In this document: in pieces, positions 1-53,334 of the stretch
Layout of the letters: the number at the start of each line of letters is the position of its first letter
How positions within the stretch are numbered: position 1 is the stretch's first letter
From: a virus
Direction: 5' to 3' (one strand)
DNA: 53,334 nt
Virus record (IMG/VR): IMGVR_UViG_3300045988_147485
The notes under the pieces: model-generated
What the model saw: only the letters and a program-made list of their open reading frames with translations
What the model was told of the DNA's origin: nothing
The model's database searches: none
Translations under genes and position numbers: made by a program

Positions 1-55
1 GTACGGTGCCGCACTGGTAGAATCAAGAACAGTTATGCCTGTTCGTTTCATTCTT
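1..55. repeat. Terminal direct repeat (copy 1), identical to 53280-53334
   Basis: gtacggtgccgcactggtagaatcaagaacagttatgcctgttcgtttcattctt occurs at both window ends. It lies inside one continuous reading frame (tape measure). Confidence 0.95.
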
Positions 56-3000
56 ACTTTTTTGGCTTTTTTATCAACCTTGACGCCTTTCAAAAACTTC
101 GATGTCATGTCTGTGTCAAAAGCACCTTTTTTGATAAGGCTGTTAAAATAAGATTTTACCTGTTTTGCGGTCGGGAAAAGTTGTGCTGTAGGAATAAGAG
201 GATTCCCGTCTTTTCCTTTTAAGCCTCCTAACTCTTTTCTAATCTTGCTCATTAAATCTTTAGTGTTAAAAGAAGCACTTACTTTGATATTTTTACCGGT
301 CGTAAGATTCTTGATCTTTCCTTCCACTTCTGAAACATCCGCATCAACCTTAAAGTATACTCCCGGAGCAATCTTATCAATCTTTCTTCCAAGATCATCT
401 ACTTGGTTCATTCCCTCAATTTCAGTTTTTATGCTAGTAGTGACTTTTTTACCTGCAATTTTATTTAATTGTGTATAAAAGTCCTTTGTGCTTTTATAAC
501 TTTTATCGCAGATTTTTTTGTACTGGTCAAATGAGATTTCTCCTTTGTCAAGTTTTTTTTTCAGTACATACAACGCTGTACTTGTAACCCCGGTACTGAC
601 ACCGGCCTTATCCATGGTCTTCTTGAACTTTTCTCCGTACTTATTAAATTCTTTTATATTACCATTTGTAAGTCTGGAAGATGTTCTGGCATCATCTAAA
701 GCATTGTTCCACTCTGCTGTTGATTTGTATGTTTTCGCCATCAGATTGTCATATGTCTGGTAATCAATCTGCCCACTTTTGAACATTGTAAGGGCTTTGC
801 TTACTAATGATTCTGCATCTTCTGATCCTCGTATTCCTTTCAGAGATTTATAAGCCGCAGTTCTCGTTTGGTTTTTCTGGTAGTATTCATCCCTTCTTTC
901 TCTTACATTTTTCCCTTCACTGTCCCATGTATCAACAAACATTTTGTTGTACAATTTTCTATTTTTCTTTTTCATGTCAGCAAGGTACTCTTCCTGCCTT
1001 TTACCACCATTTGTAAGTTTCCCAAGTTCTTTCAGCCTGGAATTTACTCTTGATTCTGTTGTCTCAAACTTACTGTCATAATGTGCGCCATGCAGTGCAA
1101 GATCAATTTTATCACTAATCATATCTCCAATGCCGCTAACCCATTCACTGGCTGAATACTCTCCGCTTAAAAGCACTCCAAGTCCTGAAAACGGTTTGAG
1201 AAGCAAAGGAGTTTCTTCTGCTACTTCTGAAGGACTGTATTTTGACAATGTTTCCTGCCATTGTGACTTCGCCCAAGAGACAGCAACCGCCGCAACGATA
1301 GCGGCTCCCATAACGCTTCCTATTGCCGTTCCGGCCGCGCTAAGTTTTGGACTGCCCTTTAATGAGGTCAGCATGGTTGTGAATTTTCCTTGTACTATCG
1401 GCGCAGCACCATCTATTCCTCCACCAATTCCCGATGAAAAAAGTGATGTAAATATGGACAATATACCTTTTAACTTCTTGTAAGCAAATACGGCACTAAA
1501 TACCGTAATAATTGTTTGTGTCATTCCTGCCGGGTTTGTCTTAAATGCGTAAAAAGCAGTTTTTAGCAACGACCACAAGGCAGTAGTAATCACATGGGCT
1601 GTTTTGCCTAATATTCCAATCCAATCAATGGAACCAAGGAAGTCTCCGATTGCTTTTCCTACTTCATCCCATTTTACTTTTTCCATAGCATAAATAAGCG
1701 TATCTCCAATACCTTTTATTCCGTCCGATATGCTTTCTCCAAGTTCCTGCCATCCGCTTTTCCCGGATTTTCCTACCTTGTTCATATCTTCAAAAAATCC
1801 GTTGATAAGATCTCCTATTTTTTCTCCAAGGATGTTAAATGTATTTTTGCTCTTTAATGTGGAAATTGCTCCAAACGCAAAAGTTATAATCGACCTTAAT
1901 TTTGCACCCATAAGTTTTCCTGTTTTTGTCCAGTCAAATCTTCTTATCGCACTATCAAGGCCTGTTGCTATGGATTGTCCAAAAGCTAAAAAATCAAAGG
2001 TGGTCAGAAATGTGTAAGCAACTCCTATTCCTGTGTTTAATCCCTCTGCTATTGTTTGTCCTATAACTACCCAGTCTGTGCCTCTTATAAGCCCATTCAA
2101 AAAGGTAGCAAGTGACTTGGCAAGTTTCTTTCCTGTGCCTTGTATAGATGCCCAAGGTATTTTACTTAAGCCGTTTGAAATCCAAGTTCCTAACGCCTTT
2201 CCTATTTCTGTGTAGTCTCCGCCTTTTCTCCATCCTTTTAAGATTTCTTTTTTGATTCTTTGTGCGTATTGTACCGCCTTATTTTTATTGCTGTTAAACG
2301 CCTTATCCCAGATACTTTCATATCCTTTTAACGCCTTTGCAATATCGGCAGACAAATCAAAATCATTTCCATTTCCGGGATTTGTCTTTTGGGTTCCGTC
2401 GGAAGTGCTATTGTCTTGCAGTTTGTTCAGCACATCAAAGCCTTGGATGTTATCAGCCAATTTCTTGGTTGATTTTGCCGCCTTATTTGTGGACTTGGCA
2501 TAATCATCCATATCGTCTGCCGCATCCCCATAATCTGGCATTTTCCATGAATTTGAGAGGTCTCCCAGTTTTATTCCTGCCAATTTTGACACCCAAGAAA
2601 CAAAATCCTGCAAAACCATAACAACAGCGTTAAGGTACGGATATACTTTCTCTAATACAGGTATAAACAAGGCTCCTATTGATCTAGCCAAGTTTTCAAA
2701 TCCAGCCTGCAACATTCTTAACTGGTTCGCAGGCTGATTGATTGTCCTACCAAGATCGCCGTATGCAACTTTTGATTGCTCTAACATGGTCAATATACGC
2801 AACTGTATTTTTTCGTTTTGGCTCATGCTGTTTACACTCTCGCTGACACCGTGATTAAATGCCGTTTGTGCTAAACCAGCCTTTGTAATGTCGATTCCGT
2901 AACTATAAACAGCCCTACTCATTCCAATCATACCGCTTCTAAGATGATCCATGGTTGTCTGCAAATCTTCATTTGCCAGGGAACTCCAATCCGCAGAAAG

Positions 3001-4347
3001 CATTGATAACGCTTTTGACGCCATGATGGAAGTCTCTCCAAGCATCACTGCGGAGTTAGTAATCTGTGAAATAGCGGCGTTGTAATTCATAACCTTTGTT
3101 ATATTAAGACCAAGATTATTCTGCATCTTGCTTTCCAGATCTCCTGTGTTGTAATCCACATTAAATCCAGTCATTTGAGTTTGCAGTTTTGAAAATCTGG
3201 TTCTAAAACTCTTTGCATATTCTTCCGCGCTTTTATACCCTGCATCTGCAAAATTTTCGGCACTATCTTTTCCGATTTTGTCTAATGCAACAGAAAAATA
3301 GTTAAATTCCTCTATGTAGTCCTGCGCTGATCCGATTGCACTGCCAAGTCCCTTTAATGCTCTTATGGCTATCCACGCCTTGGCATAAAACAATCCTACA
3401 ACCTGTGCCATATTCTTCGTGCCTTTATTAAACGGACTGAATTTTGAAGCAGCCTCTTTTATCTTGTTCCCAAAGAAAGACGCAACTTTTGATCCTCTGT
3501 TTGCCGATCCAGAAAAACCATTTAATGCCGTTCCCGCTTTTGATCCGGCAGTAGCCAAATTACCTATTGCTGATACAAGCTGAACTGTTCCTTGTGACAC
3601 CTGCGGCGCACTTTGCAACGATTTTATAAATAACAACAGTTTGTCAGAAAGATTTTTCAAGTTGTCTGCCGTCTGCTTTGTCCTCATGCCGGCACTTGCT
3701 AATTTTGCAATGGCTGTTGTTATTTCTGTAGTTCCTGCATCTACAACCGGTGCCTTTGCCAGTGTTTTTATAAATGATTCTAAATTTTTTTGCATCAGCG
3801 GCAATCCGCTTGCTGACATACCTGTTTTACTTCCTGCGCTTGCCAGTCTCGCAATTGCGCCAACTACCCTTGTTACGCTATTTTCTATTTTGCCAGCAGA
3901 AGAAAGGCTACTTACAAGGCTTGTAATTCCGTTACCGATGCTTCCTAACTTGGAAACATCCACATTGCCGCTCAATGATGTTGTAAGCCTTGCTATAGCA
4001 CTTACCATGCTGTTTACATTCTTGTTATTAAAATTTGTATTCCCTATGTTTTTTAATGATGCCGATAACGGATTAAGTGCATTGCTAACAGTGGATATTT
4101 TTTTTCCGTCCAGTTCTTCAAACTTTTTTAATCCTTTTACTGTTCTTGTAAAATCCGGCATTTTGACATCTTTCATTTTATTCATTCCAGATGCCATCAT
4201 ATTTATTCCACTTGAAAATTTCTGCATCCCTTTTGTGTCGATTCTTGTAATAGATTTTGATAAATTTTCCAATTTTCGACATAAAGAATCAATATTTTTT
4301 TCTGCTTTACTTGTTTCCGCAGAAATCTCCAATTCTAAAGAATCCAT
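1..4347 (-). CDS. Tape measure protein, N-terminal 1449 codons (continues across the junction into 53279..52944)
   Basis: My own translation from ATG at 4347 (RBS GAGGTGGA at 4362-4369) stays open down to base 1. It begins MDSLELEISAETSKAEKNIDSLCRKLENLSK and is rich in A/G/S/K with hydrophobic glycine-rich stretches. It sits directly after the G/GT chaperones. It is absent from the ORF track because it has no stop inside the window edge. Confidence 0.85.
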   Translation of the reverse strand, partial: MDSLELEISAETSKAEKNIDSLCRKLENLSKSITRIDTKGMQKFSSGINMMASGMNKMKDVKMPDFTRTVKGLKKFEELDGKKISTVSNALNPLSASLKNIGNTNFNNKNVNSMVSAIARLTTSLSGNVDVSKLGSIGNGITSLVSSLSSAGKIENSVTRVVGAIARLASAGSKTGMSASGLPLMQKNLESFIKTLAKAPVVDAGTTEITTAIAKLASAGMRTKQTADNLKNLSDKLLLFIKSLQSAPQVSQGTVQLVSAIGNLATAGSKAGTALNGFSGSANRGSKVASFFGNKIKEAASKFSPFNKGTKNMAQVVGLFYAKAWIAIRALKGLGSAIGSAQDYIEEFNYFSVALDKIGKDSAENFADAGYKSAEEYAKSFRTRFSKLQTQMTGFNVDYNTGDLESKMQNNLGLNITKVMNYNAAISQITNSAVMLGETSIMASKALSMLSADWSSLANEDLQTTMDHLRSGMIGMSRAVYSYGIDITKAGLAQTAFNHGVSESVNSMSQNEKIQLRILTMLEQSKVAYGDLGRTINQPANQLRMLQAGFENLARSIGALFIPVLEKVYPYLNAVVMVLQDFVSWVSKLAGIKLGDLSNSWKMPDYGDAADDMDDYAKSTNKAAKSTKKLADNIQGFDVLNKLQDNSTSDGTQKTNPGNGNDFDLSADIAKALKGYESIWDKAFNSNKNKAVQYAQRIKKEILKGWRKGGDYTEIGKALGTWISNGLSKIPWASIQGTGKKLAKSLATFLNGLIRGTDWVVIGQTIAEGLNTGIGVAYTFLTTFDFLAFGQSIATGLDSAIRRFDWTKTGKLMGAKLRSIITFAFGAISTLKSKNTFNILGEKIGDLINGFFEDMNKVGKSGKSGWQELGESISDGIKGIGDTLIYAMEKVKWDEVGKAIGDFLGSIDWIGILGKTAHVITTALWSLLKTAFYAFKTNPAGMTQTIITVFSAVFAYKKLKGILSIFTSLFSSGIGGGIDGAAPIVQGKFTTMLTSLKGSPKLSAAGTAIGSVMGAAIVAAVAVSWAKSQWQETLSKYSPSEVAEETPLLLKPFSGLGVLLSGEYSASEWVSGIGDMISDKIDLALHGAHYDSKFETTESRVNSRLKELGKLTNGGKRQEEYLADMKKKNRKLYNKMFVDTWDSEGKNVRERRDEYYQKNQTRTAAYKSLKGIRGSEDAESLVSKALTMFKSGQIDYQTYDNLMAKTYKSTAEWNNALDDARTSSRLTNGNIKEFNKYGEKFKKTMDKAGVSTGVTSTALYVLKKKLDKGEISFDQYKKICDKSYKSTKDFYTQLNKIAGKKVTTSIKTEIEGMNQVDDLGRKIDKIAPGVYFKVDADVSEVEGKIKNLTTGKNIKVSASFNTKDLMSKIRKELGGLKGKDGNPLIPTAQLFPTAKQVKSYFNSLIKKGAFDTDMTSKFLKGVKVDKKAKKVRMKRTGITVLDSTSAAPY

Positions 4348-4394
4348 TTCAGACAATGCAAATCCACCTCTTTTCAAATTAAAAAAGGGCAGTA

Positions 4395-4904
4395 TCAATC
4401 TCTGCCCTTTCCATCTTGATGTGCCAACCGCCAGTTGGCTTTTCTTATTTCTCTTTCCATTATGTACTGTTCAAGTTCTTTTTGCTTTTCTTCTTCTGTC
4501 AGTTCCCCATTTTCTCTTCTCTGCATCTTGGTTATTGATTCTTTTAGGTACTCGCTTTTTGCATCTTTCCCTAAAAGTGCGTGTTCCACCGCAACCATTA
4601 CAGCGGAAATTCCGTATGTTCCAAACCAATTCCACATCTTTTCGTCTTCAAGTTCTTGCCTTTGCTCAAACCCTTTTCTGTAACTTTCTATCATTCTTGG
4701 GTTCATGTTCTCAAATTCTTCTAAAGTGATTCCCATTGCGACTGCATCTGGGAACCACTCATCCCATATTATTTTGTGGAAGTCTGTTTCCTCTTGTGAT
4801 CCTGCGGTTTCTTCGGTTCTTTTTTCTCTTCCTGATCCAGTTCCTCGAAGTTCTTGTTCATTTCTTCCATCATCTTCTGAAGACCGCTTCGTTTGAAAAA
4901 ACCA
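4395..4904 (-). CDS. Tail assembly chaperone, T segment (-1 frame extension of the G chaperone; first ATG at 4736)
   Basis: The frame of the 113-aa ORF stays open upstream to 4904. It overlaps the last ~45 codons of the 4769-5251 ORF in the -1 frame, and it lies immediately upstream of the tape measure gene. Confidence 0.6.
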   Translation of the reverse strand, partial: WFFQTKRSSEDDGRNEQELRGTGSGREKRTEETAGSQEETDFHKIIWDEWFPDAVAMGITLEEFENMNPRMIESYRKGFEQRQELEDEKMWNWFGTYGISAVMVAVEHALLGKDAKSEYLKESITKMQRRENGELTEEEKQKELEQYIMEREIRKANWRLAHQDGKGRD

Positions 4905-5251
4905 TCATCTTCCATACATTCCTTGATTTCCTCAAAGACATCATAGAATCCAATGTCTTTTTCGTCCATATATTTTTCAAGCAATTCATTTGCTTCATCT
5001 TCACTCATATTATGGTGCTGCAGCAGCCCGGCAAAAAAAGCAATCTGCGTTGTGTCAATCGTGTCTGCTGCCATATTGGCAGTTCCATCCATCATTGCAC
5101 CGATTTCTCCTTTTCCTTCGTTGTCTAACTGTCTAAGCACATGTGCGCCGGAAAGCATCAAAAACATTTTCTGAATAAGGTTTTTGCACTCGATTGATTT
5201 CATTCTAAATTCAATCTTATATTCTTTTCCGTCTACTGTAATTGTTTTCAT
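4769..5251 (-). CDS. Tail assembly chaperone (gpG-like)
   Basis: 160-aa acidic protein between the major tail protein and tape measure, followed by an overlapping -1 frame ORF. Confidence 0.65.
   Translation of the reverse strand: MKTITVDGKEYKIEFRMKSIECKNLIQKMFLMLSGAHVLRQLDNEGKGEIGAMMDGTANMAADTIDTTQIAFFAGLLQHHNMSEDEANELLEKYMDEKDIGFYDVFEEIKECMEDDGFFKRSGLQKMMEEMNKNFEELDQEEKKEPKKPQDHKRKQTSTK
4819..4826 (-). promoter_or_regulatory. Candidate slippery run (GAG AAA AAA GAA) for -1 programmed frameshift G->GT
   Basis: An A6 run lies inside the G/T overlap (T6 on the plus strand at 4820-4825). The heptamer is not a perfect X XXY YYZ in the zero frame. Confidence 0.35.
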
Positions 5252-5282
5252 ATTCTTTACCTTTCCCTTTCTTCCCTTTTAT

Positions 5283-5311
5283 AGGGAAAGGTGGCGGTCT
5301 TAACCGCCACC
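5283..5311 (-). terminator. Stable hairpin between major tail protein and chaperone genes (possible attenuator)
   Basis: GGTGGCGG-6 nt-CCGCCACC, 8-bp GC stem. Only a short U tract follows on the minus strand. Confidence 0.35.
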
Positions 5312-5416
5312 AGTTCTCACATTAAATATTTAAGTCATCAATGACCGTTTTGGTTTTTGTTTCTTCGCCATCCGTAACAACGGCCGGTTCTTTTTCATCA
5401 TCTAACGAATGGCTAC

Positions 5417-5893
5417 TTATTCCCCCGCTGTGGGTTCTACTTTGGTATCACTTCCGATCAATTCATCAATGATAAGATTCATTGCCATTGTCGCAAGGCT
5501 ATTCCCTTCTTTTCCGGATTTCGGAATTTTAGTAGGTGGTGATGCTACATAAAATTCAGCCTCATCAAGCCCCGGAGTGATTTCCTGGAACCACATTCTT
5601 TTTCCACCTGTAAGTTTCTTATACTCCGAAATAAGTTTTTCCCACTCTGCAAGGGTCTCATTTGTCTTATTTACCGTTACAGCCATAGTGTCAGTCAATG
5701 TATCTCTTCCTGGGATATTTCTTGTCTGACTATCTTCCAACGCTGACGCATCAATGTTTTCCGGATCCACCGTAATTTCATCAATGCTGTTAATTCTTGT
5801 CAGCAAAGTAAATGCTGTTGGCTTTGTTCCGGCTGTTGTTTCTACTCCGTATGAAAGAGTAACGCCAAGCGTTGATACTCCTGCTACTGCCAT
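5417..5893 (-). CDS. Major tail (tube) protein
   Basis: Start MAVAGVSTLGVTLSYG preceded by GGAGGAAT. About 158 aa, positioned before the chaperones and tape measure. Typical siphovirus tube protein size and composition. Confidence 0.7.
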   Translation of the reverse strand: MAVAGVSTLGVTLSYGVETTAGTKPTAFTLLTRINSIDEITVDPENIDASALEDSQTRNIPGRDTLTDTMAVTVNKTNETLAEWEKLISEYKKLTGGKRMWFQEITPGLDEAEFYVASPPTKIPKSGKEGNSLATMAMNLIIDELIGSDTKVEPTAGE

Positions 5894-5942
5894 TTTAATT
5901 CCTCCTTTTTTGCAAAAAAATAAGAGCATATTTGCTCTTTTT

Positions 5943-6359
5943 TTAATTTAGTGTGTCATTTGCTCCAATCAGACGGCTAAACCTTGCTATTGATCTATAC
6001 ACATCCGATTCATATTGTATTTCTCCGATTTGATTCCCGGAAAATCGCATTCGTTTGAACGCTTCTAAAACAACCAAGGTTACTTTTTTTGCATCTGATT
6101 TGTCAGTGTTTGTAGTAATTTCAACTTGCATTGTTTCCATTACTGCGTTTACCGTTTTCCCGTCCAGTGTTGATCCGGTCTCCACCGGTGTTAGTTCGTG
6201 GATATATACAGTGGGGAACCTTGGTTTTTGTGTGCTTTTACTTTCAGTCGTAAAGCGCACATCCGGATAATCTTTTTCTAGTAGTGGTTTTGCAAATGCC
6301 ACTACATTGGAAAAAATATTTGTTTCCAAGTCGCTTATCCATTGGTTTTCGCTAACCAC
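5943..6359 (-). CDS. Tail terminator / tail completion protein (by position)
   Basis: 138-aa ORF immediately upstream of the major tail protein. Start is translationally coupled to the previous gene. Confidence 0.45.
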   Translation of the reverse strand: MVSENQWISDLETNIFSNVVAFAKPLLEKDYPDVRFTTESKSTQKPRFPTVYIHELTPVETGSTLDGKTVNAVMETMQVEITTNTDKSDAKKVTLVVLEAFKRMRFSGNQIGEIQYESDVYRSIARFSRLIGANDTLN

Positions 6360-6886
6360 TACTTAAAAGCCTCCTTTGCAATTCTATTGAATTTCTGCAT
6401 CATTTCTATTTCTGCCTTATACATTGGCATTGTTGCCCTTACACCGTGTGTGTAATGCCATTTATCATCGTTTCCTAGGTAATACCAACCATCTTCAAAG
6501 GCGTGTATCTGCCCCGGGTATGTTCCTACGCCATATCCCATTTCATTTGCTTTAGGATTAGGTATCTTGTTGTAATGTATTCCAGATCCAAATTCGATAG
6601 CAAGAACTGTATAAAAAGGATCTCTGCCCTCAACTTCATGTTTTTCTCCTGCCGCTATAAGCATTGCTTTACAACCATATTCCGTTTGTTGTTTTTCTAC
6701 TCTTACGCTAACAGTATTTCCAAGAGGGCTTTCATTGATTGCTTCAAGCATTGCTTTTTCTCCTGCATCTGATAACATATCAATGAATTTTTCGCTTTTA
6801 TCTCTTAATTCATTTTTATACTTTTGCAACTCTTTTATTGCATTTTTGATAGATTTTGCCGATAACGACATTTTTATTTTTTTCAT
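6359..6886 (-). CDS. HK97 gp10-like head-tail joining protein
   Basis: Motifs LAIEFGSG and ATMPMYKAE resemble the gp10-family (EFGT..., ...PF(L/M)xPA). Position within the neck genes fits. Confidence 0.55.
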   Translation of the reverse strand: MKKIKMSLSAKSIKNAIKELQKYKNELRDKSEKFIDMLSDAGEKAMLEAINESPLGNTVSVRVEKQQTEYGCKAMLIAAGEKHEVEGRDPFYTVLAIEFGSGIHYNKIPNPKANEMGYGVGTYPGQIHAFEDGWYYLGNDDKWHYTHGVRATMPMYKAEIEMMQKFNRIAKEAFK

Positions 6887-7347
6887 TGCTTCACTCTTTT
6901 CTGTAATAAAAACAAATCACAAGTGATACCCTCGTCTGCAACGCCTTTCACAATGTAATCCGCCGTCTTTTCTTCGACCATACCATCTTTATCTATTCCG
7001 ACCTGGCTTTTTTTCCATACAAGATCTCCGCTTTCAAGAGGAATCTCTCCCTTATCAGCTACGATCTGACAGTATGAAGCAGAATCATCAACGCCAAATT
7101 CTTTCATAAGTGCTTCACTTAACTTGTTGCTTATGTTTGCTTCAAAATCAACCGGATCATAATATCCTGTTTTTTCGCCTTTTATTTTAGGGATTTTGCT
7201 ACCAGAGTCATCCAGGTAATATATAAAATTCCCTTGGCTGTCTGTGTAGCCGGTGTAAATAATATTCCCTAATTCGTCTCTTTCGTATAATGTAATTTCC
7301 TTGCCTTGCTTGGCATATTTCATCGGCTGCATATTTAACCTAAGCAT
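6883..7347 (-). CDS. Head closure / head-tail adaptor protein (by position); likely start ATG 7347
   Basis: ORF extends to 7374, but GAGGAAG precedes the ATG at 7347 (MLRLNMQPMKYAK...). Overlapping stop/start with the next gene. Confidence 0.4.
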   Translation of the reverse strand: MLRLNMQPMKYAKQGKEITLYERDELGNIIYTGYTDSQGNFIYYLDDSGSKIPKIKGEKTGYYDPVDFEANISNKLSEALMKEFGVDDSASYCQIVADKGEIPLESGDLVWKKSQVGIDKDGMVEEKTADYIVKGVADEGITCDLFLLQKRVKQ

Positions 7348-7549
7348 TTTTTTCTTCCTCTGGCAGTCCAGCAACGCTTTTCAAGATAGATAATACGCCA
7401 GCAAGCAATGATGCTGACAAGACATATTTCCAATCAACACTTTCTACAACTGCTGCAGTTCCAATGCAAGCCACGGCCGACTGCGCTACAGTGTGCGCTG
7501 CTCTAATCCCTGCTTTCTTAAACCAATCTTTCCAGTTTCTTCCTTTCAT
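7340..7549 (-). CDS. phiLC3-type (Phage_holin_1-like) holin homolog
   Basis: 69 aa. The pattern RAAHTVAQSAV..IGTAAV...VDW..VLSASLLAGVLSILKSVAGLPE matches, as I remember it, the phiLC3/r1t holin family (RAxKTFAQ...VDW...A..SILTS..G.P). Two hydrophobic segments. Confidence 0.55.
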   Translation of the reverse strand: MKGRNWKDWFKKAGIRAAHTVAQSAVACIGTAAVVESVDWKYVLSASLLAGVLSILKSVAGLPEEEKNA

Positions 7550-7860
7550 CTTGCAATCTCCTTTCCTTCCAGATTAAGTCTTGATGCGATTTCATCAATT
7601 CTCTTGTGCGCCTGTTTACAACTTTGCTCCAGCACAATCAACTTGTCGTTGTGCTTCTGTATATCTGACCTAACACTTGACAATTGAGACTTTATATCTT
7701 GGGTTGTCGAATTGATGTTGTCTAACTTCATGTTTATCTTTGTATTTTGTTTTACTCTTTCTTCAATGTCCTTAGTATCTGTTCGTTTGTTGTTTTTCAT
7801 ACCAAAAAAGATGGAAAAAACAACTGATACTATGCTTATAAGAATTGCAATTAACTGCAT
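7546..7860 (-). CDS. Membrane-anchored coiled-coil protein (N-terminal TM helix)
   Basis: MQLIAILISIVSVVFSIFFG hydrophobic N-terminus, then a heptad-rich charged region. Translationally coupled to the holin-like gene. Confidence 0.5.
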   Translation of the reverse strand: MQLIAILISIVSVVFSIFFGMKNNKRTDTKDIEERVKQNTKINMKLDNINSTTQDIKSQLSSVRSDIQKHNDKLIVLEQSCKQAHKRIDEIASRLNLEGKEIAR

Positions 7861-7942
7861 CCTATACCGCCTTTCATTTTATGGCATACAGCCCACCGCC
7901 GCATAATGTATGCCCCCTGCTGCTTTCGCAACGCACAATCTG

Positions 7943-8326
7943 CTACAATAGAACATTAACCATCGGAACAACATTTGCTATCAGATCATTTCGGCTTTTC
8001 CATGTTCTGCTAACCCCGTTCTCTGAATACGAAGACATATAGGCTTCTCCGGCTTGCGAATGGTCATATACCGCAAGGTTTATTATCGTACTCTTATACT
8101 TTTCCAAATCTCCATTGATTTGTTCTTCTGTATAATTTGGGGGATATGACCTTGCTTTTATGACATCATCTTTAGCCTGCTGTATCAGCTGTGAAATAAG
8201 TGGATTATCGTTTACTTTATCAAAAACGACAACCTCTTCTTCCTCTCCCTCTTCATTTTCTTTTTTTTCTACATGGTATTGCCCCAGTCGAATTTTTACC
8301 TGCTCGACCAATGTATATTCCTGCAT
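7943..8326 (-). CDS. Head-tail connector protein (gp6-like)
   Basis: 127 aa, follows the capsid genes. N-terminal LVEQVKIRLG... and overall layout are typical of gp6/Phage_connect_1-like adaptors. Confidence 0.5.
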   Translation of the reverse strand: MQEYTLVEQVKIRLGQYHVEKKENEEGEEEEVVVFDKVNDNPLISQLIQQAKDDVIKARSYPPNYTEEQINGDLEKYKSTIINLAVYDHSQAGEAYMSSYSENGVSRTWKSRNDLIANVVPMVNVLL

Positions 8327-8341
8327 ATTAAAACTCTCTTT

Positions 8342-8578
8342 CTAAAGCCCAAACACATCCAGAATGTATTTTTTTAACTCTGCACCTGTCATGGTTTCAG
8401 CGTTTTCTACACCGGTTTTCTTTGCCATTTCTTTTAATTCGTCAACCGGCATCCTGTTAATGTCCGTTTTTGTGTAACTCTTAGTCTCACTTTTTGTTGA
8501 GATTGGTTTATCATCCGGGACCTCTGCCCCGGATGGATACCAAACACCATTTCGGTTTACGATGTAAGGATATTTCAT
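8342..8578 (-). CDS. Small HeH/SAP (Rho-N-like) domain protein
   Basis: C-terminal MPVDELKEMAKKTGVENAETMTGAELKKYILDVFGL is a helix-extension-helix motif, often found just after phage capsid genes. Confidence 0.5.
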   Translation of the reverse strand: MKYPYIVNRNGVWYPSGAEVPDDKPISTKSETKSYTKTDINRMPVDELKEMAKKTGVENAETMTGAELKKYILDVFGL

Positions 8579-8590
8579 ACGATCACCTCT

Positions 8591-9799
8591 TTACACTTCT
8601 TTTCTTGTGTAATAGGTTTTAGATCCAGTCACACTTTCATCCGATGTGAGTACATAATCGTTTCCGCTCTTTTCGTACCATCCCTGCTCTTTAGGATTTC
8701 CAGATGCGTCACTTACGGCCTCGTAAGTGTATTTTGTAGACACCTTGATAACAAAGGTGGAATCCATATTTTCATATGATGGCAAAACGATTTCAGATGC
8801 AGTCACGGATGTAACTGCCGGTGGTCCGTACTCCACTTTCTTTGCGATTGCAATTCCAACGCCATACATAGACACATCAACATCCGCTACCTGTGAAGCA
8901 GTTCTCTCCTCTGGCGTAGTTCCAAACCAAGTCTTGCCAAGGGCACCAGCAGGAAGAAGAGTAACTTTATTGTCCGGATAAAAATACTGATCGTTTTTGT
9001 CTTCATCCATGTACATCTTGTCGTACAACACGATAGAAAGTTTTGTTCTTGATCTTACAATGGAAACAACATTCTCTTCTGTCATTTCAATGTTGGCTGT
9101 CAAATTCTGTGCCAGAATTGCGTTCTTAACCTGCTTATTGTTCAAGAGATACTCAAATGTGTTTGAGTTCATCAGAACATAACTGGCAATTTTCCCAAGT
9201 TTTGCAAGTGCTTTTCTGGCGTTGTTGAGATCTGTCAGCGGTTTTGAGTTTTCCGTGTCGCTCCAATCCGATGTACCCTCTAATTTTAAGTAATGCTTTG
9301 CAGCATACTCTCCGTTAGGGTCGTAATCATATTCGTATTTAACGCCATCAGATTCGATTCCAATGGATGGATGGCCCTCCGTTGTTGCCAAAAGAGACAT
9401 TCTCATTCTCTCCGGAACTACTTCCGCTCCGCTCAAAAGTGCATTTGTATCATCATAAACGCTCTGCAATGCACTTTTAAGGTATGGATCGTTTTCATCA
9501 TCGGCTCTTCCGATCTCCTGCTCATCTTCCTCTGTGATCTGCATTGTTTCTCTAAAAAATGCCATCTGCGTTTTTTCGATTTTTACACCTTCTCTGGTTC
9601 TCAATGCAGGCAAAGCGTCAAAATTTGATGCTTTCAAAGTAACCGGAAGTCCTTTGTGTGTTTTGATCCATTTAAGATCAAGGCCTGCTTTTTTCATTTC
9701 CGGAAAAAACTGCAAACCAAGATATGGAATTGCGTTACTTGCATCGTTGGTTGCCGCAAGGGCAATAGCAGATGTATTTACAACTTCGCTTGTTAACAT
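8591..9799 (-). CDS. Major capsid protein (lambda gpE-like capsid family suspected)
   Basis: Start MLTSEVV preceded by AAAGGAGGA. 402 aa, preceded by scaffold and decoration genes. N-terminal LGLQFFPE...LKASNFDALPALRTREG pattern. Confidence 0.8.
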   Translation of the reverse strand: MLTSEVVNTSAIALAATNDASNAIPYLGLQFFPEMKKAGLDLKWIKTHKGLPVTLKASNFDALPALRTREGVKIEKTQMAFFRETMQITEEDEQEIGRADDENDPYLKSALQSVYDDTNALLSGAEVVPERMRMSLLATTEGHPSIGIESDGVKYEYDYDPNGEYAAKHYLKLEGTSDWSDTENSKPLTDLNNARKALAKLGKIASYVLMNSNTFEYLLNNKQVKNAILAQNLTANIEMTEENVVSIVRSRTKLSIVLYDKMYMDEDKNDQYFYPDNKVTLLPAGALGKTWFGTTPEERTASQVADVDVSMYGVGIAIAKKVEYGPPAVTSVTASEIVLPSYENMDSTFVIKVSTKYTYEAVSDASGNPKEQGWYEKSGNDYVLTSDESVTGSKTYYTRKEV

Positions 9800-9815
9800 T
9801 TTTTGTCCTCCTTTT

Positions 9816-10151
9816 TCACTCAAAAACAATCATTGGCAAAGCAGTTTTTACCGCCGTATCAATTGTTACACCGGAATGTTCTTTTGCCACTTTTTCGTTG
9901 ATGTATGCTTTTTTCAACAATGTTGCCTGCGGCCGGTCTTCTGTCACATCGTGTAACAAAATACCAACAACCGTTGCTGTATTGTCTTTTACGCCAGTTT
10001 TACCAATAGGTGTTCCGGCTTTTACAACTTTTTTCCCATTTGCCAGTTTTTCCTGGACGCTGGTAAAGTCCAAGGTCATCGGGATTCCCTCAAACGGTTT
10101 TCTGCTAAGGATCAATACATCCCCTGCATAGTTTGTCTGTTCAAACTGCAT
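9816..10151 (-). CDS. Putative head decoration / capsid accessory protein
   Basis: 111-aa ORF between scaffold and major capsid, the same order and size as lambda D relative to E. Confidence 0.5.
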   Translation of the reverse strand: MQFEQTNYAGDVLILSRKPFEGIPMTLDFTSVQEKLANGKKVVKAGTPIGKTGVKDNTATVVGILLHDVTEDRPQATLLKKAYINEKVAKEHSGVTIDTAVKTALPMIVFE

Positions 10152-10152
10152 C

Positions 10153-10728
10153 TTAATTACCTCCTAAATAATTTGAAATAATATCGTTGTTTTCTTTTTT
10201 GTCTGCCGGATAAAGACTCTCTACGATCTTTTCAGCCGTTGTCTTCTGATCTCCAGCAGTTTCAGTGCTACCACCTGGGTTTGGTGTTTTTTCTAATGCC
10301 TGTTTTTCATACTCGGCTACAGCATTTTTTTTGCTGTCAGAAAAGATCTGGCCTAAAACTTCGTAATCAGTCATTCCTTCATCTGTCACAACCTTGCTCG
10401 CCTGTTCTGCTGTAATGCCAAACTTTTCCATGGCTGTTGCTCTCTGGGTTCTAACTGCATCTCTCTTTTCGAGTTCTGCAATTTTCTGATTGGCTTTTTC
10501 CAGTTCTTTTGCGGCTTTTTCTGTTTCTGATAAATTCTGGCTATTTAATTCGTCAAGCTGCGACTGCAATTCATCAGCCTTTTCAGCTTTTTCTTTGTAG
10601 CCTTTTGCTTTCTCTCTTTCGCCTTTTAAGGCTTCGTTGATTGAGTTCAGATAATCAGAAATCTGGCCATCTGTCGGCTCCTCAACTCCTAAAGAAATAA
10701 GTTTCTGTTTTGCTTGTTCTCTGGTCAT
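10153..10728 (-). CDS. Capsid scaffolding protein
   Basis: 191 aa, highly charged coiled coil (KAEKADELQSQLDELNSQ..., KANQKIAELEKRD), directly after the portal. Confidence 0.7.
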   Translation of the reverse strand: MTREQAKQKLISLGVEEPTDGQISDYLNSINEALKGEREKAKGYKEKAEKADELQSQLDELNSQNLSETEKAAKELEKANQKIAELEKRDAVRTQRATAMEKFGITAEQASKVVTDEGMTDYEVLGQIFSDSKKNAVAEYEKQALEKTPNPGGSTETAGDQKTTAEKIVESLYPADKKENNDIISNYLGGN

Positions 10729-10809
10729 AATCTTTCCTCCATCAATTCACGATTTTTAACGCGGTTTGCTCCGCTTGAATTGTTTCTTCTGTTTTACGCA
10801 CAGATGCAT

Positions 10810-10849
10810 TTTTATAAAATAAAAGAGACAGTTTATTCAACCGTCTCTT
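10810..10849 (-). terminator. Hairpin plus U-rich tract at the end of the portal gene
   Basis: AAGAGACGG-loop containing the portal stop codon-CTGTCTCTT, followed by TTATTTTATAAAAA on the minus strand. Confidence 0.4.
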
Positions 10850-12260
10850 TATTTGCTTGGTCATTGCCATTCGCATATGTTTCCTGGATCCTTATCATCA
10901 TATCAATACTTTCTTTTGATACAAACTCCGGATCTCCAAACATATCAACCGTTTTGACCGCAATTTTAGGGTCAATTCCAATCCGTATTAAAATTTCAAG
11001 TGCTTCTGCCTTTGTAAGCAGATTGTCAAGTTTATTGTGGTTGATATGTATTTCAATATCACTCGGCATAAGCGTAAACTCTTTGCTAATCCTTAGCCGG
11101 TTAAGAATAATCTTTAATGACATTCTTTCAGACTTTTTAAGAATTGGCTCGTTAATTGCCGTTCTTAATCCGGCGTCATAATGGCCGTTTCTAAGGTTTA
11201 CAGCACCGGCAGTATCTCCACCGGCGTTGTTGTTTGATCTATTAGCCAAGCCCTGTATACTCAAAAACCTTTCAAACAGATCATCAAACACAACCTGTCC
11301 CTCTGTCTGATTAAGTTCGTTTGACATTACATCAACATCAGCCTTGTTTTCAGATCCGTTATTTGATTTGACAACTAACGCTCCCATCAATGCCATTTTC
11401 CGGAAATTTTCCTCATCTATTTCGCAATTTACAAACTTAATCCAGGAAGAAACAAATTGTTCTATACCGTTTATGCGGTCAGAACTAAGTGTATTAAGCG
11501 CATCAGTAATCGGGATCGTGATCTCAATATCTGAAATTCTTCTCGCATTGTTTGGGTATTCAACTACCGGGATTGCTCCATTTCCGTTTACGCCATTTGA
11601 CTGGATAGAATGATCTCTTATTAAAAACCATTCTCCTTTTGTATAGCAGAAATAAATTTCTTTCCCATCTTCATCCTCCCTTATCTGGCAAGAAAAAGCC
11701 GGTCTGCCGTTTGAGTAGTAAACGACAAATGTATATCTTGGGTCTTCAGAAGACAAGAAAAAATCACTCTCGTCTAACAATTCTCCATTAGATTCATCAT
11801 TTCCAATAAATCTGTATGCCGTTCCACAAATGCTTCTCCATCTGCAAATCTCAATATCAACCTCTTGCTTGCTTTCTGAATCCATCGTTACATTTAATTG
11901 AGTGATTTCCTCTGATTTCTTTTCATCAGTTCCTCTCAATACATATTGGATGGGTTCAGCGCATATGTCCGCTGTTTTTCTTTCCACAAGTTCATATGCC
12001 AGATTCACAACAATTTTGTTGTTTACATCCGGCCTGTTTTGCTTGGTTCTGTACAAAATAGGTTGATCTCCCCGGTAGTATCTATCAAGGTATTCTATTT
12101 CTACAGCATTTTGTCTATGAAAAGTAAGTGCTTTGTCTAATTCCTCAATAATGTTCCCGGCACTTATCTGGTTTTTTCTTGTAATAATTTTCTTTCTTCC
12201 AAAATTACACCCATTGACGGCCGTAAACGGTCTTATGTTTTTCCCATAATACCTAAACAT
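10833..12260 (-). CDS. Portal protein (SPP1 gp6-like)
   Basis: 475 aa. YLDRYYRGDQPILYR motif near the N-terminus is typical of SPP1-type portals. AAGGAG RBS, and located downstream of terL. Confidence 0.85.
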   Translation of the reverse strand: MFRYYGKNIRPFTAVNGCNFGRKKIITRKNQISAGNIIEELDKALTFHRQNAVEIEYLDRYYRGDQPILYRTKQNRPDVNNKIVVNLAYELVERKTADICAEPIQYVLRGTDEKKSEEITQLNVTMDSESKQEVDIEICRWRSICGTAYRFIGNDESNGELLDESDFFLSSEDPRYTFVVYYSNGRPAFSCQIREDEDGKEIYFCYTKGEWFLIRDHSIQSNGVNGNGAIPVVEYPNNARRISDIEITIPITDALNTLSSDRINGIEQFVSSWIKFVNCEIDEENFRKMALMGALVVKSNNGSENKADVDVMSNELNQTEGQVVFDDLFERFLSIQGLANRSNNNAGGDTAGAVNLRNGHYDAGLRTAINEPILKKSERMSLKIILNRLRISKEFTLMPSDIEIHINHNKLDNLLTKAEALEILIRIGIDPKIAVKTVDMFGDPEFVSKESIDMMIRIQETYANGNDQANKETVE

Positions 12261-12276
12261 AAACTACACTCCTTAC

Positions 12277-12468
12277 TTAACAAAACGACATACCGCTCGA
12301 GGTCGTTCGGTTTGACCTTCTTTTGCTTACTGTCTCTCCAGTATCTGTCAGATACACAATTTGTCTTTTGCACTTGCGGCAAATGGAATATACATTTGAT
12401 TTTGTTATTCCGTCGTATTCTGCTACTTTTCTTCCGCAATCTGGACAATATATTGTTTTTTTACTCAT
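12277..12468 (-). CDS. Small zinc-ribbon protein
   Basis: CPDCGRK...ICRKCKRQ, two CxxC pairs, basic C-terminus, 63 aa. Confidence 0.5.
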   Translation of the reverse strand: MSKKTIYCPDCGRKVAEYDGITKSNVYSICRKCKRQIVYLTDTGETVSKRRSNRTTSSGMSFC

Positions 12469-12485
12469 TTTTCTCCTTTTTTTGC

Positions 12486-12516
12486 ATAGAAAAAGGAGCG
12501 CAAAATTGCGCTCCTT
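12486..12516 (-). terminator. Rho-independent terminator inside the late operon
   Basis: GGAGCGC-AATTTT-GCGCTCC followed by TTTTTCT on the minus strand. Confidence 0.6.
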
Positions 12517-12570
12517 TCACGAATAATACACCACGGTTTGTTGTATTATATGATAACTGGCATTTTAATA

Positions 12571-13032
12571 TTACAATATCTTTTCCGAACATATCGAACA
12601 ACTTTCCATAAAACGGTTAAAAATCATCCGGACGCTGTTTTCTGTATTTCCTCCGCCGATTGCATCCGCTACTTCATTCCATGACTTACTCTCCAAAAAT
12701 CTTAAATTGATAATTCTTCTTACTCTGCTATCATCGACGGACGCTATAAACTTTTCAACATCATTTGTTTTTTCTACCAGATCAATTTCCAGCAACTCCA
12801 GCGTTGCTTTTCTGGCATACAACAATGTTTTTTTTCTGCTGTATTCCGGTACCGGTATTCCCTCTACCTTAAAATGCTGTGTACCGCCATATCCCCCGGT
12901 AACAGTATCTCTTACCGTTTCTCCATCTTCTATTTTTTTTATATCAGATTCCAGTTTCTTAATTTTGTTTCGCACCTCACCCATTTCTTTTCTTAGGTCT
13001 ACATACTGCGATAAAACATTTTTTGTTACCAT
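12571..13032 (-). CDS. Sigma-70 region-4-like HTH protein (ArpU/DUF1492-like late regulator candidate)
   Basis: C-terminal RRIINLRFLESKSWNEVADAIGGGNTENSVRMIFNRF resembles a sigma region 4 HTH. N-terminal coiled coil. Confidence 0.45.
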   Translation of the reverse strand: MVTKNVLSQYVDLRKEMGEVRNKIKKLESDIKKIEDGETVRDTVTGGYGGTQHFKVEGIPVPEYSRKKTLLYARKATLELLEIDLVEKTNDVEKFIASVDDSRVRRIINLRFLESKSWNEVADAIGGGNTENSVRMIFNRFMESCSICSEKIL

Positions 13033-14768
13033 ATTCCACCATACCCCCTAAACGGATTAATTACTGCCTCTGCCTTTGATACATTTTTCTTTTTCTGCAT
13101 CCTTATTGCAAAGTTTGAAAAAACATCCGGGACATCATCTAATTGCTTTTTCCCGGAAACAGAATATCGTTTCAATAGACCCATCATTACGCCGTAAGGT
13201 TCTTTCGGACTGTACTTCGAGGAGTCTTTGAAAATAACATGCTGTAATATCCAGCTTGAACACTGGAATATTCTTGCTTCTTTATTTGTTTCTGTCGGGG
13301 TATCTGTTATATTGCAAATCCACCCAGCAGATTCAACTCTTTTATTTACCTCCATAGCAACACGGTCTCCTCCTGCGTTTCGTTCAAATTCGCATTCTTG
13401 GACTTTGTTGTTTACTAAAACGAACGAAGCGTTTCTGTACTGTTCTTCGTAGTCAGAAGTATTGCTGCACACACAATCAACGCAATAATAATCTTCTCCA
13501 TATTTCTGCAATATCGGCATAACAAAGTAGTCTGTTCCTTTTCCCTTTGTGTCGCACTGCCCTGTAATGATTTCTGGCTCTCCGTGCGGAAGATTCAAAT
13601 ATCTTCGTATTTTGTCTTCTGGGAAGAGCAAGCCTTCTCTTTCGATAGGGTCCTGTTTGTAAAGACACCTATAAGAGATTTCATCCATAAGTCTTTGCTG
13701 ATCTTCAAAAAACTTTTCAGTAAATCCTCCGAACTCATAGTTGTAGTTACTTTTCCCTGTTTTCGGATCAATGTCCGGAACTGCTATTACTTTTACCCTT
13801 TTTTCCCCGGCATACTCATCTTGTATCCGTCCGATTACATCCTTTACGCTCCATCTTGTTGCTATGTGTATTTCCTTGCATGGTTTTTGGTCTATATCAA
13901 CAGTTTTCCTTTGCCTTGCATCAATAGAATATTTCCCCCACAGTTTTTCTAGTATCGTTGGATTTAAGGCTTGCTCAATTCCACCTATCATGTCATCTAC
14001 AAGTAAAAACTTTGAAGCACGAACTTTTCCGGCATTGCTACTTCCAACTGATGTACATTGCAAGGATGGAAAAGGCTTGTATTTCCCAACATTAAACTGC
14101 TCTAATTTTGCATTTGTACCCGTTATTTTTAATTTGGGGAAAATTTCATGCCATGTGTATTCTTCTTTGTTTGCTACTATGTCATAAACGCCGTCATAAT
14201 ACATTCTCGTAATATCTCCGCTGTGAGAGTAAAACAAAGTATAATCTTTTGGATACCAGCCTATTATTGCCGAATTAAAAAACTTCTCAATCGTTGTTTT
14301 TCCAAAGCCAGGAACCCCGGAAATACATAATATATCGTATTTATCATCAATCATTCCTTGTAATGCATCAATAAGTCCCATTTTTTCAAAGCATTTCTTT
14401 TTAGGCATATAAAACCTTTCCTGCGGCTCCCTGTTCTTCTCGATATATTGCATATAACTGTCAAATATTTTTCTTCTTGCTTCGATCAGCACAGGCTCAT
14501 AATACAAATCAATAAGTTGGTACCTTGTATTGTGCGCAAAAGCATACTTTTCCAGATCCCATATTGTACCGCCTGTTTTTTGCTTGCAAAAAGACTGGAT
14601 TATTTCTTTTGCCCTTTTTGTGATTTTAAGGACTTTATCTTCCTCTTTCATTTGATCCGCAACATTACAGGCCTGCACATATGCCCTCATTACTGTCTCG
14701 TCGATGCCATTTTTTGCTATGTAGTTTTCATATCCTTGGATTTTTTCTTTTAGACCATCAGATTTCAA
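13026..14768 (-). CDS. terL: Terminase large subunit
   Basis: Walker A GVPGFGKTT, Walker B FLLVDDM, 580 aa, upstream of the portal. Start is TTG at 14768 with AGGTG 7 nt upstream. Confidence 0.85.
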   Translation of the reverse strand: MKSDGLKEKIQGYENYIAKNGIDETVMRAYVQACNVADQMKEEDKVLKITKRAKEIIQSFCKQKTGGTIWDLEKYAFAHNTRYQLIDLYYEPVLIEARRKIFDSYMQYIEKNREPQERFYMPKKKCFEKMGLIDALQGMIDDKYDILCISGVPGFGKTTIEKFFNSAIIGWYPKDYTLFYSHSGDITRMYYDGVYDIVANKEEYTWHEIFPKLKITGTNAKLEQFNVGKYKPFPSLQCTSVGSSNAGKVRASKFLLVDDMIGGIEQALNPTILEKLWGKYSIDARQRKTVDIDQKPCKEIHIATRWSVKDVIGRIQDEYAGEKRVKVIAVPDIDPKTGKSNYNYEFGGFTEKFFEDQQRLMDEISYRCLYKQDPIEREGLLFPEDKIRRYLNLPHGEPEIITGQCDTKGKGTDYFVMPILQKYGEDYYCVDCVCSNTSDYEEQYRNASFVLVNNKVQECEFERNAGGDRVAMEVNKRVESAGWICNITDTPTETNKEARIFQCSSWILQHVIFKDSSKYSPKEPYGVMMGLLKRYSVSGKKQLDDVPDVFSNFAIRMQKKKNVSKAEAVINPFRGYGGIW

Positions 14769-14801
14769 AAAAAAGCACCTCGCTTAAAAGCAAAGGTGCT
14801 T
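14767..14801 (-). terminator. Terminator-like hairpin abutting the terL start
   Basis: AAGCACCT-13 nt-AGGTGCTT then T8 on the minus strand. The 3' arm contains the terL RBS, and the U tract runs into the TTG start codon. Confidence 0.5.
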
Positions 14802-14878
14802 GATAAAAGACCTCTGCCTATAATTTTTTTAGGTTAGCGGCTAACTCCATTTGTTAGTCGGTCTTGATATAATTCAAT

Positions 14879-15199
14879 TCATTCCGCAGGTTTTCTACCG
14901 CAGATAAAACATCTCTCTCCTCTAGCAGCATCCTCTAATGTTGAACAATCGATAGAAATTCCGCATTTTGTCGGTTCCAAATCGCATAATGGATTCGATT
15001 GCGTGCATATATCAGATTTTTCTATCGGCGGATTTCTATACACTGATTCAAAAGTTACTTGATATGCGCTATTCATTTCAGCAATACCATCTTTTACCTG
15101 GTATTTTTTAATAATAAATTCGCAATTCTCGTCCGAACATTTTTTGCACAAACGATAAAAATATTTAATGTTCTTGATAAAAGTAATAAGCGTTTTCAA
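14879..15199 (-). CDS. Hypothetical Cys-rich protein
   Basis: 106-aa ORF with several Cys pairs (CKKCSDENC, CFICGRK). No recognisable family. Confidence 0.4.
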   Translation of the reverse strand: MKTLITFIKNIKYFYRLCKKCSDENCEFIIKKYQVKDGIAEMNSAYQVTFESVYRNPPIEKSDICTQSNPLCDLEPTKCGISIDCSTLEDAARGERCFICGRKPAE

Positions 15200-15230
15200 T
15201 TTCTTAATCTCTCTTTCTTTTGAAACTTAA

Positions 15231-15291
15231 CACTGCTGGCAGGAATCGAACCTGCGCCGCTGATCTGCTCTTCCAATTAAGCTACAGCAGT
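15231..15291 (-). tRNA. tRNA-like element lacking an anticodon arm (pseudo-tRNA / mini-tRNA)
   Basis: Minus strand: ACTGCTG TA GCTT-AATTGGAA-GAGC A GATCAGCGGC GCAGG-TTCGATT-CCTGC CAGCAGT G. It has a perfect 7-bp acceptor stem, a canonical D arm (A14, G18G19, A21) and a T arm (TTCGATT). Only about 10 nt sit where the 17-nt anticodon arm and variable loop should be. No CCA is encoded. Confidence 0.5.
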
Positions 15292-15295
15292 ACCG

Positions 15296-15590
15296 AAATA
15301 AACTATTTGAAGTATTAGAGGTTTGGGTAATGACGAACCCAAAACCGGCCGGGCGGTGTGACCCGCCACTTTGCGCCGTTGCGCTTGCCGGTATTTACAA
15401 ACTCATATTGGAGTTAACATGTGTATGCCACATTCAGTGGCAAAACCCGACAAGGCGTCTTGCACGCCTTTTAACAGAAACTCCTATCGGGTTTGGACGA
15501 TAAATGTATATGACATTTACGCACCTTATTACCGGTTTTATTCGGTGCTGCCACATTGTGAAAGGAACGGTTCCGATATGGCATCCATTT
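15296..15590 (-). ncRNA. GC-rich structured noncoding stretch (candidate ncRNA, class unknown)
   Basis: Nested perfect helices in an AT-rich genome: GGTTTGGGT/ACCCAAACC; CCGGC...GCCGG enclosing GGCGG/CCGCC and GCGC/GCGC; TGCCAC/GTGGCA; AAGGCGT/ACGCCTT; AAACCCGA/TCGGGTTT. No credible ORF on the gene strand. Confidence 0.3.
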
Positions 15591-15591
15591 G

Positions 15592-15846
15592 TCATTTTAT
15601 ATCTAATCCGTTTTTTATTTCCTCTACAGACTGCAAAATGCTATCTGTCAGTTCTTTTACCAATTCCGTATCAATTACCGTACCGCTGACGATGGATGAT
15701 ATTACTTCGCTCTCTATCTCCCCTGCACAAGCACATAACATCATTGACCCAATAACGATTTTATTATCTTTGTTAGTCATATCAACTCTACAGTCGTTCA
15801 TATTCTCCATTTTCCAATATCTCCTTAAATCAATTTCAACAGCCAT
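15592..15846 (-). CDS. Hypothetical small acidic protein
   Basis: 84-aa ORF on the dominant strand. No motif recognised. Confidence 0.35.
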   Translation of the reverse strand: MAVEIDLRRYWKMENMNDCRVDMTNKDNKIVIGSMMLCACAGEIESEVISSIVSGTVIDTELVKELTDSILQSVEEIKNGLDIK

Positions 15847-16143
15847 ACAAGAAACCGTTTCCTTTTCTTGGCTATATAATATCCCCGGAATAAATGCTTT
15901 ATTACTATATCCCCTCTATGCATTTTTAATAATAGTAGTTCTCTACTGGTTACTCTTAACATTCAACTTCTCCTTTTTGTTTTTGGCGGATATTTTGTGG
16001 ACTTAGTTGTCCGGTGTGCTCCTCCGCTATAGGAGGGGGAGGGGGTGCGCCCAACGCCCAGAAGATCAGATACAGCAAGGATCAAATGCTATTTTGTTTC
16101 GCTCTCTTGGACAAACTCCGGTTTGTCAAATAGAGTCATTACT

Positions 16144-16824
16144 CTATGTTGTGTTTGGTAGTTGTTCAATAACTATATCTTGTGGCCCAGCCTCTATCTT
16201 TGGCGTTTGGGCGTCCAATGTTGGCAGATCCGACACAGTTTTAGGCGCTGCCATGATCTCTTTTGACACTCCAGGCAGATTCCAACTGTAGTGATGGTTG
16301 AGGATTGCCAGAATGCCAACGGCGTTCCTTCCGGCTGTCGGGAGTTTAGCGCTAAGAGATTCCTCGCGGAAAGCCCTTAATTTTTGGGATAAATTGAATC
16401 CCTCGCTGCTAAGTGCCCCGCCTGTTCCCCACTTAATAACCGTAGTATAATCTACGCCAGTTATTAAGCTAAACCCTATAGGGTTACATTCCTTATCATT
16501 TTTCATGCACATATAAAAATATTTATTTAATATTATATTTAATTTATTAAAATCATATGCATTACAAGTTGACTGCATAATCATATTGCCCTTGTTTTTT
16601 TTAGTACTCTTTAATATTTTTTTATCTTTCCCAAAGGTGTTATTATATATATACATTAGTGCAGCGTTCCAGCGGCTTTGTGGCTCTGCGGCCATGTCCT
16701 CGATAGGTGGCCGGCACTCGCTGGCGCAGAACTCATCAAGCCAGAATTCCAGTTCATCCAGATACGATTCAAACGCTCCCACCACTTCCGGGGCGCCGTC
16801 CTGTACACTTGATACACTAGCCAT
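16144..16824 (-). CDS. terS: Terminase small subunit (candidate)
   Basis: AGGAGGTG RBS. HTH-like GFSLITGVDYTTVIKWG and C-terminal GRNAVGILAILNHHYSWN resemble the Terminase_2 motif (GAIFlLKN..G). It heads the late gene block. Confidence 0.55.
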   Translation of the reverse strand: MASVSSVQDGAPEVVGAFESYLDELEFWLDEFCASECRPPIEDMAAEPQSRWNAALMYIYNNTFGKDKKILKSTKKNKGNMIMQSTCNAYDFNKLNIILNKYFYMCMKNDKECNPIGFSLITGVDYTTVIKWGTGGALSSEGFNLSQKLRAFREESLSAKLPTAGRNAVGILAILNHHYSWNLPGVSKEIMAAPKTVSDLPTLDAQTPKIEAGPQDIVIEQLPNTT

Positions 16825-17253
16825 ATATACACACCTCCTAACTTTTTTTGATAAAATATATTATAAAGCAAAAAAGCCAAGCAAAAGAACAAAACAAAAC
16901 GAAAAGAAAAACACCGCGCCGGCCGTTGGCGTTGCGTTTTTTTGAGTTATAAAAAATCTCTTCCAGACGGTCAACCTGTTCCCGTCTGCCTTTCGTCTTG
17001 CTGGCTCCGGGTATATCCCGGGGCCTTTCCTTTTGCTTGACTTTTCAAATCCGTCAAACTAATCTTTTAATCTATGCCTATAGCATACAGGATTTATTTT
17101 TTTCTGTCAAGTATTATTTAGTAAAGATATATACACCCTTTTAGTAGCCTTAGTTATTTTATTATAATATATTAGATTATAAATCTATTATAACTAACTA
17201 TGATTACTTTAATAAAATATTATATATATATCAGTATCAGATGTATACCTACC

Positions 17254-17290
17254 GTATGCATAGGGTATATATAGGGTATGCATACCCTAT
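17254..17290. repeat. Palindrome/direct-repeat cluster in a very AT-rich intergenic region
   Basis: ATAGGGTATGCATACCCTAT (17271-17290) is a perfect 20-bp palindrome. GTATGCATAGGGTATA precedes it directly (17254-17269). Confidence 0.7.
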
Positions 17291-17510
17291 CAAAAAACAG
17301 CAAAAAAATAGCCAAGGTGTTTAGCCCTGGCTATTGATCTTTTTTAATATAAATCCTGCGCTACATATTCCCCCGCAGGATCTCAGCGCATACATGGTAT
17401 GCGCTCGGCATATCCAGCCACTTGTTAGCCCGCTTGTATGCGGTCAACAAGTCTGGTTCTGCTTTTTCTGGAAAGTCTGCCCGTCATGCCGATAGCCCAG
17501 CCTGCATTAT

Positions 17511-18065
17511 TTAGATTTCAACGATGGCCACTAATCCATCATAGAAATAAGCCTGGTATCTGTCCCCGTCCAACTGTACGGCTATATCGTCCCCGCAGTC
17601 GTAGGAATACACGGCGAGATCATCCCCGCCGATCATGCCGAAGTAACGCATCATAGATGCATTAAACGGCTCCCCTTTCGGGAACACGGCTACTCTGGTG
17701 GTTCCATCCCCTACGCCGTTCGGTACGATCGAGTAAGCCGAAGCGTTCCCGATCTTGACGCCGCCGGCGTCAGATTCTGTTTTGATGCACCGGGCGCCGA
17801 ACATCCCGCGCACTCTGCCCCAGTGACCGGACGGCCGCAGGTTCTGGCTTACATACGCATATGCATATGTTCCGGACATTTCCGGGTCTTCCAGGATCCG
17901 GCTAATAAAATCCTCCGAATCCTTGGCCATGCGCAAGTGATGCATGACCATCTTGTATTGATCCTCCATGAACCTATCGAAGAGGATCTTTCTGGCGGTC
18001 GTGTCCTCCGCCTTGCTCAGTTCATATCTGCCGCTTTTCAGCAGCACCAAATCAGATTTTCTCAT
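17511..18065 (-). CDS. Hypothetical protein (accessory island), driven by mirrored promoter copy A
   Basis: ORF MRKSDLVLLKSGRYEL... with visibly GC-richer codons than the rest of the phage. No family recognised. Confidence 0.5.
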   Translation of the reverse strand: MRKSDLVLLKSGRYELSKAEDTTARKILFDRFMEDQYKMVMHHLRMAKDSEDFISRILEDPEMSGTYAYAYVSQNLRPSGHWGRVRGMFGARCIKTESDAGGVKIGNASAYSIVPNGVGDGTTRVAVFPKGEPFNASMMRYFGMIGGDDLAVYSYDCGDDIAVQLDGDRYQAYFYDGLVAIVEI

Positions 18066-18070
18066 ATTTT

Positions 18071-18149
18071 CCACCATCCGCCCCGTGGGGCGCCTTTCTT
18101 TATTTGATACTTACATTATAGCCCCATTGGGGCTAATTGTCAAGCATTT
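18071..18149. repeat. 79-bp inverted repeat, copy A (promoter/operator/5' leader unit facing left)
   Basis: Exact reverse complement of 18491-18569. Confidence 0.9.
18115..18143 (-). promoter_or_regulatory. Consensus sigma-70-type promoter with internal palindromic operator (copy A)
   Basis: On the minus strand: TTGACA-17 nt-TATAAT. The spacer holds the palindrome TAGCCCCA-A-TGGGGCTA. Confidence 0.7.
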
Positions 18150-18151
18150 TT

Positions 18152-18379
18152 TCAAAAGAATTTAATTTTTTCGTCGTCGGTTGTGACGACCTCCAAAATG
18201 TCTCCCGGCTGGCATCGGCACATAACGCATATACGGTTGATCGCTTCTATACTGACCATGTCGCCAGCCTTTAACTTGGCGCGAGCTTGACCGCTTAAAA
18301 GGTTATTCCTCTGTATCTTTGTTTGGCTGTATCCGTGTTTCTTTAATAAGGTAAGAATATCCTGTTTGTATCTTATCAA
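18152..18379 (-). CDS. Small XRE/HTH_26-like transcriptional regulator
   Basis: ORF runs to 18421, but AAGGAGG precedes the TTG at 18379. C-terminal INRICVMCRCQPGDILEVV matches the Cro/C1-type HTH_26 signature (..C..L.C.PGD.LE.). Confidence 0.6.
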   Translation of the reverse strand: MIRYKQDILTLLKKHGYSQTKIQRNNLLSGQARAKLKAGDMVSIEAINRICVMCRCQPGDILEVVTTDDEKIKFF

Positions 18380-18490
18380 ATAAGCCACCTCCTTATATAT
18401 ATGTTTTGGCTCCTTGTTCAAAAGGATATATATATCCTACCACATACGGGCCGGCAAGTCAAAACAAAGATAGACCATTTTTTTGTTTTG

Positions 18491-18569
18491 AAATGCTTGA
18501 CAATTAGCCCCAATGGGGCTATAATGTAAGTATCAAATAAAGAAAGGCGCCCCACGGGGCGGATGGTGG
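18491..18569. repeat. 79-bp inverted repeat, copy B (promoter/operator/5' leader unit facing right)
   Basis: Exact reverse complement of 18071-18149. Confidence 0.9.
18497..18525 (+). promoter_or_regulatory. Consensus sigma-70-type promoter with internal palindromic operator (copy B)
   Basis: TTGACA (18497-18502)-17 nt-TATAAT (18520-18525). Operator TAGCCCCAATGGGGCTA at 18505-18521. Confidence 0.7.
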
Positions 18570-18574
18570 TTAAA

Positions 18575-18721
18575 ATGAAAAAAGAAGAAAAACAGGCTTT
18601 AATATCCCAGATGGAAGCGGAACTTTCCAAAGTCTGCGGTACATATGAGGACGATTGTTCTAAGTGTCCAAAGCAGGCACTTTGTAACAAATATATAGCG
18701 GTATCGACCGCAGAAGAATAG
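18575..18721 (+). CDS. Small Cys-containing protein (48 aa), not in ORF track
   Basis: ATG right after the repeated leader. MKKEEKQALISQMEAELSKVCGTYEDDCSKCPKQALCNKYIAVSTAEE. Confidence 0.4.
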   Translation: MKKEEKQALISQMEAELSKVCGTYEDDCSKCPKQALCNKYIAVSTAEE

Positions 18722-18735
18722 AGGAGGTGGCCATA

Positions 18736-19185
18736 ATGAAAAAAACGAAAAATAATAATGTCATGACGATCGTGGAAAAAACAAGCAAACAAATAAGGAG
18801 CCACATAATAATATACAGAAATGGTTCCTTTGGCTATCATTTCGCTGAAATGGATACAATAGAACAGCTTGAAAAATTTTCCAAAATGCTAGGTTTTTCA
18901 TATGCATTGGAAGATGTGAGCCATTCAGCGGAACACGGCGAGTATATAGAGTATAGGCTTTCGCACTCAATAGACGACAACAACAGTTTTATGAAACTGT
19001 CAGACATTCCAAACGGTGCAAAGCCTTTTAAGGCCCTTTCAAATGGGTCTATAGTTGACTGTTATTTTTTGAATGACGGCAAAACAATACACATTTATAG
19101 GCCTAACCCAAACGCTAAAAATGTGTATAAGCCGCTTGATACAAAAGATCACATTGATTTTGTAAAAAATAACTATTTGTGCTAA
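18736..19185 (+). CDS. Hypothetical protein (accessory island)
   Basis: AGGAGG 8 nt upstream of the ATG at 18736. 149 aa, no motif recognised. Confidence 0.5.
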   Translation: MKKTKNNNVMTIVEKTSKQIRSHIIIYRNGSFGYHFAEMDTIEQLEKFSKMLGFSYALEDVSHSAEHGEYIEYRLSHSIDDNNSFMKLSDIPNGAKPFKALSNGSIVDCYFLNDGKTIHIYRPNPNAKNVYKPLDTKDHIDFVKNNYLC

Positions 19186-19262
19186 GCCGAAACGCCCGGC
19201 AGGGCGTCAGCCGCGGGATGGTCTCCCGGCTCTGATGATGGCAGACCAGAAAGGGAAAGAAC

Positions 19263-19484
19263 ATGAAAGATACAGGACTGGCCTTTTATTGGGCCGAAAA
19301 AGAGAGCAAAAACGGCGCAGCCGTTAGACTTTTTGAAAGCAATGGGATAAGGTGGGAATATTCCCACCTTGGGGAATTGTTCGCCGATGTTTTCGGAATC
19401 GGCTTACTGTTAAAAGTAGGCTTTGAGCCGATCGGCGGGGACTGGTTCCGGATCCTGTTTGATCCAGAATCAAAAATATATTAG
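19263..19484 (+). CDS. Hypothetical protein (73 aa)
   Basis: ORF with upstream GAAAGGGAAAG purine tract, followed by a terminator. Confidence 0.4.
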   Translation: MKDTGLAFYWAEKESKNGAAVRLFESNGIRWEYSHLGELFADVFGIGLLLKVGFEPIGGDWFRILFDPESKIY

Positions 19485-19510
19485 GGGGGGCGTTTGCCCC
19501 TCTTTTTTTG
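19484..19510 (+). terminator. Rho-independent terminator
   Basis: GGGGC-GTTT-GCCCC then TCTTTTTTT. Confidence 0.65.
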
Positions 19511-19521
19511 TAGCGAAAAAA

Positions 19522-19550
19522 TTGACGGTTTTCGGTTTTTTTGTTATAAT
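19522..19550 (+). promoter_or_regulatory. Near-consensus promoter
   Basis: TTGACG-17 nt-TATAAT, about 115 nt upstream of the 19668 ORF. Confidence 0.6.
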
Positions 19551-19667
19551 TAAAAGAAAAAATTGCATAAAAAACAAAGTTCGCATTTTTTGGAAAAACT
19601 GCGCTTTTTAGTGTACCTTTTTCAAAAATAAGGGGGCTTATTTTTTGGATGCAAAAAAGGATGAAAA

Positions 19668-20171
19668 ATGAACCAAAAAGAAACAAATAAAAAAGCGTTC
19701 TGTGAATTTGTAAAAATTTGTTGTGATGCTTTAGAAATTGGCGAAGTGCCGCCGATTTTCGTAAATTCGGAAAAATTAAAAACTGAAACAATGGCCGCTT
19801 GCTGTGAGTATGACGGCGAACACTGGCGCATATATACCCGGGAGATACCGGACACCGTGCCGGATCCTCTTATCTTTGTCAGCATGGCGCACGATCTGCG
19901 CCAGATCTGGCAACTGGAAACAGACCCGGCGGAATGGTTTGACGGCTACAAGAGCGCCGAAGAGTTTGAAGGCCTTGACGATTTTTTTCAGCAAAAATCC
20001 GAAGTGGACGCTAACGGCTTCGCTATGTTGATGCTAGCCGCCGTCTTTGGTCTCGAGCCGCAGTTTGAGCCGCTGAATGATACGACTTTTCAAATGATTT
20101 ACGCCAGGTTCAAGGAATTGTCCGATGAATATCGCAAAACCGGCACGGAAAATCCAGATTACGAAAAATAA
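19668..20171 (+). CDS. Hypothetical protein (167 aa)
   Basis: AAAGGATGAAAAATG start region. Contains AHDLRQIWQ, a degenerate HExxH-like stretch. No confident family. Confidence 0.45.
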   Translation: MNQKETNKKAFCEFVKICCDALEIGEVPPIFVNSEKLKTETMAACCEYDGEHWRIYTREIPDTVPDPLIFVSMAHDLRQIWQLETDPAEWFDGYKSAEEFEGLDDFFQQKSEVDANGFAMLMLAAVFGLEPQFEPLNDTTFQMIYARFKELSDEYRKTGTENPDYEK

Positions 20172-20213
20172 AATTTTGCGTAATCTGGCCATAGAAAAAA
20201 TGATAGGGTAGGG

Positions 20214-20372
20214 GGGTTAAAAATCTCCTGCAAAATTTTTTTGAGAAGAAATAATTTGTAAAGCAGAAACCTCATAAGGGTTGATGTTTTTTAATATTTT
20301 TATCAGCTTTTCTTCTGTCATTTCTGGATTTGTTTTTCTTACATATTCCAGAATTTTACTTAAATTGTTCAT
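20214..20372 (-). CDS. Small hypothetical protein (52 aa), not in ORF track
   Basis: ATGA start/stop overlap with the upstream HExxH gene. MNNLSKILEYVRKTNPEMTEEKLIKILKNINPYEV... Confidence 0.35.
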
Positions 20373-20689
20373 GCAATGCTCCTTATCTCTCTAAAAACAA
20401 AATCTACGATTTCAAATACTTCTTTTCCATATGATGCTACAAAATCACAAAGCCTTTCTTCTTGCGATATAGGCATAAATAAGCCGTAACTCATGCAGAC
20501 CGCATGACATACCTCATGAGTAAAAACTTTCCTCAAAAAAGGGCCCTGTAGTTTGTCAGATAGGTATATTTTCTTTTCCCCTCTATCTGTCACGCCTACG
20601 CTGTATGTTCCGTTCGACCTTTGAAAATGATCGTTATTGCTATTCGCAAAAACAACCGACCATTCTATCCCGTTTATATAAAAATGCAT
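20369..20689 (-). CDS. Small HExxH zinc metallopeptidase-like protein
   Basis: THEVCHAV motif in a 106-aa protein. Resembles ImmA/IrrE- or SprT-like minimal peptidases. Confidence 0.45.
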   Translation of the reverse strand: MHFYINGIEWSVVFANSNNDHFQRSNGTYSVGVTDRGEKKIYLSDKLQGPFLRKVFTHEVCHAVCMSYGLFMPISQEERLCDFVASYGKEVFEIVDFVFREIRSIA

Positions 20690-20742
20690 AGAAATACCTC
20701 CATAAAAAAATGACCCGCTAAAAATAACGGATCAAAAAAATG

Positions 20743-20771
20743 TTGACACAAACAAAATGCTGTGATAGTAT
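20743..20771 (+). promoter_or_regulatory. Promoter for a short plus-strand transcript
   Basis: TTGACA-17 nt-TAGTAT with TG at the extended -10 position. Confidence 0.5.
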
Positions 20772-20777
20772 CATAAG

Positions 20778-20828
20778 TGACTAAAGTACTAGGAACGGGC
20801 GAAAGGCGTCACCCGTTCCTTTTATTTT
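20778..20828 (+). ncRNA. Candidate ~50-nt small RNA (promoter-to-terminator unit)
   Basis: The promoter is followed within about 20 nt by GGAACGGG-12 nt-CCCGTTCC and TTTTATTTT. No ORF fits. Confidence 0.35.
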
Positions 20829-20829
20829 G

Positions 20830-21117
20830 TCATTTTTCGGCAAGTTGATAAACAATCTCACTGCCATAATCGTCACTGTGTCGCAGATCATATCTTTTTT
20901 GATTTATCGACAAAAACAATATGACCATAGCGGCGAAAACGCCAATTACAACCAGAACCAAGATGCCAAGGTGTTTGAGCCATGAAAAATCTCCTTTTTT
21001 TACATTCTTTTCCTCTTCGTACTGGAGTTTTTCCAGATCGGTTCCGCACCTTGGACAAAACTTAATGTTTTCCTCATGTTCAGCCCCACATTTCGGGCAA
21101 AATTTGTCGTTATTCAT
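20830..21117 (-). CDS. Zinc-ribbon membrane protein
   Basis: Likely start MNNDKFCPKCG...CPRCG (two CxxC pairs), then the TM helix LGILVLVVIGVFAAMVILFL. Confidence 0.5.
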   Translation of the reverse strand: MNNDKFCPKCGAEHEENIKFCPRCGTDLEKLQYEEEKNVKKGDFSWLKHLGILVLVVIGVFAAMVILFLSINQKRYDLRHSDDYGSEIVYQLAEK

Positions 21118-21209
21118 AAACAACCCTCCATTAACATATTTTGAAAACATTATACCGTAAAATTTACCTTGGTTCAACAATCCGCATCAAATATTCAGTT
21201 TACAATGTC

Positions 21210-21866
21210 CTACATTTTGGACGCCAAAGCGTTCAAGGAATTTTTCGCAAGAGATTTTTCTTCCGGAAGCATATCATCATAAAGGCCGGTAAGGTCTTTT
21301 GCTACCTCTTTCAGATATTTCTCAAAGCTTTTCATCACTGCGTCTTTTTCAGACTGGCTGCTGCCCTTGTGATCTCTTTTTGCGTTATGGTATTCTCTTT
21401 TTGCAATATCATATTCGCTCTCATGCGCCGCCATGGATGGTTCGGAGTAAAACATTTTCTGATGGGTATATCTGTCCATGTCCCGGTCGTGTTCCATATC
21501 TCTGTACATTTCCGGAGTCATTCTAAGATAAGGCGGTTCCTCATATCCCATGCGCATCCCTTTACCTTTTGGTGCAAACCGTCCATTTGCATAGCGGTAA
21601 CGATCATAGAATCTTCTGCCGTCCTCTTCGCCGTACTCATTTTTGAGTAAAACCATCAGACGCTTTTCATATTCCTTTTCTTCCTCTTCGGATTCTTTCA
21701 TTGCTTTGACAATGACCGCATGGTATTCGGCCTCATTAAGGTCTTTTATCATATCAACAACATCTGATATTGGGTAGGCTCCAACACAAGTTTCATTGCT
21801 GTCGATTGCGTTTTCTGTACATTCGACCAACTTTTCGATCATTTCATGCATTCTCTTAATATGCAT
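21210..21866 (-). CDS. Hypothetical charged protein
   Basis: ORF with ATG at 21866 after AGGCAGGTG. Rich in E/K/R/Y/M and His. No family recognised. Confidence 0.45.
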   Translation of the reverse strand: MHIKRMHEMIEKLVECTENAIDSNETCVGAYPISDVVDMIKDLNEAEYHAVIVKAMKESEEEEKEYEKRLMVLLKNEYGEEDGRRFYDRYRYANGRFAPKGKGMRMGYEEPPYLRMTPEMYRDMEHDRDMDRYTHQKMFYSEPSMAAHESEYDIAKREYHNAKRDHKGSSQSEKDAVMKSFEKYLKEVAKDLTGLYDDMLPEEKSLAKNSLNALASKM

Positions 21867-21884
21867 ATCAAACACCTGCCTTTC

Positions 21885-22307
21885 TTACGCCGAACGAACA
21901 ACGGTTAAATTGCTGTTCTGTACTTCGATTGCCTGTGTTGAGGTGTTCTGAACCGCTACAGTGCTGCAGCATCCTCTATGCACATTGATATAGGCCTGTG
22001 CGGAAACATTGAAAAAATTTCCCACTGCTGCCGGTGTTACGATCATCTTTGTTGCCTGCAACGGCTCTCCGTCCACTGCCAGCGCAAGAGAAATCTCTTC
22101 CACTGTTCCCCCTGTAGGGATCTGGATATTTCCAGAAAACCCAACCAGGAATCTTGCCCTGCACTGGTTTGTTAAACCTCTCAACTTAACAATTCCGGAT
22201 CCCTGCCGATGCACGATACAATTACTGCCGCTTACAGGTGATTCTGTAAAAGCAACATCTTCTCCCTGCGCTACCTCCTGCAGCGCAATTGCTGTAAATT
22301 CTGCCAT
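21885..22307 (-). CDS. Possible C1q/TNF-like jelly-roll protein (BclA C-terminal-domain-like)
   Basis: 140 aa with alternating beta-strand pattern (GIVKLRG..., ISLALAVDGEPL, AIEVQNSNLTVVR), reminiscent of exosporium BclA-type C-terminal domains. No collagen repeats. Confidence 0.3.
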   Translation of the reverse strand: MAEFTAIALQEVAQGEDVAFTESPVSGSNCIVHRQGSGIVKLRGLTNQCRARFLVGFSGNIQIPTGGTVEEISLALAVDGEPLQATKMIVTPAAVGNFFNVSAQAYINVHRGCCSTVAVQNTSTQAIEVQNSNLTVVRSA

Positions 22308-22325
22308 AAATAATTCTCTCCTTTC

Positions 22326-22361
22326 AAAATAAAAACCACCAACCGATATTGGCTAGTGGTT
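22326..22361 (-). terminator. Terminator after the antirepressor gene
   Basis: AACCAC...GTGGTT stem followed by TTTTTATTTT on the minus strand. Confidence 0.5.
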
Positions 22362-22372
22362 TCTAATTTTGA

Positions 22373-23212
22373 TTATTTAGTTCCTACGCAATAGCACATC
22401 ATCATTTCCTTTATTACCAGCTCGTATGCCGGTCTAAGGTCTTTATCATTTGCTATAACATACAGTTTGTTGATCTTGTTTAACTCTGCTTTCTTAATGT
22501 CCGGTCGTTCCTCTAACGCTCTTCCTTTTGCTCGCTGAACTCTATCATCAAGTCGGCAGTTGCGCTTTTTCGTGAGCCGTTTATAACTTTCGCTTCTTGC
22601 CATGGAATACTTCGTACTGCGTGTCGATTCATCCGTAAATTTCGGGCTTTCGGCAATCTTTGATATGCAGTTGCTTACCCATCTCTGGAAATTATCAATG
22701 TCGCTTGTACTTTTGAATGTTTCAGCAATGGTTGTCTGCGTTTCCTCAATCTTCTTAATCTGTTCGCCCTGCTTCTTCTGTTCGTCGGAAAGCCGTTTCT
22801 GTTCCAACTCATTTTGAGAAATGGACTGCACAAGTAAGTTCATCAGTTTGGTTGTCGGGTTTAATTGCTCTAAGTCCACACTTCCTTGCTTGTGTCTTTT
22901 CTCAACATCAATAAAGTACTTTCGTATCTGCTTGCCCTTTTCATTTCGTTCAAGCATTGCCATTTCTTTGGCAGTGTCAAGGTTGATAATGTGTTCTTTC
23001 TTGGCTTGGCCGGAAGGTGTCGAAAATTCGACGGCTTGAAAATCTTCATCTTTAATGGCATCAATATCCGAAAATCTGCGGTTTGCCCATTCACGATAAT
23101 TGCTTTTTACTTCCAATGCTGAATGAAGTTCTGTTCCATAAACAACCTTAATTCCCTTGTCTGTTTCATAAACCGGCACAAGATCATTTTCAATGATTTT
23201 CATTTCACCCAT
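22373..23212 (-). CDS. Antirepressor (AntA/ORF6N-type N-terminal domain)
   Basis: NDLVPVYETDKGIKVVYGTELHSALEV...REWANRR...INLDTAKEMAMLERNEKGKQIRKYFIDVEK is the classic AntA/AntB signature. Confidence 0.75.
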   Translation of the reverse strand: MGEMKIIENDLVPVYETDKGIKVVYGTELHSALEVKSNYREWANRRFSDIDAIKDEDFQAVEFSTPSGQAKKEHIINLDTAKEMAMLERNEKGKQIRKYFIDVEKRHKQGSVDLEQLNPTTKLMNLLVQSISQNELEQKRLSDEQKKQGEQIKKIEETQTTIAETFKSTSDIDNFQRWVSNCISKIAESPKFTDESTRSTKYSMARSESYKRLTKKRNCRLDDRVQRAKGRALEERPDIKKAELNKINKLYVIANDKDLRPAYELVIKEMMMCYCVGTK

Positions 23213-23322
23213 TATCTAACACCCCACTTTCTCTTGAATGACAAAATAAGGTTCAAGATAAATTCGGCGAACTTATCATCTTGAATGTTGCTTATTTCCG
23301 TGATTAACTTTTCTCTCATCAT
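23212..23322 (-). CDS. Micro-protein (36 aa), paralog of 46288-46419
   Basis: MMREKLITEISNIQDDKFAEFILNLILSFKRKWGVR. Overlapping start and stop codons with both neighbours. Confidence 0.4.
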   Translation of the reverse strand: MMREKLITEISNIQDDKFAEFILNLILSFKRKWGVR

Positions 23323-23486
23323 CTTGCACCTCCTTCCCCAACGATTACAACGCTTTCTCCGTTGTAAATTGCTTTCTTGTCTGCAAGGTTCGCAAGAAAT
23401 GACAGTGTGACCGGGAGCCATTTCTCGTTGTCTCGATCGTCAACCAGTTGCTTTAACAGTTCCCTACATTGTTCCGTTTTATTCAT
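23319..23486 (-). CDS. Small hypothetical protein (55 aa), not in ORF track
   Basis: AGGAGGAT RBS. MNKTEQCRELLKQLVDDRDNEKWLPVTLSF... Confidence 0.4.
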   Translation of the reverse strand: MNKTEQCRELLKQLVDDRDNEKWLPVTLSFLANLADKKAIYNGESVVIVGEGGAR

Positions 23487-23612
23487 CTTAAAATCCTCCT
23501 ATTTAATAAATAATTATTGCCAAAAGGAGGTATGCAGTGCTATAATTTACATACTCCTTTTGGGGTTCGGCAACTGATATGACTACCAATCAACGACAGT
23601 TGCCGACTTTTT

Positions 23613-23783
23613 TTATTTTAGTTCAGACCTTAGATGTTTAATCCCTCTCCTTACTGCTTCGCCTTTTTCGATTTTTTCTTGTTTGCAATACAAATCAAGT
23701 ATTTCTTTGCTTTCATTATCAAGTCTAACAGTAACTTTGTGTTGTTTTGGATTATTCGTTGGTCTTCCCATTTTAGAAGACAT
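23613..23783 (-). CDS. Small ribbon-helix-helix-like DNA-binding protein (56 aa), not in ORF track
   Basis: MSSKMGRPTNNPKQHKVTVRLDNESKEILDLYCKQ... The basic N-terminus followed by a beta-strand (VTVRL) and then helices is typical of CopG/Arc-like proteins. It is a paralog of 23999-24172. Confidence 0.45.
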   Translation of the reverse strand: MSSKMGRPTNNPKQHKVTVRLDNESKEILDLYCKQEKIEKGEAVRRGIKHLRSELK

Positions 23784-23799
23784 ACAATCACCTCACTTT

Positions 23800-23840
23800 T
23801 GTCTTCCATAAGTACAATATATACTTATGTCTTCCAAATG
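23800..23840. promoter_or_regulatory. Repeat-structured operator candidate upstream of the RHH gene
   Basis: On the minus strand: TGGAAGACA-TAAGTA-TATATTG-TACTTA-TGGAAGACA, that is, 9-bp direct repeats flanking an inverted repeat. Confidence 0.4.
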
Positions 23841-23998
23841 TCAAATAGATTTTAAGATAATTGTTCCGTTTTATTCATAATTCTACCTTCCTTTCTGAAA
23901 ATGCTTGATTTTCCGAAAGAAACTGATATAATGAATTTATCAATCTCTTTCGGATTGGTACAAAAAGCGTTGTTTTTCGTTGGTAGCGGTGCAACGCT

Positions 23999-24172
23999 TT
24001 ATTTTTTTTTGCCCTTTACTTTCTCAATCCCGATTTTAATTAAATCAAGTATTGTATATCCGCTTTTACCAGAGAAATCCATTATTTCTTTTTTTTCGTC
24101 CTTTGTAACACGAATATATATCCTTTCGTTTTTGGGATTATCCAGTTTCGGCCTACCTTTCTTAGTGGACAT
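23999..24172 (-). CDS. Small ribbon-helix-helix-like DNA-binding protein
   Basis: Likely start MSTKKGRPKLDNPKNERIYIRVTKDEKKEIMDF after AGAGGTGAG. An upstream TTGACA-17-TTATAT promoter is flanked by GTACGG direct repeats. Confidence 0.45.
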   Translation of the reverse strand: MSTKKGRPKLDNPKNERIYIRVTKDEKKEIMDFSGKSGYTILDLIKIGIEKVKGKKK

Positions 24173-24383
24173 ATGCTCACCTCTTTTCTGTCCGTACATT
24201 TAATATAAACCGTACGCACAATAATTGTCAAGCATTATTTTCAAAAAGTTTTCAAAATCACAAATCACTAGCCAATATTCAGTTTTCAAAGTGCAAAAGG
24301 GCAAACCCTAAAGCCTGCCCTCTAATTCGTAATACTGCTTTGCAGACATAATCTCTCGGATTAAGTTACATCTTATTTAGTTA

Positions 24384-25169
24384 CTAACAGCCGCAACAAC
24401 TGTTACATCCGCATCCGTATGCATATGCATTTGGATTAGGAACCGGATAAGCCGGGACCGGTGCAGGATTAACAGCATTGATAATCTGCTGTGTCTGCGC
24501 CGCCATCTGTGTAGTAAGCAATGCCGACTGCCGATCCTGTGAAGCGGCTCTTCGCAGATCATTGTTTTCTGCCTGCAAGGTAGAGATTTTTTCCTGGCAA
24601 AGATAGTCAAGGATTGCTCTTGTTCCTGCGTTCTGGCTCTCAATGATGTCTCGGGTGTTGTTGTTCATGGTGTTCTGCAGAGCGCAAGTGTTCTGCGCCA
24701 TGTTGTAGTTTACACCCTGGATTGCTTCTCTGGTCTCACAGCAACAGTTAGCAATCTGTGTCTGTAAGGCATTTGTGTTCTGCATATTTGCGATGGTATC
24801 AGCATTGATAGCCTGCTGGATTCCAAAGCCGGTCTGCATTACATTGGTGTTTACTCCGTTAAAACCTGTGAGTAATGAGTTGCTTGTGGCATAAAAACCG
24901 TCACAAATTCCATTTGTAATGCCATCAAGTTTACTGATAACAGCCTGCGTATCGAATCCTCGCTGGATTGCAGAATCTGTATATGCTGCTGCCGTTCCGC
25001 TTTCTCTTCCGTTGCCGCCAAAGCCATTACCAAAGCCGCCCCAGCCGAAAATCATAGCAAAAACGATAATAGCCCAGATTCCATCTCCGCCTAAAAATCC
25101 ATCGTTTCTGTCGTTCCCTGTCACTGCCGCAATATCGGCAAGTGATGGTCCTGCATTTCCATTAAACAT
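24384..25169 (-). CDS. Membrane protein with N/Q/T-rich repeats and Cys-rich C-terminus
   Basis: TM helix GIWAIIVFAMIFGWGGFG, repeated N..QT/QN motifs, CCC at mid-protein, and the C-terminal YGCGCNSCCGC. Confidence 0.5.
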   Translation of the reverse strand: MFNGNAGPSLADIAAVTGNDRNDGFLGGDGIWAIIVFAMIFGWGGFGNGFGGNGRESGTAAAYTDSAIQRGFDTQAVISKLDGITNGICDGFYATSNSLLTGFNGVNTNVMQTGFGIQQAINADTIANMQNTNALQTQIANCCCETREAIQGVNYNMAQNTCALQNTMNNNTRDIIESQNAGTRAILDYLCQEKISTLQAENNDLRRAASQDRQSALLTTQMAAQTQQIINAVNPAPVPAYPVPNPNAYAYGCGCNSCCGC

Positions 25170-25238
25170 TTTGGTTTACCTCCGTAAATTTATTTACATC
25201 GGGTAACTAGTCTTTTTGTGCGCACGACCCAAAATGTA

Positions 25239-25475
25239 TCAGTTATTTTTGAAAAGATCTAATGCCATTTTTTTAGCATCTTCTTCTGATAAGTTCCGTT
25301 CCCGGCAAAGATTTTCTCCCATTTCACGGAACCCTTTTGTATCTTTTTTGCAAAGCATCCTTAAAGCGTTTTGCGCCATCTGATTGTTTTGCAGTTTAGG
25401 ATCTCTCTGTATTAAATTTTCAAGGCTGTTTGAATCCAGTCCTGCTATCTTCCGCATAAAATCAATCGGTCTCAT
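25239..25475 (-). CDS. Hypothetical protein (78 aa)
   Basis: ORF in an operon with its neighbours. No motif recognised. Confidence 0.4.
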   Translation of the reverse strand: MRPIDFMRKIAGLDSNSLENLIQRDPKLQNNQMAQNALRMLCKKDTKGFREMGENLCRERNLSEEDAKKMALDLFKNN

Positions 25476-25989
25476 TTTCGCTCACGCTCCTTTTTGAAGT
25501 CGAACTTTTTCTTTGAGAAGTCGAACTTTTTACTAATTTTGATTCAAGTTCCTCTATTTTTTTGAAAACTTCATCAAACTTTTTCATGAATACCTGTATG
25601 CTCTCTTCTGATAGGTCTATTTTTGAGTTTTGGCTCTCGCCCATAGAATTTGTAGTCTGCGTGTTATCTCCTTCTATATAAGGCTTGTAAACGACTGTAT
25701 TGATTGTTCCGTTCGCCGCCCACTGCTTAGCGTATATTTCAGACAGATCCTGTTTTGGGAAAAATGCAACGGTTCCATCCATTGGTACATCATTTGCCGT
25801 AATGTTTTCAACAGATAATACCATTTTCCCATTTATTCCCGGATGGATTCCATAATTCTGCGGTTGAGCCGGGATATTCTGGAACTGCTGCTCCTGCTGC
25901 TGAAACCTCTGCACCGGATTGTATGGATATGATCCATAAGACGGCGTATAACTATTCATTTGTTGTTGGTTCGGAATATTCATCTGCAT
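25462..25989 (-). CDS. Protein with Q/N/P/Y-rich N-terminus and coiled-coil tail
   Basis: Start MQMNIPNQQQMNSY after GGAGGAAG. The low-complexity Q-rich N-terminal 50 aa are reminiscent of spore-coat cross-linking substrates. Confidence 0.45.
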   Translation of the reverse strand: MQMNIPNQQQMNSYTPSYGSYPYNPVQRFQQQEQQFQNIPAQPQNYGIHPGINGKMVLSVENITANDVPMDGTVAFFPKQDLSEIYAKQWAANGTINTVVYKPYIEGDNTQTTNSMGESQNSKIDLSEESIQVFMKKFDEVFKKIEELESKLVKSSTSQRKSSTSKRSVSENETD

Positions 25990-26107
25990 TATTTTCTTCC
26001 TCCAATACATCTTCTATTGCGTGTACAACGGCTGATTGCGTCCTAATATCTAAACGCTGTATTTCTTCTCTGGCAAAAATCTTTGTCAGCGTTTCTTCTG
26101 AAAACAT
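25952..26107 (-). CDS. Small acidic protein (51 aa), not in ORF track
   Basis: AAGGAGGG RBS. MFSEETLTKIFAREEIQRLDIRTQSAVVHAIEDVLEEENNADEY... Confidence 0.35.
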   Translation of the reverse strand: MFSEETLTKIFAREEIQRLDIRTQSAVVHAIEDVLEEENNADEYSEPTTNE

Positions 26108-26142
26108 ACAAATCATCCCTCCTTGCAATTATATTTTTGCAT

Positions 26143-26164
26143 AAAAAAAGTCGCTCAAAGCGAC
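26143..26164 (-). terminator. Rho-independent terminator downstream of the integrase
   Basis: GTCGC-TTTGA-GCGAC followed by TTTTTTT on the minus strand. Confidence 0.65.
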
Positions 26165-26251
26165 AAATAACTGACTGTATTAAGACAGAAACATGACAGG
26201 AAACTGCCAGTTGATGTTATTCAACAAAATAAAACCACGATAAGTACGGCA

Positions 26252-26295
26252 TTAGCACTAACTTACGCCATCGGGGGTGCGTAATGATGTGCTAA
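26252..26295. other. Candidate attP core (nested imperfect dyad next to the serine integrase stop codon)
   Basis: TTAGCAC-TAAC-TTACGC-CATCGGGGGT-GCGTAA-TGAT-GTGCTAA. About 44 bp with two nested inverted repeats, the size and symmetry expected for a serine-integrase att site. Confidence 0.3.
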
Positions 26296-27647
26296 AAATC
26301 CCTCAAAAAAATTTTTACATCATCATTGACAATAACAACCTTATCAATTATAATTCTTAGTATCTTATTTTTTTGAGTTTTGTCGATGTTGTCCCAAACA
26401 TCGGCAATTTTTTTTATGTTGTCATAAACAAAACTCTTGTCCGGCTTATTTGCTTCTTTTTTCTCTTCTTCTGTTAGAGTTTTTTTCATTTCATACACAC
26501 GAGTTTCCTGCTTTTTTATCATATCAATGACTGTATCATTACCTTCTGCATACAATTCGTATAACCTTTTTAGTTTATTGGATTCTTTTTCAACCTGGTT
26601 AGATATAACCTCAACTTTGCTCTTAGGTTTAACAGGTTTATACAAAGAAATGTCCATTGATATTTTTAGAATCTCTTTTTCTACAGCAGACTCTATTTTA
26701 TCAGCAGGATTTGCATATCTGTTTGTACAATTTTTATCAAAATTAGGCAAATAATAAAGCCACTTGTCTCTTGAGCAACAGCATATTACTTTACCATGCT
26801 TATAATGCTTTTGGTAGCGCATTTTGCACCCGCATATTCCACATACGCATAATCCTGTTAAAAGATTTGGTGGATATACGCTTTTTGATCCAGCTGCTCT
26901 TGCACTCCTTATATCTTTCCCGATTTTCCATCTTTCTTTATCAAAAATAGGTTCATGCCTGCCTTGATATATTTTCCCCTTATACGGTATCATGCCAATA
27001 TTAACATAACTTGTTAAATTTTTGTGAATGGTCGGTTCCGCTACTCCTATTGCCTTTGATATTTTACACTCTGATGATCCGGATATATACATTTCAAGGG
27101 CTGTCCTCATTTTTTCGGCTCTTTCCTCGATTGGAACCAATATACCTTTATTTCTGTCATAATTATAGCAATACGGCGGGTTTCCCCCTCCTATCCAGTA
27201 TCCATTTTTTACTCTTTCTAACATACCACCACGCATACGCAATAGCATTGTATTACGATCATATTCTGCTACTGCAGCCATGATATGGGTTTGGAACTTA
27301 TCCTGTGGCGTCTGATATTTTGCAAAATCATGGATGCTTACTACCTCGACATTTTTAGGTGTAAAAATCTTCTCAATCATAAACAAAGAATCAACGCTAT
27401 CCCTTGCTAAACGATCCAGTTTGTAAACCAAAATTTTATCAATGTCGTTAAGATCAGAAATAAGTCTTTGCAACTCAACTCTTTTTGTCATTTCCATGCC
27501 GCTTAATCCGGCATCAATATACCATTCGGAAATAACCATTTCATGTTTTCTGCAATAATCCTCAATATCTCGCTTTTGGCTATCCAACCCAAAGCCTTCC
27601 TCTACCTGTTTGTCAGTTGACACTCTTATATATGCGACGCATTTCAT
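26292..27647 (-). CDS. int: Large serine recombinase (integrase)
   Basis: N-terminal resolvase domain AYIRVSTDKQ...LDSQ, YKLDRLARD, a recombinase domain, a Cys cluster (CVCGICGCKM...CCCS) and a C-terminal coiled coil. 451 aa. Confidence 0.9.
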   Translation of the reverse strand: MKCVAYIRVSTDKQVEEGFGLDSQKRDIEDYCRKHEMVISEWYIDAGLSGMEMTKRVELQRLISDLNDIDKILVYKLDRLARDSVDSLFMIEKIFTPKNVEVVSIHDFAKYQTPQDKFQTHIMAAVAEYDRNTMLLRMRGGMLERVKNGYWIGGGNPPYCYNYDRNKGILVPIEERAEKMRTALEMYISGSSECKISKAIGVAEPTIHKNLTSYVNIGMIPYKGKIYQGRHEPIFDKERWKIGKDIRSARAAGSKSVYPPNLLTGLCVCGICGCKMRYQKHYKHGKVICCCSRDKWLYYLPNFDKNCTNRYANPADKIESAVEKEILKISMDISLYKPVKPKSKVEVISNQVEKESNKLKRLYELYAEGNDTVIDMIKKQETRVYEMKKTLTEEEKKEANKPDKSFVYDNIKKIADVWDNIDKTQKNKILRIIIDKVVIVNDDVKIFLRDF

Positions 27648-27715
27648 TTATTATCCTCCTTTTTATATAAAAATGTGCCGCACTTATCGTGGTACGACAC
27701 ATTTTACCTTTTTAA

Positions 27716-28015
27716 TTACTTGTTGTCAATTATAGACATTATCATATCAACTATGTTTTTAGGGAGCTCAACTTTTTCCGGCTCAACCTCCTCTCCATTT
27801 TGGATCAACATAAATGCACCTACCTTTCTAATTTTTTTCTTTATTTTTTCGATTATCCTATATGCCGTTCTTTCAGACATTGTAAGTTTCCCGGAAATAC
27901 TTACTACTGTTTTCCCTTTGCAAAGAAGTAAAAATATTTCCTTTTCTTCTTCGGTGAAATTTGCTTGCGCGACAATTTCATCAATTTCTGGCTGAATGAA
28001 ATCTTCAAATTTCAT
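27716..28015 (-). CDS. Small sigma-r4/LuxR-type HTH regulator
   Basis: EKEIFLLLCKGKTVVSISGKLTMSERTAYRIIEKIKKKI. Confidence 0.5.
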   Translation of the reverse strand: MKFEDFIQPEIDEIVAQANFTEEEKEIFLLLCKGKTVVSISGKLTMSERTAYRIIEKIKKKIRKVGAFMLIQNGEEVEPEKVELPKNIVDMIMSIIDNK

Positions 28016-28034
28016 TAGCCGTATCTCTCCTTTT

Positions 28035-28229
28035 CTACATTATTTTTGTGAGCCGTTGTTTTATGCAGTCAATGCATAATTGCTCAAATTCATACTCGTA
28101 CAAGTAATCAAATTCTTCTCCGCACTCATCACAGTAAAAATGCGGTACTTTTGAGTATTTGCAATGATCTGGCCGGCATGGGTATGAACCCGCAGAGCAT
28201 CCGACACATTCATTTTCGTATTTTATCAA
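28035..28229 (-). CDS. Small Cys-rich (zinc-binding) protein
   Basis: CVGC...C..DHC...CDEC...CIDC in 64 aa. Confidence 0.4.
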   Translation of the reverse strand: MIKYENECVGCSAGSYPCRPDHCKYSKVPHFYCDECGEEFDYLYEYEFEQLCIDCIKQRLTKIM

Positions 28230-28741
28230 TTTGCTACTCCTTTCTCTAAGAGTTGCTTTTCAAGTTGCTTGCTTTGCCCGGATGTCATTCCTCTTTGTGG
28301 AAAATTGCAAAATCTATTTTTGCTCCTTGACCTGTACGCAGTGCTTTCTTCTGATTCAATCTTTGAAACAACATCCAAAACATATTTCTTGTAGTCCTCA
28401 TTTTTGATGTATTTTGCCGACTTTCTTACACCAGAAATGAGTTTTGAAGAGTTGTTCCAGTTGTACTTATACCAATTCAGAATCAATATTTCTTTGGTTT
28501 CTTGGCTAAACCTTATGACATTATGAACATTTTCAAATCTGTCAAGAAGCCTCATAATTGTGTCTTTGTTATATCCTGTATCATCTGACATACTTTTGTA
28601 ACTGATCTCATAGCATCCGCATATGTTAGTATGTGGATTTGTCAGTAAATACAGATAGAAGTATTTATCTTCCGGGGTAAACTCGTCTATTACCTTATTA
28701 TCCGTCCAAAAGGACAGGTGTACATTTCGGTAAATTGCCAT
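28226..28741 (-). CDS. Replisome organizer (DnaD-like N-terminal domain)
   Basis: FWTDNKVIDEFTPEDKYFYLYLLTNPHTNICGCYEIS resembles the Phage_rep_org_N signature. Confidence 0.6.
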   Translation of the reverse strand: MAIYRNVHLSFWTDNKVIDEFTPEDKYFYLYLLTNPHTNICGCYEISYKSMSDDTGYNKDTIMRLLDRFENVHNVIRFSQETKEILILNWYKYNWNNSSKLISGVRKSAKYIKNEDYKKYVLDVVSKIESEESTAYRSRSKNRFCNFPQRGMTSGQSKQLEKQLLEKGVAN

Positions 28742-28792
28742 TTTTCTACCTCCTAGTATTATTTTTGCATCTTAGTAATTTTTATATAGTGT

Positions 28793-29137
28793 CTATCTTT
28801 TAACAGAAATCACCTCATCCTCGTTTTTTATTATTTCAATTCCGCATTTTTCGTGTAACCGTTGAATGTAATAATCAACATTAAATTTTGTCGCATCCTC
28901 ATCCATTTTCAAAGATTCATTTGAGATTCTATTCATAAGTCTCTCAATTCTTTTTGCGCCAAAACCAAACTCTTCACACAATGCAAGAAAGATAATTCCG
29001 CTCGCTGTCTCAAATCCTTCATTCTTTCCTGCTATAAATGCTCTTGCCATCAGTTTTTGATCGGTTTGCTTACCCTGTGTAAGTTTTTCCCGTACTCGTT
29101 TCTCCCGGCGCATTGCCGCTCTTTTGTTTGTAGCCAT
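28793..29137 (-). CDS. Hypothetical protein
   Basis: Likely start MATNKRAAMRREK. No motif recognised. Confidence 0.4.
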   Translation of the reverse strand: MATNKRAAMRREKRVREKLTQGKQTDQKLMARAFIAGKNEGFETASGIIFLALCEEFGFGAKRIERLMNRISNESLKMDEDATKFNVDYYIQRLHEKCGIEIIKNEDEVISVKR

Positions 29138-29597
29138 CTTTTTTTGACCTCCTTTGATAAACACATATATAGTTGTACTTCTTTGGTCTTGTTATATTCC
29201 GTGATGCTCTTTCGTAACACTCTTCGCATAGACTAGTACCATCATGCAGTCCTTTATTTCCGCATATATAACACATTCCATAACTTGGTCGTTCTGATCT
29301 TGTTATGTACGAATTTCTTTTAATCCTCTGCGCTTCTGCGTTTTTAGAAAGGCATAACTTACATTTTGTTCTCCCTTGTGCTGCAGACCATTTACCGCAT
29401 TGTGTACATATTCCTTTTTTCTTCCGTTCCTGCACAGTTTTGTTGCCTACCCTTTTCTTTTTTTCGCTGTTTCTGTATCGTTCTCTTCTTTTCTCGGCGC
29501 AATCATCACAGAAAACACGGTTTGGAACCGCCGGATTTTTTCGACAGTCCGGACATATACCAATTTTTTTGTAAAAATCATAATCATTTTTTGACAT
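29070..29597 (-). CDS. Multi-zinc-ribbon protein
   Basis: Repeated C..C pairs (CPDC/CDDC, CTQC/CKLC, CYIC/CEEC) separated by basic linkers. Confidence 0.45.
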   Translation of the reverse strand: MSKNDYDFYKKIGICPDCRKNPAVPNRVFCDDCAEKRRERYRNSEKKKRVGNKTVQERKKKGICTQCGKWSAAQGRTKCKLCLSKNAEAQRIKRNSYITRSERPSYGMCYICGNKGLHDGTSLCEECYERASRNITRPKKYNYICVYQRRSKKDGYKQKSGNAPGETSTGKTYTG

Positions 29598-29599
29598 TT

Positions 29600-29956
29600 T
29601 TAACTCTCCGATTCATAAAGTTTATTTCCATTCACTTTGACTGCTGATGGTTCAAAATCAGAAAAATCATACATAACGGATCCGTATTGACAAAGAACCC
29701 ATAATCCTTCGTATTCATCCCATTCGACAACAAATTTTTCTGCGCCAACATCAACAATATCGTTTTCGTAAATCAAAGCATCCTCTTTGTCTTGTAATCC
29801 GGTGCACTGGCAAATTGTGTTTTCATCTACTTCTTTGGAATCTCCCAAATTTTGAATAAACGCCTTGCCCTCTTCGTTAAAAATGAGAAATCCAGTTACC
29901 CATTCCCCATCATATCCTTTTGCCTTGAATAAGTATCTATCTAACATAACTAACAC
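29600..29956 (-). CDS. YopX family protein
   Basis: DRYLFKAKGYDGEWVTG...TICQCTGLQDKEDALIYENDIV. Confidence 0.7.
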   Translation of the reverse strand: MLVMLDRYLFKAKGYDGEWVTGFLIFNEEGKAFIQNLGDSKEVDENTICQCTGLQDKEDALIYENDIVDVGAEKFVVEWDEYEGLWVLCQYGSVMYDFSDFEPSAVKVNGNKLYESES

Positions 29957-29962
29957 CTCTTT

Positions 29963-30160
29963 TCATTCAAAAAACTTACCGTCACACTGTATAGGTTTGT
30001 CCATTGTTACTATTGCATTTAAGGTGCCATTTTCAAGCGTTATAATGACCGTAGCGTCTTGAAAAGAAAAAACCTGTGTTTCTCCTTCTTCAAATTTTGC
30101 ATCCTTTCCGTACTCCTTTTGAAAAGCCGTTATAATTTTGTTATCATTCATTCTTTCCAC
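29963..30160 (-). CDS. Hypothetical protein (65 aa)
   Basis: ORF on the dominant strand in a tight gene array. Confidence 0.35.
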   Translation of the reverse strand: MERMNDNKIITAFQKEYGKDAKFEEGETQVFSFQDATVIITLENGTLNAIVTMDKPIQCDGKFFE

Positions 30161-30380
30161 CTGCCTTTAACTGTTCTGCTATTCTTTGCAATTCTATCAT
30201 GCTCAATCCGTAATAACTTAGATGAGTTGTTTCATCTAAAATCACTCTGCTTTCCATTTCACATTTTCTTATAAAATCATCAATCGCCTTGTTATATCCG
30301 TATGCAAATCCTTTATTGACCGAATCTATCATGTCAATACTTTTTTTTGCCAGATATACTGATTTGTTGCATTCTGTCAT
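30144..30380 (-). CDS. Hypothetical protein (78 aa)
   Basis: ORF on the dominant strand in a tight gene array. Confidence 0.35.
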   Translation of the reverse strand: MTECNKSVYLAKKSIDMIDSVNKGFAYGYNKAIDDFIRKCEMESRVILDETTHLSYYGLSMIELQRIAEQLKAGGKNE

Positions 30381-30384
30381 ATCA

Positions 30385-30780
30385 TCACTCTCTTTCTAAA
30401 AAATCTGGATTGTCAAAAATGTTGCCGATAACTTCTATTTCAAAACTCTTAATACTCCATAAATTCCACTTTGTACCGATTGGCAATACATCTGCTTTGA
30501 CACAAATCCAAGAGAACTGATAATAGTTATTCTGCCAAAAGGCTTTATAAAAATTACCCTTTTCATTTTTCACAATATCATTCTCCCAAATCAACTTGCC
30601 GTTCTTGTCTTTCAAGCCTGTGCATTGGCAGATTGTGGTGGGGTCTACTTCAATCATATTGGGAACATCATTTGTCATTCCCCATAGAATATATCTTTTC
30701 TCCCAAATACCATATAAATACCCTTGCACCCATTCTCCAGTGTCAATTCTTTTCGCCTTGAATAAATATCTGTCGTTCAT
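30385..30780 (-). CDS. YopX family protein (paralog)
   Basis: DRYLFKAKRIDTGEWVQGYL...TICQCTGLKDKNGKLIWENDIV...VIGNIFDNPD. Confidence 0.75.
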   Translation of the reverse strand: MNDRYLFKAKRIDTGEWVQGYLYGIWEKRYILWGMTNDVPNMIEVDPTTICQCTGLKDKNGKLIWENDIVKNEKGNFYKAFWQNNYYQFSWICVKADVLPIGTKWNLWSIKSFEIEVIGNIFDNPDFLERE

Positions 30781-30783
30781 CTG

Positions 30784-31119
30784 CTAACTCCTTTCTTTCA
30801 ACCAATCTAGGCAACTTTTTTCTCCCTCATATTCTTCGCCAAATGTATTTTTGAATTTTGTAAGAAAAACTGCCAACTCATCATCCGACATATTTCTTAT
30901 TCTATCTGCGTTGGTATGGTTAGTTTCATAATTCTGTATGCTTGCCACTTCTGCAAAAGCTGTGAGCATATCAGCAAAGTATTTCAGCATACTATCTCTG
31001 TCGATGTTGTGCTTATCTGCCATAGCACATACACTTGCTAATGTTTCGGTTGTTATGCTCTGTAAATCTTCCATTTCTTTGTCTGTGAGATTGCTCTGCT
31101 TATCGCTCATTTTCTCCAC
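30784..31119 (-). CDS. Hypothetical protein (111 aa)
   Basis: ORF on the dominant strand. No motif recognised. Confidence 0.4.
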   Translation of the reverse strand: MEKMSDKQSNLTDKEMEDLQSITTETLASVCAMADKHNIDRDSMLKYFADMLTAFAEVASIQNYETNHTNADRIRNMSDDELAVFLTKFKNTFGEEYEGEKSCLDWLKERS

Positions 31120-31543
31120 CTCTCAATGTTTTCAGTTTTTTTACTTCTTTGTTCTCTGTCATACTATTCCTCGCTTCCATGTATCTTCCACTGGCAATCA
31201 ATCTGTCAATTTCTCCCTCTAATTCATCATATGTGACCTTTATTTCACACATTTTCCCGTTTTCATCGTTGTACTCTATCCTGTGACCGCTTGCATCAGA
31301 CATCCCTTGATGCACAACGCAAGGATCATTGCTCCAGAATCCAAAACCACCTACGCCATATTCTTTTTTCAAAAATGTAACTCTGTCTGATTTTTTCGGA
31401 TTTTCAGAAAAGAACTTTGTTATTCGTTCCTTCCCCTTAACAAATCCACTTCCATGCATGGCGTATGCTGCTATCGGATTGAAATGTTTCTTTGGTTGTG
31501 TTTTTAAGAAGTCAAATATGCTCATTTGATTATTCAAGTTCAT
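31100..31543 (-). CDS. Hypothetical protein; polyvalent-protein-associated-domain-like
   Basis: FLKKEYGVGGFGF motif. Sits directly downstream of the DPPY methyltransferase. Confidence 0.35.
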   Translation of the reverse strand: MNLNNQMSIFDFLKTQPKKHFNPIAAYAMHGSGFVKGKERITKFFSENPKKSDRVTFLKKEYGVGGFGFWSNDPCVVHQGMSDASGHRIEYNDENGKMCEIKVTYDELEGEIDRLIASGRYMEARNSMTENKEVKKLKTLRGGENER

Positions 31544-32262
31544 ACTGTATCTCCTATAAGATCACTCAATATCATTTGTGCCATTTCGGTATCTAACCTT
31601 TGCTTTGATACCTTGTAATAGTATTCGTCAAGCTCAAATCCAACAAATTTATGGTTAGTGTTATAGCAAGCTATCAAGCTACTAGCACTGCCTACATGAG
31701 TATCAAGTATAATGTCATTCGGCTTTGCGTATCTGCTTAATAACCATTCATATAACGCAACTGGTTTCTGCGTTGGATGTATGCGCTTTTCATTCAATCT
31801 CTTGTTACCCTGTTGGGTAGTACCTTCAGTAATTGATTTCCCTTGGAACATTCCTCGCCACATATAGCGAAAAATATCAACCCTATCATTCATACTGCAG
31901 TATGCTATTTCTGCGTCTGACTGGTCGCTTCCATCGTTGCATTTATCCCAAACGATACGACCGCCTATTAGCGGATAATCAAAGTAATTGCAGCCAAAAA
32001 TAATTTGTTTTTTTGAAACTCTCATAACTTCATTGAAGTAATCTTCTGAAGGTGGCTCATTATCCCAATTCTGATTTCTGTACTGCCCATCTTTTACGAA
32101 TATTTTACTTCCGTTTTTCTGCCTAACATATCCGCTTCTATTTCTTCCACCATGTTCCTTTCTCCCATATGGCGGGTCAACAATCGCAAGGTCAAAATAT
32201 TTGTCGGGGAATTCTTTCATGCCCTGCATACAATCCATGTTGTAATATCCAAAATCTAACAT
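31540..32262 (-). CDS. DNA methyltransferase, N6-adenine/N4-cytosine class (DPPY, beta-type order)
   Basis: IVDPPYG catalytic motif near the N-terminus. HPTQKP and ILDTHVGSASS (AdoMet-binding region) near the C-terminus. Confidence 0.8.
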   Translation of the reverse strand: MLDFGYYNMDCMQGMKEFPDKYFDLAIVDPPYGRKEHGGRNRSGYVRQKNGSKIFVKDGQYRNQNWDNEPPSEDYFNEVMRVSKKQIIFGCNYFDYPLIGGRIVWDKCNDGSDQSDAEIAYCSMNDRVDIFRYMWRGMFQGKSITEGTTQQGNKRLNEKRIHPTQKPVALYEWLLSRYAKPNDIILDTHVGSASSLIACYNTNHKFVGFELDEYYYKVSKQRLDTEMAQMILSDLIGDTV

Positions 32263-32328
32263 TTTCTCTTACCAAAAGGAAACCTCGGTTTTATGTGCGC
32301 ACAACCTATTCCTTTCTTTGTTTTTTAG

Positions 32329-32532
32329 TTAGTTGTTATATCTTTTTCTCAATGTGTTCTGTACCTTGTTCATTCCCTTAATGCCACCGATAATAAAAGC
32401 TATCTCTGCTCTATTTTCCGTTGCCTTTGTTTCTGCTTCCATATCGTGTAGTCCGTACTCTGTCTGAATAATTTCATTTGCAGTAATTCTTTTTAAGATT
32501 TCTTCACATTTCTTCTTGCTTAAAATCTTCAT
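32329..32532 (-). CDS. Hypothetical protein (67 aa)
   Basis: ORF on the dominant strand. Confidence 0.35.
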   Translation of the reverse strand: MKILSKKKCEEILKRITANEIIQTEYGLHDMEAETKATENRAEIAFIIGGIKGMNKVQNTLRKRYNN

Positions 32533-32717
32533 TATAAATCACCCACTTTCGTATCATCAACAATCTTGATTTTCCTGCCACAAGCATTGCAGTAAATGTC
32601 AATACCTGTCTCACAGCTAATCCTCATTTTCCCACACTCTGTGGTATAAAATGGAAATCCACATGGTGTATGAGTAACATACCATTCACACTGCTCATTT
32701 TCCTTATCATTGCTCAT
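32532..32717 (-). CDS. Small zinc-ribbon protein
   Basis: CEW...C......CGK...C....CNACGRK. Confidence 0.4.
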   Translation of the reverse strand: MSNDKENEQCEWYVTHTPCGFPFYTTECGKMRISCETGIDIYCNACGRKIKIVDDTKVGDL

Positions 32718-33316
32718 TCACTTTCACCCACTTTCAATAAATCCATAAACTTCTCATACTGTTTCTGCGATACCTTGTTATGCTCTTTTTCGGGTTTTAA
32801 GCGGATTATAAGGTGTTTTTCAGCGATAGACGATAATTCCCTCGCTAACACCTTTTTACCTTGCTGTATGCCTTGCATATAACATTTAGGTGATTTTCTG
32901 TCGCCTATTGAACCGCTTGCACGATTTTCTCCCTGTCCACCCAAACTGACATTCCTAAGTTGATAACCCTTATCAGCATATAGCTTGATGTAATACTTCT
33001 CCTTCTCGTCAAGCTGGCTTTCTGGGAAATTCAGAAATTCAACTCGCCAGCCATAAGGATTCTTCTCTTTGTCATATAGTTTATGTTTGCGTAAGCTAAG
33101 GTCTATATGCTGTTCATAACCTGCAAGGTGGCTTGCCAATCTGCTAAGGGTATGTACCGCCTGCCCGATATAAGCGTACTTGAATCCGTTTTCATCTTCT
33201 CGAAGAAAGAAGTATATTCCGCTTTTCTCATCCAGTTTTGGGTTCAGATGCAAGAGCCTATTTTTATTCTTTTTTTCAATGGCTTTTGCTTTTGCTAATT
33301 TGCTATACTGGTTCAA
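32714..33316 (-). CDS. GIY-YIG nuclease
   Basis: SGIYFFL...YAYIGQAVHTLSRLASH...EKYYIKLY...GYQLRN. Confidence 0.7.
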   Translation of the reverse strand: MNQYSKLAKAKAIEKKNKNRLLHLNPKLDEKSGIYFFLREDENGFKYAYIGQAVHTLSRLASHLAGYEQHIDLSLRKHKLYDKEKNPYGWRVEFLNFPESQLDEKEKYYIKLYADKGYQLRNVSLGGQGENRASGSIGDRKSPKCYMQGIQQGKKVLARELSSIAEKHLIIRLKPEKEHNKVSQKQYEKFMDLLKVGESE

Positions 33317-33338
33317 TCTTTTTCACTCCTTCCTATAA

Positions 33339-33719
33339 TTACACATAACCTCTATTGCTTAATTCTATCGCTCTTTTTTCGGCTGCTATCTTGATAGCAC
33401 TTTTTTGGTCAAATGCAAAAACATCAACTTTTACATCCCCGTCATTAAATATTGTTACTGGATTATCGTTCGGGTCAAAATATTCCAGCCCGTCTTCATA
33501 GGTTTTTTTAACATTTCCATTTTTATCAAAGTAAATATTATAGAATTTTTTGCTCTGAAAAATAGGGTTGTAATTTTCCGTATCAAATTCCTCTATCCTT
33601 GCCGGGCTCCATTCTGTAGAGAATTTCTCTTTCAATATCTGCGCTTTTTCGTTGTCTGTTTCCACCGCGCAAATATGATATTCTGAATAGTCTCCTTTTG
33701 TTATCACATACACTTTCAT
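33339..33719 (-). CDS. Hypothetical protein (126 aa)
   Basis: ORF on the dominant strand. Confidence 0.4.
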   Translation of the reverse strand: MKVYVITKGDYSEYHICAVETDNEKAQILKEKFSTEWSPARIEEFDTENYNPIFQSKKFYNIYFDKNGNVKKTYEDGLEYFDPNDNPVTIFNDGDVKVDVFAFDQKSAIKIAAEKRAIELSNRGYV

Positions 33720-35651
33720 ACTTTTATCTTCCTTTCTTTAATAATTTCCTTATATAAATCTTCTTTTCCTGGAAATAACTGTCCTAAAATCGCAACAAGA
33801 ACATTTACGACAATGGAATTTCCAGATTGTTTGTATAACTGCGTATTTGAATTAACTTTTTCTGCCTTTTCAAAATCTTCATCCGAAAAATCCATCAATC
33901 TCCAACATTCTTTCGGTGTCAATTTTCTGATTCGGTATTGTGTTGCAACTTTTATCTGTTGTGTGCCGCCACCATTAACAGTAGTAATATTAGGACATAG
34001 TGCTTTTTCATCGTATACTGTGTTTGATTGATGCTGACCAGTTCCATTATCCATAAATCCTAACTGATTAGGCTTTTCCAACACCAAATTATCTTTCTGC
34101 ACACTTGTCAGGCAATTACTTGTACCATTATTATTTAATTCAAGTGTCTGTTCCAACTCAATTCCGGGTGTACGGTCAGATGGTTTTGTTGTATTTCTTC
34201 CACGCATTGCATCACAAACTTTCTCATCAGTAATATAGTTATAACTTCCACCGGGTAAGTTTGCCGGTAAACATAAGGAACATTCTCCCATCTGATAAAC
34301 TCTTTCCTGCTGATAATATTGTGTTCCGTTGTTTGACTTTTTTTCACCTAAACCACAGACACATTTTGTTTCTATAATTTTAGGTTGCAATCCACCGCCT
34401 CCACAAGTATTCATTGTTGGTGCCACACCTCCTATATCATAAACACGATTGGCACTTTCAAATGTATGGTCTATCGTGTTATCCATTTGACCTATTATTT
34501 TTACATCTGCCATTTTCATCACCTCAATAACTCCGCAGCACATTTTATTTACTCTTTCAGTAGGGCATATCGCACCCTCACAAATCTTTGGGCCACCAAA
34601 CTTTTTACTTTCAAAAAGTGTTATACCTATTGCATATTTAACTTTTGACATTCAATCACTCCATTGGTTCCATAGTTATTTATCCCTTTATAATCTCTTG
34701 ACATAAGCGTTGATGATACATCAATTTTTTGTGCTTGTGGTTCTAATTGTTTATCAATCATTCCTTTCAACAATACAGTTTCCATCTGACCGCAAGTTTG
34801 AGATTCCTGTGTCATATCTTGCCTTAATGCAGTTTCCGACTTGCTTTTCTCTTGGCTCGTTAATTGTTCCGTCAACGCAAATCTGCTCTGCTCTGCTCTA
34901 TTGATTGTATTTTGAAGTGTTTCGTTGTCAATTAGTTTCTGTATCAATTTCTGTGCTTTTTCGTTATTGATGTAATACTTCTCGTCAACTTCATCTTCCA
35001 GATAATCTTTCATCACTTTTTGCAGTTCAATAGGGTTTGGAAATGTAAAGTTATAATTTCCTAAAATACTAACCATAAAGCAACGATTTCTATTTTGAGC
35101 AACACCATAATTCTTTGCGTTTAAATCCTGCCAATAATTTGAATAACCTTTGCTTTCAAGGAATGCTATCCATCTTTGAAAATCTTCCATATTCTTCTTT
35201 CCGTGAACCTGTGGAACATTCTCCATAAGTAACACTTGTGGTAAATTGCCAACCTCATTCAGCAACCGTTCTACTTCCCACAATAGTCCGGACCTGGTGC
35301 CGCTACCTTTAACCATTCCCTTTTGTTTACCGGCAACCGATAAATCTTGACAAGGAAAAGAGTAAGTAAGTAAGTAAAGGTTTCAGTGTCAACTATTCCA
35401 AGATCAGAACCTCTTATTTGAGTTATGTCTGTAGGATCAAAACAAGTTCCGTGAATTTCGTTGTAACTTTTAATAGCAAATTTATCAAACTCGATTACTT
35501 TGTAATGTTCGAAGTCAGATCCAAGCATTTTTAATGCCATAGCTTGTGATCCTATTCCAGCAAAAAGTTCTATTAAACGAATTGGTTTTTTTATCTTAAA
35601 TGGCTTCTTTATAAGGTGAAGCAAATCAATTTGTTCATACATACTATCCAT
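33716..35651 (-). pseudogene. Multispecific-type DNA (cytosine-5) methyltransferase split into three ORFs (35651-35271, 35316-34627, 34651-33716)
   Basis: Motif I ELFAGIGS is in ORF1. Motif IV TYSFPCQDLS is readable only in the next frame just after a (TTAC)4 repeat. ENV and QNRNR are in ORF2. RKLTPKECWRLMDF and GNSIVVNV are in ORF3. Four TRD-like TL/PTM/CLT/NIT segments lie between motifs VIII and IX. Confidence 0.75.
35362..35377 (-). repeat. Tetranucleotide repeat (TTAC)x4 on the coding strand at the methyltransferase frame break
   Basis: The plus strand reads GTAAGTAAGTAAGTAA. Five or two units would fuse motif I to motif IV in frame (..TFTYLLTYSFPCQDLS..). Confidence 0.9.
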
Positions 35652-35653
35652 TC

Positions 35654-35842
35654 CTATTCATCCTCTAAAATAATTCTAATGTATCTAGCCCCAGCGTTCC
35701 TGCCACTGCTTTTGTGAGAAATGCAAGACCATATTGTGCCGGTTGTTGTATTAAACTTTTTGGCCAACTCGTCTATGTTTTCTGTAACAAACAGCGGCAA
35801 TTCTAACTCATCCGGGGTTACTGCCATATATAATTTCTTCAT
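35654..35842 (-). CDS. Hypothetical protein (62 aa)
   Basis: ORF on the dominant strand. Possible HTH (TTTGTIWSCISHK). Confidence 0.35.
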   Translation of the reverse strand: MKKLYMAVTPDELELPLFVTENIDELAKKFNTTTGTIWSCISHKSSGRNAGARYIRIILEDE

Positions 35843-35844
35843 GG

Positions 35845-36588
35845 CTACTCTCTAATCTTTTCTCCTTTGGATTCGATCACAGCATCTTCGGGTGGAAAGT
35901 CAATTTTGTTTTCGTTCTCAAGAATTTCCTGTTTGACCTGTTCTCCAATATCATAAGTCACTTCGTTGTCCTTAAAATCCCCCTCTACAATCTCATCCGA
36001 TGTGTAAAGTCCCATTGAGATTTCGGGGCAATTCATTCTGGAAAAGAATGAAGCCGCACGGTATCTAAGCATTACCTGTGGCATGGTTTTCCACTTACTG
36101 CCGTTTTTGTCAAACCATTTTTCTGCCTTTGCCATTTCCATGTCAACAAGTGGTCCGTCTACTCTTCTTCCGTGTTTCGTAGTCCAGCATCTGCAAGAAT
36201 AAGGCTTGGAATCCTTGTCTTGCTTTTCGTCAAACTGCAATTCGATGTCATATCGTCCGCTGGCATTTATCATGCCGATAAGAGCGGATGCTCTCCATGC
36301 CGGGCGCCCCTGGATAATATCCAGATTGCGCATTACTTCAAATGGGCTTGCTCCAAATCTTTGCGACATATCAATGGCAATTAAGCAGTTACTTTCATTC
36401 CCCTGGTATTCTCTTGGCACCAAAGTAGATTTTGACAGCGCTTTTGCCATCTGCATTGCCATGATAAAATTGTCTGATGTCCCAAAAATACCCAAACTGT
36501 AGTCGGTTACTTTGTTGTTATTTTTGTTTGGCGCAACCTCTGTTTTTTCGTGCTGAACAATTTCAGTACTTGTTGTTTTTTCGTCCAT
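35845..36588 (-). CDS. recT: RecT-family single-strand annealing protein
   Basis: MAKALSKSTLVPREYQGNESNCLIAIDMSQRFGASPFEVMRNLDIIQGRPAWRASALIGMINASGRY fits the RecT core. Confidence 0.65.
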   Translation of the reverse strand: MDEKTTSTEIVQHEKTEVAPNKNNNKVTDYSLGIFGTSDNFIMAMQMAKALSKSTLVPREYQGNESNCLIAIDMSQRFGASPFEVMRNLDIIQGRPAWRASALIGMINASGRYDIELQFDEKQDKDSKPYSCRCWTTKHGRRVDGPLVDMEMAKAEKWFDKNGSKWKTMPQVMLRYRAASFFSRMNCPEISMGLYTSDEIVEGDFKDNEVTYDIGEQVKQEILENENKIDFPPEDAVIESKGEKIRE

Positions 36589-36590
36589 AT

Positions 36591-36854
36591 TTACTCGTCC
36601 TCCTTCCCATCATCAGAAGAACCTCTCAATTTATCAATCAGTTCGTCAAAAAGTTTCAAAATATGATCTTTTGTTTCTTCTGTGATTTCTTTTTCGCTTT
36701 TTCTTGAATCAGAAATCACTTTTTCTAATTCATCATTTCCAATGTTTTCTCGCAGTGCTCTCAACAATGTACAAGTTTCTGCCATGATTACTATCTTAAT
36801 TCCATCTACGCGTACCGTTCCTTTGTCTACATGAATCATAATATTTTCACTCAC
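36591..36854 (-). CDS. Hypothetical acidic protein (87 aa)
   Basis: ORF overlapping the RT stop. Confidence 0.4.
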   Translation of the reverse strand: MSENIMIHVDKGTVRVDGIKIVIMAETCTLLRALRENIGNDELEKVISDSRKSEKEITEETKDHILKLFDELIDKLRGSSDDGKEDE

Positions 36855-37884
36855 TTTCTAATATTTTTTTGCAATACAAATCCATTGTTTTGCATAATTT
36901 GATACAATTCCCATGCATTGCATGGTTTCTCCAAGCATTGTATTTTTCATAAAATTTTTCTTCTTGCATCTTGCCGCTTTTTACAAGTTTTGACCAAGAC
37001 AACAATTTTTTTCGTATTCTTCTTTTGTTGTAACTTTTTATCTTTCGTATATATTTTCCGTCCTCCGTCATGTAGTGATGGAAGCCAAGAAAACTAATAC
37101 CGCATTTGAATGGAATAATCTGCGTTTTGCCATTTAATGATAATCCAAGGCTTTTCACAAATTCTCTTATATATTCAAGGCACCATTTCAAATATTCTTT
37201 GTCATGGTGTATTAAGTAAAAATCGTCCATGTATCTTCCGTAAAGATCAATCCCCAGTTCTCCTTTTACCATCTTGTCCATTCCGTTTAGCATTAGCAAT
37301 GCATATATCTGTGCCGCTTGATTTCCTAACGGCAATCCAGGACTATCGGTGCTATTCACAAGAAGATGGTTCAACCATTTTACATAATCATCTTCAAAAT
37401 GATAATCTAAAATATCAAGAAGAATTTCATGGTCAATTTCGTAAAAGAATTTGTGGATGTCGCATTTTAGAATCCATCCATTTAATTTGTTTGAATTGTA
37501 AAAAGTAGTCATATGTTCTTTCAAACAATCCATACCAAATAAAGTACCTTTTCCTATCTGCCCGGCATAATTTGTCCTTATAAACTCATCTGCTAAAACG
37601 GGATGCAAAATATTGTCACACAAGCAATGTTGAACTACTTTGTCCTTGAAAGAGCAAGACTTAATCACTCTCTCTTTTGGTTCATAAATTTTGAACTCAT
37701 TGTATTTGCTCATTTTATATGTTTGATTCTCTAAACTCTCTTTCAAGATATTTAATCCGTCAAGGCTCATGCTCTTAAATTTCGTACAACTTCCGTTATT
37801 AGTTTTGCCAGATTTAGCACGCCTATATGCCGTATATAGGTTGTCAAAATCACATATGATACTTTTACAATCCAAATTAAACAC
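36847..37884 (-). CDS. DGR reverse transcriptase
   Basis: RT motifs QIGKGT, GLPLGNQAAQIYALLML (DGR-type motif 4) and RYMDDFYLIH (YxDD). It sits directly downstream of the template repeat and avd. The start is GTG 37884 or, more likely, TTG 37875. Confidence 0.85.
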   Translation of the reverse strand: MFNLDCKSIICDFDNLYTAYRRAKSGKTNNGSCTKFKSMSLDGLNILKESLENQTYKMSKYNEFKIYEPKERVIKSCSFKDKVVQHCLCDNILHPVLADEFIRTNYAGQIGKGTLFGMDCLKEHMTTFYNSNKLNGWILKCDIHKFFYEIDHEILLDILDYHFEDDYVKWLNHLLVNSTDSPGLPLGNQAAQIYALLMLNGMDKMVKGELGIDLYGRYMDDFYLIHHDKEYLKWCLEYIREFVKSLGLSLNGKTQIIPFKCGISFLGFHHYMTEDGKYIRKIKSYNKRRIRKKLLSWSKLVKSGKMQEEKFYEKYNAWRNHAMHGNCIKLCKTMDLYCKKILESE

Positions 37885-37973
37885 TCCTTTGTATTTACCC
37901 TTTTCGGGATGGTCATGCGATTTTTTGTATCTTTGTCTGGTTTCGGCTTATTGCCTACTCCGTCTGCCTGTTT

Positions 37974-38050
37974 GATACAGAATGGGCGAACACCATTGTT
38001 GTTGTTGCAGTTATTGTTGTTGATATTGCCGTCCGGCGCAACAACCGCCA
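37974..38050 (-). repeat. DGR template repeat (TR), 77 nt, AAY-rich
   Basis: Noncoding copy of the three VRs. The variable block reads GAC GGC AAT ATC AAC AAC AAT AAC TGC AAC AAC AAC AAT. It starts 25 nt after the avd stop. Confidence 0.85.
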
Positions 38051-38075
38051 AAATTCATCGCATAACCAATATTTT

Positions 38076-38441
38076 TTATCTTTCCTTGTCTTTGGTTCTC
38101 CATGCAATAGCCATGTGTTTTATGTCCGAAACCATCTTTGACCAATATTCCATGCTTTTCACATTGATAATGTTAAGTTTCATAGATAGTTCGATGTAAA
38201 ACAATAAGTTATCACACCTTGTTATTGCTTTTGTCTGTAATTCAGACCTTTCCCTTTTGTATTTACGAATATCTGTCCTGTTTGCTTCTGTAAGATATGC
38301 GTAAATTTCTAATGCACTATTTTGCATCTTATCTACCAACGAAAACCTGTATTTTTTAGGATACCTATTACAATTTGAGGTAATCCTTAATGTATGTTCT
38401 GCCAGTTCCATTGATTTTACGATTACTTTCAAATCTGCCAT
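38076..38441 (-). CDS. avd: DGR accessory variability determinant (Avd, four-helix-bundle protein)
   Basis: 121-aa basic helical protein (ELAEHTLRITSNCNRYPKKYRFSLVDKMQNSALEIYAYL) in the canonical position between target and TR. Confidence 0.75.
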   Translation of the reverse strand: MADLKVIVKSMELAEHTLRITSNCNRYPKKYRFSLVDKMQNSALEIYAYLTEANRTDIRKYKRERSELQTKAITRCDNLLFYIELSMKLNIINVKSMEYWSKMVSDIKHMAIAWRTKDKER

Positions 38442-38454
38442 CTACCATCAGTCC

Positions 38455-39057
38455 TTACGATTCAAAGATTTCAGATTTTAAGATACAAACTGGGCGAACG
38501 CCATACTTGCCGCAGCAGCTAATGCCGTTGATATTGCCGCCCGGCGCAACAACCGCCACGCTACTTTCGTAGCCGTTGCTCTTTGTACTCCATGGCGTGC
38601 AGAGCCACCACCATTCGCCCGTGTTTGGCAAAAGTTTTCTGTATTTTCTATATTCGTCAACCGTCAATAAAGAAATCAACTCCACCGTATCTTCGTACTC
38701 ATCAATTCCATCCAGAGAAATAAGATCTCTTCCAAGTGGCAAAATATTTCCTACCCCGATTTCATCTTTAATCTTTTCCAACAAATCATTGTTGAGGTAT
38801 TCTCTCAATTTACTTTTAGACCAATCATTACTGCGTGAATCAAATTTCATGTCTCCGATACTGCTATTGGCAATACAAAAATATCCATCATTTGTTTTGT
38901 CCAAGATTTTCCATTCGATTGTGGCAAGGTTAAATGTGTCTCCGATTTTTAATCCGGCCGGAAGTAATCTCGATTCTTTTTTGAGGACTTCCATTGCTTT
39001 TGTCAGTTCATTTATCTTGTCCTGCAATGTCTCGATTGCTAAGTTATTTTTACCCAT
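38455..39057 (-). CDS. DGR target protein 1 (C-terminal variable ligand-binding domain)
   Basis: Start MGKNNLAIE after AAAGGAGGAAAA. C-terminus WWWLCTPWS...AVVAPGGNINGISCCGKYGVRPVCIL carries VR1. No signal peptide or TM segment. Confidence 0.8.
   Translation of the reverse strand: MGKNNLAIETLQDKINELTKAMEVLKKESRLLPAGLKIGDTFNLATIEWKILDKTNDGYFCIANSSIGDMKFDSRSNDWSKSKLREYLNNDLLEKIKDEIGVGNILPLGRDLISLDGIDEYEDTVELISLLTVDEYRKYRKLLPNTGEWWWLCTPWSTKSNGYESSVAVVAPGGNINGISCCGKYGVRPVCILKSEIFES
38482..38558 (-). repeat. DGR variable repeat VR1
   Basis: Aligns to the TR over 77 nt. In the variable block, 9 differences are at TR adenines and 2 are not (AAC->AAG, GGT->GGC). Two further non-adenine differences are in the 3' IMH-like end. 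Confidence 0.85.
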
Positions 39058-39058
39058 T

Positions 39059-39661
39059 TTAATTTTCCTCCTTTGATACAAAGATATTAGAGTTTAAGAT
39101 ACAAACCGGGCGAACACCATCGCCGTCGTTGCAGCTATGGCTGCCGATATAGCCGACCGGCGCAACAACCGCCAAACTACTCCATCCACGGTCGGATGTA
39201 CTCCATTGCGTTATTGTCCACCACCAATCGTTAAGTTTGTTGCAAACTAAAAGGTCATTGTATTTTCTCGCCTCATCAAAGGTAATTGGGCGAAAAATTT
39301 CCTCTGTAACTTTTGATTTGTTCTGTCCGTCAACACTTTCCAAAGAAACCTCATGCTTTATGAAATTTTCTTTTCCAATTTTCGCAATCAATGGGTTTTC
39401 AATGTTATTTTCAATAACCTTCTTTAAGTTTGAAGAACAATAATCAGTACTTTCTCCAAATTCAACACTTTCATCTGTTACAAAGCCTTTTGTAATAGCA
39501 AGTGTCCCTCCATTGTACTCATGATCGAGAACAATAAAGTCTTCCTCGCCAGCCACAAAACTGTCTCCCGGATTAAGAGACGATAATAAAACCTTGTTAT
39601 CAGAATTAAGTTCATTGACAATTTCCATTGCCAATTTGTAAATTTTGTCTTTTTTGTCCAT
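39059..39661 (-). CDS. DGR target protein 2
   Basis: Start MDKKDKIYKLA after AAAGGAGGTAAAGGA. C-terminus WWWTITQWS...AVVAPVGYIGSHSCNDGDGVRPVCIL carries VR2. Confidence 0.8.
   Translation of the reverse strand: MDKKDKIYKLAMEIVNELNSDNKVLLSSLNPGDSFVAGEEDFIVLDHEYNGGTLAITKGFVTDESVEFGESTDYCSSNLKKVIENNIENPLIAKIGKENFIKHEVSLESVDGQNKSKVTEEIFRPITFDEARKYNDLLVCNKLNDWWWTITQWSTSDRGWSSLAVVAPVGYIGSHSCNDGDGVRPVCILNSNIFVSKEEN
39098..39174 (-). repeat. DGR variable repeat VR2
   Basis: All 12 differences from the TR upstream of the IMH-like end are at TR adenines. Confidence 0.85.
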
Positions 39662-39674
39662 TCCTTTACCTCCT

Positions 39675-40094
39675 TTAGTTAAATGGCAATTCCGATTCGA
39701 TGTTTTCTGGTATTTCCATAAAATCATCATCATCCTGTTTCTGTGTAGGTTCGGCGTTATTGTTGCCTCCGGCCTGTTTCCGCTCGGCAAACTCGATTTC
39801 ATCTGCCATGATCTGGACGCTGTACACTTTCTCTCCGTTCTTATTTGTGTAGTTGTCGTTCTGAACACGGCCTACCAGAAGCATACGAGAACCCTGTCTG
39901 AAATATTTTTCAACAAATTCTGCCTGTTTACCAAAGGCAGTACAATTAAAAAAATCTACATTAGTTTCTCCCTCACGAGGAAATCTCCTATTTATTGCTA
40001 AACTGAATCTAGCAATAGCCATAGTTTTTTCGCCCTGTGTATAACGGATTTCCGGGTCTCTTGTAAGATTTCCCATCAAAATCACTTTATTCAT
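39675..40094 (-). CDS. ssb: Single-stranded DNA-binding protein
   Basis: MNKVILMGNLTRDPEIRYT...FFNCTAFGKQAEFVEKYFRQGSRMLLVGRVQN OB fold, with the acidic tail ESELPFN. Confidence 0.9.
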   Translation of the reverse strand: MNKVILMGNLTRDPEIRYTQGEKTMAIARFSLAINRRFPREGETNVDFFNCTAFGKQAEFVEKYFRQGSRMLLVGRVQNDNYTNKNGEKVYSVQIMADEIEFAERKQAGGNNNAEPTQKQDDDDFMEIPENIESELPFN

Positions 40095-40110
40095 CTCATT
40101 CTCCTTTCTA

Positions 40111-40827
40111 CTAAAAAGGGCATTCGTATTTCCCTCTTATTTCAATTTTCATTCCTGGATGTGCTATGTATGTATCGCATTCAGAAACTTCCTTTATTTC
40201 AGCCAGTATTCTTTCTTCGTCTGTGCTTTCTTTCCCTAAGTGGCAAAGAATTACTGTTGAAAGAAATTTTGTTTTACTGGACTGAACAAAATTCTTTACT
40301 GTAAAAAGTTCTGCATGGCCCTTTATTTTGTGAATGTTTTTTGAATCCTCTACATTCACAAGATTTTGAATGTAATTACATTCAAGGACCATATGGTCAA
40401 TTTTTCTTTTTGCAAAATTGTACGGGCAATACTCAAAGTCCGTAATGTATAATATTGTTTCATCTTCATGCGAAATCAAGAATCCACAATTTCTCGTGCC
40501 ATCGTGCGGCACTTGAAAAGCAGTAATTTTGAAGCCGCCCAACTTCTCCGCAATCATTACTCTTGCATCTGCACTTATCATTTCCAGTTCTTCATATGGT
40601 TTGAAAACTGGTATACCGCATTTTTCAATCTCTTTTATTGACCGGGAGTGGTCAAAGTGTTTATGTGACACCACACACCCAACAACTTTTTTTATATTCC
40701 AATCAAGCATTTCTTTGATACTTTTAATTGGCATCCCAGCATCAAGAAGAAGTGTCTCTTCTTGACAAGTTATTGCGTATGCATTTCCGCTGCTCCCGGT
40801 TCCGCAACATCTAAAATCCACAATCAT
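40111..40827 (-). CDS. MBL-fold metallo-hydrolase
   Basis: SHKHFDHS (HxHxDH) motif, 238 aa. Confidence 0.7.
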   Translation of the reverse strand: MIVDFRCCGTGSSGNAYAITCQEETLLLDAGMPIKSIKEMLDWNIKKVVGCVVSHKHFDHSRSIKEIEKCGIPVFKPYEELEMISADARVMIAEKLGGFKITAFQVPHDGTRNCGFLISHEDETILYITDFEYCPYNFAKRKIDHMVLECNYIQNLVNVEDSKNIHKIKGHAELFTVKNFVQSSKTKFLSTVILCHLGKESTDEERILAEIKEVSECDTYIAHPGMKIEIRGKYECPF

Positions 40828-40830
40828 TCC

Positions 40831-41400
40831 TTACGATTCAAAGATTTCAGATTTTAAGATACAAACTGGGCGAACACCATTGCTGCTGAGGCAGTTAAGG
40901 TTGCGGATAAAGCCGCCCGGCGCAACAACCGCCACGCTACTTTCGTAGCCGTTGCTCTTTGTACTCCATGGCGTGCAGAGCCACCACCATTCGCCCGTGT
41001 TTGGCAAAAGAGAACGGTATTTTTTGTACTCATCGGCGGTCAAAATCGACACCAGGTCATATGTTCCTCCATAATCTTTAAGGCCATCTAAAGAAGTTAA
41101 ATCTCTTTCGATTATATGTAAGTTTTCCCTTCCGATTTCATCTACAAAAGAATCAGATAAAATATTACTTAATTCACTGTCCCGCCAATTATTGCTTTCT
41201 TCATCAAACTTGTATTTTTCATCCAGAAAATCGGCAATAACCAAGTAACCTCCTTTTACTTTGTCAAGGCAAGTGAATTTAATGCCTCTGAACTCAAACC
41301 TATCACCAATTTCGGGTGGTTTAACAAAATTGATACTCTTGTTGTTTTCGAGTTCCCGTACCTTTTTTTCTAACATTTCAACTCTTTCTTCTAAATGCAT
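40831..41400 (-). CDS. DGR target protein 3 (close paralog of target 1)
   Basis: Start MHLEERVEML after AAAGGAGAAAAAT. C-terminus ...AVVAPGGFIRNLNCLSSNGVRPVCIL carries VR3. The 3' 180 bp are identical to target 1 outside the VR. Confidence 0.8.
   Translation of the reverse strand: MHLEERVEMLEKKVRELENNKSINFVKPPEIGDRFEFRGIKFTCLDKVKGGYLVIADFLDEKYKFDEESNNWRDSELSNILSDSFVDEIGRENLHIIERDLTSLDGLKDYGGTYDLVSILTADEYKKYRSLLPNTGEWWWLCTPWSTKSNGYESSVAVVAPGGFIRNLNCLSSNGVRPVCILKSEIFES
40858..40934 (-). repeat. DGR variable repeat VR3
   Basis: All 11 differences from the TR in the variable block are at TR adenines. Confidence 0.85.
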
Positions 41401-41413
41401 ATTTTTCTCCTTT

Positions 41414-43309
41414 CTATAAATCATTTTTTATTTTCAGTTTTTCGTCACTAACAACCATGATTACAACTTGGTTTTCAATCATTTCCAGTGCCGCTTTTAA
41501 GTTGTTTGTATCAAGGCTCTCTCCATCATCTATGAAAACAGGGCATTTAATACCGTATTTTCTTTGCATGGATTGGCAAATGTCAATTTTACCAAGGATC
41601 CTCTTTGCCTTGTTGGACATTGTGTTTGTGATTGAAAAACCGTCTACCATTGGTGTACAGGTATTTTTTATCGTTCCTGCTTTACCTCTTTCAAAAAGTT
41701 TCCATTCCACAAAAGAAAATTTTTTGTTTACATCTTCCTGCAAAGATTCTGCTTTTTTGACCTCAAATTCCGTCAAAAGAGAAAGTATTCTTTGAGCATC
41801 CGTAGCAGTTTGAGCCACTTCCCGTTTTTCTTTTGTAAGTTCCTCAATTCTCTCTTCCTCTTTTTCCGTGTTTGCGTCTGATATATATTTTTTTGCTTCT
41901 ACCAACTGCTGCCGTAAATCACTTTCTTTGATCCGCAACTGTTCTCTCTTTCCAGAAATAGAGGAATATTTTTTTATTGCTTCTTCTTTTTCAGAGATTT
42001 CATTCTGAATCCGTATGTACTCCGGAGTGCCGGATATATCCGCTTTTTCCGGTATTTTTGAAAGTTCCCTTGACTTTTCGCACAACTTCTCTTTCAATAC
42101 AGAAAGAGTTTTCTCCGCAAAATTTACAGATTCATCATTTTCCTTGATCTCCTGTTCCAGTTTTTCAATGGCTTCTTTTGCATATTTCCCGTACTTTTCA
42201 ATCTCCAAAAGTGATTTTTTTATGCCCTCATTAAATTCTTCTTTCTTTTTCTCCTGCTCATCCTCTTCATAAGGTCTGCCACAGGTAGGGCATACTAAGC
42301 AATTTTCATCCATTTCAGCCGATTTCAAAGCTTCCCATTTCTCACGATGCACCCGGATTTCATTTTTATATGCCGTTATCTCATCCGTTATATTGGAAGT
42401 ATTATTTTTGAGAGAATCAATTTTTTTCTCCATCTTCTCAATCTCATCCTTGATACAAGACATTTCATATGCCGTTGTATTCCTCTCTTTATTGATCCGA
42501 TCCTGTTCTTTCATCGTTAAATTGTTCTGCTTAAATTTCAGTTCCAATATACCGTCAGAGATCGTTTTGTATTTCTCTTCCATGATAGAATTGTTTTCTA
42601 TTAAGGAAACAGTTTCATCAATTTCTTTCTCTAACTGTTTCTTTAACAGTTCCATTTCGGAAATATCCTTGTCCTCTTTTTCCTTAATCTGATCTCTAAG
42701 GACACGGATTTCAGCATCTATTTTTGTGATGTTTTCATCACAGTCTTTTTTCTTTTGTTTCGCCTTTGCCGTTATCTCTTCTACTGTGTTTTTTGAAAGA
42801 AGTTCGGAAAGTTCTTCATTGTCCGCAATTTCTTCATCTGGCTTTGCGGAAATACCAGACAAAAGAATTTTTCTCATTTCATCCGGCTTTTTCTGAATAA
42901 AGCCGTCACAAAAACTGCACAACAGCAGAATGTCCTTTTTTACCGGAAATGCTTCTTCAAAATTCCTTTTTGTCATTTTTACACTATTCACAAAGTATGT
43001 GTTAGCGTCTTTGTATTCCGTTCCGTCCTCTGAAATGGTTCTTTTCTGAACCTTTTCAAATTCAATCTCTTTCCCGTCCTCTGTCTCAATTACAGCCATG
43101 ACAGAAACCGGCTCTTCTTTCCCTCTCATCCTTACTTCTGGTGCAGATTTCATGAGAGAGTCAGTATCAAAAAACAGCCAAGCATAAGCATCAAAGTATG
43201 TGCTTTTCCCTGCGGCATTTTCTCCGCTTATGATATTTTTTTCTGCAAACTCTACCGATTCACTTTCAAAATTTTTGAAGTTTTTAAGAATCAGCCTTTT
43301 TAACTTCAT
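41414..43309 (-). CDS. SMC/Rad50/SbcC-like AAA ATPase with long coiled coil
   Basis: Walker A GENAAGKST at the N-terminus, a central coiled coil with a CxxC hook-like CPTCGRP, and Walker B PVFIDDGESLD at the C-terminus. Confidence 0.7.
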   Translation of the reverse strand: MKLKRLILKNFKNFESESVEFAEKNIISGENAAGKSTYFDAYAWLFFDTDSLMKSAPEVRMRGKEEPVSVMAVIETEDGKEIEFEKVQKRTISEDGTEYKDANTYFVNSVKMTKRNFEEAFPVKKDILLLCSFCDGFIQKKPDEMRKILLSGISAKPDEEIADNEELSELLSKNTVEEITAKAKQKKKDCDENITKIDAEIRVLRDQIKEKEDKDISEMELLKKQLEKEIDETVSLIENNSIMEEKYKTISDGILELKFKQNNLTMKEQDRINKERNTTAYEMSCIKDEIEKMEKKIDSLKNNTSNITDEITAYKNEIRVHREKWEALKSAEMDENCLVCPTCGRPYEEDEQEKKKEEFNEGIKKSLLEIEKYGKYAKEAIEKLEQEIKENDESVNFAEKTLSVLKEKLCEKSRELSKIPEKADISGTPEYIRIQNEISEKEEAIKKYSSISGKREQLRIKESDLRQQLVEAKKYISDANTEKEEERIEELTKEKREVAQTATDAQRILSLLTEFEVKKAESLQEDVNKKFSFVEWKLFERGKAGTIKNTCTPMVDGFSITNTMSNKAKRILGKIDICQSMQRKYGIKCPVFIDDGESLDTNNLKAALEMIENQVVIMVVSDEKLKIKNDL

Positions 43310-43442
43310 TTTTTACACCTCCAAGCACAGTTCTTATTACCTCATCGTTTACAAAAATACATTCTTTCTCTTTTCGATCTAATAGATCAACTGCGATCTT
43401 CAACCGTGTTTCTTTTTCTGTCAGATCGCACATGAGTTTCAT
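43284..43442 (-). CDS. Small hypothetical protein (52 aa), not in ORF track
   Basis: MKLMCDLTEKETRLKIAVDLLDRKEKECIFVNDEV... Overlaps the start of the ATPase gene. Confidence 0.25.
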   Translation of the reverse strand: MKLMCDLTEKETRLKIAVDLLDRKEKECIFVNDEVIRTVLGGVKNEVKKADS

Positions 43443-43446
43443 TGTA

Positions 43447-44034
43447 TCAACAACCATGATTATTACTCCTTTCTATTCTCACAACATCCAAGGATGCCTC
43501 GTATGTTGTGAACAACATTCCATCTTTTAAGTATGGCCGTTCTAAGTACCGTCCAATTCCTCCTACCATATCCCCTCTTTGGGATTTTTTTAATATGGCG
43601 GCGTTTCTTCCCCATGCCACAATTGGGATATAAGCAGGATTGCCATTTCTTCTGTTACAAGCAATTATTATTGTAGTTATTTCTCTTCCGTCTTTTTTTT
43701 GCCCGTAATGCGGATCAGAAACCACAACACCATGTACAGAAACCTTGTTTTCATTTTTCTCCACCTCTTCTTTCGTTATCTCATTGGCAAATAAATATCT
43801 GCCATGTGCTGTCCTTTTAGAACTTCGCAGGCTACCTTTGACGGTCGCATATTCGCCAACTTTTGGGAGAAAAACAATCAGATTGTCTGGGATCATTACC
43901 CATATACAATCCACCTTTTTGCTTTTCCTCTCTACCGCAATTTGAAAGTAATAAAACTTTTGCCCCCATGCAGCATAGGAAAATTCCAAATTACTACTTA
44001 TCCTCTTCCCGGATATTGTCACTTGATTTTTCAA
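43447..44034 (-). CDS. SSB-like protein with two OB-fold-like halves (candidate)
   Basis: Two similar halves (VTISGKRISS...YYFQIAVERKS...D.IWVMI and VSVHGVVVSDP...IIIACNRR...YIPIVAWG). Confidence 0.35.
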   Translation of the reverse strand: MKNQVTISGKRISSNLEFSYAAWGQKFYYFQIAVERKSKKVDCIWVMIPDNLIVFLPKVGEYATVKGSLRSSKRTAHGRYLFANEITKEEVEKNENKVSVHGVVVSDPHYGQKKDGREITTIIIACNRRNGNPAYIPIVAWGRNAAILKKSQRGDMVGGIGRYLERPYLKDGMLFTTYEASLDVVRIERSNNHGC

Positions 44035-44161
44035 GTTCTTTTATCCAATCCTTTCTTCTTTTATTTTCTTTTGCTGTAAAAACAAAAACGGAAACTGTAA
44101 AAATGATTACTTCAGCAACGACTGTTGTAATCACTCCAAACAAAAACGGATTTATATACAT
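43994..44161 (-). CDS. Small single-pass membrane protein (55 aa), not in ORF track
   Basis: AAAGGAGGGAAAGAA RBS. MYINPFLFGVITTVVAEVIIFTVSVFVFTAKENKRRKDW... Confidence 0.4.
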   Translation of the reverse strand: MYINPFLFGVITTVVAEVIIFTVSVFVFTAKENKRRKDWIKELEKSSDNIREEDK

Positions 44162-44176
44162 TTCTTTCCCTCCTTT

Positions 44177-44788
44177 CTATTCCAAGCAAAAATACTCATG
44201 CCCCAGTTTTTTATATATTGCTGTTCCCTGCCTAAATTCCGCTTGGTAAACAAGATTGTCCGGCAGTGAATCACAATAACTTGTTTCAAGAAGCATTTTT
44301 GCAACCTTTATGCTTCTTTTTGATGGCTTATTCCAGAACTTTCCGTCAGCATATGTTGAATACTGGCCTTTTTGTGATATAACGCCCATGATTGTATCTG
44401 GGTAGTTATCATGCTTCGTTCTTTTTACCACCACGGCACCAGTCAAAATCAAAGCCTCTTTGTTCTCGTGACTACCGTTTTCGGCTTCGATGATTCTTGC
44501 CAATGCCATTAAATCATGATGATCTGATCTTTCTTTTTTATTCTCTTTTTTAACAGAGTTTTTCATATTTATTTTGGGGGTTCTTATAAGACTTTTGGCC
44601 TGTTTTGTGTCTCCGCAATACTTTCTTTCAATAGGAAAGTACCGGATCAAGTTCCATCTTGAATAATTCAAGTCAGTCATGTTGTGAATGTTTATATCAA
44701 TCACACACAAAAGCAACCATCCTATAACAAATGCCGAAATACCTATGAGTGATTTTTCAGCATAAAACCCGATTTTCGACTTTTTCAT
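44177..44788 (-). CDS. Membrane-anchored SleB-like cell wall hydrolase (Hydrolase_2-like)
   Basis: Likely start MKKSKIGF. TM helix LIGISAFVIGWLLLCVI. LMALARIIEAENGSHENKEALILTGAVVVKRTKHDNYPDTIMGVISQKGQYS matches the SleB/CwlJ signature. Confidence 0.65.
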   Translation of the reverse strand: MKKSKIGFYAEKSLIGISAFVIGWLLLCVIDINIHNMTDLNYSRWNLIRYFPIERKYCGDTKQAKSLIRTPKINMKNSVKKENKKERSDHHDLMALARIIEAENGSHENKEALILTGAVVVKRTKHDNYPDTIMGVISQKGQYSTYADGKFWNKPSKRSIKVAKMLLETSYCDSLPDNLVYQAEFRQGTAIYKKLGHEYFCLE

Positions 44789-44792
44789 ATAA

Positions 44793-45542
44793 TCAACCAC
44801 CTTGGCTTTCTTTTGGTGCGGAAACAAATTTATTCACAAAGTAAATCTGTCCCTTTCCGGTTACCTTTGTTGTCCGGGTGGTTCTTATACTTCCATCTGG
44901 ATTCTGGACATTGCTTTCTTTTATTTCAAACAGTCCCTGTTCTACATACCGCTGTAGCGGCATATTTTTTGAAGAACCGCTTTTAATAAGGAAGCCGTTA
45001 TTCCTCATCCAATCAAAAAGTCTCTTCTGACCAATCTTGACGCCGTTCTGACAAATCATTTTCGCCAAATCCCCTATTAAAATAGATGTCCGGCTTGCAG
45101 AAACCGCATCAGCAAAGATTGTCTTAGGTTTGTCCCGCTCAATCTTCTGTTCAAGGGCGTTGTTCTTTTGGGACAAATCCTCTATTTTTTTGTCAGCAAT
45201 CTTCAATGCTCTGGCCATGACCTGCTCCGGCGTGTTCCACGCCTTTTCCAGATCAATCAGATACTGCCTTACTTTCTTCGCCTTTTCGGTTTTCTGTACC
45301 ATGCATATATGCTTTGCCATATCAACGGATAATTCGTAGTCTTGCAGTTCTCTTTTAGCACCGTTATTTACAAATGTGGAACTTTTCACACTTGTAAAAT
45401 CCACATTTTCTGCGAATCCATAAGCGGCCATTCTTTCAAACCATCTTGAAAATCGATCTGTAACTTCTAATTGCTCGTACAAATTCCTTGCAGATATTGT
45501 CTGCGTATCAAAATTTACTGCTATGATTTCTTTCACTAACAT
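44793..45542 (-). CDS. Antirepressor (AntA-like N-terminal domain plus KilAC C-terminal domain)
   Basis: ISARNLYEQLEV..RFSRWFERM...LSVDMAKHICMVQKTEKAKKVRQYLIDLEK, and the C-terminal ILIGDLAKMICQNGVKIGQKRLFDWMRNNGFL. Confidence 0.75.
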   Translation of the reverse strand: MLVKEIIAVNFDTQTISARNLYEQLEVTDRFSRWFERMAAYGFAENVDFTSVKSSTFVNNGAKRELQDYELSVDMAKHICMVQKTEKAKKVRQYLIDLEKAWNTPEQVMARALKIADKKIEDLSQKNNALEQKIERDKPKTIFADAVSASRTSILIGDLAKMICQNGVKIGQKRLFDWMRNNGFLIKSGSSKNMPLQRYVEQGLFEIKESNVQNPDGSIRTTRTTKVTGKGQIYFVNKFVSAPKESQGG

Positions 45543-45575
45543 TTCTCCATTTCTTGAAATTATTTAACCATCGCC

Positions 45576-45596
45576 AAGTAACTTATTAAGTTACTT
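45576..45596. promoter_or_regulatory. Perfect 21-bp palindrome (operator candidate) between the cro-like and antirepressor genes
   Basis: AAGTAACTTA-T-TAAGTTACTT. It covers the cro-like stop codon and uses the same AGTTAC half-site as the switch region. Confidence 0.6.
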
Positions 45597-45792
45597 CTTT
45601 GGCAAAAAAAATATCCATAGGATTATCAATGTGAAGTTCATCAATCATAATCTGAATCTCATCACTTCCAAAAACTCCTTTTTGCATACGCATATAAAAA
45701 GTTTTAGGCGTGATTTTCAGCATTTTGGCTACATCAGATTGCGTCTTCCCGTTCTTTGCTATAACGCCTCTCAATTCTGCCCTGTTCAACAT
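45586..45792 (-). CDS. Cro-like XRE HTH protein
   Basis: 68 aa, GKTQSDVAKMLKITPKTFYMRMQKG. Divergent from the CI-like gene. Confidence 0.65.
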   Translation of the reverse strand: MLNRAELRGVIAKNGKTQSDVAKMLKITPKTFYMRMQKGVFGSDEIQIMIDELHIDNPMDIFFAKEVT

Positions 45793-45815
45793 ATAATCAA
45801 CTCCTTTCCAACCTC

Positions 45816-45914
45816 TGTAACTTTTTAGGTTACTCTCATTATATCACTTTTCCGTAACTTGTCAAGTTATTTTTTTCTTGACTTATAACTTTTTTGTGAT
45901 ATAATTAAGTTACC
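45816..45914. promoter_or_regulatory. Divergent switch region with face-to-face promoters and AGTTAC/GTAACT operators
   Basis: Plus strand: TTGACT (45878)-16 nt-TGaTATAAT (45900). Minus strand: TTGACA (45865-45860)-16 nt-TATAAT (45843-45838). Operator candidates are GTAAC-7 nt-GTTAC (45817-45833), TAACTTG-T-CAAGTTA (45855-45869) and AAGTTAC (45907-45913). Confidence 0.6.
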
Positions 45915-45937
45915 AATAGGAAAGGAGGTACACGGCA

Positions 45938-46291
45938 ATGACAGTCGGGGACAGAATAAGAAAACAGAGAGAATTACTAGGATTTTCTCAAACAGAACTG
46001 GCAGAAAAGGTTAATATTTCAAAACAAACATTATATAAATACGAAAAGAACATAATAACCAATATCCCTTCTGATAAAATTGAGCAAATTTCAAAAGTAC
46101 TTAATGTTTCTGAATCTTTTTTGATGGGCTGGGACGATAATTTAAGCTCAACTGCTTCGGATTTGATACCAGACATTTTGTCGGACGAGGAACTCTTGGA
46201 ACATATCGAGAAATTGATGCGGTTGTCAAAAGAGCATAAAAAAACCATTTACGACAATATAACCTATTGGTACGAGAAAGAGGGGCGTTAA
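45938..46291 (+). CDS. XRE-family repressor (CI-like, short form)
   Basis: VGDRIRKQRELLGFSQTELAEKVNISKQTLYKYEKN. AAAGGAGG RBS. Confidence 0.7.
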   Translation: MTVGDRIRKQRELLGFSQTELAEKVNISKQTLYKYEKNIITNIPSDKIEQISKVLNVSESFLMGWDDNLSSTASDLIPDILSDEELLEHIEKLMRLSKEHKKTIYDNITYWYEKEGR

Positions 46292-46419
46292 ACGCCCCAT
46301 TTCTTTTTGAATGAAATAAGAAGATTGTATATAAATTCTATATACTTATCATTTTCAATATCTTTTACAATATCAATTATTTTTTTCTTGTAAATTTCTT
46401 TTTTTTCAGTATCTTTCAA
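46288..46419 (-). CDS. Micro-protein (43 aa, TTG start), paralog of 23212-23322
   Basis: MKDTEKKEIYKKKIIDIVKDIENDKYIEFIYNLLISFKKKWGV. The C-terminal half parallels DDKFAEFILNLILSFKRKWGV. Confidence 0.35.
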   Translation of the reverse strand: MKDTEKKEIYKKKIIDIVKDIENDKYIEFIYNLLISFKKKWGV

Positions 46420-46605
46420 TGTGCAGCGCCTCCAATATCTGTCAAAATTTGTCGAACGATTTTTCTTGATTTTATTATTATTTGTTTATAAAATATTTAT
46501 AAATGAGGGAACCGCCAGCCAAAGCCATTCCCTCATCATCCAGAAATTGCCTTGTCGCTCAAGACATTTTGTATTTTAGCAAATAATTTTACACGGAGGA
46601 ATATC

Positions 46606-47334
46606 ATGCAAAGAGAAAAATTGCTGGAAATTCAAGAGAATCTTGTCACCGACAGAGAAAACTTTTTGAGCGCATTTAGACAGAATATGTTTTTGTACCT
46701 GTCACAAAAGGAAATTACAATCAGAGAAATATCAGAATCGTCCGGGGTATCATTCTCGACCCTAAACAATTTCCTTTACGGAAAATCAGACGATATGAAA
46801 TTAAGCACTGTTGTGCCGATAGCAAGGGCATTAAATGTAAGCGTGGATGAATTGATCGGATCTGGAACGATTGATGAGGATTTAGCGTCAATTCTTTCTC
46901 CCTGCCGTTCCCTTTCTCCCAAGGATAAATACTTTATTCGCTGGTATGCGGATTATCTGAAAGAATCAGAAAAGGGATTTACAGAAAAGGAAAAGACTAT
47001 TACCGTTATGAAATTATCGGATAATATGGAACTAACAAACGACTGCAAGAAAATAGAAATATCATCATTAGAAAGCAGGCTTTACAGTACGATATTTTTT
47101 GGTATATCCGTCTCTAAAAGTGACTATATGCCGTTATTTTCTCCTTTTGATACACTGCTGATAGCAAATGACAGGAACCCAAGAATAAGCGAAATATGCG
47201 TTATTAGGGTTCAGAATTTTATACGATTCTACAGAAAGATAGGCTCGTTTTTCTGCTCATTAAAAAACGATAAGCCTGTATTGAAAGATAATGAAATAGA
47301 TGATTTTATAGGCTATGTTGCCTGCATCATTTAA
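46606..47334 (+). CDS. XRE-family HTH protein with extended C-terminal domain (CI-like, long form)
   Basis: Likely start MQREKLLEIQ after GGAGG. HTH ITIREISESSGVSFSTLNNFLYGK. The ~150-aa C-terminal domain could be a degenerate S24/oligomerisation domain. Confidence 0.55.
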   Translation: MQREKLLEIQENLVTDRENFLSAFRQNMFLYLSQKEITIREISESSGVSFSTLNNFLYGKSDDMKLSTVVPIARALNVSVDELIGSGTIDEDLASILSPCRSLSPKDKYFIRWYADYLKESEKGFTEKEKTITVMKLSDNMELTNDCKKIEISSLESRLYSTIFFGISVSKSDYMPLFSPFDTLLIANDRNPRISEICVIRVQNFIRFYRKIGSFFCSLKNDKPVLKDNEIDDFIGYVACII

Positions 47335-47339
47335 TTATA

Positions 47340-47371
47340 GGCAGAGGGATCCGTTCCCCCTGCCCTTTTTT
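47340..47371 (+). terminator. Rho-independent terminator between convergent genes
   Basis: GGCAG(A)GGG-loop-CCCCTGCC followed by TTTTTT. Confidence 0.65.
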
Positions 47372-47373
47372 AA

Positions 47374-48021
47374 TTACAAAACACTCTTAAATACAAAGCC
47401 ATATTTCCCTTTGTATTTTACTTTTGCGTAGCCAAGTTTGGATTTATACAGTACTTCTACTTTTGAGCCTTTTTTGATAGACAAAATAGACTTGCTGGCA
47501 CGAAGAGTTTTCTTGCTCCATAATTTGCATGGTTTTTTCGTAACAGAAGTCCATGTTTTTTTGAAGTTGTCCGGGGTTTTGTATTTTTCTTTCAGTTTGA
47601 CTGTTGTACTGCCCCACTTTCCAATGTAAAAATGTGGTGTATCAACAATGCTTTTCCAATCTCCGCCCCAAGAAAGCCCTACTTTTTTTGATTTTGCGAT
47701 CTTAGCAACTTTCTTAATGGTCGCATTGTCATAAAGCAATTTGCTGTCGTTGATAGCAATATCAAAAGCAATTCCCCACATGTGCTGTGAACTGTAGGTA
47801 CTTCCTTTTGCGTTTGTAACCACTTTACCCGGCTTTGTCCTGCCCTTTGCATAAAGGCTGTCTTGATACTCTTTTGTCCGGAATCCTTCCGTAATGATAA
47901 GATAAATTCCATTCTCATTGCAGTGTTTGAGCAAAAGTTTTAATTTGTACACCAGCCATGGGTGCATTTTTTCAAGGTCAACTCTAATATCATTTTGTTT
48001 TTTCATCTTTTGTTCCCTCAC
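47374..48021 (-). CDS. Endolysin: M15 (VanY/L-Ala-D-Glu peptidase-like) catalytic domain plus C-terminal SH3b-like domain
   Basis: ITEGFRTKEYQDSLYAKGR...SQHMWGIAFDI...GGDW....DTPHF (H..D...H zinc site). Basic C-terminal repeat KGSKVEVLYKSKLGYAKVKYKGKYGFV. Confidence 0.75.
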   Translation of the reverse strand: MREQKMKKQNDIRVDLEKMHPWLVYKLKLLLKHCNENGIYLIITEGFRTKEYQDSLYAKGRTKPGKVVTNAKGSTYSSQHMWGIAFDIAINDSKLLYDNATIKKVAKIAKSKKVGLSWGGDWKSIVDTPHFYIGKWGSTTVKLKEKYKTPDNFKKTWTSVTKKPCKLWSKKTLRASKSILSIKKGSKVEVLYKSKLGYAKVKYKGKYGFVFKSVL

Positions 48022-48187
48022 TTTCTTGTTTTAAGGACTTAATCTCTTCTTTAAGCCGTTCGTTTTCCTCTTGCATAGCCATAAAAGCAAATTCCGTTTT
48101 GGCAAGAGACGCTTCAAGAGACGCCAATTTACTACCAAGTTTCTTTGTTACATAATCTTCTCTGGTCAACTGATTTTCCATTATCAT
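47990..48187 (-). CDS. Small coiled-coil protein (no TM segment)
   Basis: 65 aa, LASLEASLAKTEFAFMAMQEENERLKEEIKSLKQE. Confidence 0.4.
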   Translation of the reverse strand: MIMENQLTREDYVTKKLGSKLASLEASLAKTEFAFMAMQEENERLKEEIKSLKQESEGTKDEKTK

Positions 48188-48193
48188 TCCTCC

Positions 48194-48307
48194 TTAATTT
48201 ATGCCATCATTTTCAAGCATGATCTTAACTTGTTCCTTGTACCTGTCCGGCACATCAGCAAGCGTTATCTGCCCTGCTACAATGCGCCTATAGTAGATTT
48301 TAGCCAT
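48194..48307 (-). CDS. XkdX-like micro-protein (37 aa), not in ORF track
   Basis: MAKIYYRRIVAGQITLADVPDRYKEQVKIMLENDGIN. The I..G..T..DVP motif and the position after the tail fibre genes resemble XkdX-type proteins. Confidence 0.4.
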   Translation of the reverse strand: MAKIYYRRIVAGQITLADVPDRYKEQVKIMLENDGIN

Positions 48308-48632
48308 TGTTACCACTTCCTTTCTCTATCAGTTCATATAATTCGCATAATGCGGCATTTACATCATTTTCATATGACGCCTGCTGCTCCGCTAACTCAC
48401 ATAGGGCGGCTTGTACATCTTCACCCTCGGTCGCAGCAAGCTCCGCTAAGAGCCGCTGCTGTAATTCCTCGGTAGTGTACTTACGACAGTGAGACAATAT
48501 CTCGACAACTTCTTCTTTATCATCGAAAACTTCCTCTACACTTACTCGGTCCCATTTTGACCAGTCGATGTTTTTGATTTCAACTTCGTTTTCATCAATG
48601 TTTTTAATTCTAATATCATCCATAAAAATCAC
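48300..48632 (-). CDS. Small acidic tail-fibre-associated protein (XkdW-like position)
   Basis: 110 aa with internal repeats DVQAALCELAEQQ / DVNAALCELYELIE. Confidence 0.4.
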   Translation of the reverse strand: MIFMDDIRIKNIDENEVEIKNIDWSKWDRVSVEEVFDDKEEVVEILSHCRKYTTEELQQRLLAELAATEGEDVQAALCELAEQQASYENDVNAALCELYELIEKGSGNNG

Positions 48633-51600
48633 ACTCCAATCACATATCTCAATACATGGTTTGTACTATCCACGGTAACACCATTTATTTTATTGTTCTT
48701 ACTTTCATTAGCGCTTGATCCTGTTATGTATGCTTGGTTTACATAAACATACTTATAACTAGGCCACGAGCCTATACAATACATCGCATGGCCTCCACCA
48801 GGTTGTTCAGTAACTATTTGTTTAGGAATAAAGAAACAATTCCATTCGTAATTTTGTGCCCCGTTAGAATACTTACTCCAAACCAAAACTATTCCATTTA
48901 ACTGATTTGAAATTTTATCGTTTAGTGTTGCAGTTTGGTTAGCATTCATAAAATGGGCTCCTGTCCAAAGATATTTTAACTGCCTATTTGATGTGATATT
49001 TCCCCGAGTCAACAACTGTATCTCATTTCCATAAATATTCGTGGCACCGATTTTATTGTTGTATCCTCCATATCCAAGTTCAAAATTGTTCGAAGCGCTT
49101 ATCATATGAATATTTTTAACTCGGTTTCCATATGAATTTACAAATGAAATTCCATCATCTTCGATAAATGTAGTGTTATTTACCGTTAGATCTCCGTAAG
49201 TTTTTAGGCCTGCTCCAATAGTAAAATTCGATACGCCTGTAAAATATATTCCATCCAATTCGTATGTTACAATCTTACTTGTTGTTGATTGAGCGTCTCT
49301 AAATTCAATTTTATCAAACTCTCCTTTTATCCCTACTGTTTCGCTATCGTTTTCAATTTTGAAGCCGCTCAACTCATATCTAGCAATAGCACCGGCACCA
49401 TTTAATGTGTAAAAACCATTAGAAGAAATAGCCATGTGTTCAAATTCTTCTGTTCCAACCACACCAGAATACAAATCAAGTTTTTTTGTTCCGATACTGA
49501 CTTGATTATGATCTGTGTCTAGTGCTATTATTTCAGCAAGATCCGAAGAGACGCCAAATGGCCCGAATTTGCTATCTCCTGTTATGGTCATGGATGTTGC
49601 TGTTATGTTTTGTGCAAATAAATTTTCAACATCAATTTCATTTGATGTAATGCTTTTTGCCACAATCTTATCTGCCGTAATGGTATGATCTGTTAAAACA
49701 TATCCATCAAGCGTATCTACATTTTGGCTTTCCAATTCTCCAAAGTTGTTTAATGCATATAATACGCCTTGGTTATTTCCTCTAAGCAATATTCTGTCTG
49801 CTATTAAGGTGCCGGCCGTAATACTGGCGGCGTTTACTTCCACGCTATCAAGGAATCCAGTAATATGCCCCTCAACAATCGTTGCCCGGTCAATCAGTCC
49901 AACATCTGCAAATAATTTCCCTACATTTGCCGTTTCTATATTTGACAATTCTATGTTTGCGTATTTTATATCAGCCGCATCCACTGTCAAATAACCTAAC
50001 TCGGCTACTTTTGCGGTCAAATTATCAGTTGTAATCGCTTTAGCCTCTAATGTATCAATTTTACCGTCTACTGCCTCCAGATTTGTGATTGTAGCGTATT
50101 TCAAATCTGCACTATCTGCTTTCAAATAGCCCAGTTCTGCCACCTTTGCGGTCAGATTTTCTATGTAGGCATTATCTGCGGTCAAATCAGTAATAAATGA
50201 CTTATTCACTTTCTCAAAACCGATTGTCGCATCTGCAATATTCGCATTTTCTATGGTCGAATCTGCTATTTTTTCTCCCAAGATGCTTTTAGCGTCCAGT
50301 AATTTTGCCTTTTTCATTGAATTAAGAACTCCTGCACTAAGCGTTCCAATTCCTGCGGAACTACTTGCCCCACTGCTTGTCGTAGAATCATTTCCGCCGT
50401 ACAAATCAATATCTGCCGGAGAAGATATTGACATACTGAACATTCCACCTTCCCATGAAAGATCAAGTGTGCCTACATACACAAAGCGGACTGTGCCATT
50501 GATTCTTATTTTTATTCCTGCGCCTGCATAAACAAAAGGACTGTACCCATTTAATTCTGTTTCTATTGGGTAATAATAAAAAGGCTTGTTAAGAGCCATT
50601 AAAGTAGCAAAATTATGAATTGGATATTTTGCGAAATCCATTTGACCCCAGTATGTAGGGCTAAGATTTGTTACATCGCACCATCCACCATCATCTTCTG
50701 ATACTGTGACAGGGTAGTAAATTATTTTTCTTGCTTCATCTATAACCTTTTCATTTAGAATATTTACGGTTCTTGTTGTGTCCATAAGCGCAGGAGCGTT
50801 GATAGCATCATATTTTGCTGTTGTTCCGGTTGAATCCGTGACTTTCTTTGAAAATTCTGTCATTTGCATCTGCTGGCACTCTACATCCACTTTGTACGGA
50901 CAATAGTATGCGTTCATCCTCTGGACCGGTTCTTCTATTGTATCATCATCAAAGCATCCGCAATCTGCAAAGTCATGTTCATCGTTATGCATTATGACGA
51001 TCGAACCGGCAATTTCAACGGCATTTGAGTACAAAGCAACTGCCAGTTTAGATATAGCATTTCTGACACTTGTAAATCCGTCCGTCATAGTATATCCGGA
51101 ATATGTGATACCGTTTGATTCCATCTCACTTTCTTCAATTCCATGAGGGATAACTATAGACGAGTTTTGGTAATATTCCCTTTGTGTTTCAGTCCTATTT
51201 ACATCAAAGTTAAAAAGAACCGGGACACCAAATGTATCGTAAATGTAGTGGACCAGTCCTTTTATCGACAAAATAGAACTTTTCCATATTCCCTCTGGCT
51301 TCGTTGCGTCTTTAGCAATAAAGTCTCCGCACATTTCAAGCATACCAATACCACTTACAGATACATATTCACTTGTGCTTTCTGGTGGTTCTTTTACATA
51401 GAAAACGCCAAAGTTCTGCCAGAATCCGTATAACTTAAATTCAAGCCGGATAAAATTGCCCTGTGCTATTTTATCTGTTGGCATCATTTCTATGGTACAT
51501 GTGGGGCTAAAAGTTCCCCCATATGTAAAGAAATTATCCGACATTACACCGTTACTAATGCTGATCTCAAAAAAGTCAAAATCTTCTGACTGCTCTAAAA

Positions 51601-52015
51601 CATCATTTTCAATGGTGTCAACGCTACTTCCGACATGGATTCTGACATCCTTATTTTCAGTATAGGCTATTTCTGGTCTTGGCACACCTATACCATAATT
51701 CCCTTTTGGAGCATAAACAACAATCCACGAATTATCAATTTCATGGTTCAGCAGCACCCCTTTTAATGTGATGGATTCTTGGGTGTTCCTATCATAGTAA
51801 TAAGTTCTGCCGCCGTGGATTGCAAACATTGGGTAAACGAATCCATCTGTCGTTTCTACACCCATATCTTTTGCCGGAATACCGCCAGAAACTTCTATTG
51901 AGTACCAGGTTTCCAATATATCCCCGGTTACAGTTTCCGTAATTGGAGAAAAATTGATTTTTTCTCCTGTATTGTATAATCCTCTGTATACCTTTATTTC
52001 TCTTGTTACGCTCAT
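48629..52015 (-). CDS. Tail-associated / host-recognition protein (Tal-type minor structural protein with fibre-like repeats)
   Basis: 1128 aa downstream of the tape measure and a small Dit-like gene. Repeats TAKVAELGYLKADSADLKYATITNLEAV / TAKVAELGYLTVDAADIKYANIELSNIE are typical of prophage tail proteins. Confidence 0.7.
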   Translation of the reverse strand: MSVTREIKVYRGLYNTGEKINFSPITETVTGDILETWYSIEVSGGIPAKDMGVETTDGFVYPMFAIHGGRTYYYDRNTQESITLKGVLLNHEIDNSWIVVYAPKGNYGIGVPRPEIAYTENKDVRIHVGSSVDTIENDVLEQSEDFDFFEISISNGVMSDNFFTYGGTFSPTCTIEMMPTDKIAQGNFIRLEFKLYGFWQNFGVFYVKEPPESTSEYVSVSGIGMLEMCGDFIAKDATKPEGIWKSSILSIKGLVHYIYDTFGVPVLFNFDVNRTETQREYYQNSSIVIPHGIEESEMESNGITYSGYTMTDGFTSVRNAISKLAVALYSNAVEIAGSIVIMHNDEHDFADCGCFDDDTIEEPVQRMNAYYCPYKVDVECQQMQMTEFSKKVTDSTGTTAKYDAINAPALMDTTRTVNILNEKVIDEARKIIYYPVTVSEDDGGWCDVTNLSPTYWGQMDFAKYPIHNFATLMALNKPFYYYPIETELNGYSPFVYAGAGIKIRINGTVRFVYVGTLDLSWEGGMFSMSISSPADIDLYGGNDSTTSSGASSSAGIGTLSAGVLNSMKKAKLLDAKSILGEKIADSTIENANIADATIGFEKVNKSFITDLTADNAYIENLTAKVAELGYLKADSADLKYATITNLEAVDGKIDTLEAKAITTDNLTAKVAELGYLTVDAADIKYANIELSNIETANVGKLFADVGLIDRATIVEGHITGFLDSVEVNAASITAGTLIADRILLRGNNQGVLYALNNFGELESQNVDTLDGYVLTDHTITADKIVAKSITSNEIDVENLFAQNITATSMTITGDSKFGPFGVSSDLAEIIALDTDHNQVSIGTKKLDLYSGVVGTEEFEHMAISSNGFYTLNGAGAIARYELSGFKIENDSETVGIKGEFDKIEFRDAQSTTSKIVTYELDGIYFTGVSNFTIGAGLKTYGDLTVNNTTFIEDDGISFVNSYGNRVKNIHMISASNNFELGYGGYNNKIGATNIYGNEIQLLTRGNITSNRQLKYLWTGAHFMNANQTATLNDKISNQLNGIVLVWSKYSNGAQNYEWNCFFIPKQIVTEQPGGGHAMYCIGSWPSYKYVYVNQAYITGSSANESKNNKINGVTVDSTNHVLRYVIGV

Positions 52016-52030
52016 AATGGTATCTCTCCT

Positions 52031-52411
52031 TTACTGCTCTACCGCTTCAAAACTGAGGGATTGTGATATTATTCTTCCGTTTATAAATCCATACTGTTCT
52101 ACAGAATAATTGCCAAAGTAACATTTTATTGTTTCTACTTCTGAATATTCATTTACAAAAGATAATGTATGAATGAATGTATTGTTTACTACCAATCTTT
52201 TAATTTTTTTTATCTCTGCCGGAGTAAGGCTTGGTGGAAAAGAAAATTTTACCGTTACTTTATTCGTAACAACTTTTCCTGTCATTTTTCCAGTTCCACT
52301 TGTTCTCCTTGTTTTGGAACTTTGTACCAGTTCTCTTGTTATTTGCACCCCGCTTGCAGATGGAGACGGTATGCTTTCTCCGTCTATCTTTGGTCTTGTA
52401 TAACTGCTCAT
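52031..52411 (-). CDS. Small distal tail protein candidate
   Basis: 126-aa ORF between the tape measure and Tal. Assigned by position only; shorter than a typical Dit. Confidence 0.35.
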   Translation of the reverse strand: MSSYTRPKIDGESIPSPSASGVQITRELVQSSKTRRTSGTGKMTGKVVTNKVTVKFSFPPSLTPAEIKKIKRLVVNNTFIHTLSFVNEYSEVETIKCYFGNYSVEQYGFINGRIISQSLSFEAVEQ

Positions 52412-52439
52412 ATTTCAACCCCTTTTCCTAAAAAAATGC

Positions 52440-52475
52440 ATAATAAAAAGACGCCAGATTGTTCTCTAGCGTCTT
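52440..52475 (-). terminator. Terminator closing the tail-module moron
   Basis: AAGACGC-14 nt-GCGTCTT followed by TTTTATTA on the minus strand. Confidence 0.55.
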
Positions 52476-52507
52476 TCTTATTAGTTATTCTGTTTTTTAG
52501 CAAGTAT

Positions 52508-52894
52508 CTAAATCACTACACCAACCAAAAATACGGTAAACAGTACATAAAGCAAGTATATAGACCCAACAACAATCGCCAGAACATCATCGGCGATGTT
52601 TTTGTGTTCGCTCGGCGTTGCTAAGTCTACAATTCCTAAAATCATTGCAACCAAACATAAAACCATCCTTAATGAGTACGGCAATATGATTCCTAAGATA
52701 CCAATTCCACAAAAAACTGCGGCGGCAATTCCTAGCCCTGTGTGTTTATTTTTCTTTACAGGCTTGCTCTCCGCTTTCTGATCTTGCTCCTTTTTCTTCT
52801 CCTCATACTCAACTTCTGCTGATACAGGCGCACCGCATCCATCACAGAATCTTGCCGTTTCTGGCAACTCTTTCCCACATTTTTTACAAAACAT
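52508..52894 (-). CDS. Zinc-ribbon multi-pass membrane protein (moron)
   Basis: MFCKKCGKELPETARFCDGCG zinc ribbon, a charged linker, then hydrophobic helices (GLGIAAAVFCGIGILGIIL, MVLCLVAMILGIV, VGSIYLLYVLFTVFLVGVVI). Confidence 0.6.
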   Translation of the reverse strand: MFCKKCGKELPETARFCDGCGAPVSAEVEYEEKKKEQDQKAESKPVKKNKHTGLGIAAAVFCGIGILGIILPYSLRMVLCLVAMILGIVDLATPSEHKNIADDVLAIVVGSIYLLYVLFTVFLVGVVI

Positions 52895-52912
52895 ATCGTT
52901 CCCTCCATTTTT

Positions 52913-52947
52913 TGTTTCATTTTATCATTTTATGCGGATTTTATCAA
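52913..52947 (-). promoter_or_regulatory. Promoter of the tail-module moron
   Basis: On the minus strand: TTGATA-17 nt-TAAAAT. The -35 overlaps the tape measure stop, about 20 nt before the moron RBS GGAGGGAA. Confidence 0.45.
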
Positions 52948-53334
52948 GCCATACTCCATGATGTGCCGCCACGGCCTTTACTTATTTTTGTTGCGTTATT
53001 CATTACCTCTGTTGTAATCTTTTTGCCGTCCAGGTATACATCCCCTCCACCAATATCCATTTTACCGATGGTTTCATTTATGGCCGCTTTTACGGCGGTA
53101 TAAACACTAGGAGCAACGGCGTTTGTAATTCCGGTGTATATCTGTTCGTTGTTTACGACTTTATTCTGTGATCCTACTTTTCCTACAAGTTCCGGTCCAC
53201 TTTCTCTTGCCATAAACATTTGACCAACTGGCGGTGTACCACCATTCTTGTACCACTCTACCTTATATCCGGCCGCTATGTACGGTGCCGCACTGGTAGA
53301 ATCAAGAACAGTTATGCCTGTTCGTTTCATTCTT
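52944..53334 (-). CDS. Tape measure protein, C-terminal part (joins to 4347..1 by circular wrap)
   Basis: The track ORF MKRTGITVLDSTSAAPY... overlaps the 55-bp repeat in the same frame as the ORF running off base 1. Combined gene is 4683 nt including the stop. Confidence 0.85.
   Translation of the reverse strand, partial: RMKRTGITVLDSTSAAPYIAAGYKVEWYKNGGTPPVGQMFMARESGPELVGKVGSQNKVVNNEQIYTGITNAVAPSVYTAVKAAINETIGKMDIGGGDVYLDGKKITTEVMNNATKISKGRGGTSWSMA
53280..53334. repeat. Terminal direct repeat (copy 2), identical to 1-55
   Basis: Same 55-mer as the window start. Consistent with circular contig closure or terminal redundancy. Confidence 0.95.

Follow-up and report, generated by a model that had tools for sequence, protein, structure and literature searches.

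A probable self-contained repressor cassette with one operator in two outward promoters in a Lachnospiraceae-type temperate phage

In phage lambda the repressor gene cI lies between the operator and promoter pairs OL/PL and OR/PR, and the heteroimmune alleles imm434 and imm21 swap repressor and operators as one block. Another kind of regulatory segment is the invertible promoter or gene switch, represented by fimS, Hin/Gin and the invertons of gut bacteria. Among the members of the Lachnospiraceae is Clostridium scindens. Prophage genes flanked by hammerhead ribozymes were described by Perreault et al. (2011), and the ribozymes tested there include that of C. scindens and three that flank ardA, an anti-restriction gene of Agrobacterium tumefaciens (PMC3088659). 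In anti-CRISPR loci the aca genes usually lie downstream of the acr genes and act as autorepressors, and the Aca11 and Aca13 loci have acr promoters on both sides of aca (PMC12282945); a 2026 survey of Aca makes no mention of HTH_26 or Lachnospiraceae. At the level of the message, STAB-SD has been reported as a 5'-UTR stabiliser of Firmicutes mRNAs (Agaisse and Lereclus 1996, in the summary given by PMC7509114).

Here we analysed a viral DNA of 53,334 nucleotides (IMG/VR record IMGVR_UViG_3300045988_147485), the whole of which is called the window below. Its ends share a 55-bp terminal overlap, so the window is a complete circular assembly of a genome of about 53.28 kb. The phage is tailed, of temperate type and of the type found in Lachnospiraceae (gut bacteria), with a G+C content of 38% and almost all transcription on the minus strand. 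The packaging genes identified were those for the terminase large subunit and the portal. A large serine integrase of 451 aa is encoded at 26292-27647 (domain matches to Resolvase and Zn_ribbon_recom) and a CI-like regulator of 260 aa with an HTH_26/HTH_3 domain at 46552-47334 on the plus strand, besides two Ant-like proteins, RecT, SbcC-like and DnaD-like proteins, an endolysin, a tail fibre and a reverse transcriptase. The locus described here is situated about 1.3 kb upstream of the packaging genes and borders the sole sizeable plus-strand island (18575-20171), and the replication and recombination genes and the CI-like regulator sit elsewhere in the genome, not beside it. The 260-aa gene near 46.5 kb is the likelier lysogeny switch, and the position of the locus at the edge of the island makes it a second regulatory unit apart from that likely switch. 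We consider it probable that this unit is a self-contained repressor cassette, in which an HTH_26 repressor acts on one operator placed in two outward promoters.

A sequence-only reading of this DNA had reported a perfect 79-bp inverted repeat around a small regulator gene, each copy with a consensus promoter, a palindrome in its spacer, a GC palindrome in the leader and a further short sequence right before the start codon, and each of these elements was recovered in our analysis. The longest perfect run pairs 18071-18149 with the reverse complement of 18491-18569; with four mismatches the repeat grows to 93 nt (96% match), giving a left arm at 18057-18149 and a right arm at 18491-18583 separated by 341 nt. 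The 93-nt arms extend into each outward gene as far as its ATG and first codons: the left arm, read on the minus strand, presents the −35, operator, −10, leader, hairpin, SD and the ATG of a 184-aa gene, and the right arm presents the same elements on the plus strand towards a 48-aa gene. A scan of the whole window for inverted repeats of at least 40 nt with more than 75% match returned this repeat alone. Identical arms were found in seven further independent contigs (L001, L003, L016, L019, L020, L023 and others), and as these were obtained from separate samples with different assemblers, faulty assembly does not account for the repeat.

Each arm carries the promoter TTGACA-17-TATAAT with all 12 consensus bases, P_L at 18115-18143 (minus strand, read from 18143 to 18115) and P_R at 18497-18525 (plus strand); there are three 12/12 matches in the 53 kb, of which these are two. 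A promoter with consensus hexamers and the optimal 17-bp spacer works without an activator, and repression is therefore the expected effect of protein binding within its spacer. The 17-bp palindrome TAGCCCCAATGGGGCTA, covering spacer positions 3-17 and the first two bases of the −10, lies at 18119-18135 (O_L, composed as TAGCCCCA-A-TGGGGCTA) and identically at 18505-18521 (O_R), and is a putative operator for an HTH_26 protein. When searched with up to 3 mismatches it gave 4 strand-matches in the window, at the 2 sites, against 0.07 expected, and the same search of the whole genome gave no copy beyond the two arms and none beside the CI-like gene. The exact 29-nt promoter had 0 matches in viral_contigs, and its degenerate form had 0 in genome_contigs and one unrelated locus (L045) in metagenome_contigs, so the operator of the window's clade is rare in those collections. 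As L045, a toxin-antitoxin-like locus, has the identical operator-promoter, this regulator family is not alone in having the sequence. A terminator for the regulator transcript was also considered as the role of the spacer palindrome and rejected, since no U run follows it and the AT-rich operators of other clades cannot form stable hairpins.

The gene between the arms (18152-18379, minus strand) encodes 75 aa with a Cro/C1-type HTH, matching Pfam HTH_26 at E 5e-8 (33.5 bits against a cut-off of 22), and starts with TTG 7 nt past GGAGGTGG. A PDB sequence search with this protein returned no match at E ≤ 1. Its own weaker promoter-like site, TTGACT-17-TAGGAT with a TG, lies at 18434-18462 on the minus strand in a position conserved among relatives, and there is no terminator between its stop codon and P_L. 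No operator copy was found at this promoter with up to 3 mismatches, so the autoregulation that is usual for such repressors is not evident. Among deposited phages, blastn matched the hammerhead described below only, with phage Mushu lacking the module, and tblastn of the regulator gave four weak matches, none of them a cultured phage with the module.

We compared about 50 related copies, made up of contigs with identical cargo or regulator proteins, 19 IMG/VR loci and 16 genome loci, the last all from Lachnospiraceae or other Clostridia (Lachnospira, Eubacterium, Merdimonas). The layout was present in nearly all of the 19 IMG/VR and 16 genome loci at regulator identities of 45-69%, with a common plan in which one promoter serves the regulator itself, a "down" promoter lies about 20 nt past its stop and an "up" promoter lies about 90 nt upstream on the opposite strand, both of the latter being TTGACA-17-TATAAT-like. 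The hexamers are constant across loci and the spacer palindrome varies with the regulator clade, reading ATTAGCCCCAATGGGGC in the window's clade and TTATTCTAAAAGTAGGT in the main IMG/VR clade, while L011, L013 and L069 have CTTGTCTAATATTAGGC or sequences close to it and the genome loci have TTATTCTAATTTTAGAG. The two operators within one locus have a mean identity of 0.83, and between loci operator identity climbs from 0.32 to 0.79 with rising regulator identity; the operator of the window's clade has a mean identity of only 0.33 to all others. Shared descent alone is expected to explain part of this correlation, but not the allele swap that we found in the same lineage.

In L008 and L063-L068 a gene for a 67-aa RHH-like protein takes the place of the block from −10 to −10, with identity to the window resuming at 18120 and 18520 and shared flanks that are 96-99% identical. 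This allele occupies 6 of the 10 places at which the identical 48-aa gene occurs, including contigs of 114 kb and 226 kb, and the cargo and leaders around it are unchanged. Both outward spacers now read AACCATATTGAGCAAGA, a third copy of which lies in the new regulator's own promoter, and in L066 both outward spacers bear the same two derived changes. The alternative regulator has weak similarity to Arc/RHH proteins (E 0.002, below the Pfam thresholds). This natural replacement of HTH by RHH-like regulator is the strongest evidence for reading the pair as repressor and operator, and the comparisons support the view that the spacer palindrome behaves like the operator of whichever regulator is resident.

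It could be argued that the palindrome is the site of a different protein, for instance the 260-aa CI-like regulator or one from the host, and that the local HTH protein acts elsewhere or otherwise, perhaps as an activator or as the partner of an anti-repressor. The 260-aa protein does have an HTH_26/HTH_3 domain as well, the local gene's own promoter is without the palindrome, and the same operator-promoter occurs at the unrelated L045. However, the CI-like gene has no palindrome beside it, where its own operators would be expected, and the operators change with the local regulator, the RHH-like swap doing so at three promoters amid flanks 96-99% identical, which makes this alternative unlikely. 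With the local protein as the preferred binder, the earlier proposal of one repressor gating two identical promoters stands by comparison as regards its layout, the operator covariation and the swap, and its binding and repression are what we infer.

Each leader measures 43 nt and consists of the purine tract AAAGAAAGG, a stem-loop with a 5-bp GC stem and an SD. The GC palindrome CGCCCCACGGGGCG lies at 18548-18561 on the plus strand and at 18092-18079 on the minus strand, where the P_L leader folds as CGCCC-CACG-GGGCG (18079-18092; its plus-strand reading scores as terminator-like). The SD-like GGATGGTGG stands 5 nt before each ATG, at 18561-18569 (plus) for the 48-aa gene and at 18079-18071 (minus) for the 184-aa gene. 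The order AAAGAAAGG, hairpin, (A)AGGTG, 5 to 8 nt and ATG accompanies all the regulator types and sometimes internal genes, and at least 12 different stem sequences hold the stem position. In an alignment of 15 leaders the 5-bp stem was 92% paired, whereas shuffles gave 70.5% and none of the 500 came as high, pairing dropped to 23-44% when the partner was slid, and 3 of the 5 stem pairs had changes on both sides; the leader palindrome is therefore a conserved stem-loop with compensatory changes, as judged from the alignment. The hairpin folds at about −10 kcal/mol with both purine tracts left single-stranded, its folding energy alone being unexceptional (z = −0.4 to −0.9), and the leader matched no Rfam family, also at a relaxed threshold.

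The leader palindrome was also considered as a second operator, a reading that does not hold in general, since three different regulator types are accompanied by the same hairpin; recurring with unrelated regulators, it is not a second operator of the 75-aa protein. The operator of the window's clade (GCCCC-AAT-GGGGC) does resemble the leader hairpin (GCCCC-AC-GGGGC). By analogy with known leaders, the element most likely stabilises the mRNA, boosts translation or does both. Taken together, the two purine tracts are complementary to the whole 3' end of the Firmicute 16S rRNA, suggesting an SD that is split in two. In the inward direction the terminator scan flagged the hairpin at 18079-18092 (plus) and 18561-18548 (minus), with a 5-bp stem and the interrupted tail CCTTTCTTTA; hairpin followed by CCTTTCTTTATTT gives a weak terminator score in this direction, and the T-rich tract with the hairpin may stop transcription from entering the cassette and so insulate it.

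Downstream of the two promoters, the left unit consists of the 184-aa gene (MRKSD..., 17511-18065, minus strand) alone and would end at a terminator-like hairpin with an 11-bp stem and a T run (17307-17335, minus strand). On the right follow the 48-aa gene with four Cys (18575-18721), a 149-aa gene (18736-19185), a type II hammerhead ribozyme (19185-19250) and a 73-aa gene (19263-19484), all on the plus strand, and this unit would end at a hairpin with a 9-bp stem and a T run (19483-19504). The sequence-only reading had the promoters firing into the 184-aa gene and into a four-gene plus-strand operon. The consensus promoters in both arms do point outward as it proposed, but the right unit holds three genes and the hammerhead, and the fourth gene (167 aa, 19668-20171, split into 120 and 42 aa in several alleles) comes after the terminator-like hairpin and a separate promoter-like site, TTGACG-17-TATAAT with a TG extension (19522-19550). 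There is thus no simple four-gene operon, and the 167-aa gene is probably a transcription unit of its own. The predicted hammerhead (Rfam RF02276) scored 62 bits against a threshold of 37, is full-length (1-66) with the CUGAUGA and GAAA core boxes, and occurs in 12 of 20 related loci, on the "up" strand every time.

Searches with the cargo proteins against Pfam, PHROGs, PADLOC, PDB sequences and, by Foldseek, PDB and BFVD gave no annotated match, and what they did yield was unnamed homologues and two confident structure models. The ORFan family of the 184-aa protein has 268 representatives, all without annotation, and a few of them carry an N-terminal HTH_3 fusion. Its AF2 model (pLDDT 97.8) has a helical N-terminal and a beta-rich C-terminal part, with no PDB neighbour by Foldseek (best E 0.33) and one match in BFVD, an uncharacterised gut-phage protein. 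The 149-aa protein has about 200 unnamed homologues, and its AF2 model (pLDDT 95.5) likewise found no PDB neighbour by Foldseek. The cargo of 40 loci amounts to 193 ORFs (median length 88 aa) in 107 clusters, among which a few pairs resembling toxin and antitoxin were noticed by eye. The HTH_3 fusions and a Uma2 nuclease domain in one cargo protein at another locus are the only leads to function. By analogy with Aca-controlled loci (PMC12282945) and with the hammerhead-flanked ardA (PMC3088659), one may reasonably guess that this cargo supplies proteins for counter-defence or host takeover in an early pulse.

The mirror symmetry of the two arms is nearly perfect because both sides share the promoter and operator, which are linked to the regulator, and the leader type, which is linked to the cargo. 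Identity at positions without constraint points to recent duplication or gene conversion as what maintains it. Three single-arm substitutions are known, one each in L006, L022 and L021, at spacer position 2, the palindrome centre and the −35, none of them within the operator half-sites, and in L017 the arms diverge at the hairpin. The RHH loci have about 56 identical nt between the sides, this lineage using one leader type under either regulator allele. In distant clades only the promoter of about 29 bp is common to both sides, and that imperfectly, with TATATT and an extra hairpin of about 45 nt on the "up" side, so the long repeat is not a conserved feature.

These comparisons bear on the suggestion, made from the sequence, that the repeat could invert the regulator gene, which our results do not support. 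An invertible or phase-variable switch would have the 79-bp arms recombine and flip the 341-bp regulator segment, thereby altering expression. A perfect repeat of this length is formally a substrate for homologous recombination, the phage encodes RecT and a serine recombinase elsewhere, and the deletion alleles described below show the repeat to be recombinogenic in that sense. Yet the regulator is co-oriented with the 184-aa gene in about 20 independently assembled contigs of the lineage and in all of about 35 more distant loci, a single orientation in every assembly (5, 10 and 7 lineage loci and all distant relatives). As the repeat is longer than the apparent assembly k of 55, orientations left unresolved should split about evenly, and no such split was seen. 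The arms of distant clades are alike over only about 29 bp, the only recombinase is the 451-aa integrase-type protein 8 kb off, with no invertase adjacent, and the promoters belong to the repeats and not to the flippable segment, so both would keep the same cargo and the promoter-gene links would be unaffected by inversion. We regard such a switch as highly improbable.

The rearrangements that were found are deletions, and deletion is thus the visible form of instability at the repeat. Everything between the two leader hairpins is absent from L005 and L010, where a CGCCCC microhomology junction leaves CCACCATCCGCCCCACGGGGCGGATGGTGG and 14 bp per arm; L004 has lost 41 bp between two GGGGC repeats, and in L022 and L025 the 48-aa gene was lost at SD and start-codon microhomologies. 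These alleles mark the module and its cargo as dispensable and fluid. Separately, in L007, a 4.5-kb contig at 4x coverage, an arm and the 184-aa gene adjoin bacterial genes, as a chimera or a remnant.

Long terminal inverted repeats around a small gene, alleles without the whole block (L005, L010) and a position about 1.3 kb upstream of the packaging genes might also bring to mind a MITE- or IS-like element with promoter-like terminal repeats, or a cruciform, an origin or a pac site. The locus, though, is present in one copy per genome, with no transposase between the arms and no target-site duplication or flanking direct repeat; the repeat ends coincide with start codons, the regulator swap has its boundaries at the −10 boxes and not at the repeat ends, and the deletion junction is a CGCCCC microhomology inside the arms that leaves 14 bp of each. 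The arms resolve fully into promoter, operator, leader and SD, each separately conserved in relatives, and we give hardly any credence to readings of this kind. Copy number, boundaries and distance from the integrase led us to reject a mobile element, an attP and a pac site.

On the preferred reading of a repressor cassette, the 75-aa HTH_26 protein would be made from its own modest promoter and would bind as a dimer to the 17-bp palindrome between the −35 and −10 of both perfect-consensus, host-type outward promoters. When it is absent, upon fresh infection or after repression is lost, P_L and P_R would fire at full strength, the former producing a transcript of the 184-aa gene alone and the latter one with the 48-aa and 149-aa genes, the self-cleaving hammerhead and the 73-aa gene. 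As the repressor builds up, RNA polymerase would be blocked at both promoters and the units shut off, so that cargo expression would take the form of a pulse or stay off. In this scheme the binding, the repression, the timing and the function of the leader are what we infer.

A wider interpretation, which leans on analogy and which we offer tentatively as a possibility, is that the locus may be a hypervariable accessory hotspot of Lachnospiraceae phages that had gone unrecognised, delivering a repressor-gated, immediate-early pulse of counter-defence or host-takeover proteins like Aca-controlled operons, with at least two orthogonal regulator alleles (HTH_26 and RHH-like) in one lineage and a leader that may be an undescribed RNA element joining the halves of an extended SD. 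If this is true, the regulator and its promoters would be a guilt-by-association handle for new anti-defence genes in phages of gut Firmicutes.

That one repressor closes two outward promoters is a textbook principle and leaves concepts unchanged; what is now defined is a compact regulatory cassette that recurs in gut Lachnospiraceae phages and prophages. The two putative, naturally orthogonal repressor/operator pairs on perfect-consensus promoters may provide parts for the genetics of Clostridia, for which tools are scarce. The locus marks very fast turnover of cargo, with 107 protein clusters in 40 loci, and as a type II hammerhead and a covarying leader hairpin are tied to a defined transcription unit, their roles become testable. 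It also cautions that a gene enclosed by a long perfect inverted repeat is not necessarily part of an invertible switch.

Compared with the known systems, the cassette shares with fimS, Hin/Gin and the invertons its inverted repeats around a short regulatory segment, but here the repeats are the promoters themselves and lie outside the flippable segment, there is no adjacent invertase and one orientation is seen. Like STAB-SD (as outlined in PMC7509114) and 5' stem-loops, the phage leader has an SD-like purine tract (AAAGAAAGG) far upstream of the real SD, beside a stable stem-loop near the mRNA 5' end, whereas the fixed order of tract, hairpin, SD, 5-8 nt and ATG is particular to these phages. 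The type II hammerhead between cargo genes of a prophage transcript agrees with Perreault et al. (2011), although here the ribozyme is a recurrent part of one regulator-cassette operon, an association absent from that paper (PMC3088659). With acr-aca loci (PMC12282945, PMC6765145, PMC9410906) the cassette has in common a small HTH protein, inverted-repeat operators (putative here) in strong promoters and small, fast-evolving prophage accessory genes, and with the Aca11 and Aca13 loci regulation both upstream and downstream of the regulator gene (PMC12282945). It differs from them in that its cargo matches no known family and in some loci includes toxin-antitoxin-like pairs, and, unlike aca, its regulator has its own promoter (PMC12282945). 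In contrast to lambda, each promoter has a single palindrome where lambda has three operators, the 75-aa regulator is a bare DNA-binding domain lacking any C-terminal domain for cleavage or oligomerisation, and the neighbours are small variable ORFans ending at terminator-like sites instead of early lytic genes. It nevertheless resembles the lambda immunity region in its probable repressor gene set between two outward promoters with putative operators overlapping them, and the swap of HTH for RHH-like regulator from −10 to −10 resembles lambda's heteroimmune exchange.

A type II hammerhead ribozyme lies within the right-hand operon, at 19185-19250 on the plus strand of the window. Of 20 related loci, 12 have a hammerhead close to the regulator gene (among them L011, L013, L017, L021, L026, L027, L031, L037, L049 and L061), always on the same strand, that opposite to the regulator on its upstream side. 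The copy in L013 is 100% identical in sequence to that of the window, despite a different upstream gene.

The core of the putative operator, GCCCC-AAT-GGGGC (18507-18519), is closely similar to the leader hairpin GCCCC-AC-GGGGC (18549-18560) located about 30 nt downstream, and the mirror copies are related likewise; this resemblance was seen in no other clade and is confined to that of the window. An operator-bearing promoter identical to that of the window (TTGACATATAGCCCCATTGGGGCTATAAT) was also located in an unrelated context on contig L045 (JGI Ga0105053_10190615, 442-470), where it is preceded by a resolvase gene and followed by a RelE/HigB-like and HTH-antitoxin-like pair. The two loci could be distantly linked, or they could have converged on a palindromic operator. 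The third promoter of the genome with a 12/12 consensus match (26326-26354, plus strand) lies inside the integrase gene, in antisense orientation.

Natural deletion alleles that lack the regulator and both promoters were identified in two relatives (L005, 5960-5995 and L010, 680-715), in which what remains is a perfect 14+2+14 palindrome separating the two divergent start codons. In another contig, L007 (3480-3660), one arm and the 184-aa gene abut bacterial genes encoding a histidine kinase, a response regulator and a CitMHS transporter about 14 nt past the inner end of the arm, while the opposite flank is phage. As the contig is only 4.5 kb long at 4x coverage, this junction could be either a chimera or a remnant.

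Other RNA elements were also detected. A tRNA-like element (15231-15291, minus strand; Rfam score 46 bits) has an anticodon arm shrunk to about 6 nt, and ARAGORN called no tRNA there. The element is also kept in L011 and L013, and in some relatives the corresponding position is occupied by a full-length tRNA that has a long extra arm. Besides, in a prophage of Lachnospira intestinalis (L046, 7331-8049) the homologous regulator module is followed, a few kb further downstream, by a tRNA and a ROOL RNA scoring 358 bits.

An AT-rich stretch at 17240-17300 contains nested palindromes (GGGTATGCATACCC, repeated) and may serve as a signal for packaging or replication. It separates the 184-aa unit from the promoter that comes next in the direction of the packaging genes. 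Further along the genome, the region 36847-41107 (minus strand) looks like a diversity-generating retroelement. A reverse transcriptase gene occupies 36847-37884, and a template repeat rich in AAC lies at 37951-38057. The variable repeats number three (38459-38565, 39075-39181 and 40835-40941) and apparently fall close to the 3' ends of as many genes, and each template-variable pair differs at about 34 positions, 18-20 of them at template adenines.

Follow-up and report, generated by a model that had tools for sequence, protein, structure and literature searches.

Phase variation of methyltransferases is known from bacteria, where it mostly concerns the adenine methylases of pathogens. In the bacterial SSR methyltransferases (Type III mod phasevarions, Type I hsdM/hsdS and Type IIG cj0031), tetra- or pentanucleotide repeats within the gene change by whole units and shift the reading frame, so that genomes that are otherwise identical carry ON or OFF alleles. 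A second group, the multispecific enzymes of Bacillus phages (SPR, phi3T, rho11s, H2 and SPbeta), carries tandem TRDs between motifs VIII and IX of one core, and each TRD acts independently, as described by the Trautner laboratory. Two further systems bear on the locus described here. In the NgoAV Type I system of Neisseria gonorrhoeae, a polyG tract in hsdS1 alters the translated specificity module and thereby the recognised sequence (PMC9577141). M.AquI and M.EcoHK31I are two-polypeptide C5-methyltransferases; the smaller polypeptide of M.AquI comprises what remains of the variable region together with motifs IX-X, and fragment complementation of C5-methyltransferases is a further precedent for a split enzyme (PMC3404938).

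We analyzed a methylase locus on the minus strand of a temperate phage whose circular 53-kb genome derives from a human gut metagenome (the whole stretch of 53,334 nt, referred to below as the window). We consider it likely, with a probability of roughly 0.7, that this is a phage contingency locus controlling the presence and location of 5-methylcytosine in phage and lysogen DNA. Relatives of the phage were located in Lachnospiraceae/Clostridia genomes, and a near search of phage GenBank with 25 kb of the window revealed no closely related phage; the hits were limited to fragments at 78-81% identity. The closest annotated relative of the methylase is the cytosine-specific methyltransferase of Dulem virus 39 (XCD07457.1, PP511791.1), with 73% DNA identity over 34% of the region. 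Within the set of literature that we searched, there was no matching description of an SSR-switched phage methylase or C5 multispecific methylase.

Subunits, motifs and repeats of the methylase locus

Three overlapping ORFs (35651-35271, 35316/35370-34627 and 34651-33716) all match PF00145, covering its positions 2-60, 65-252 and 239-322, respectively. As the first-pass annotation of this DNA had reported, the C5-methyltransferase motifs I, IV (PCQ), VI (ENV), VIII (QxRxR), IX and X follow one another in order across these ORFs, and the first frame break coincides exactly with a (GTAA)4 repeat. The features of the locus are as follows.

35378-35651, minus strand: N-terminal segment of alpha by ORF translation, with motif I FAGIGS at 35547-35564
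35362-35377, minus strand: SSR1, (TTAC)4 (plus-strand (GTAA)4), encoding part of TYLLTY directly before motif IV
34900-35361, minus strand: catalytic core of alpha (PF00145 match, E=1.4e-37)
35338-35361, minus strand: motif IV SFPCQDLS, in the alpha core
35206-35223, minus strand: motif VI ENV, in the alpha core
35083-35097, minus strand: motif VIII QNRNR, in the alpha core
34915-34962, minus strand: helix EKAQKLIQKLIDNETL after motif VIII, in the alpha core
34882-34899, minus strand: SSR2, (AGAGC)3.6, an 18-nt tract at the core/TRD boundary (TRF period 5 x3.6)
34754-34879, minus strand: hidden TRD-A CVDGTINEPREKQVGNCIKARYDTGISNLRSDGNCIVERND with its stop (34756-34754), out of frame in the alpha ORF of the window
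34726-34881, minus strand: frame-B spacer FALTEQLTSQEKSKSETALRQDMTQESQTCGQMETVLLKGMIDKQLEPQAQK, mostly TRD-A DNA in another frame and free of stops
34651-34725, minus strand: TRD-B IDVSSTLMSRDYKGINNYGTNGVIE, the alpha C-terminus in state B (stop of alpha(B) at 34627-34629)
34627-34662, minus strand: alpha/beta junction, with GGAG (34662-34659), a 7-nt spacer and the beta ATG (34651-34649)
33716-34651, minus strand: beta subunit, 311 aa
34520-34651, 34370-34519, 34220-34369, 34076-34219 and 33944-34075, minus strand: five TRD-like segments of beta
33887-33928, minus strand: motif IX RKLTPKECWRLMDF, in beta
33800-33823, minus strand: motif X GNSIVVNV, in beta

SSR2, the hidden TRD (34879-34757) and further TRD-like segments had been overlooked in the first reading. 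It had counted four TRD-like segments; such segments are present, and pattern and cassette exchange raise their number to seven (five in beta, one in alpha frame B and one hidden).

Judged by these motifs, the locus is a conserved two-gene C5-methyltransferase, in which alpha carries motifs I-VIII and beta carries five TRD-like segments and motifs IX-X. Alpha, once repaired, matches TIGR00675 (dcm) over positions 2-252 with 141.8 bits (cut-off 100.65) and M.MpeI (4dkj) over residues 9-278; beta matches TIGR00675 positions 231-329, and its residues 201-297 align with M.MpeI residues 297-394. Jointly, the two subunits cover the whole dcm/PF00145 model and M.MpeI, which together with M.HhaI gave the best solved-structure matches. 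The last of the seven TRD-like segments is the only one that aligns with the TRD of a solved enzyme, and the beta segments are swapped as cassettes between relatives. Translation of alpha can begin at an ATG at 35651 or at an alternative ATG at 35642, the latter being the likelier start: an AGGA (35655-35652) directly adjoins the first ATG and lies 9 nt ahead of the second, and the alpha proteins of relatives begin with MYEQ or MNEQ.

At SSR1, a fifth unit restores the frame, as had been proposed, giving ...DTETFTYLLTYSFPCQDLS... at the same length as in the intact Dulem virus 39 enzyme (DTDMYCYIMTYSFPCQDLS). With four units, the alpha frame runs to a stop at 35271-35273 and yields a 126-aa product without the catalytic Cys. 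By its unit count, the window genome is OFF at SSR1, and its allele is predicted to be catalytically inactive, with the PCQ motif out of frame.

The length of SSR2 modulo 3 fixes the downstream frame. The window is in state B, in which an open 45-aa spacer precedes TRD-B; removal of one unit leads into frame A, where the hidden TRD-A is followed by a stop, and addition of one unit leads into frame C, with an immediate stop. TRD-A is translated only in state A. SSR2 shares with SSR1 the property of translating to one stop-free cyclic peptide whichever frame is read. These two tracts are the only repeats with a 4-8 nt unit and a length of at least 15 nt in the 53-kb window and both fall in the methylase, whereas first-order Markov simulations gave a mean of 0.17 such repeats per window (P(>=2) = 0.007). 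In the family, too, the SSR1 and SSR2 sites are the only ones between -1100 and +1500 nt that carry repeats with units of 4-9 nt.

Overlapping frames behind SSR2

The family survey comprised 109 unique methylase loci. Its large locus set was retrieved by a DNA pattern consisting of one SSR2 unit and the downstream flank, and the survey is therefore uninformative on how often relatives in general carry SSR2; a protein search turned up several that lack the repeat. Two loci (L126 and L172) were dropped as chance pattern matches in unrelated GC-rich sequences. Other lineages carry different units at the SSR2 site, namely (CAGGCAGA)n, (CAGA)n, (GACA)n, (AACG)n and (AGAGAAC)n, which are 4, 7 or 8 nt long, and no unit length is divisible by 3. 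The SSR2 tract reaches at most 73 nt in complete relatives and at least 80 nt in contigs that start within it.

Both frames that leave SSR2 toward a TRD bear marks of selection. TRD-A is 51% identical over 37 aa (E=3e-11) to the in-frame residues 321-357 of the Dulem virus 39 enzyme, amino-acid identity across the TRD-A region is 0.74 in frame A versus 0.60 in both other frames, and variation peaks at the third codon position of frame A. Frame A is thus the frame whose protein is conserved within the overlap. Frame B, which crosses the same DNA, is open in all 39 unique TRD-A variants, an outcome with a mean probability of 0.018 under synonymous recoding of frame A (range 0.002-0.24, the top value coming from a variant truncated to 12 aa), and selection keeps this overlapping frame open. 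Beyond the overlap, heterozygosity of TRD-B at the three codon positions of frame B is 0.171/0.093/0.397 among 26 unique sequences, the signature of a coding region. Purifying selection acts on the core as well as on TRD-A and TRD-B.

SSR2 could nevertheless act only as an ON/OFF switch, or be a neutral slippery linker, with state A as the sole functional form and TRD-B and the open frame B as relics of an earlier arrangement in which they were in frame. State A does dominate the survey (51 of 90 loci, with 20 in state B and 19 in state C). Among loci with SSR1 in frame, state B (14) is about as frequent as state C (12), and these frequencies consequently do not show that B is favored over truncation; Fisher's test of SSR1-ON versus SSR1-OFF loci gave p = 0.32. 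In addition, the frame-B spacer peptide is conserved no more than frame C, and some lineages (L092/L165, L188 and L216) have resolved the overlap through deletion or frameshift of TRD-A. Against this stand the clear coding signature of TRD-B, which in split lineages is accessible solely from SSR2 in frame B, and the open frame B in 39 of 39 variants (P ~0.02); moreover, in four loci frame B is fused to beta and runs through motif IX as a single-chain enzyme. We therefore regard this simpler role of SSR2 as unlikely and favor a choice between TRD-A and TRD-B.

The subunit junction and repeat lengths in near-identical genomes

A second discontinuity at 34627-34651 had been left unexplained in the first-pass annotation, which allowed that it might mark irreversible decay of the gene. 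The discontinuity is real and corresponds to the alpha/beta boundary, which is conserved together with its ATG and GGAG. The beta start overlaps the end of alpha(B) by 25 nt; in relatives the overlapping beta ATG is kept, with overlaps of 10-25 nt and an SD-like motif in 55 of 56, and repeat-bearing and repeat-free relatives alike show the split. Since the beta ATG sits within the 3' end of alpha behind GGAG, the arrangement suggests that the two subunits are probably translationally coupled. Reassignment of the stop codon was discarded as an explanation of the alpha end: TAG could be read as sense there, but a TAA follows two codons on. Homopolymer sequencing errors were discarded as well; the apparent breaks 3 and 4 do lie at A3/A4 runs, yet the offsets and the ATG-bearing junction are common to all relatives.

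The short ORF overlaps and the existence of fused relatives (L155 and frame B of the L083 type) would also suit programmed ribosomal frameshifting, which would decode the junction into one polypeptide instead of initiating beta separately. We consider this improbable, given that the ATG occupies a fixed place in the GVIE(W/C) codons with GGAG 7 nt upstream, that the window shows no evident slippery heptamer (GTGATTGAATGTCAAAAGTT), and that two-subunit C5-methyltransferases are already known (PMC3404938). Separate initiation of beta is thus the preferred reading of the junction.

Repeat length differs between genomes that are otherwise nearly identical. Same-strain contigs with 0-1 mismatch over ~1.9 kb carry 4 SSR1 units with 18 nt of SSR2, 5 with 23 nt, or 7 with 53 nt (4/18, 5/23 and 7/53), each allele being the consensus of a separate assembly, such that the polymorphism lies between assemblies. 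Nine contig pairs with 0-2 mismatches in the 800-nt flank differ in SSR2 length. Twelve contigs break within the SSR2 tract, which may be an indirect hint of switching inside a population. Polymorphism by whole units between near-identical genomes hence yields both in-frame and out-of-frame alleles. A look-up of same-strain contigs through the RecT neighbor added only more 4/18 alleles and relatives without this methylase. In the family at large, SSR1 has 3-7 units rather than four throughout, and it is in frame in 62 of the 73 loci in which motifs I and IV could both be placed, that is, in 85% versus the one third expected for random frames; the 11 out-of-frame alleles include changes of both -1 and +1 unit. 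These comparative data support the phase variation suggested when the repeat was first noticed.

The same variation bears on the possibility that the locus is a decaying pseudogene, its frame interrupted by inactivating mutations of the ordinary kind and the gene about to be lost. No catalytic alpha can be translated from the window allele, many relatives have extra breaks in beta (the ORF stops short of motif IX in ~22 of 56, at poly-G tracts or a nonsense codon), and severe disruption is seen in the copy carried by the isolate Diplocloster hominis CSJ-3. Decay would not, however, account for the fact that the one true break in the window is a whole-unit repeat change, the supposed second break being a conserved gene boundary, or that an in-frame 5-unit allele is present in the same strain, nor would it predict the excess of in-frame SSR1, the purifying selection on TRD-A, TRD-B and the core, or a beta protein that is 100% identical across 14 contigs. 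As a general account of the locus, decay is very improbable, although much of the family could be inactive at a given time, and decay and switching are hard to separate cleanly. That the length differences are artefacts of short-read assembly or sequencing is barely credible: assemblers do struggle at SSR2, where those 12 contigs begin, mostly with exactly the 55 nt of tract that correspond to the assembler word size, and poly-G lengths in relatives are error-prone, but the SSR1 (16-20 nt) and SSR2 (18-53 nt) alleles are shorter than a read, the differences are of whole units between identical flanks, and at least six assemblies (from ENA, NCBI and Logan) independently yielded the 4/18 allele.

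Proposed switch and comparison with known systems

In the mechanism that we propose for the contingency locus, alpha (motifs I-VIII and one C-terminal TRD) and beta (five cassettes and motifs IX-X) would presumably assemble in the manner of M.AquI into an active enzyme. SSR1 would act as the master ON/OFF switch, with five units placing alpha in frame and four truncating it at 126 aa. SSR2, right after the core, would act as a three-way selector of the downstream frame: in state A alpha would end with TRD-A, in state B the TRD-A DNA would be read as an open spacer leading to TRD-B and ending on the beta start, and in state C alpha would lack a TRD of its own. The length changes presumably arise by slipped-strand mispairing, and TRD-A and TRD-B would direct methylation to different target sequences. 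The benefit may be bet-hedging between hosts whose restriction is blocked (Type II) or triggered (Type IV) by methylation.

With poly-G tracts included, relatives have up to four tracts per locus: one of (TTAC)n, one of (AGAGC)n or some other non-triplet unit, and a pair of poly-G tracts. More tentatively, and at somewhat less than even odds, temperate phages of gut Lachnospiraceae may possess a combinatorial, heritable epigenetic switch, in which a split multispecific C5-methyltransferase is governed by up to four hypermutable tracts, repeat length chooses between overprinted recognition modules, and populations always hold mixed 5mC repertoires that hedge against the restriction systems of their hosts.

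If the proposal is true, abundant phages of human-gut Clostridia use on a cytosine methylase the same trick that bacteria use. In the literature searched, we did not find described a design in which a frame-neutral repeat length chooses between two overprinted TRDs, together with a master ON/OFF repeat and a two-subunit build. Confirmation would provide a concrete mechanism for phage hedging against methylation-sensitive and methylation-dependent restriction, explain the "broken" look of such genes in metagenome annotations, and caution against taking every frameshifted methylase gene or assembly break in a virome for a pseudogene or an error, since these can be functional switches. It would also supply natural material from which to engineer split, switchable C5-methyltransferases.

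The locus shares individual traits with each of the described systems. The whole-unit frame shifts are those of the bacterial SSR methyltransferases, but the latter are N6-adenine enzymes on the chromosomes of host-adapted pathogens with ON/OFF alleles, whereas here the enzyme is a C5-cytosine methylase of a temperate phage of gut Clostridia and carries two repeats per gene, the second of which chooses between coding frames. NgoAV is similar in that repeat length alters a specificity module instead of simply silencing the enzyme. There, however, the switch is a homopolymer through which two consecutive hsdS genes in a Type I adenine methylase system become fused or truncated, whereas here a pentanucleotide repeat chooses between two TRDs in overlapping frames, with a third, null state. 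M.AquI is split at the same site; it is a monospecific enzyme of bacterial restriction-modification without repeats, in contrast to the apparent five TRD-like cassettes of beta and the predicted switchable C-terminus of alpha.

The likeness to Bacillus phage enzymes, noted at first sight, appears to hold for the architecture, that is, one phage-encoded core with tandem, cassette-like TRD segments. Across motifs IX-X the protein is 62% identical to the SPbeta/phi3T enzymes, and at the DNA level the locus matches the gene of phage H2. The likeness does not extend to the polypeptide: the Bacillus phage enzymes are single, repeat-free chains with a fixed TRD set, whereas the present enzyme, like that of most relatives, is split, and here it is repeat-switched with overlapping TRDs. 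Finally, the Dulem virus 39 enzyme has in common with this locus the core, a TRD-A-like segment and the AMRGRNP...SVQKDN cassette, but it is an uninterrupted 527-aa ORF that holds its TRD-A homologue in frame, lacks the TTAC and AGAGC repeats, and reads CYIMTY where the window has TYLLTY.

Two repeats within a C5-methyltransferase gene

Three overlapping ORFs on the minus strand (33716-35651) each match PF00145, over profile positions 2-60, 65-252 and 239-322, and all six C5-methyltransferase motifs named in the first-pass annotation were located within this interval. The plus-strand (GTAA)4 at which that annotation had placed the first frame break lies exactly at 35362-35377, as (TTAC)n just before the catalytic PCQ motif (SSR1). 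As it had proposed, one extra TTAC unit restores the frame, giving DTETFTYLLTYSFPCQDLS, which is equal in length to DTDMYCYIMTYSFPCQDLS of the intact Dulem virus 39 enzyme, the closest annotated homologue; SSR1 of the window is in the OFF state. Across the family, motifs I and IV share a frame in 62 loci and differ in 11, the latter through one unit too few (the window and seven others) or one too many (three loci), a polymorphism that, judged from these sequences, fits the prediction of phase variation. SSR1 encodes TYLLTY by the single codon choice that makes a perfect repeat, with adjacent codons differing between lineages, and lineages with CYIMTY or CYMMTY have no repeat at this site.

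Tandem Repeats Finder located a further repeat within the gene after the catalytic core, (AGAGC)3.6 at 34882-34899 (SSR2). Apart from SSR1 and SSR2, the 53-kb window has no repeat of at least 15 nt built from 4-8 nt units; sequences simulated with a first-order Markov model contain on average 0.17 such repeats per window (P = 0.007 for two or more). Among family members, repeats of 4-9 nt units between -1100 and +1500 nt of the SSR2 flank occur only at these two sites, and other lineages carry other units at the SSR2 site ((CAGGCAGA)3-4, (CAGA)n, (GACA)11, (AACG)10+4 and (AGAGAAC)~3), none with a length divisible by three. This pattern indicates that repeat placement is not accidental. The tracts can be regarded as frame-neutral linkers, because the unit is not divisible by three and, whichever frame is read, each yields one and the same cyclic, stop-free peptide (RAEQS from AGAGC, TYLL from TTAC). 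In a distant relative, L158 (a Candidatus Scybalousia scybalohippi MAG contig), motif IV is preceded by (TTAC)5, the SSR2 site holds (AACG)10+4, and an extra (AGAGC)4 lies further downstream (4237-4256), at a junction of TRD cassettes.

Downstream of SSR2, frame A reads CVDGTINEPREKQVGNCIKARYDTGISNLRSDGNCIVERND (TRD-A) and then a stop; residues 321-357 of the Dulem virus 39 enzyme, which lie in frame there, share 51% identity with this peptide (E=3e-11). Frame B reads an open hydrophilic stretch from the TRD-A DNA followed by TRD-B (IDVSSTLMSRDYKGINNYGTNGVIE), with a stop that overlaps the start of the next ORF, and frame C reads RADLR and stops. The window tract is 18 nt and in state B; loss of one unit leads to A and gain of one to C.

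Tract-length variation and selection on overlapping frames

Among loci retrieved by protein similarity, SSR2 tracts measure 13-63 nt, and one contig that begins inside the tract has 80 nt or more of it. Viral and metagenome collections were scanned with a DNA pattern that includes one repeat unit (several protein-search relatives lack SSR2), which yielded 109 unique loci with perfect tracts up to 73 nt; 51 are in state A, 20 in B and 19 in C, so that B is about as frequent as C. Twelve independent contigs begin inside SSR2, most of them with exactly 55 nt of the tract, so that this locus is a frequent breakpoint in assemblies of these phages. Nine locus pairs with 0-2 mismatches over 800 nt of flank differ in both tract length and state at SSR2. 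Counting units in related genomes, a check suggested by the first-pass annotation, revealed variation even within one strain: among contigs from other samples that encode the window's exact beta protein (the product of the ORF following SSR2; 0-1 mismatch over ~1.9 kb), SSR1 units/SSR2 nt were 4/18 in six assemblies, 5/23 in Logan ERR13991864 and 7/53 in ENA ERZ28635232, and one more contig starts within the SSR2 tract.

In the 114-nt overlap, variation by frame-A codon position is 0.166/0.134/0.257, highest at the third position, a contrast weaker than in the non-overlapping core (0.131/0.062/0.447). Mean pairwise amino-acid identity there is 0.74 in frame A versus 0.60 in frames B and C alike, so the protein that is conserved is TRD-A, and frame B provides only a spacer. 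Frame B is open in 39 of 39 unique TRD-A variants; were frame A recoded synonymously, a variant would keep frame B open with a probability averaging 0.018 (range across variants 0.002-0.24, the maximum coming from a 12-aa truncated variant). Exceptions are rearrangements, namely indels joining A to B (L092/L165 and L216) and deletion of TRD-A (L188); L096 has a nonsense codon within TRD-A. TRD-B has a classical coding signature (0.171/0.093/0.397 by frame-B codon position, 26 unique sequences) and is translatable in split lineages only with SSR2 in state B. The substitution patterns indicate that both overlapping frames are under selection.

The alpha/beta split and its genomic setting

The second discontinuity (34627-34651), which the first-pass annotation had left unexplained, is real but corresponds to a gene boundary conserved in relatives, between alpha (motifs I-VIII) and beta (TRD-like segments and motifs IX-X).

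Features of the alpha/beta junction in the window
34662-34659, minus strand, GGAG
34651-34649, minus strand, beta ATG
34627-34629, minus strand, alpha stop

Alpha ends in ...NGV(I/V)E(W/C)K.. in close and distant relatives, with the beta ATG within those codons; the two ORFs overlap by 10-25 nt, and 55 of 56 loci have an SD-like GGAG ahead of the ATG. Three relatives without any repeats have the same split, and a few encode one fused chain (L155, and frame B of L083, L100, L132 and L145). Repaired alpha and beta cover positions 2-252 and 231-329 of the dcm model and align to residues 9-278 and 297-394 of M.MpeI (4dkj), respectively. The two-polypeptide enzyme M.AquI is divided at the same place, and separated fragments of other C5-methyltransferases also complement one another (PMC3404938). 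Of the candidate alpha starts (35642-35655), ATG 35651 abuts AGGA with zero spacer; ATG 35642 (MYEQ...) is likelier because of its 9-nt spacing and the matching N-termini of relatives.

Beta holds five TRD-like cassettes, swapped among relatives, and motifs IX-X; in ~40% of relatives the ORF stops short of motif IX. In many relatives, though not in the window, poly-G tracts 6-10 residues long recur at two sites in beta ~275-420 nt after the SSR2 flank, one in QKGIIGGG and the other within the TRD core RIYDVGGCSPTL (G6 22, G7 23, G8 19, G9 13, G10 9). Several of these lengths disrupt beta, and the tracts, unexpected at ~38% GC, suggest a third and a fourth switch. Real decay also occurs in the family, given the non-repeat damage in L010 (Trp-to-stop in a beta TRD, GNV*DKD, ~4078-4082) and in the multiply broken copy of the cultured isolate Diplocloster hominis CSJ-3 (L159).

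The window (scaffold_384 of ENA assembly ERZ28595577, human gut metagenome; 38% GC) carries an identical 55-nt direct repeat at 1-55 and 53280-53334; the assembly closes into a circle through this 55-mer overlap, which puts the genome at ~53,279 bp. Its genes for terminase, portal, tail fibre, serine integrase, RecT, an SbcC-like protein, a second DNA methyltransferase and a reverse transcriptase point to a temperate phage. Relatives lie in contigs of Lachnospiraceae, Eubacterium, Roseburia and other Clostridia genomes, one of them embedded in a 1.67-Mb Eubacterium contig. The second methyltransferase gene (31540-32262, minus strand), 1.5 kb downstream of beta, matches phrog_23224/phrog_67 and is called PF01555 N6_N4_Mtase on a same-strain contig. 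A diversity-generating retroelement (DGR; 36847-41424, minus strand) adjoins the methylase module.

Features of the DGR
36847-37884, minus strand, reverse transcriptase ORF (phrog_1423)
~37951-38057, minus strand, A-rich template repeat, including a (TTG)9 TRF hit
38459-38565, 39075-39181 and 40835-40941, minus strand, three variable repeats at the 3' ends of three ORFs

Mismatches between the repeats are concentrated at template adenines, and an Avd-like gene was called in a locus from the same source as the window (L235). Two contigs, L234 (ENA ERZ28618701) and L236 (Logan ERR11478214), in which RecT is identical and the DGR module is shared, lack alpha/beta at that position and encode another PF00145 protein, of 679 aa, further downstream, which argues that the methylase is a swappable cassette.

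Proposed switching scheme and known systems

In the scheme that we propose, SSR1 would act as a master ON/OFF switch directly before the catalytic cysteine, SSR2 would determine whether alpha ends in TRD-A, in the spacer and TRD-B, or in neither, and beta would add its five further cassettes and motifs IX-X. The window allele reads as OFF at SSR1 and state B at SSR2. We infer enzyme activity, alpha/beta assembly, TRD target sequences and switching rate. In view of how restriction systems generally work, the benefit may be bet-hedging between methylation-blocked and methylation-dependent restriction.

Repeats are an established basis of phase variation in bacterial methyltransferases (Type III mod, Type I and Type IIG), and in NgoAV a repeat can alter specificity, beyond silencing an enzyme (PMC9577141). 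Likewise, the split C5-methyltransferase M.AquI (PMC3404938) and multispecific phage C5 enzymes are already known. Within the library searched, we found no description of the present combination: a phage-borne, split C5 enzyme in which a single gene carries two repeats as well as two TRDs, overprinted in separate frames and selected by repeat length.

Follow-up and report, generated by a model that had tools for sequence, protein, structure and literature searches.

A diversity-generating retroelement with one template repeat and three DUF6273 targets in a temperate phage of the human gut

This locus raises the question of whether a reverse transcriptase (RT) gene, an Avd-like gene and a family of repeats constitute a working diversity-generating retroelement (DGR), and, if so, whether one template repeat (TR) serves the variable repeats (VRs) of three separate target genes. 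The source is a temperate siphovirus-like phage whose complete genome was assembled as a circle from a human gut metagenome, and the whole 53,334-nt stretch is referred to here as the window. An earlier note had identified the locus as a DGR, and in our analysis every defining component was present and intact. The cassette lies on one strand in the order target(s)-Avd-TR-RT, with all three targets co-oriented:

36591..36839, minus strand: 82-aa ORF immediately downstream of the RT, conserved in every related contig
36847..37875, minus strand: DGR reverse transcriptase (RT), 342 aa from TTG 37875; the ORF extends to GTG 37884
37898..37908, minus strand: short stem-loop (CCC GAAAA GGG) predicted by RNAalifold, directly 3' of the long-range duplex, with the A-rich run UAAAUACAAA next
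37910..37921, minus strand: 3' strand (spacer) of a 12-bp long-range RNA duplex, pairing with 38057-38068
37974..38050, minus strand: template repeat (TR), 77 nt, with a 68-nt adenine-mutable core (37983-38050) and a 9-nt IMH*-like tail (37974-37982)
38057..38068, minus strand: 12-bp long-range RNA duplex, 5' strand, just upstream of the TR
38076..38441, minus strand: Avd accessory protein, 121 aa, phrog_3206
38455..39057, minus strand: target gene T1, 200 aa, DUF6273, with VR1 at 38482-38558
39059..39661, minus strand: target gene T2, 200 aa, DUF6273-like, with VR2 at 39098-39174
40831..41400, minus strand: target gene T3, 189 aa, DUF6273, with VR3 at 40858-40934

The start of the RT is most likely TTG 37875, as gene callers have it here and in 20 related contigs that also give 342 aa, and not GTG 37884, from which the ORF would encode 345 aa. 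Both motifs previously read in this ORF, GLPLGNQAAQ and YMDD, are present. The protein matched RVT_1 (E 1e-15) and phrog_1423 (E 4e-99), and its best relative in the PDB was the Bordetella phage DGR enzyme bRT (8ub7, E 1e-34), with YMDD and the LGxxxxQ of motif 4 aligned, as compared with E 3e-14 for group II intron RTs, E 5e-12 for retron RTs, and 98.8 bits against a cut-off of 300 for the group II maturase model. As marks of the DGR clade we took closest similarity to bRT, YMDD, and a motif 4 of the form [LIV]GxxxSQ; the motif 4 found here, LGNQAAQ, has A in place of S and so ends in AQ, unlike the SQ of Bordetella phage BPP-1. In the alignment to bRT, R74 is conserved and I181 is replaced by Leu, two positions that we take to have a role in A-mutagenesis. 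The best annotated relatives are the RTs of known DGR phages (nd12, nd4, FP_Brigit, FP_Toutatis and Lelie), and by similarity and profile scores, rather than by a phylogeny, the enzyme is nearest to DGR RTs. The Avd gene adjoins the TR and RT as described before, and its product matched phrog_3206, 'Avd protein of DGR' (E 1e-20), while its matches to NF033474 DivGenRetAVD (E 6e-12) and to Pfam bAvd (PF22296, E 3e-5) were both below the curated cut-offs. The 82-aa ORF downstream of the RT had no match in Pfam or PHROG, and may be a further member of the element.

A repeat search with MAFFT alignment recovered one four-copy repeat family, and BLAST of the TR against the whole window returned exactly the three VRs and the TR itself, in agreement with the earlier reading of a single 77-nt TR between Avd and RT that recurs at the 3' ends of three genes. 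The TR is noncoding, as had been proposed; independent gene calls of the same contig (L052) place no gene over it. In each of the three targets, 8 codons separate the end of the VR from the stop. The 68-nt core contains 21 A and 47 non-A positions, and 33 of the 35 TR/VR core differences in the window fall at TR adenines (binomial P 4e-15 vs 21/68). All differences in VR2 (12/12) and VR3 (11/11) are at adenines, as claimed; for VR1 the claimed adenine bias stood, but the count of 9 of 11 became 10 of 12 over the core, the two non-A changes being C->G (C52G) and T->C (T58C). The randomised codons comprise nine AAY, a number correctly counted before, together with one GAC and one ATC, from which no stops arise and which allow about 6e11 protein variants per target.

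The 9-nt tail carries two fixed non-A differences common to all VRs, the boundary being the G+C-rich stretch GGTGTTCGCCCA followed by GTTTGTATC in the VRs and by TTCTGTATC in the TR, and this arrangement is fixed in all 16 related contigs. Judged from the letters, the difference between the two tails appears to be IMH/IMH*-like.

In place of read mapping we used 16 near-identical human-gut contigs, which are independent assemblies. Across these assemblies (not reads) heterogeneity was confined to the VRs and to TR-adenine positions. Neither of the refuting outcomes named in the earlier note, on RT placement or on VR heterogeneity, was obtained. The TR was invariant apart from two alleles (0.017 differences per site), while adenine sites in the VRs differed at 0.57-0.64 per site (VR3, 0.64) and non-A sites of the VRs and the gene flanks at ~0.002-0.04; a flank value of 0.48 for VR3 group A is an artefact of an indel in the ungapped comparison. 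Every contig except one re-assembly had different VRs, with distinct sequences in 14/14 related contigs for VR1, 12/12 for VR2, and 14 among 15 sequences for VR3.

Over 41 TR/VR pairs from related contigs, 487 of 515 differences were at TR adenines (P about 1e-207). It might be argued that the targets are ordinary paralogues sharing a C-terminal motif under normal mutation and gene conversion, with the intergenic copy a pseudogene fragment, given that the 3' ends of T1 and T3 do recombine or undergo gene conversion and that VR1 and VR3 are identical in contig L044. Such a history, however, can neither put 487/515 differences on the 31% A positions of a noncoding copy nor keep that copy constant while the coding copies change at 30 times the rate of the sequence flanking them, and we give it practically no credence. 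It had already been refuted by the adenine specificity.

The second TR allele reveals the direction of transfer. Its non-A substitutions, C52T and T58C, were found in every one of the 18 VRs from contigs with this allele, and transfer is thus one-way, from TR to VR. Given that T58C in VR1 of the window corresponds to this other allele, that VR may have escaped rewriting since the TR was swapped. C52G in the same repeat is without such an explanation.

Two of the contigs, L046 and L049, are nearly isogenic, with 23 differences in 10,800 positions, 22 of which are TR-adenine sites in VR1 and VR2. That such a pair differs almost only at VR adenine sites indicates that the element is active, and by extension from these relatives the DGR of this particular genome is probably active as well. 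One could suppose instead that the repeats are a fossil, recording past mutagenic homing by an element that no longer works, and the two non-A mismatches in VR1 of the window would fit. Against this, some 50 related loci carry RT, Avd and the three targets in intact form, independent contigs each have VRs of their own, and the RNA elements described below are maintained through compensatory changes; together with the near-isogenic pair these observations make a fossil highly improbable.

The same pair raises the question of whether the three targets are served equally. Between L046 and L049, VR1 has 10 changes and VR2 has 12, but VR3 is unchanged, and VR1 and VR2 might therefore turn over fast while the remote VR3 is rewritten more slowly or is partly refreshed by gene conversion from T1, as the identity of VR1 and VR3 in L044 would allow. 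In a reconstituted DGR, editing efficiency shifts with target position and orientation (PMC12875486). The support comes from one isogenic pair, however, and over the whole set of contigs VR3 matches the other two in diversity; we regard unequal activity as possible, but less likely than not.

The RNA around the template provides a further line of evidence. All 17 distinct sequences pair fully (100%) over the 12-bp duplex, which has compensatory changes in 7/12 pairs; it was predicted independently by RNAalifold, and its covariation score was reached by 0/500 shuffles, with slid controls nowhere near. Two pairs of the stem-loop at 37898..37908 likewise have compensatory changes (UA/CG and CG/GC). 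The Bordetella DGR RNA contains an element, cPRT Stop (Handa et al. 2024), in which a duplex between sequence upstream of the TR and the spacer (avd:Sp) is followed by a stem-loop and then by adenosines, a layout predicted in 207 other DGRs. The duplex, stem-loop and run UAAAUACAAA match this layout, and the 17 sequences thus have in common the RNA elements on which cDNA synthesis by the Bordetella DGR depends. A candidate template:primer pairing between TGTATC, where the TR ends, and GATACA, within the spacer, was either invariant or mismatched in the alignment, which speaks neither for it nor against it. An Rfam search of the DGR region gave no family match. Unlike BPP-1, which has a hairpin downstream of its VR, we found no hairpin or cruciform downstream of the VRs, the DNA folds of the 76 nt after each being no better than shuffles (z -0.2 to -1.3). 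Since most DGRs are without such a hairpin (Wu et al., PMC5758913), it is no defining feature of a DGR.

The directly observed anatomy, adenine specificity, conservation of RNA elements and ongoing natural variation at all three VRs argue for an active DGR of the Bordetella-phage type in a temperate gut phage, a reading in which we have high confidence. By homology with Bordetella phage BPP-1, the Avd-TR-RT segment would be transcribed, and the RNA would fold so that the 12-bp duplex, small stem-loop and A-rich tail frame the template. RT with Avd would then copy the TR into cDNA, misincorporating opposite template adenines, and in all three DUF6273 genes the cDNA would replace the 68-nt homologous stretch at the 3' end. 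The 9-nt tail would be left unconverted, which would keep the transfer one-way.

The targets themselves belong to one domain family. T1 matched DUF6273 (E 6e-12) and phrog_9958 (E 1e-47), T3 matched the same two (E 4e-9 and E 4e-42), and T2 matched phrog_9958 (E 1e-29), with DUF6273 at E 8e-4, below cut-off. A target AlphaFold model of moderate confidence (pLDDT 74.6) retrieved DUF6273 domains only in Foldseek (9qa6, E 6e-4, and BFVD matches), with Mtd, TvpA and other lectin-fold DGR targets not among the matches, and a profile search of solved structures with the target alignment found only the DUF6273 domain of an IgA peptidase (E 0.002). Given that Foldseek matched DUF6273 alone, a lectin fold for these proteins relies on published models of DUF6273 DGR targets, in which the variable part is a surface hairpin of a lectin-like domain (PMC10743442, bioRxiv 10.1101/2024.10.15.618418). 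By analogy, T1-T3 would have a ligand-binding role. The last ~180 nt of T3 are nearly identical to T1 outside adenine sites, whereas the remainder is ~50% identical. T3 originated in this phage lineage by duplication of a T1-type gene together with rearrangement, and recombination keeps its 3' end identical to that of T1. In the family as a whole, this gain of a target through duplication is documented, as is the loss of one when the tandem pair fused.

T3 is set apart from the cassette, 2.8 kb away, by genes for an MBL-fold hydrolase and an SSB, and the targets abut or overlap, all in one orientation, the genes for SbcC-like ATPase, MBL hydrolase, SSB, Avd/RT and RecT; along the transcribed strand, the distance to the head, tail and lysis genes exceeds 20 kb. 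This placement is unchanged in about 50 related loci. The lineage-specific features are a third target, by duplication and rearrangement, and a cassette embedded in a phage recombination operon. Given this setting, the small DUF6273 proteins might be early non-structural binders expressed with the recombination genes rather than virion receptor-binding proteins. The small target of FP_Toutatis also lies among methylase, regulator and replication genes, and no N-terminal signal sequence was evident by eye in the three target translations. Virion proteins need no signal peptide, however, gene position is weak evidence, and elsewhere DUF6273 occurs on tail or decoration proteins (tentaclins, and a Pioen target with a tail-fibre-like N-terminus), so that we consider such a role unlikely. 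The literature assumes receptor-binding virion parts, and the broader proposal that small DUF6273 targets of gut Firmicutes phages are early and non-structural, for example hypervariable binders of host or rival-phage factors, we hold to be quite improbable. As a weaker corollary, a DGR flanked by phage SSB, RecT and an SbcC-like/MBL pair might draw on their ssDNA functions to install its cDNA. To our knowledge, no DGR has yet had this installation step explained.

Megablast of the region against 50,697 phage records gave no match, the relatives there being detectable at the protein level only. A scan of one genome per species found one relative, in an Acetatifactor sp. MAG, and because it is a single relative the assignment of the host to Lachnospiraceae is tentative.

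Compared with BPP-1 (mtd-avd-TR-brt), the element shares the target-Avd-TR-RT order, adenine-specific differences, a C-terminal VR, an IMH/IMH*-like 3' boundary, its best solved RT homologue, and the RNA layout of upstream:spacer duplex, stem-loop and adenosines. It differs in having three targets instead of one, in the targets being 189-200-aa DUF6273 proteins with an N-terminal helix instead of a 381-aa Mtd trimer with prism and sandwich domains, and in lying in a recombination operon instead of the tail module. The phages nd4 and nd12, also from the gut (Baykov et al. 2023, PMC10743442), have the closest annotated RT (47.5% identity to nd12) and a T1 homologue (32-35% identity), the small single-domain DUF6273 'target2' with short flanking helices and a C-terminal VR; they pair this one small target with a large Ig-domain 'tentaclin' with an N-terminal VR, whereas here there are three small paralogues and no tentaclin. 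In the Faecalibacterium phages FP_Toutatis, Lelie and CP11 (bioRxiv 10.1101/2024.10.15.618418; PMC11792537) Avd-TR-RT also serves DUF6273 targets, their RTs are 35-37% identical to ours, and one target is a small, remotely encoded protein (at 17.5 kb in FP_Toutatis) within the early/replication region. Those phages have two targets, the second a large Hoc-like/Ig-domain protein beside tail genes, whereas here all targets are small, with two in tandem beside Avd and the third at a distance. The multi-target DGRs found in Treponema denticola and in Stenotrophomonas sp. and a three-target case (Wu et al. 2018, PMC5758913) similarly use one TR for several paralogous VR genes, each independently diversified, and share non-A differences and 3-nt indels next to AAC, which here occur in contigs L038 and L040; they are mostly cellular with FGE-sulfatase-type lectin targets, unlike this phage element with DUF6273 targets.

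The earlier view that three targets for one TR is unusual was therefore overstated: that three-target DGR is published, VR-VR-TR-RT is the second commonest DGR cassette (PMC11661182), and gut-phage DGRs with two DUF6273 targets, remote ones included, have been described (PMC10743442, PMC11792537, bioRxiv 10.1101/2024.10.15.618418). The element is not new in kind, and leaves knowledge of how DGRs work unchanged. It is nevertheless a textbook-quality natural example of one template with three targets, and adds an independent case, supported by covariation, of the RNA 'stop' element that was recently observed by cryo-EM in the Bordetella structure. The phage family is a convenient natural system for asking whether the rate of rewriting varies with the position of the target, and what the small DUF6273 targets bind.

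The ends of the window overlap exactly by 55 nt (1-55 and 53280-53334), in a manner resembling an assembler k-mer overlap, and it is therefore a circular assembly of a complete phage genome, of ~53,279 bp and 38.2% G+C. In ENA it is listed as contig LIJU14-1_SAMEA2338758 scaffold_384, from a metagenome of human gut origin (sample SAMEA2338758, reads ERR414378). Almost all of its genes are on the minus strand, and a gene map was drawn from PHROG matches.

Phage genes assigned by PHROG match
8591-9829, major head protein
10833-12260, portal
13026-14768, terminase
26292-27647, serine integrase
46552-47334, divergent repressor-like regulator
47374-48021, endolysin
48629-52015, tail-fibre-like protein

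The diversity-generating retroelement (DGR) is located in a long early operon on the minus strand, with its template repeat (TR) between the accessory protein (Avd) and the reverse transcriptase (RT), and a variable repeat (VR1, VR2 or VR3) in each of three target genes (T1, T2 and T3).

Early operon in transcriptional order, with repeats
41414-43309, minus, SbcC-like ATPase
40831-41400, minus, T3 (VR3, 40858-40934, minus)
40111-40821, minus, MBL-fold hydrolase
39675-40094, minus, SSB
39059-39661, minus, T2 (VR2, 39098-39174, minus)
38455-39057, minus, T1 (VR1, 38482-38558, minus)
38076-38441, minus, Avd
37974-38050, minus, TR
36847-37875, minus, RT, followed by an 82-aa ORF
35845-36588, minus, RecT

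Since these genes abut or overlap, those from the ATPase through RecT very probably share a transcript.

The operon encodes two SSB-family proteins, the canonical 139-aa SSB and a second (43447-44034, minus; 180-195 aa) whose relatives possess the SSB Pfam domain. The MBL-fold hydrolase encoded between them in the operon order T3-MBL-SSB matched Lactamase_B families alone in a Pfam scan (E 0.01); a faint match to the anti-Pycsar Apyc1 family PF23023 is given for it in precomputed annotation. It could serve as a nuclease in recombination or as a phosphodiesterase with an anti-defence role. A cytosine-C5 DNA methylase (33716-35651, minus) is divided among three consecutive or overlapping ORFs of 126, 229 and 311 aa; because the same three pieces were called in related contigs (L035, L039, L045 and L052, the last being the window's own contig called independently), the split is conserved and not a sequencing error. 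While nearly all genes are on the minus strand, a type II hammerhead ribozyme (19185-19250; RF02276, 62 bits against a gathering score of 37, E 1.7e-10) is on the plus strand, beginning at the final base of a plus-strand 152-aa ORF (18727-19185). Finally, 61 nt at 15231-15291 (minus) matched the Rfam tRNA model with 46 bits (gathering score 29); ARAGORN called no tRNA there, and the match could represent an element that is truncated or resembles a tRNA, possibly left over from an attachment site.

The one TR and three VRs described in the earlier note were recovered by a repeat search of the window, which returned a single four-copy family with a clean MAFFT alignment, and by a BLAST search of the whole window with the TR as query, which gave no matches besides the three VRs. 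Adenines make up 21 of the first 68 nt of the TR, and over this stretch 33 of the 35 TR/VR differences fall at A, against 31% expected (P = 4e-15). Within it, VR2 and VR3 differ from the TR only at adenines, as had been claimed (12/12 and 11/11); for VR1 the claimed bias is real, but the count of 9 of 11 was a slight miscount for 10/12. The nine AAY codons that had been noted are present, and since they are accompanied in the TR by GAC and ATC, no adenine substitution can create a stop codon; by simple arithmetic on the sequence each target could take ~4 x 4 x 15^9, or roughly 6e11, peptide variants. The last 9 nt of the repeat are TTCTGTATC in the TR and GTTTGTATC in all VRs, immediately preceded by the G+C-rich GGTGTTCGCCCA, the arrangement that would be expected for the 3' boundary elements IMH* (in the TR) and IMH (in the VRs).

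The proposals of a DGR-type RT and an adjacent Avd-like protein were borne out by homology. The RT matched RVT_1 and phrog_1423, and its best solved relative was the Bordetella phage DGR RT (8ub7, E 1e-34), group II intron and retron RTs matching 20 orders of magnitude more weakly and the score falling far under the group II maturase cut-off; its best annotated relatives come from phages with described DGRs, namely nd12 (47.5% identity), nd4, FP_Brigit, FP_Toutatis and Lelie. Avd matched phrog_3206, "Avd protein of DGR" (E 1e-20), with NCBIfam and Pfam Avd models both matching under their cut-offs. T1, T2 and T3 are all DUF6273/phrog_9958 proteins, each with an N-terminal helix of ~30 residues and 8 codons from the end of the VR to the stop. 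An AlphaFold model of T1 (pLDDT 74.6) matched other DUF6273 domains only; a C-type-lectin resemblance of DUF6273 targets has been reported by two papers from their own models.

We aligned the segment from the Avd stop to the RT start from 17 distinct relatives, and unguided RNAalifold predicted that the 12 nt immediately 5' of the TR (38057-38068) pair with part of the spacer (37910-37921) in a 12-bp duplex. The duplex is paired in 17/17 sequences, with compensatory double changes at seven pairs, a level of covariation approached by none of 500 shuffles and by no slid register. A 3-4-bp stem-loop that also covaries follows directly (37898-37908), and then an A-rich run, UAAAUACAAA. The same layout is found in the cPRT Stop RNA element of the Bordetella DGR, in which cryo-EM revealed an avd:Sp duplex of ~11 bp, a short stem-loop, and adenosines making A-minor contacts; cDNA synthesis depends on that element, which has also been predicted in 207 other DGRs (bioRxiv 10.1101/2023.10.23.563531). 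Conservation through compensatory changes points to selection on the RNA, and hence to a DGR that is in use. No significant hairpin was found downstream of the VRs, a feature absent from most DGRs (PMC5758913).

The earlier note had predicted that variation would be tied to TR adenines and confined to the VRs, and as a substitute for read mapping we carried out exact-protein look-ups with Avd and SSB, which gave 20 loci from human gut assemblies. After same-sample re-assemblies (L039/L045, L050, L052) and one contig cut off before its VRs (L053) were left out, 15 related contigs and the window made a set of 16 genomes. Two of the related loci, L037 and L044, come from contigs of 226 kb and 114 kb that include host flanks; the host is tentatively placed in the Lachnospiraceae. 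Ten of the 16 genomes have one and the same TR, and the other six carry an alternative allele (C52T, T58C), in one case with one further change. The VRs, in contrast to the TR, are distinct in nearly every contig (VR1 14/14, VR2 12/12, VR3 14/15), and when each VR is compared with the TR of its own contig, adenines account for 487 of the 515 differences. Pairwise, contigs differ at 0.57-0.64 per site at VR adenine positions, against 0.017 in the TR and about 0.002-0.04 at VR non-A positions and in 425 nt of gene flanks (one flank figure, an indel artefact, being left out of this range). Two contigs from different studies (L046 and L049) differ at only 23 of 10,800 aligned positions. Of these, 22 are TR-adenine sites, 10 of them in VR1 and 12 in VR2; VR3 is the same in both contigs, and the one remaining difference is outside the VRs. 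The predicted pattern was thus found, in assemblies in place of reads; it supports the identity of the element as a DGR, and, as read from these comparisons, the DGR actively diversifies all three targets in nature, the remote target T3 perhaps being rewritten less often.

As TR-to-VR transfer predicts, contigs that carry the second TR allele have both of its non-A substitutions in their VRs as well (18/18 VRs). The window's VR1 has the base of that allele at one non-A mismatch (T58C), and its flanks match that allele's group, so that it was probably written before a recombination that brought in the present TR; its second non-A mismatch is C52G. In two contigs (L038 and L040) 3-nt indels within the AAC-rich stretch put some VRs out of step with the TR; such indels have been reported in other DGRs and ascribed to template slippage.

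In 33 IMG/VR phages of 40-66 kb with RTs ~70% identical there are only two VRs, in tandem and adjoining Avd, and the order is ATPase-T2-T1-Avd-TR-RT-RecT-MBL-SSB; in the window's clade it is ATPase-T3-MBL-SSB-T2-T1-Avd-TR-RT-RecT. T3 is most like T1, the DNA being ~50% identical over the first 420 nt and essentially identical, except at adenine sites, over the last 180 nt, a stretch that takes in ~80 nt upstream of any TR homology. From this pattern and the two-VR relatives we infer that T3 is a duplicate that arose in the window's lineage, its 3' end having been homogenised with that of T1 by recombination and not by the DGR. Recombinational exchange among the targets is also consistent with two other observations. 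In L044, VR1 and VR3 (7537-7613 and 5161-5237) are identical, including all 11 adenine substitutions, reflecting either gene conversion between these paralogues, with their ~180 nt of identical 3' sequence in common, or a collapse of the two copies in assembly. In four contigs (L035, L038, L041, L042) T2 and T1 are fused into one chimeric gene of 176-196 aa (about 5390-5990 in L035), the 5' part of which is of T2 type and the 3' flank of T1 type, leaving two targets, apparently a deletion through recombination at the VRs.

DUF6273 proteins are published DGR targets, both in the gut phages nd4 and nd12, with a large "tentaclin" and a small single-domain target (PMC10743442), and in the Faecalibacterium phages Lelie, CP11, Roos and Pioen (PMC11792537); in Toutatisvirus one target is 17.5 kb from the TR (bioRxiv 10.1101/2024.10.15.618418). 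T1 is 29-35% identical to the published small targets. That three targets are unusual, as had been suggested, is true only weakly: phage DGRs described in detail have one or two, but a three-target DGR has been figured and up to eight targets reported (PMC5758913), and VR-VR-TR-RT is the second commonest cassette (PMC11661182). What sets the window apart is that its three targets are all small and paralogous, and that no large target of the tail or decoration type accompanies them; its DGR is a further member of a kind already known.

In a reconstituted DGR, ExoI is inhibitory and targets co-directional with replication are favoured (PMC12875486). VR1-VR3 are oriented as the TR, and SSB and RecT flank the cassette, an arrangement that is no more than suggestive with respect to installation of the cDNA. 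Published work assumes that the small DUF6273 targets bind receptors. In the window's family the T1-T3 genes sit within a recombination operon; the small target of Toutatis is encoded among methylase, regulator and replication genes, and that of nd4 adjoins a polymerase-annotated gene. These gene positions hint, if weakly, that the small DUF6273 targets may have an early, non-structural role.

Follow-up and report, generated by a model that had tools for sequence, protein, structure and literature searches.

The DGR of a Lachnospiraceae phage targets small proteins only, encoded in the early recombination and replication region and not among the tail genes, and we found small targets in this region in every lineage examined, even when the DGR cassette lies beside the tail genes. 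Relatives of these targets are, moreover, fused to a cytoplasmic MazG pyrophosphohydrolase, with DGR-type hypervariation kept. The protein class itself is already published, as the small DUF6273 DGR targets of nd4, nd12, Lelie/CP11 and Toutatis; new here are the restriction of a DGR to such targets, their genomic position and the MazG fusions. In the best-supported reading, which we put forward tentatively, the three targets (T1, T2 and T3) are early intracellular binders.

The window, that is, the whole stretch of 53,334 nucleotides analysed, is the circularly permuted genome (~53 kb) of a temperate, siphovirus-like Lachnospiraceae phage; when 17 kb of it were compared by megablast with annotated phages, no annotated close relative was retrieved. 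Its DGR is complete, with Avd, TR and RT, and is accompanied by three target genes ending in variable repeats (VRs):

36847-37884, minus strand: DGR reverse transcriptase (RT), 345 aa (Pfam RVT_1, E 1e-15; PADLOC RT, E 4e-30)
37974-38050, minus strand: TR core, 77 nt with 22 adenines, from the alignment of the TR with the three VRs
38076-38441, minus strand: Avd accessory protein, 121 aa (Pfam 23S_rRNA_IVP, E 7e-7, and bAvd, E 3e-5; NCBIfam DivGenRetAVD, E 6e-12; all under the curated cut-offs)
38455-39057, minus strand: target T1, 200 aa, with VR1 at 38482-38558 (DUF6273, 46.1 bits; phrog_9958, E 1e-47; RBS-supported start at 39057)
39059-39661, minus strand: target T2, 200 aa, with VR2 at 39098-39174 (phrog_9958, E 5e-30; RBS before the ATG at 39661)
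40831-41400, minus strand: target T3, 189 aa, with VR3 at 40858-40934 (DUF6273, 37.1 bits; phrog_9958, E 4e-42)

The RT gene lies directly 3' of the TR, and its translation contains the YMDD motif and is 39% identical to the DGR RT of phage nd4 (E 1.5e-80). The TR core codes for AVVAPDGNINNNNCNNNNGVRPFCI and has 11-12 mutable codons, with ~2.5e12 possible peptides and zero reachable stop codons. A search of the whole window retrieved exactly three VRs, those at the 3' ends of the paralogous leaderless genes T1, T2 and T3, and none in any structural gene. Over the 77-nt core, VR1, VR2 and VR3 differ from the TR at 14, 14 and 13 positions, of which 10, 12 and 11, respectively, are TR adenines. 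Pooling the three cores, 33/41 mismatches occur at adenines and six of the other eight fall within the 3' IMH-like end, where every VR has two non-A differences. DNA folding of the 81 nt after each VR, in search of a stem-loop or cruciform, gave structures with a stability not above that of shuffled sequences (z -1.0 to +0.6). Among T1 homologues of 83-93% identity, differences are almost confined to VR codons. Likewise, non-adenine TR polymorphisms of the sister genomes L043 and L045 recur in their VRs, with the exception of VR3 of L045, and both comparisons support a directional flow of information from TR to VR. On this sequence evidence, we regard the DGR as genuine and active, and its three targets likewise.

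The starts of T1-T3 were corrected using the RBS (AAGGAGG) and homologue lengths. T2, whose orthologue in L043 also has 200 aa, is the most divergent of the three paralogues, and its DUF6273 score (20.0 bits) is under the Pfam cut-off of 23.5 bits, which T1 and T3 exceed; T3 is a T1-type duplicate, with a 299-nt repeat 81% identical to the 3' region of T1. The three proteins match phrog_9958 over their full length (E 1e-47 to 5e-30), and are small (~22 kDa), acidic (pI about 5) and leaderless. The initial annotation had described three diversified proteins of about 190-200 aa with no hydrophobic leader or transmembrane segment, which agrees with the corrected lengths and with Kyte-Doolittle 19-mer maxima below 1.0 in all three. 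This extends to the class, where only one of 150 representatives shows an N-terminal hydrophobic segment. However, the weight that had been placed on the missing signal peptide was not warranted, because virion proteins likewise have no leaders. Residues C181 and C191 flank the hairpin described below and are invariant within the subfamily; a disulfide between the two is possible, although unusual for a cytoplasmic protein.

An AF2 model of T1 built from a diverse MSA (pLDDT 92.2) predicts one helix (residues 2-28) and one globular DUF6273 domain, in which the VR forms a C-terminal surface beta-hairpin spanned by strands 176-180 and 184-186; a shallow MSA gave a pLDDT of 71, below 50 in the VR region, and no lectin matches. 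The N-termini contain a three-heptad helix with 3-4-3-4 hydrophobic spacing, in keeping with the coiled coil noticed initially. In each target, a short coiled-coil-type helix precedes a C-type-lectin-like DUF6273 head, a predicted layout that resembles the neck and CRD of collectins. The best Foldseek match in the PDB was 9qa6, in its N-terminal DUF6273 domain (E 5e-7), followed by the C-terminal domain of Lcl (8q4e; prob 0.97, target-normalised TM 0.58), and nearly all others in the top 50 were CTLDs with weak E-values (0.08-0.6). The C-terminus had been likened to C-type-lectin or FGE-like variable domains: the lectin-like part stands, as deduced from DUF6273, Lcl and the CTLD matches, but FGE was absent from the top 50 PDB matches listed, and so were Mtd (1YU0) and TvpA (2Y3C), the two folds proposed for comparison. 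Neither beta-prism nor beta-sandwich is present in the model, the N-terminus being a single helix; T1-T3 contain no Pfam Ig or Fn3 domains, and the Ca2+/carbohydrate motifs EPN/QPD and WND are absent from their sequences. Their structural neighbours in BFVD include proteins annotated as receptor-binding or tail.

The target genes share the minus strand with an early operon, in the order ATPase, T3, MBL, SSB, T2, T1, Avd, TR, RT, orf87, RecT, whose other identifiable components are:

35845-36588, minus strand: RecT-family single-strand annealing protein, 247 aa, two genes downstream of RT (Pfam RecT, E 6e-5)
39675-40094, minus strand: single-strand DNA-binding protein SSB, 139 aa (Pfam SSB, E 7e-31)
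40111-40827, minus strand: MBL-fold metal-dependent hydrolase, 238 aa (Lactamase_B_2, Lactamase_B; phrog_392, E 4e-54)
41414-43309, minus strand: SbcC/Rad50-like ATPase, 631 aa (AAA_23, AAA_27, AAA_29; phrog_77, E 4e-41; weak Rad50 N-terminal matches)
45838-45865, minus strand: consensus early lytic promoter TTGACA-16-TG-TATAAT, heading the operon with the DGR and its targets
45878-45905, plus strand: divergent promoter serving the repressor, from a sequence match

This gene order and the Pfam assignments agree with the interleaving of the targets with ssb, an MBL hydrolase, an SMC-like ATPase and recT noticed initially. The two promoters match the consensus at 12/12 and 11/12 positions, and there is no convincing minus-strand terminator between the early promoter and RecT; T1-T3 lie about 4.4-7.4 kb downstream of this promoter, on the same strand as the recombination genes. 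They are also tightly packed against the ATPase and MBL genes: the ATPase stop codon (41414-41416) precedes the RBS-supported start of T3 (41400) by 13 bp, and only a longer alternative T3 ORF (start 41424) overlaps it. RecT orthologues in the sister lineages L003 and L005, which show the same layout as the window, bear PF03837. The closest tail gene to the targets is the fibre gene (48629-52015), 7.2 kb from T3, which bears out the distance of more than 7 kb given in the initial annotation, and TerL is 23.7 kb away from T1. The original observation, that the DGR targets are small, signal-peptide-less proteins of the early module and not tail fibres, is thus confirmed as a whole; its interpretation holds as regards small, leaderless, non-tail proteins of an early operon with a lectin-like fold, and fails as regards the Mtd/TvpA/FGE subtype and the argument from the leader.

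Two neighbouring genes were considered as defence or anti-defence components and discarded. PADLOC retrieved only weak P-loop matches of the ATPase to LmuB, PtuA and JetC, and the MBL hydrolase showed neither Pfam Apyc1 nor PDB sequence relatives at E<=0.01, so it was not retained as an Apyc1-type enzyme; its homologues carry only faint precomputed Apyc1 matches. For T1-T3, no PADLOC defence or anti-defence model gave a match.

Small non-tail targets in the early region also occur in 31 prophage loci and in four other phage lineages. Among the 107 ORFs flanking the 31 Clostridia prophage copies, the commonest Pfam families, each found in only a few of these ORFs, are RecT, Lin1244_N, DnaB_C, SSB, YqaJ, ERCC4, methylases and replisome organiser, and only one of the 25 families listed is structural (Tail_P2_I). 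In FP_Brigit and nd4, the cassette and a tentaclin follow the tail genes, but the early operon, at a distance of 41 kb in FP_Brigit and about 10 kb in nd4, contains the small target, which still matches the TR; the arrangement of the small targets is the same in Toutatis and Lelie. The early-operon position is kept across siphovirus-like and myovirus lineages. The class is large, with 3,582 representative clusters, and a single 90%-identity cluster of nd4_tgt2 comprises 33,878 distinct sequences.

The closest known counterparts are nd4_tgt2 and nd12_tgt2, small second DGR targets of the gut phages nd4 and nd12, proposed as Mtd-like host-receptor binders (Baykov et al. 2023, PMC10743442); their genomic position is not discussed in that paper, where the words 'replication' and 'early' are absent. 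Like T1-T3, they are DUF6273-only proteins of about 200-290 aa, containing a C-lectin-like domain with short flanking helices and a C-terminal VR beta-hairpin; nd4_tgt2 is 35% identical to T1 and is encoded in the early region, adjoining SSB and DnaC. In nd4 and nd12, however, the cassette and a large tentaclin lie after the tail genes, remote from the small target, whereas in the window the cassette adjoins three small targets and there is no tentaclin. The helix, which can be N- or C-terminal depending on the subfamily, is N-terminal in T1-T3 and C-terminal in nd4 tgt2. Similarly, Lelie/CP11, Toutatis gp24 and FP_Brigit gp06 (29-32% identity to T1) are small early-region DUF6273 proteins diversified from a distant TR, the remote VR of FP_Brigit having been found in the present analysis; unlike T1-T3, they occur as one copy per genome, have a C-terminal helix and are partnered by a Hoc-like or tentaclin target. 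These larger targets share the DUF6273 variable head, and T1-T3 show a partial match to phrog_10993, but tentaclins have the VR near the N-terminus, with DUF6273 preceding Ig/Fn3 domains, whereas T1-T3 have no Ig/Fn3 and only 189-200 aa.

Mtd from Bordetella phage BPP-1 and TvpA also carry the VR at the C-terminus of a C-type-lectin-superfamily fold, with AAY-rich TR codons and the cassette order Avd-TR-RT; T1-T3 differ in having no beta-prism or beta-sandwich, in being about half as large as Mtd and in not adjoining tail genes. By context and proposed role only, T1-T3 can be likened to ORF84 of Quimbyvirus, a non-structural DGR target in a defence-related island with a proposed role in phage-host conflict (Benler et al. 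2021, PMC8008677). Both are located apart from structural genes and among nucleic-acid-modifying genes, although Quimbyvirus is a Bacteroides phage in which one of two targets is non-structural, and its ORF84 is surrounded by methyltransferases, a nuclease and a tRNA ligase, instead of RecT, SSB and the ATPase.

In twelve 90%-identity clusters, the DUF6273 target domain is joined to an NTP-pyrophosphohydrolase of the MazG type, which exceeds the gathering score of PF03819 and matches PDB 5ie9 (E 0.004), and these fusion genes are located in early regions. Members that are 91-96% identical vary only in the VR. Comparing the fusions of L040 and L046, 15/15 VR mismatches affect codon positions 1-2, as against 65/104 mismatches at codon position 3 outside the VR. 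A pattern scan of the viral contigs for the TR of the fusion-bearing phages retrieved only another VR copy, and no MazG-like gene was found in the window or in the other loci. A reverse-order fusion (P0443) was set aside, with a 20-residue BLASTP match of E 0.02 and no Pfam or PDB match. In the single-member relative P0346, the fusion partner is a cell-wall hydrolase domain.

The initial annotation offered three roles, namely an early, possibly cytoplasmic binder, a virion or ejected protein, and a protein released at lysis; the diversified MazG fusions and the lineage-independent early placement favour the first. T1-T3 would probably be made in the cytoplasm early in infection, as suggested by gene order, because they are on the same strand as the recombination genes and closely packed with them, lie downstream of the early promoter and have no export signal. 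The DGR rewrites a C-terminal beta-hairpin of ~11 codons in three paralogous proteins; adenine-mutagenised TR cDNA would replace the VRs during replication, and every progeny genome would receive its three binders in a new combination. A role of T1-T3 as receptor-binding proteins of the tail fibre is improbable; within the infected cell, they may serve as soluble and hypervariable binders, probably oligomeric, of a fast-varying host or competitor factor, such as a defence or takeover target. Against an intracellular action count that DUF6273 is elsewhere extracellular or virion-exposed and that in nd4, Brigit and Toutatis the small target shares its TR with a virion-type tentaclin, as well as the invariant C181/C191 pair, the P0346 fusion, the failure to find a TR for the MazG fusions and the lack of defence or anti-defence matches.

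It is less probable, although deserving consideration, that T1-T3 are accessory virion proteins for receptor binding or adhesion, with the helix docking trimers of lectin heads on the tail or capsid, as Mtd on BPP-1 fibres, and with an early location devoid of meaning. The published view of tgt2 as Mtd-like host binders points in this direction, and so do the variable DUF6273 heads found in tentaclins and in many larger phage proteins with RBP or tail annotations, and the collectin-like neck and CRD trimers among the structural matches. A leaderless protein also fits cytoplasmic virion assembly, and a helix found at either terminus, depending on the subfamily, is like a portable docking handle. 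Nevertheless, virion proteins would hardly be expected to keep an early-operon position in siphovirus-like and myovirus lineages, even with the cassette beside the tail genes, and with a single structural family listed around the prophage copies. Besides, T1-T3 have no attachment domain such as a beta-prism or Ig, and a cytoplasmic MazG fusion is hard to square with an external fibre tip.

We consider it rather improbable that the targets are soluble lectins stored in the cytoplasm that act outside after lysis, either as masks or decoys for the receptors of nearby cells and cell debris or as binders of mucus or other microbial glycans. The extracellular-type lectin fold in a leaderless protein, the invariant Cys pair either side of the hairpin and a coiled-coil neck suggestive of an avidity-based binder would suit this role, and a Faecalibacterium lysogen is reported to have a tentaclin with DUF6273 in its secretome/EV fraction; but the gene for a product needed at lysis should belong to the late or lysis module and not come right after a recombination ATPase gene, the MazG fusions point to an intracellular activity and T1-T3 lack the glycan-binding motifs. 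Finally, some phages package anti-defence proteins (P1 Dar, T4 IPI*), and small, acidic, leaderless proteins with MazG-fused relatives could be packaged in the capsid and ejected with the DNA to act as soon as the next infection begins, but this is very improbable, as genes for packaged proteins normally lie among the late genes and are expressed with them, T1-T3 have no recognisable capsid-targeting sequence and no tool result supports it.

The view of phage DGRs as diversifiers of tail proteins that broaden adsorption and host range persists up to a gut-virome atlas preprint of 2025. Our results describe a large and abundant class of gut-phage DGR targets that is systematically encoded in the early replication/recombination region and that includes fusions to a nucleotide pyrophosphohydrolase of the cytoplasm. 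It is possible, if speculative, that tgt2 proteins form a DGR-diversified repertoire of intracellular binders, comparable to cytoplasmic antibodies, against fast-evolving host immunity or takeover targets, with some of them wired to MazG; this would be the first DGR aimed inside the cell. Should they be virion proteins instead, their conserved placement in early operons would still need explaining. If their action is indeed intracellular, the arms race between phage and host would have a second arena served by DGR hypermutation, and proteins of the T1-T3 type would be natural scaffolds for evolvable intracellular binders.

The reverse transcriptase gene (RT, 36847-37884), the template repeat core (TR, 37974-38050) and the gene for the accessory variability determinant (Avd, 38076-38441) form a standard DGR cassette. 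A 17-nt anchor from the TR has exactly four exact copies in the window, versus 0.01 expected, one in the TR and the others in the variable repeats (VRs) of three paralogous target genes, whose starts were fixed from AAGGAGG ribosome-binding sites and the lengths of homologues:

38455-39057, T1 (200 aa), VR at the gene end
39059-39661, T2 (200 aa), VR at the gene end
40831-41400, T3 (189 aa), VR at the gene end

Across the 77-nt core of the three VRs, TR adenines account for 33 of the 41 TR-VR differences, and two of the non-adenine differences in each VR sit in the 3' IMH-like end. The TR translates as AVVAPDGNINNNNCNNNNGVRPFCI; its 11-12 adenine-bearing codons give ca. 2.5 × 10^12 reachable peptides and no reachable stop codon. 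T1 homologues with 83-93% identity differ nearly exclusively at VR codons. Likewise, two sister genomes (L043 and L045) show the three-target layout, and non-adenine polymorphisms of their TRs recur in their VRs, with the exception of VR3 of L045. DGR diversification is real in nature. In L043, VR3 (4185 region) carries an in-frame deletion resulting in a 185-aa protein, and VR3 of L045 (3703 region) is devoid of the non-adenine TR polymorphisms found in its VR1 and VR2; both cases suggest that homing into VR3 of the duplicated target may be less frequent or partial.

The long ORFs in the window (53,334 bases) are nearly all on the minus strand, and the genes assigned outside the DGR include:

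8591-9829, major head protein (structural)
10833-12260, portal (structural)
13026-14768, TerL (structural)
48629-52015, tail-fibre-like protein (structural)
47374-48021, endolysin (lysis)
26292-27647, serine integrase (lysogeny)
near 45.9 kb, divergent repressor/Cro switch (lysogeny)

The tape-measure gene is broken by the window ends (1-4392 and 52944-53330, each piece matching phrog_28918) and, therefore, the window is a circularly permuted, complete phage genome; contigs of its relatives are 52.4-53.4 kb. None of the scanned tail-region proteins matched a tail sheath, pointing to a siphovirus-like phage. Two other regions deserve mention. A C5 cytosine DNA methyltransferase (33716-35651) appears to be split among three ORFs that overlap and differ in frame (35271-35651, 34627-35316 and 33716-34651); a pseudogene, a frameshift from sequencing and programmed frameshifting are all possible explanations. 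Additionally, the stretch at 15000-21000, with the terminase gene on one side and a second Ant-like gene on the other, contains ORFs on both strands, has a higher GC content (0.41-0.44) together with an inverted GC skew, and is a possible cargo or moron region.

The early operon starts at the following promoter, opposite a near-perfect divergent promoter for the repressor:

45865-45838, minus strand, perfect consensus promoter

From this promoter down to RecT there is no convincing minus-strand terminator, and the gene order is Cro-like, Ant, SleB-like hydrolase, SSB-like, SbcC/Rad50-like ATPase, T3, MBL hydrolase, SSB, T2, T1, Avd, TR, RT, orf87 and RecT. The target genes lie close against those next to them, at most 13 bp from the ATPase and MBL genes; this layout suggests that T1-T3 are synthesised early and in the cytoplasm. 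The initial annotation placed the targets inside an early recombination/replication module rather than among tail fibres, and this holds: they share the operon with the ATPase, SSB and RecT, and a search of the whole window found no VR in structural genes. The SleB-type cell-wall hydrolase (44177-44827) has an N-terminal hydrophobic segment and is encoded in this operon, distant from the endolysin; the gene is kept in relatives, where it appears as Hydrolase_2. We also considered the MBL hydrolase (40111-40827, between T3 and SSB) as an anti-Pycsar Apyc1 protein, and discarded it: precomputed matches of its homologues were faint or weak, and the window protein gained no support from Pfam (E ≤ 0.01) or PDB sequence searches.

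The RT is directly followed by RecT, with a 1-nt gap, in the sister lineage L003 (11181-12954) and in L004 (2580-4353), and one small ORF separates them in the window (35845-37884) and in the other sister lineage, L005, with SSB nearby. A phage single-strand annealing protein and SSB beside a cDNA-making RT recall retron recombineering, and the adjacency raises the question of whether RecT might help DGR cDNA to integrate. This adjacency is limited to the lineage of the window, and RecT appears in only 4 of the 107 flanking ORFs of the prophage survey described below.

T1-T3, with a pI of ca. 5, contain no hydrophobic segment (Kyte-Doolittle 19-mer maximum below 1.0), in agreement with the earlier claim that they lack a signal peptide and transmembrane segment. 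They match PHROG 9958 (unknown function) end to end, and their C-terminal part matches Pfam DUF6273, above the gathering score for T1 and T3 and just under it for T2. The N-terminal helix shows a clean 3-4-3-4 hydrophobic spacing across three heptads. The AF2 model from a diverse 82-sequence alignment (pLDDT 92.2, pTM 0.81), which replaced a poor one built on a shallow alignment, predicts a helix (residues 2-28) plus one compact alpha/beta domain; the VR forms a beta-hairpin whose strands are 176-180 and 184-186. Foldseek comparisons to the PDB retrieved the N-terminal DUF6273 domain of ThomasA, a secreted IgA protease (9qa6, E 5e-7), the C-terminal domain of Legionella Lcl (probability 0.97) and, with weak E-values, other top matches that are almost all C-type lectin domains, including the trimers SP-D, MBP-A and CL-K1, composed of a coiled-coil neck and a CRD. 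Matches in BFVD are phage proteins with DUF6273 or DUF1566, and neither Mtd nor TvpA is among the top 50 PDB matches. These structural matches therefore support the lectin-like fold in the proposed C-type-lectin/FGE-like variable domain, but not its Mtd/FGE subtype.

The target family comprises 2,145 matches and 3,582 representative clusters; most representatives are standalone proteins of ca. 206 aa, and among the 150 best a single one bears a hydrophobic segment at its N-terminus. A metagenomic relative of 6979 aa (P0122) repeats the N-terminal, non-VR half of the domain 24 times in tandem, ahead of a proline/alanine-rich tail; it is presumably a surface protein of a bacterium. Scanning one genome per species, we found 31 prophage copies in Lachnospiraceae (Lachnospira, Roseburia, Agathobacter, Dorea, Mediterraneibacter, Blautia and Coprococcus), Christensenella and Oscillospiraceae, the usual unit being a T2-like and a T1-like gene, Avd and RT. 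Lachnospira intestinalis CLA-AA-H89B, for example, has a prophage (L009) belonging to the phage family of the window. Many of the 107 flanking ORFs had no Pfam match; the matches were mostly to replication/recombination families (RecT and Lin1244_N, 4 each; DnaB_C and SSB, 3 each; YqaJ, ERCC4, AAA_23 and one DNA methylase family, 2 each), and only one of the 25 families listed was a tail protein family.

Judging by gene order, the early position of the small target is independent of the location of the cassette. For example, FP_Brigit (NC_047909.1) carries Avd, RT and a Hoc-like target at 44.7-48.8 kb, after the tail fibre, and the small gp06 (L007 3948-4559, annotated as hypothetical protein) opens the early operon, ahead of the exonuclease and RecT. 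The 3' end of gp06 is a remote VR, 88.8% identical to a TR ca. 41 kb off (L008 31412-31491); the other VR is in the Hoc-like gp60. Likewise, in nd4 the Avd, TR, RT and the VR of tentaclin, a larger target with the same domain, are at 19.2-21.8 kb, following the tail genes, and the small target tgt2 is ca. 10 kb further, beyond the lysis gene and adjoining SSB and DnaC. Toutatis gp24 and Lelie orf58 are also in early regions. The initial observation is confirmed, and its scope is wider than its author could have known.

Searching with a 39%-identical relative, we retrieved twelve clusters of ca. 280-aa proteins that carry, after the DUF6273 domain, a MazG nucleotide pyrophosphohydrolase domain (PF03819, 24.7-31.4 bits versus a cut-off of 22; PDB 5ie9, E 0.004). 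Fusion genes were located in the early region of a Toutatis-like phage group, upstream of the terminase, with methylases on one side and REP/RecU on the other:

L040, 10001-10846, DUF6273-MazG fusion
L041, 7145-7999, DUF6273-MazG fusion
L042, 1484-2338, DUF6273-MazG fusion
L046, 6053-6889, DUF6273-MazG fusion

Five members with 91-96% identity differ nearly exclusively in the VR, with an invariant MazG part. When two copies further apart (L040 and L046) are compared, the 15 mismatches in the VR are all at codon positions 1-2 and 65 of the 104 mismatches outside the VR are at position 3, a bias that is the AAY-codon signature of DGRs. A pattern scan of viral contigs did not recover the cognate TR of these phages, only another VR copy. 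A possible fusion in reverse order (P0443) has a 20-residue BLASTP match (E 0.02) and no Pfam or PDB match. The substrates of MazG enzymes are nucleotides of the cytoplasm. One MazG-like enzyme from a phage reportedly counters defence by depleting (p)ppGpp.

Small DUF6273-only DGR targets have already been published, including those of Lelie and CP11, described with unclear function, and a second VR gene 17.5 kb from the TR in Toutatisvirus; the words 'replication' and 'early' are absent from the tentaclin paper (PMC10743442). In 2021, a DGR target of Quimbyvirus that is non-structural and lies in a defence-related island was reported as unprecedented (PMC8008677), and phage DGR targets were described as mainly tail proteins by Roux et al. 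(2021) and still so in a 2025 atlas. T1-T3 are members of a known family and, therefore, do not represent a new kind of element; what varies here is that the DGR serves small targets only, that its cassette is inside the recombination module and that there are three paralogues.

Our readings of the role of T1-T3 draw on gene order, architecture and fusions. An intracellular role is plausible, albeit tentative. It is rather unlikely that they are virion-associated accessory binders; on location, the single-member P0346, a DUF6273 relative joined to a cell-wall hydrolase domain, points the opposite way to the MazG fusions, and we found no virion proteomics of small DUF6273 targets. A lectin released at lysis is improbable for these early-operon proteins, even with their lectin-like fold. 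In all, the MazG fusions, together with the conserved position in early regions, tip the balance towards a role inside the cell.
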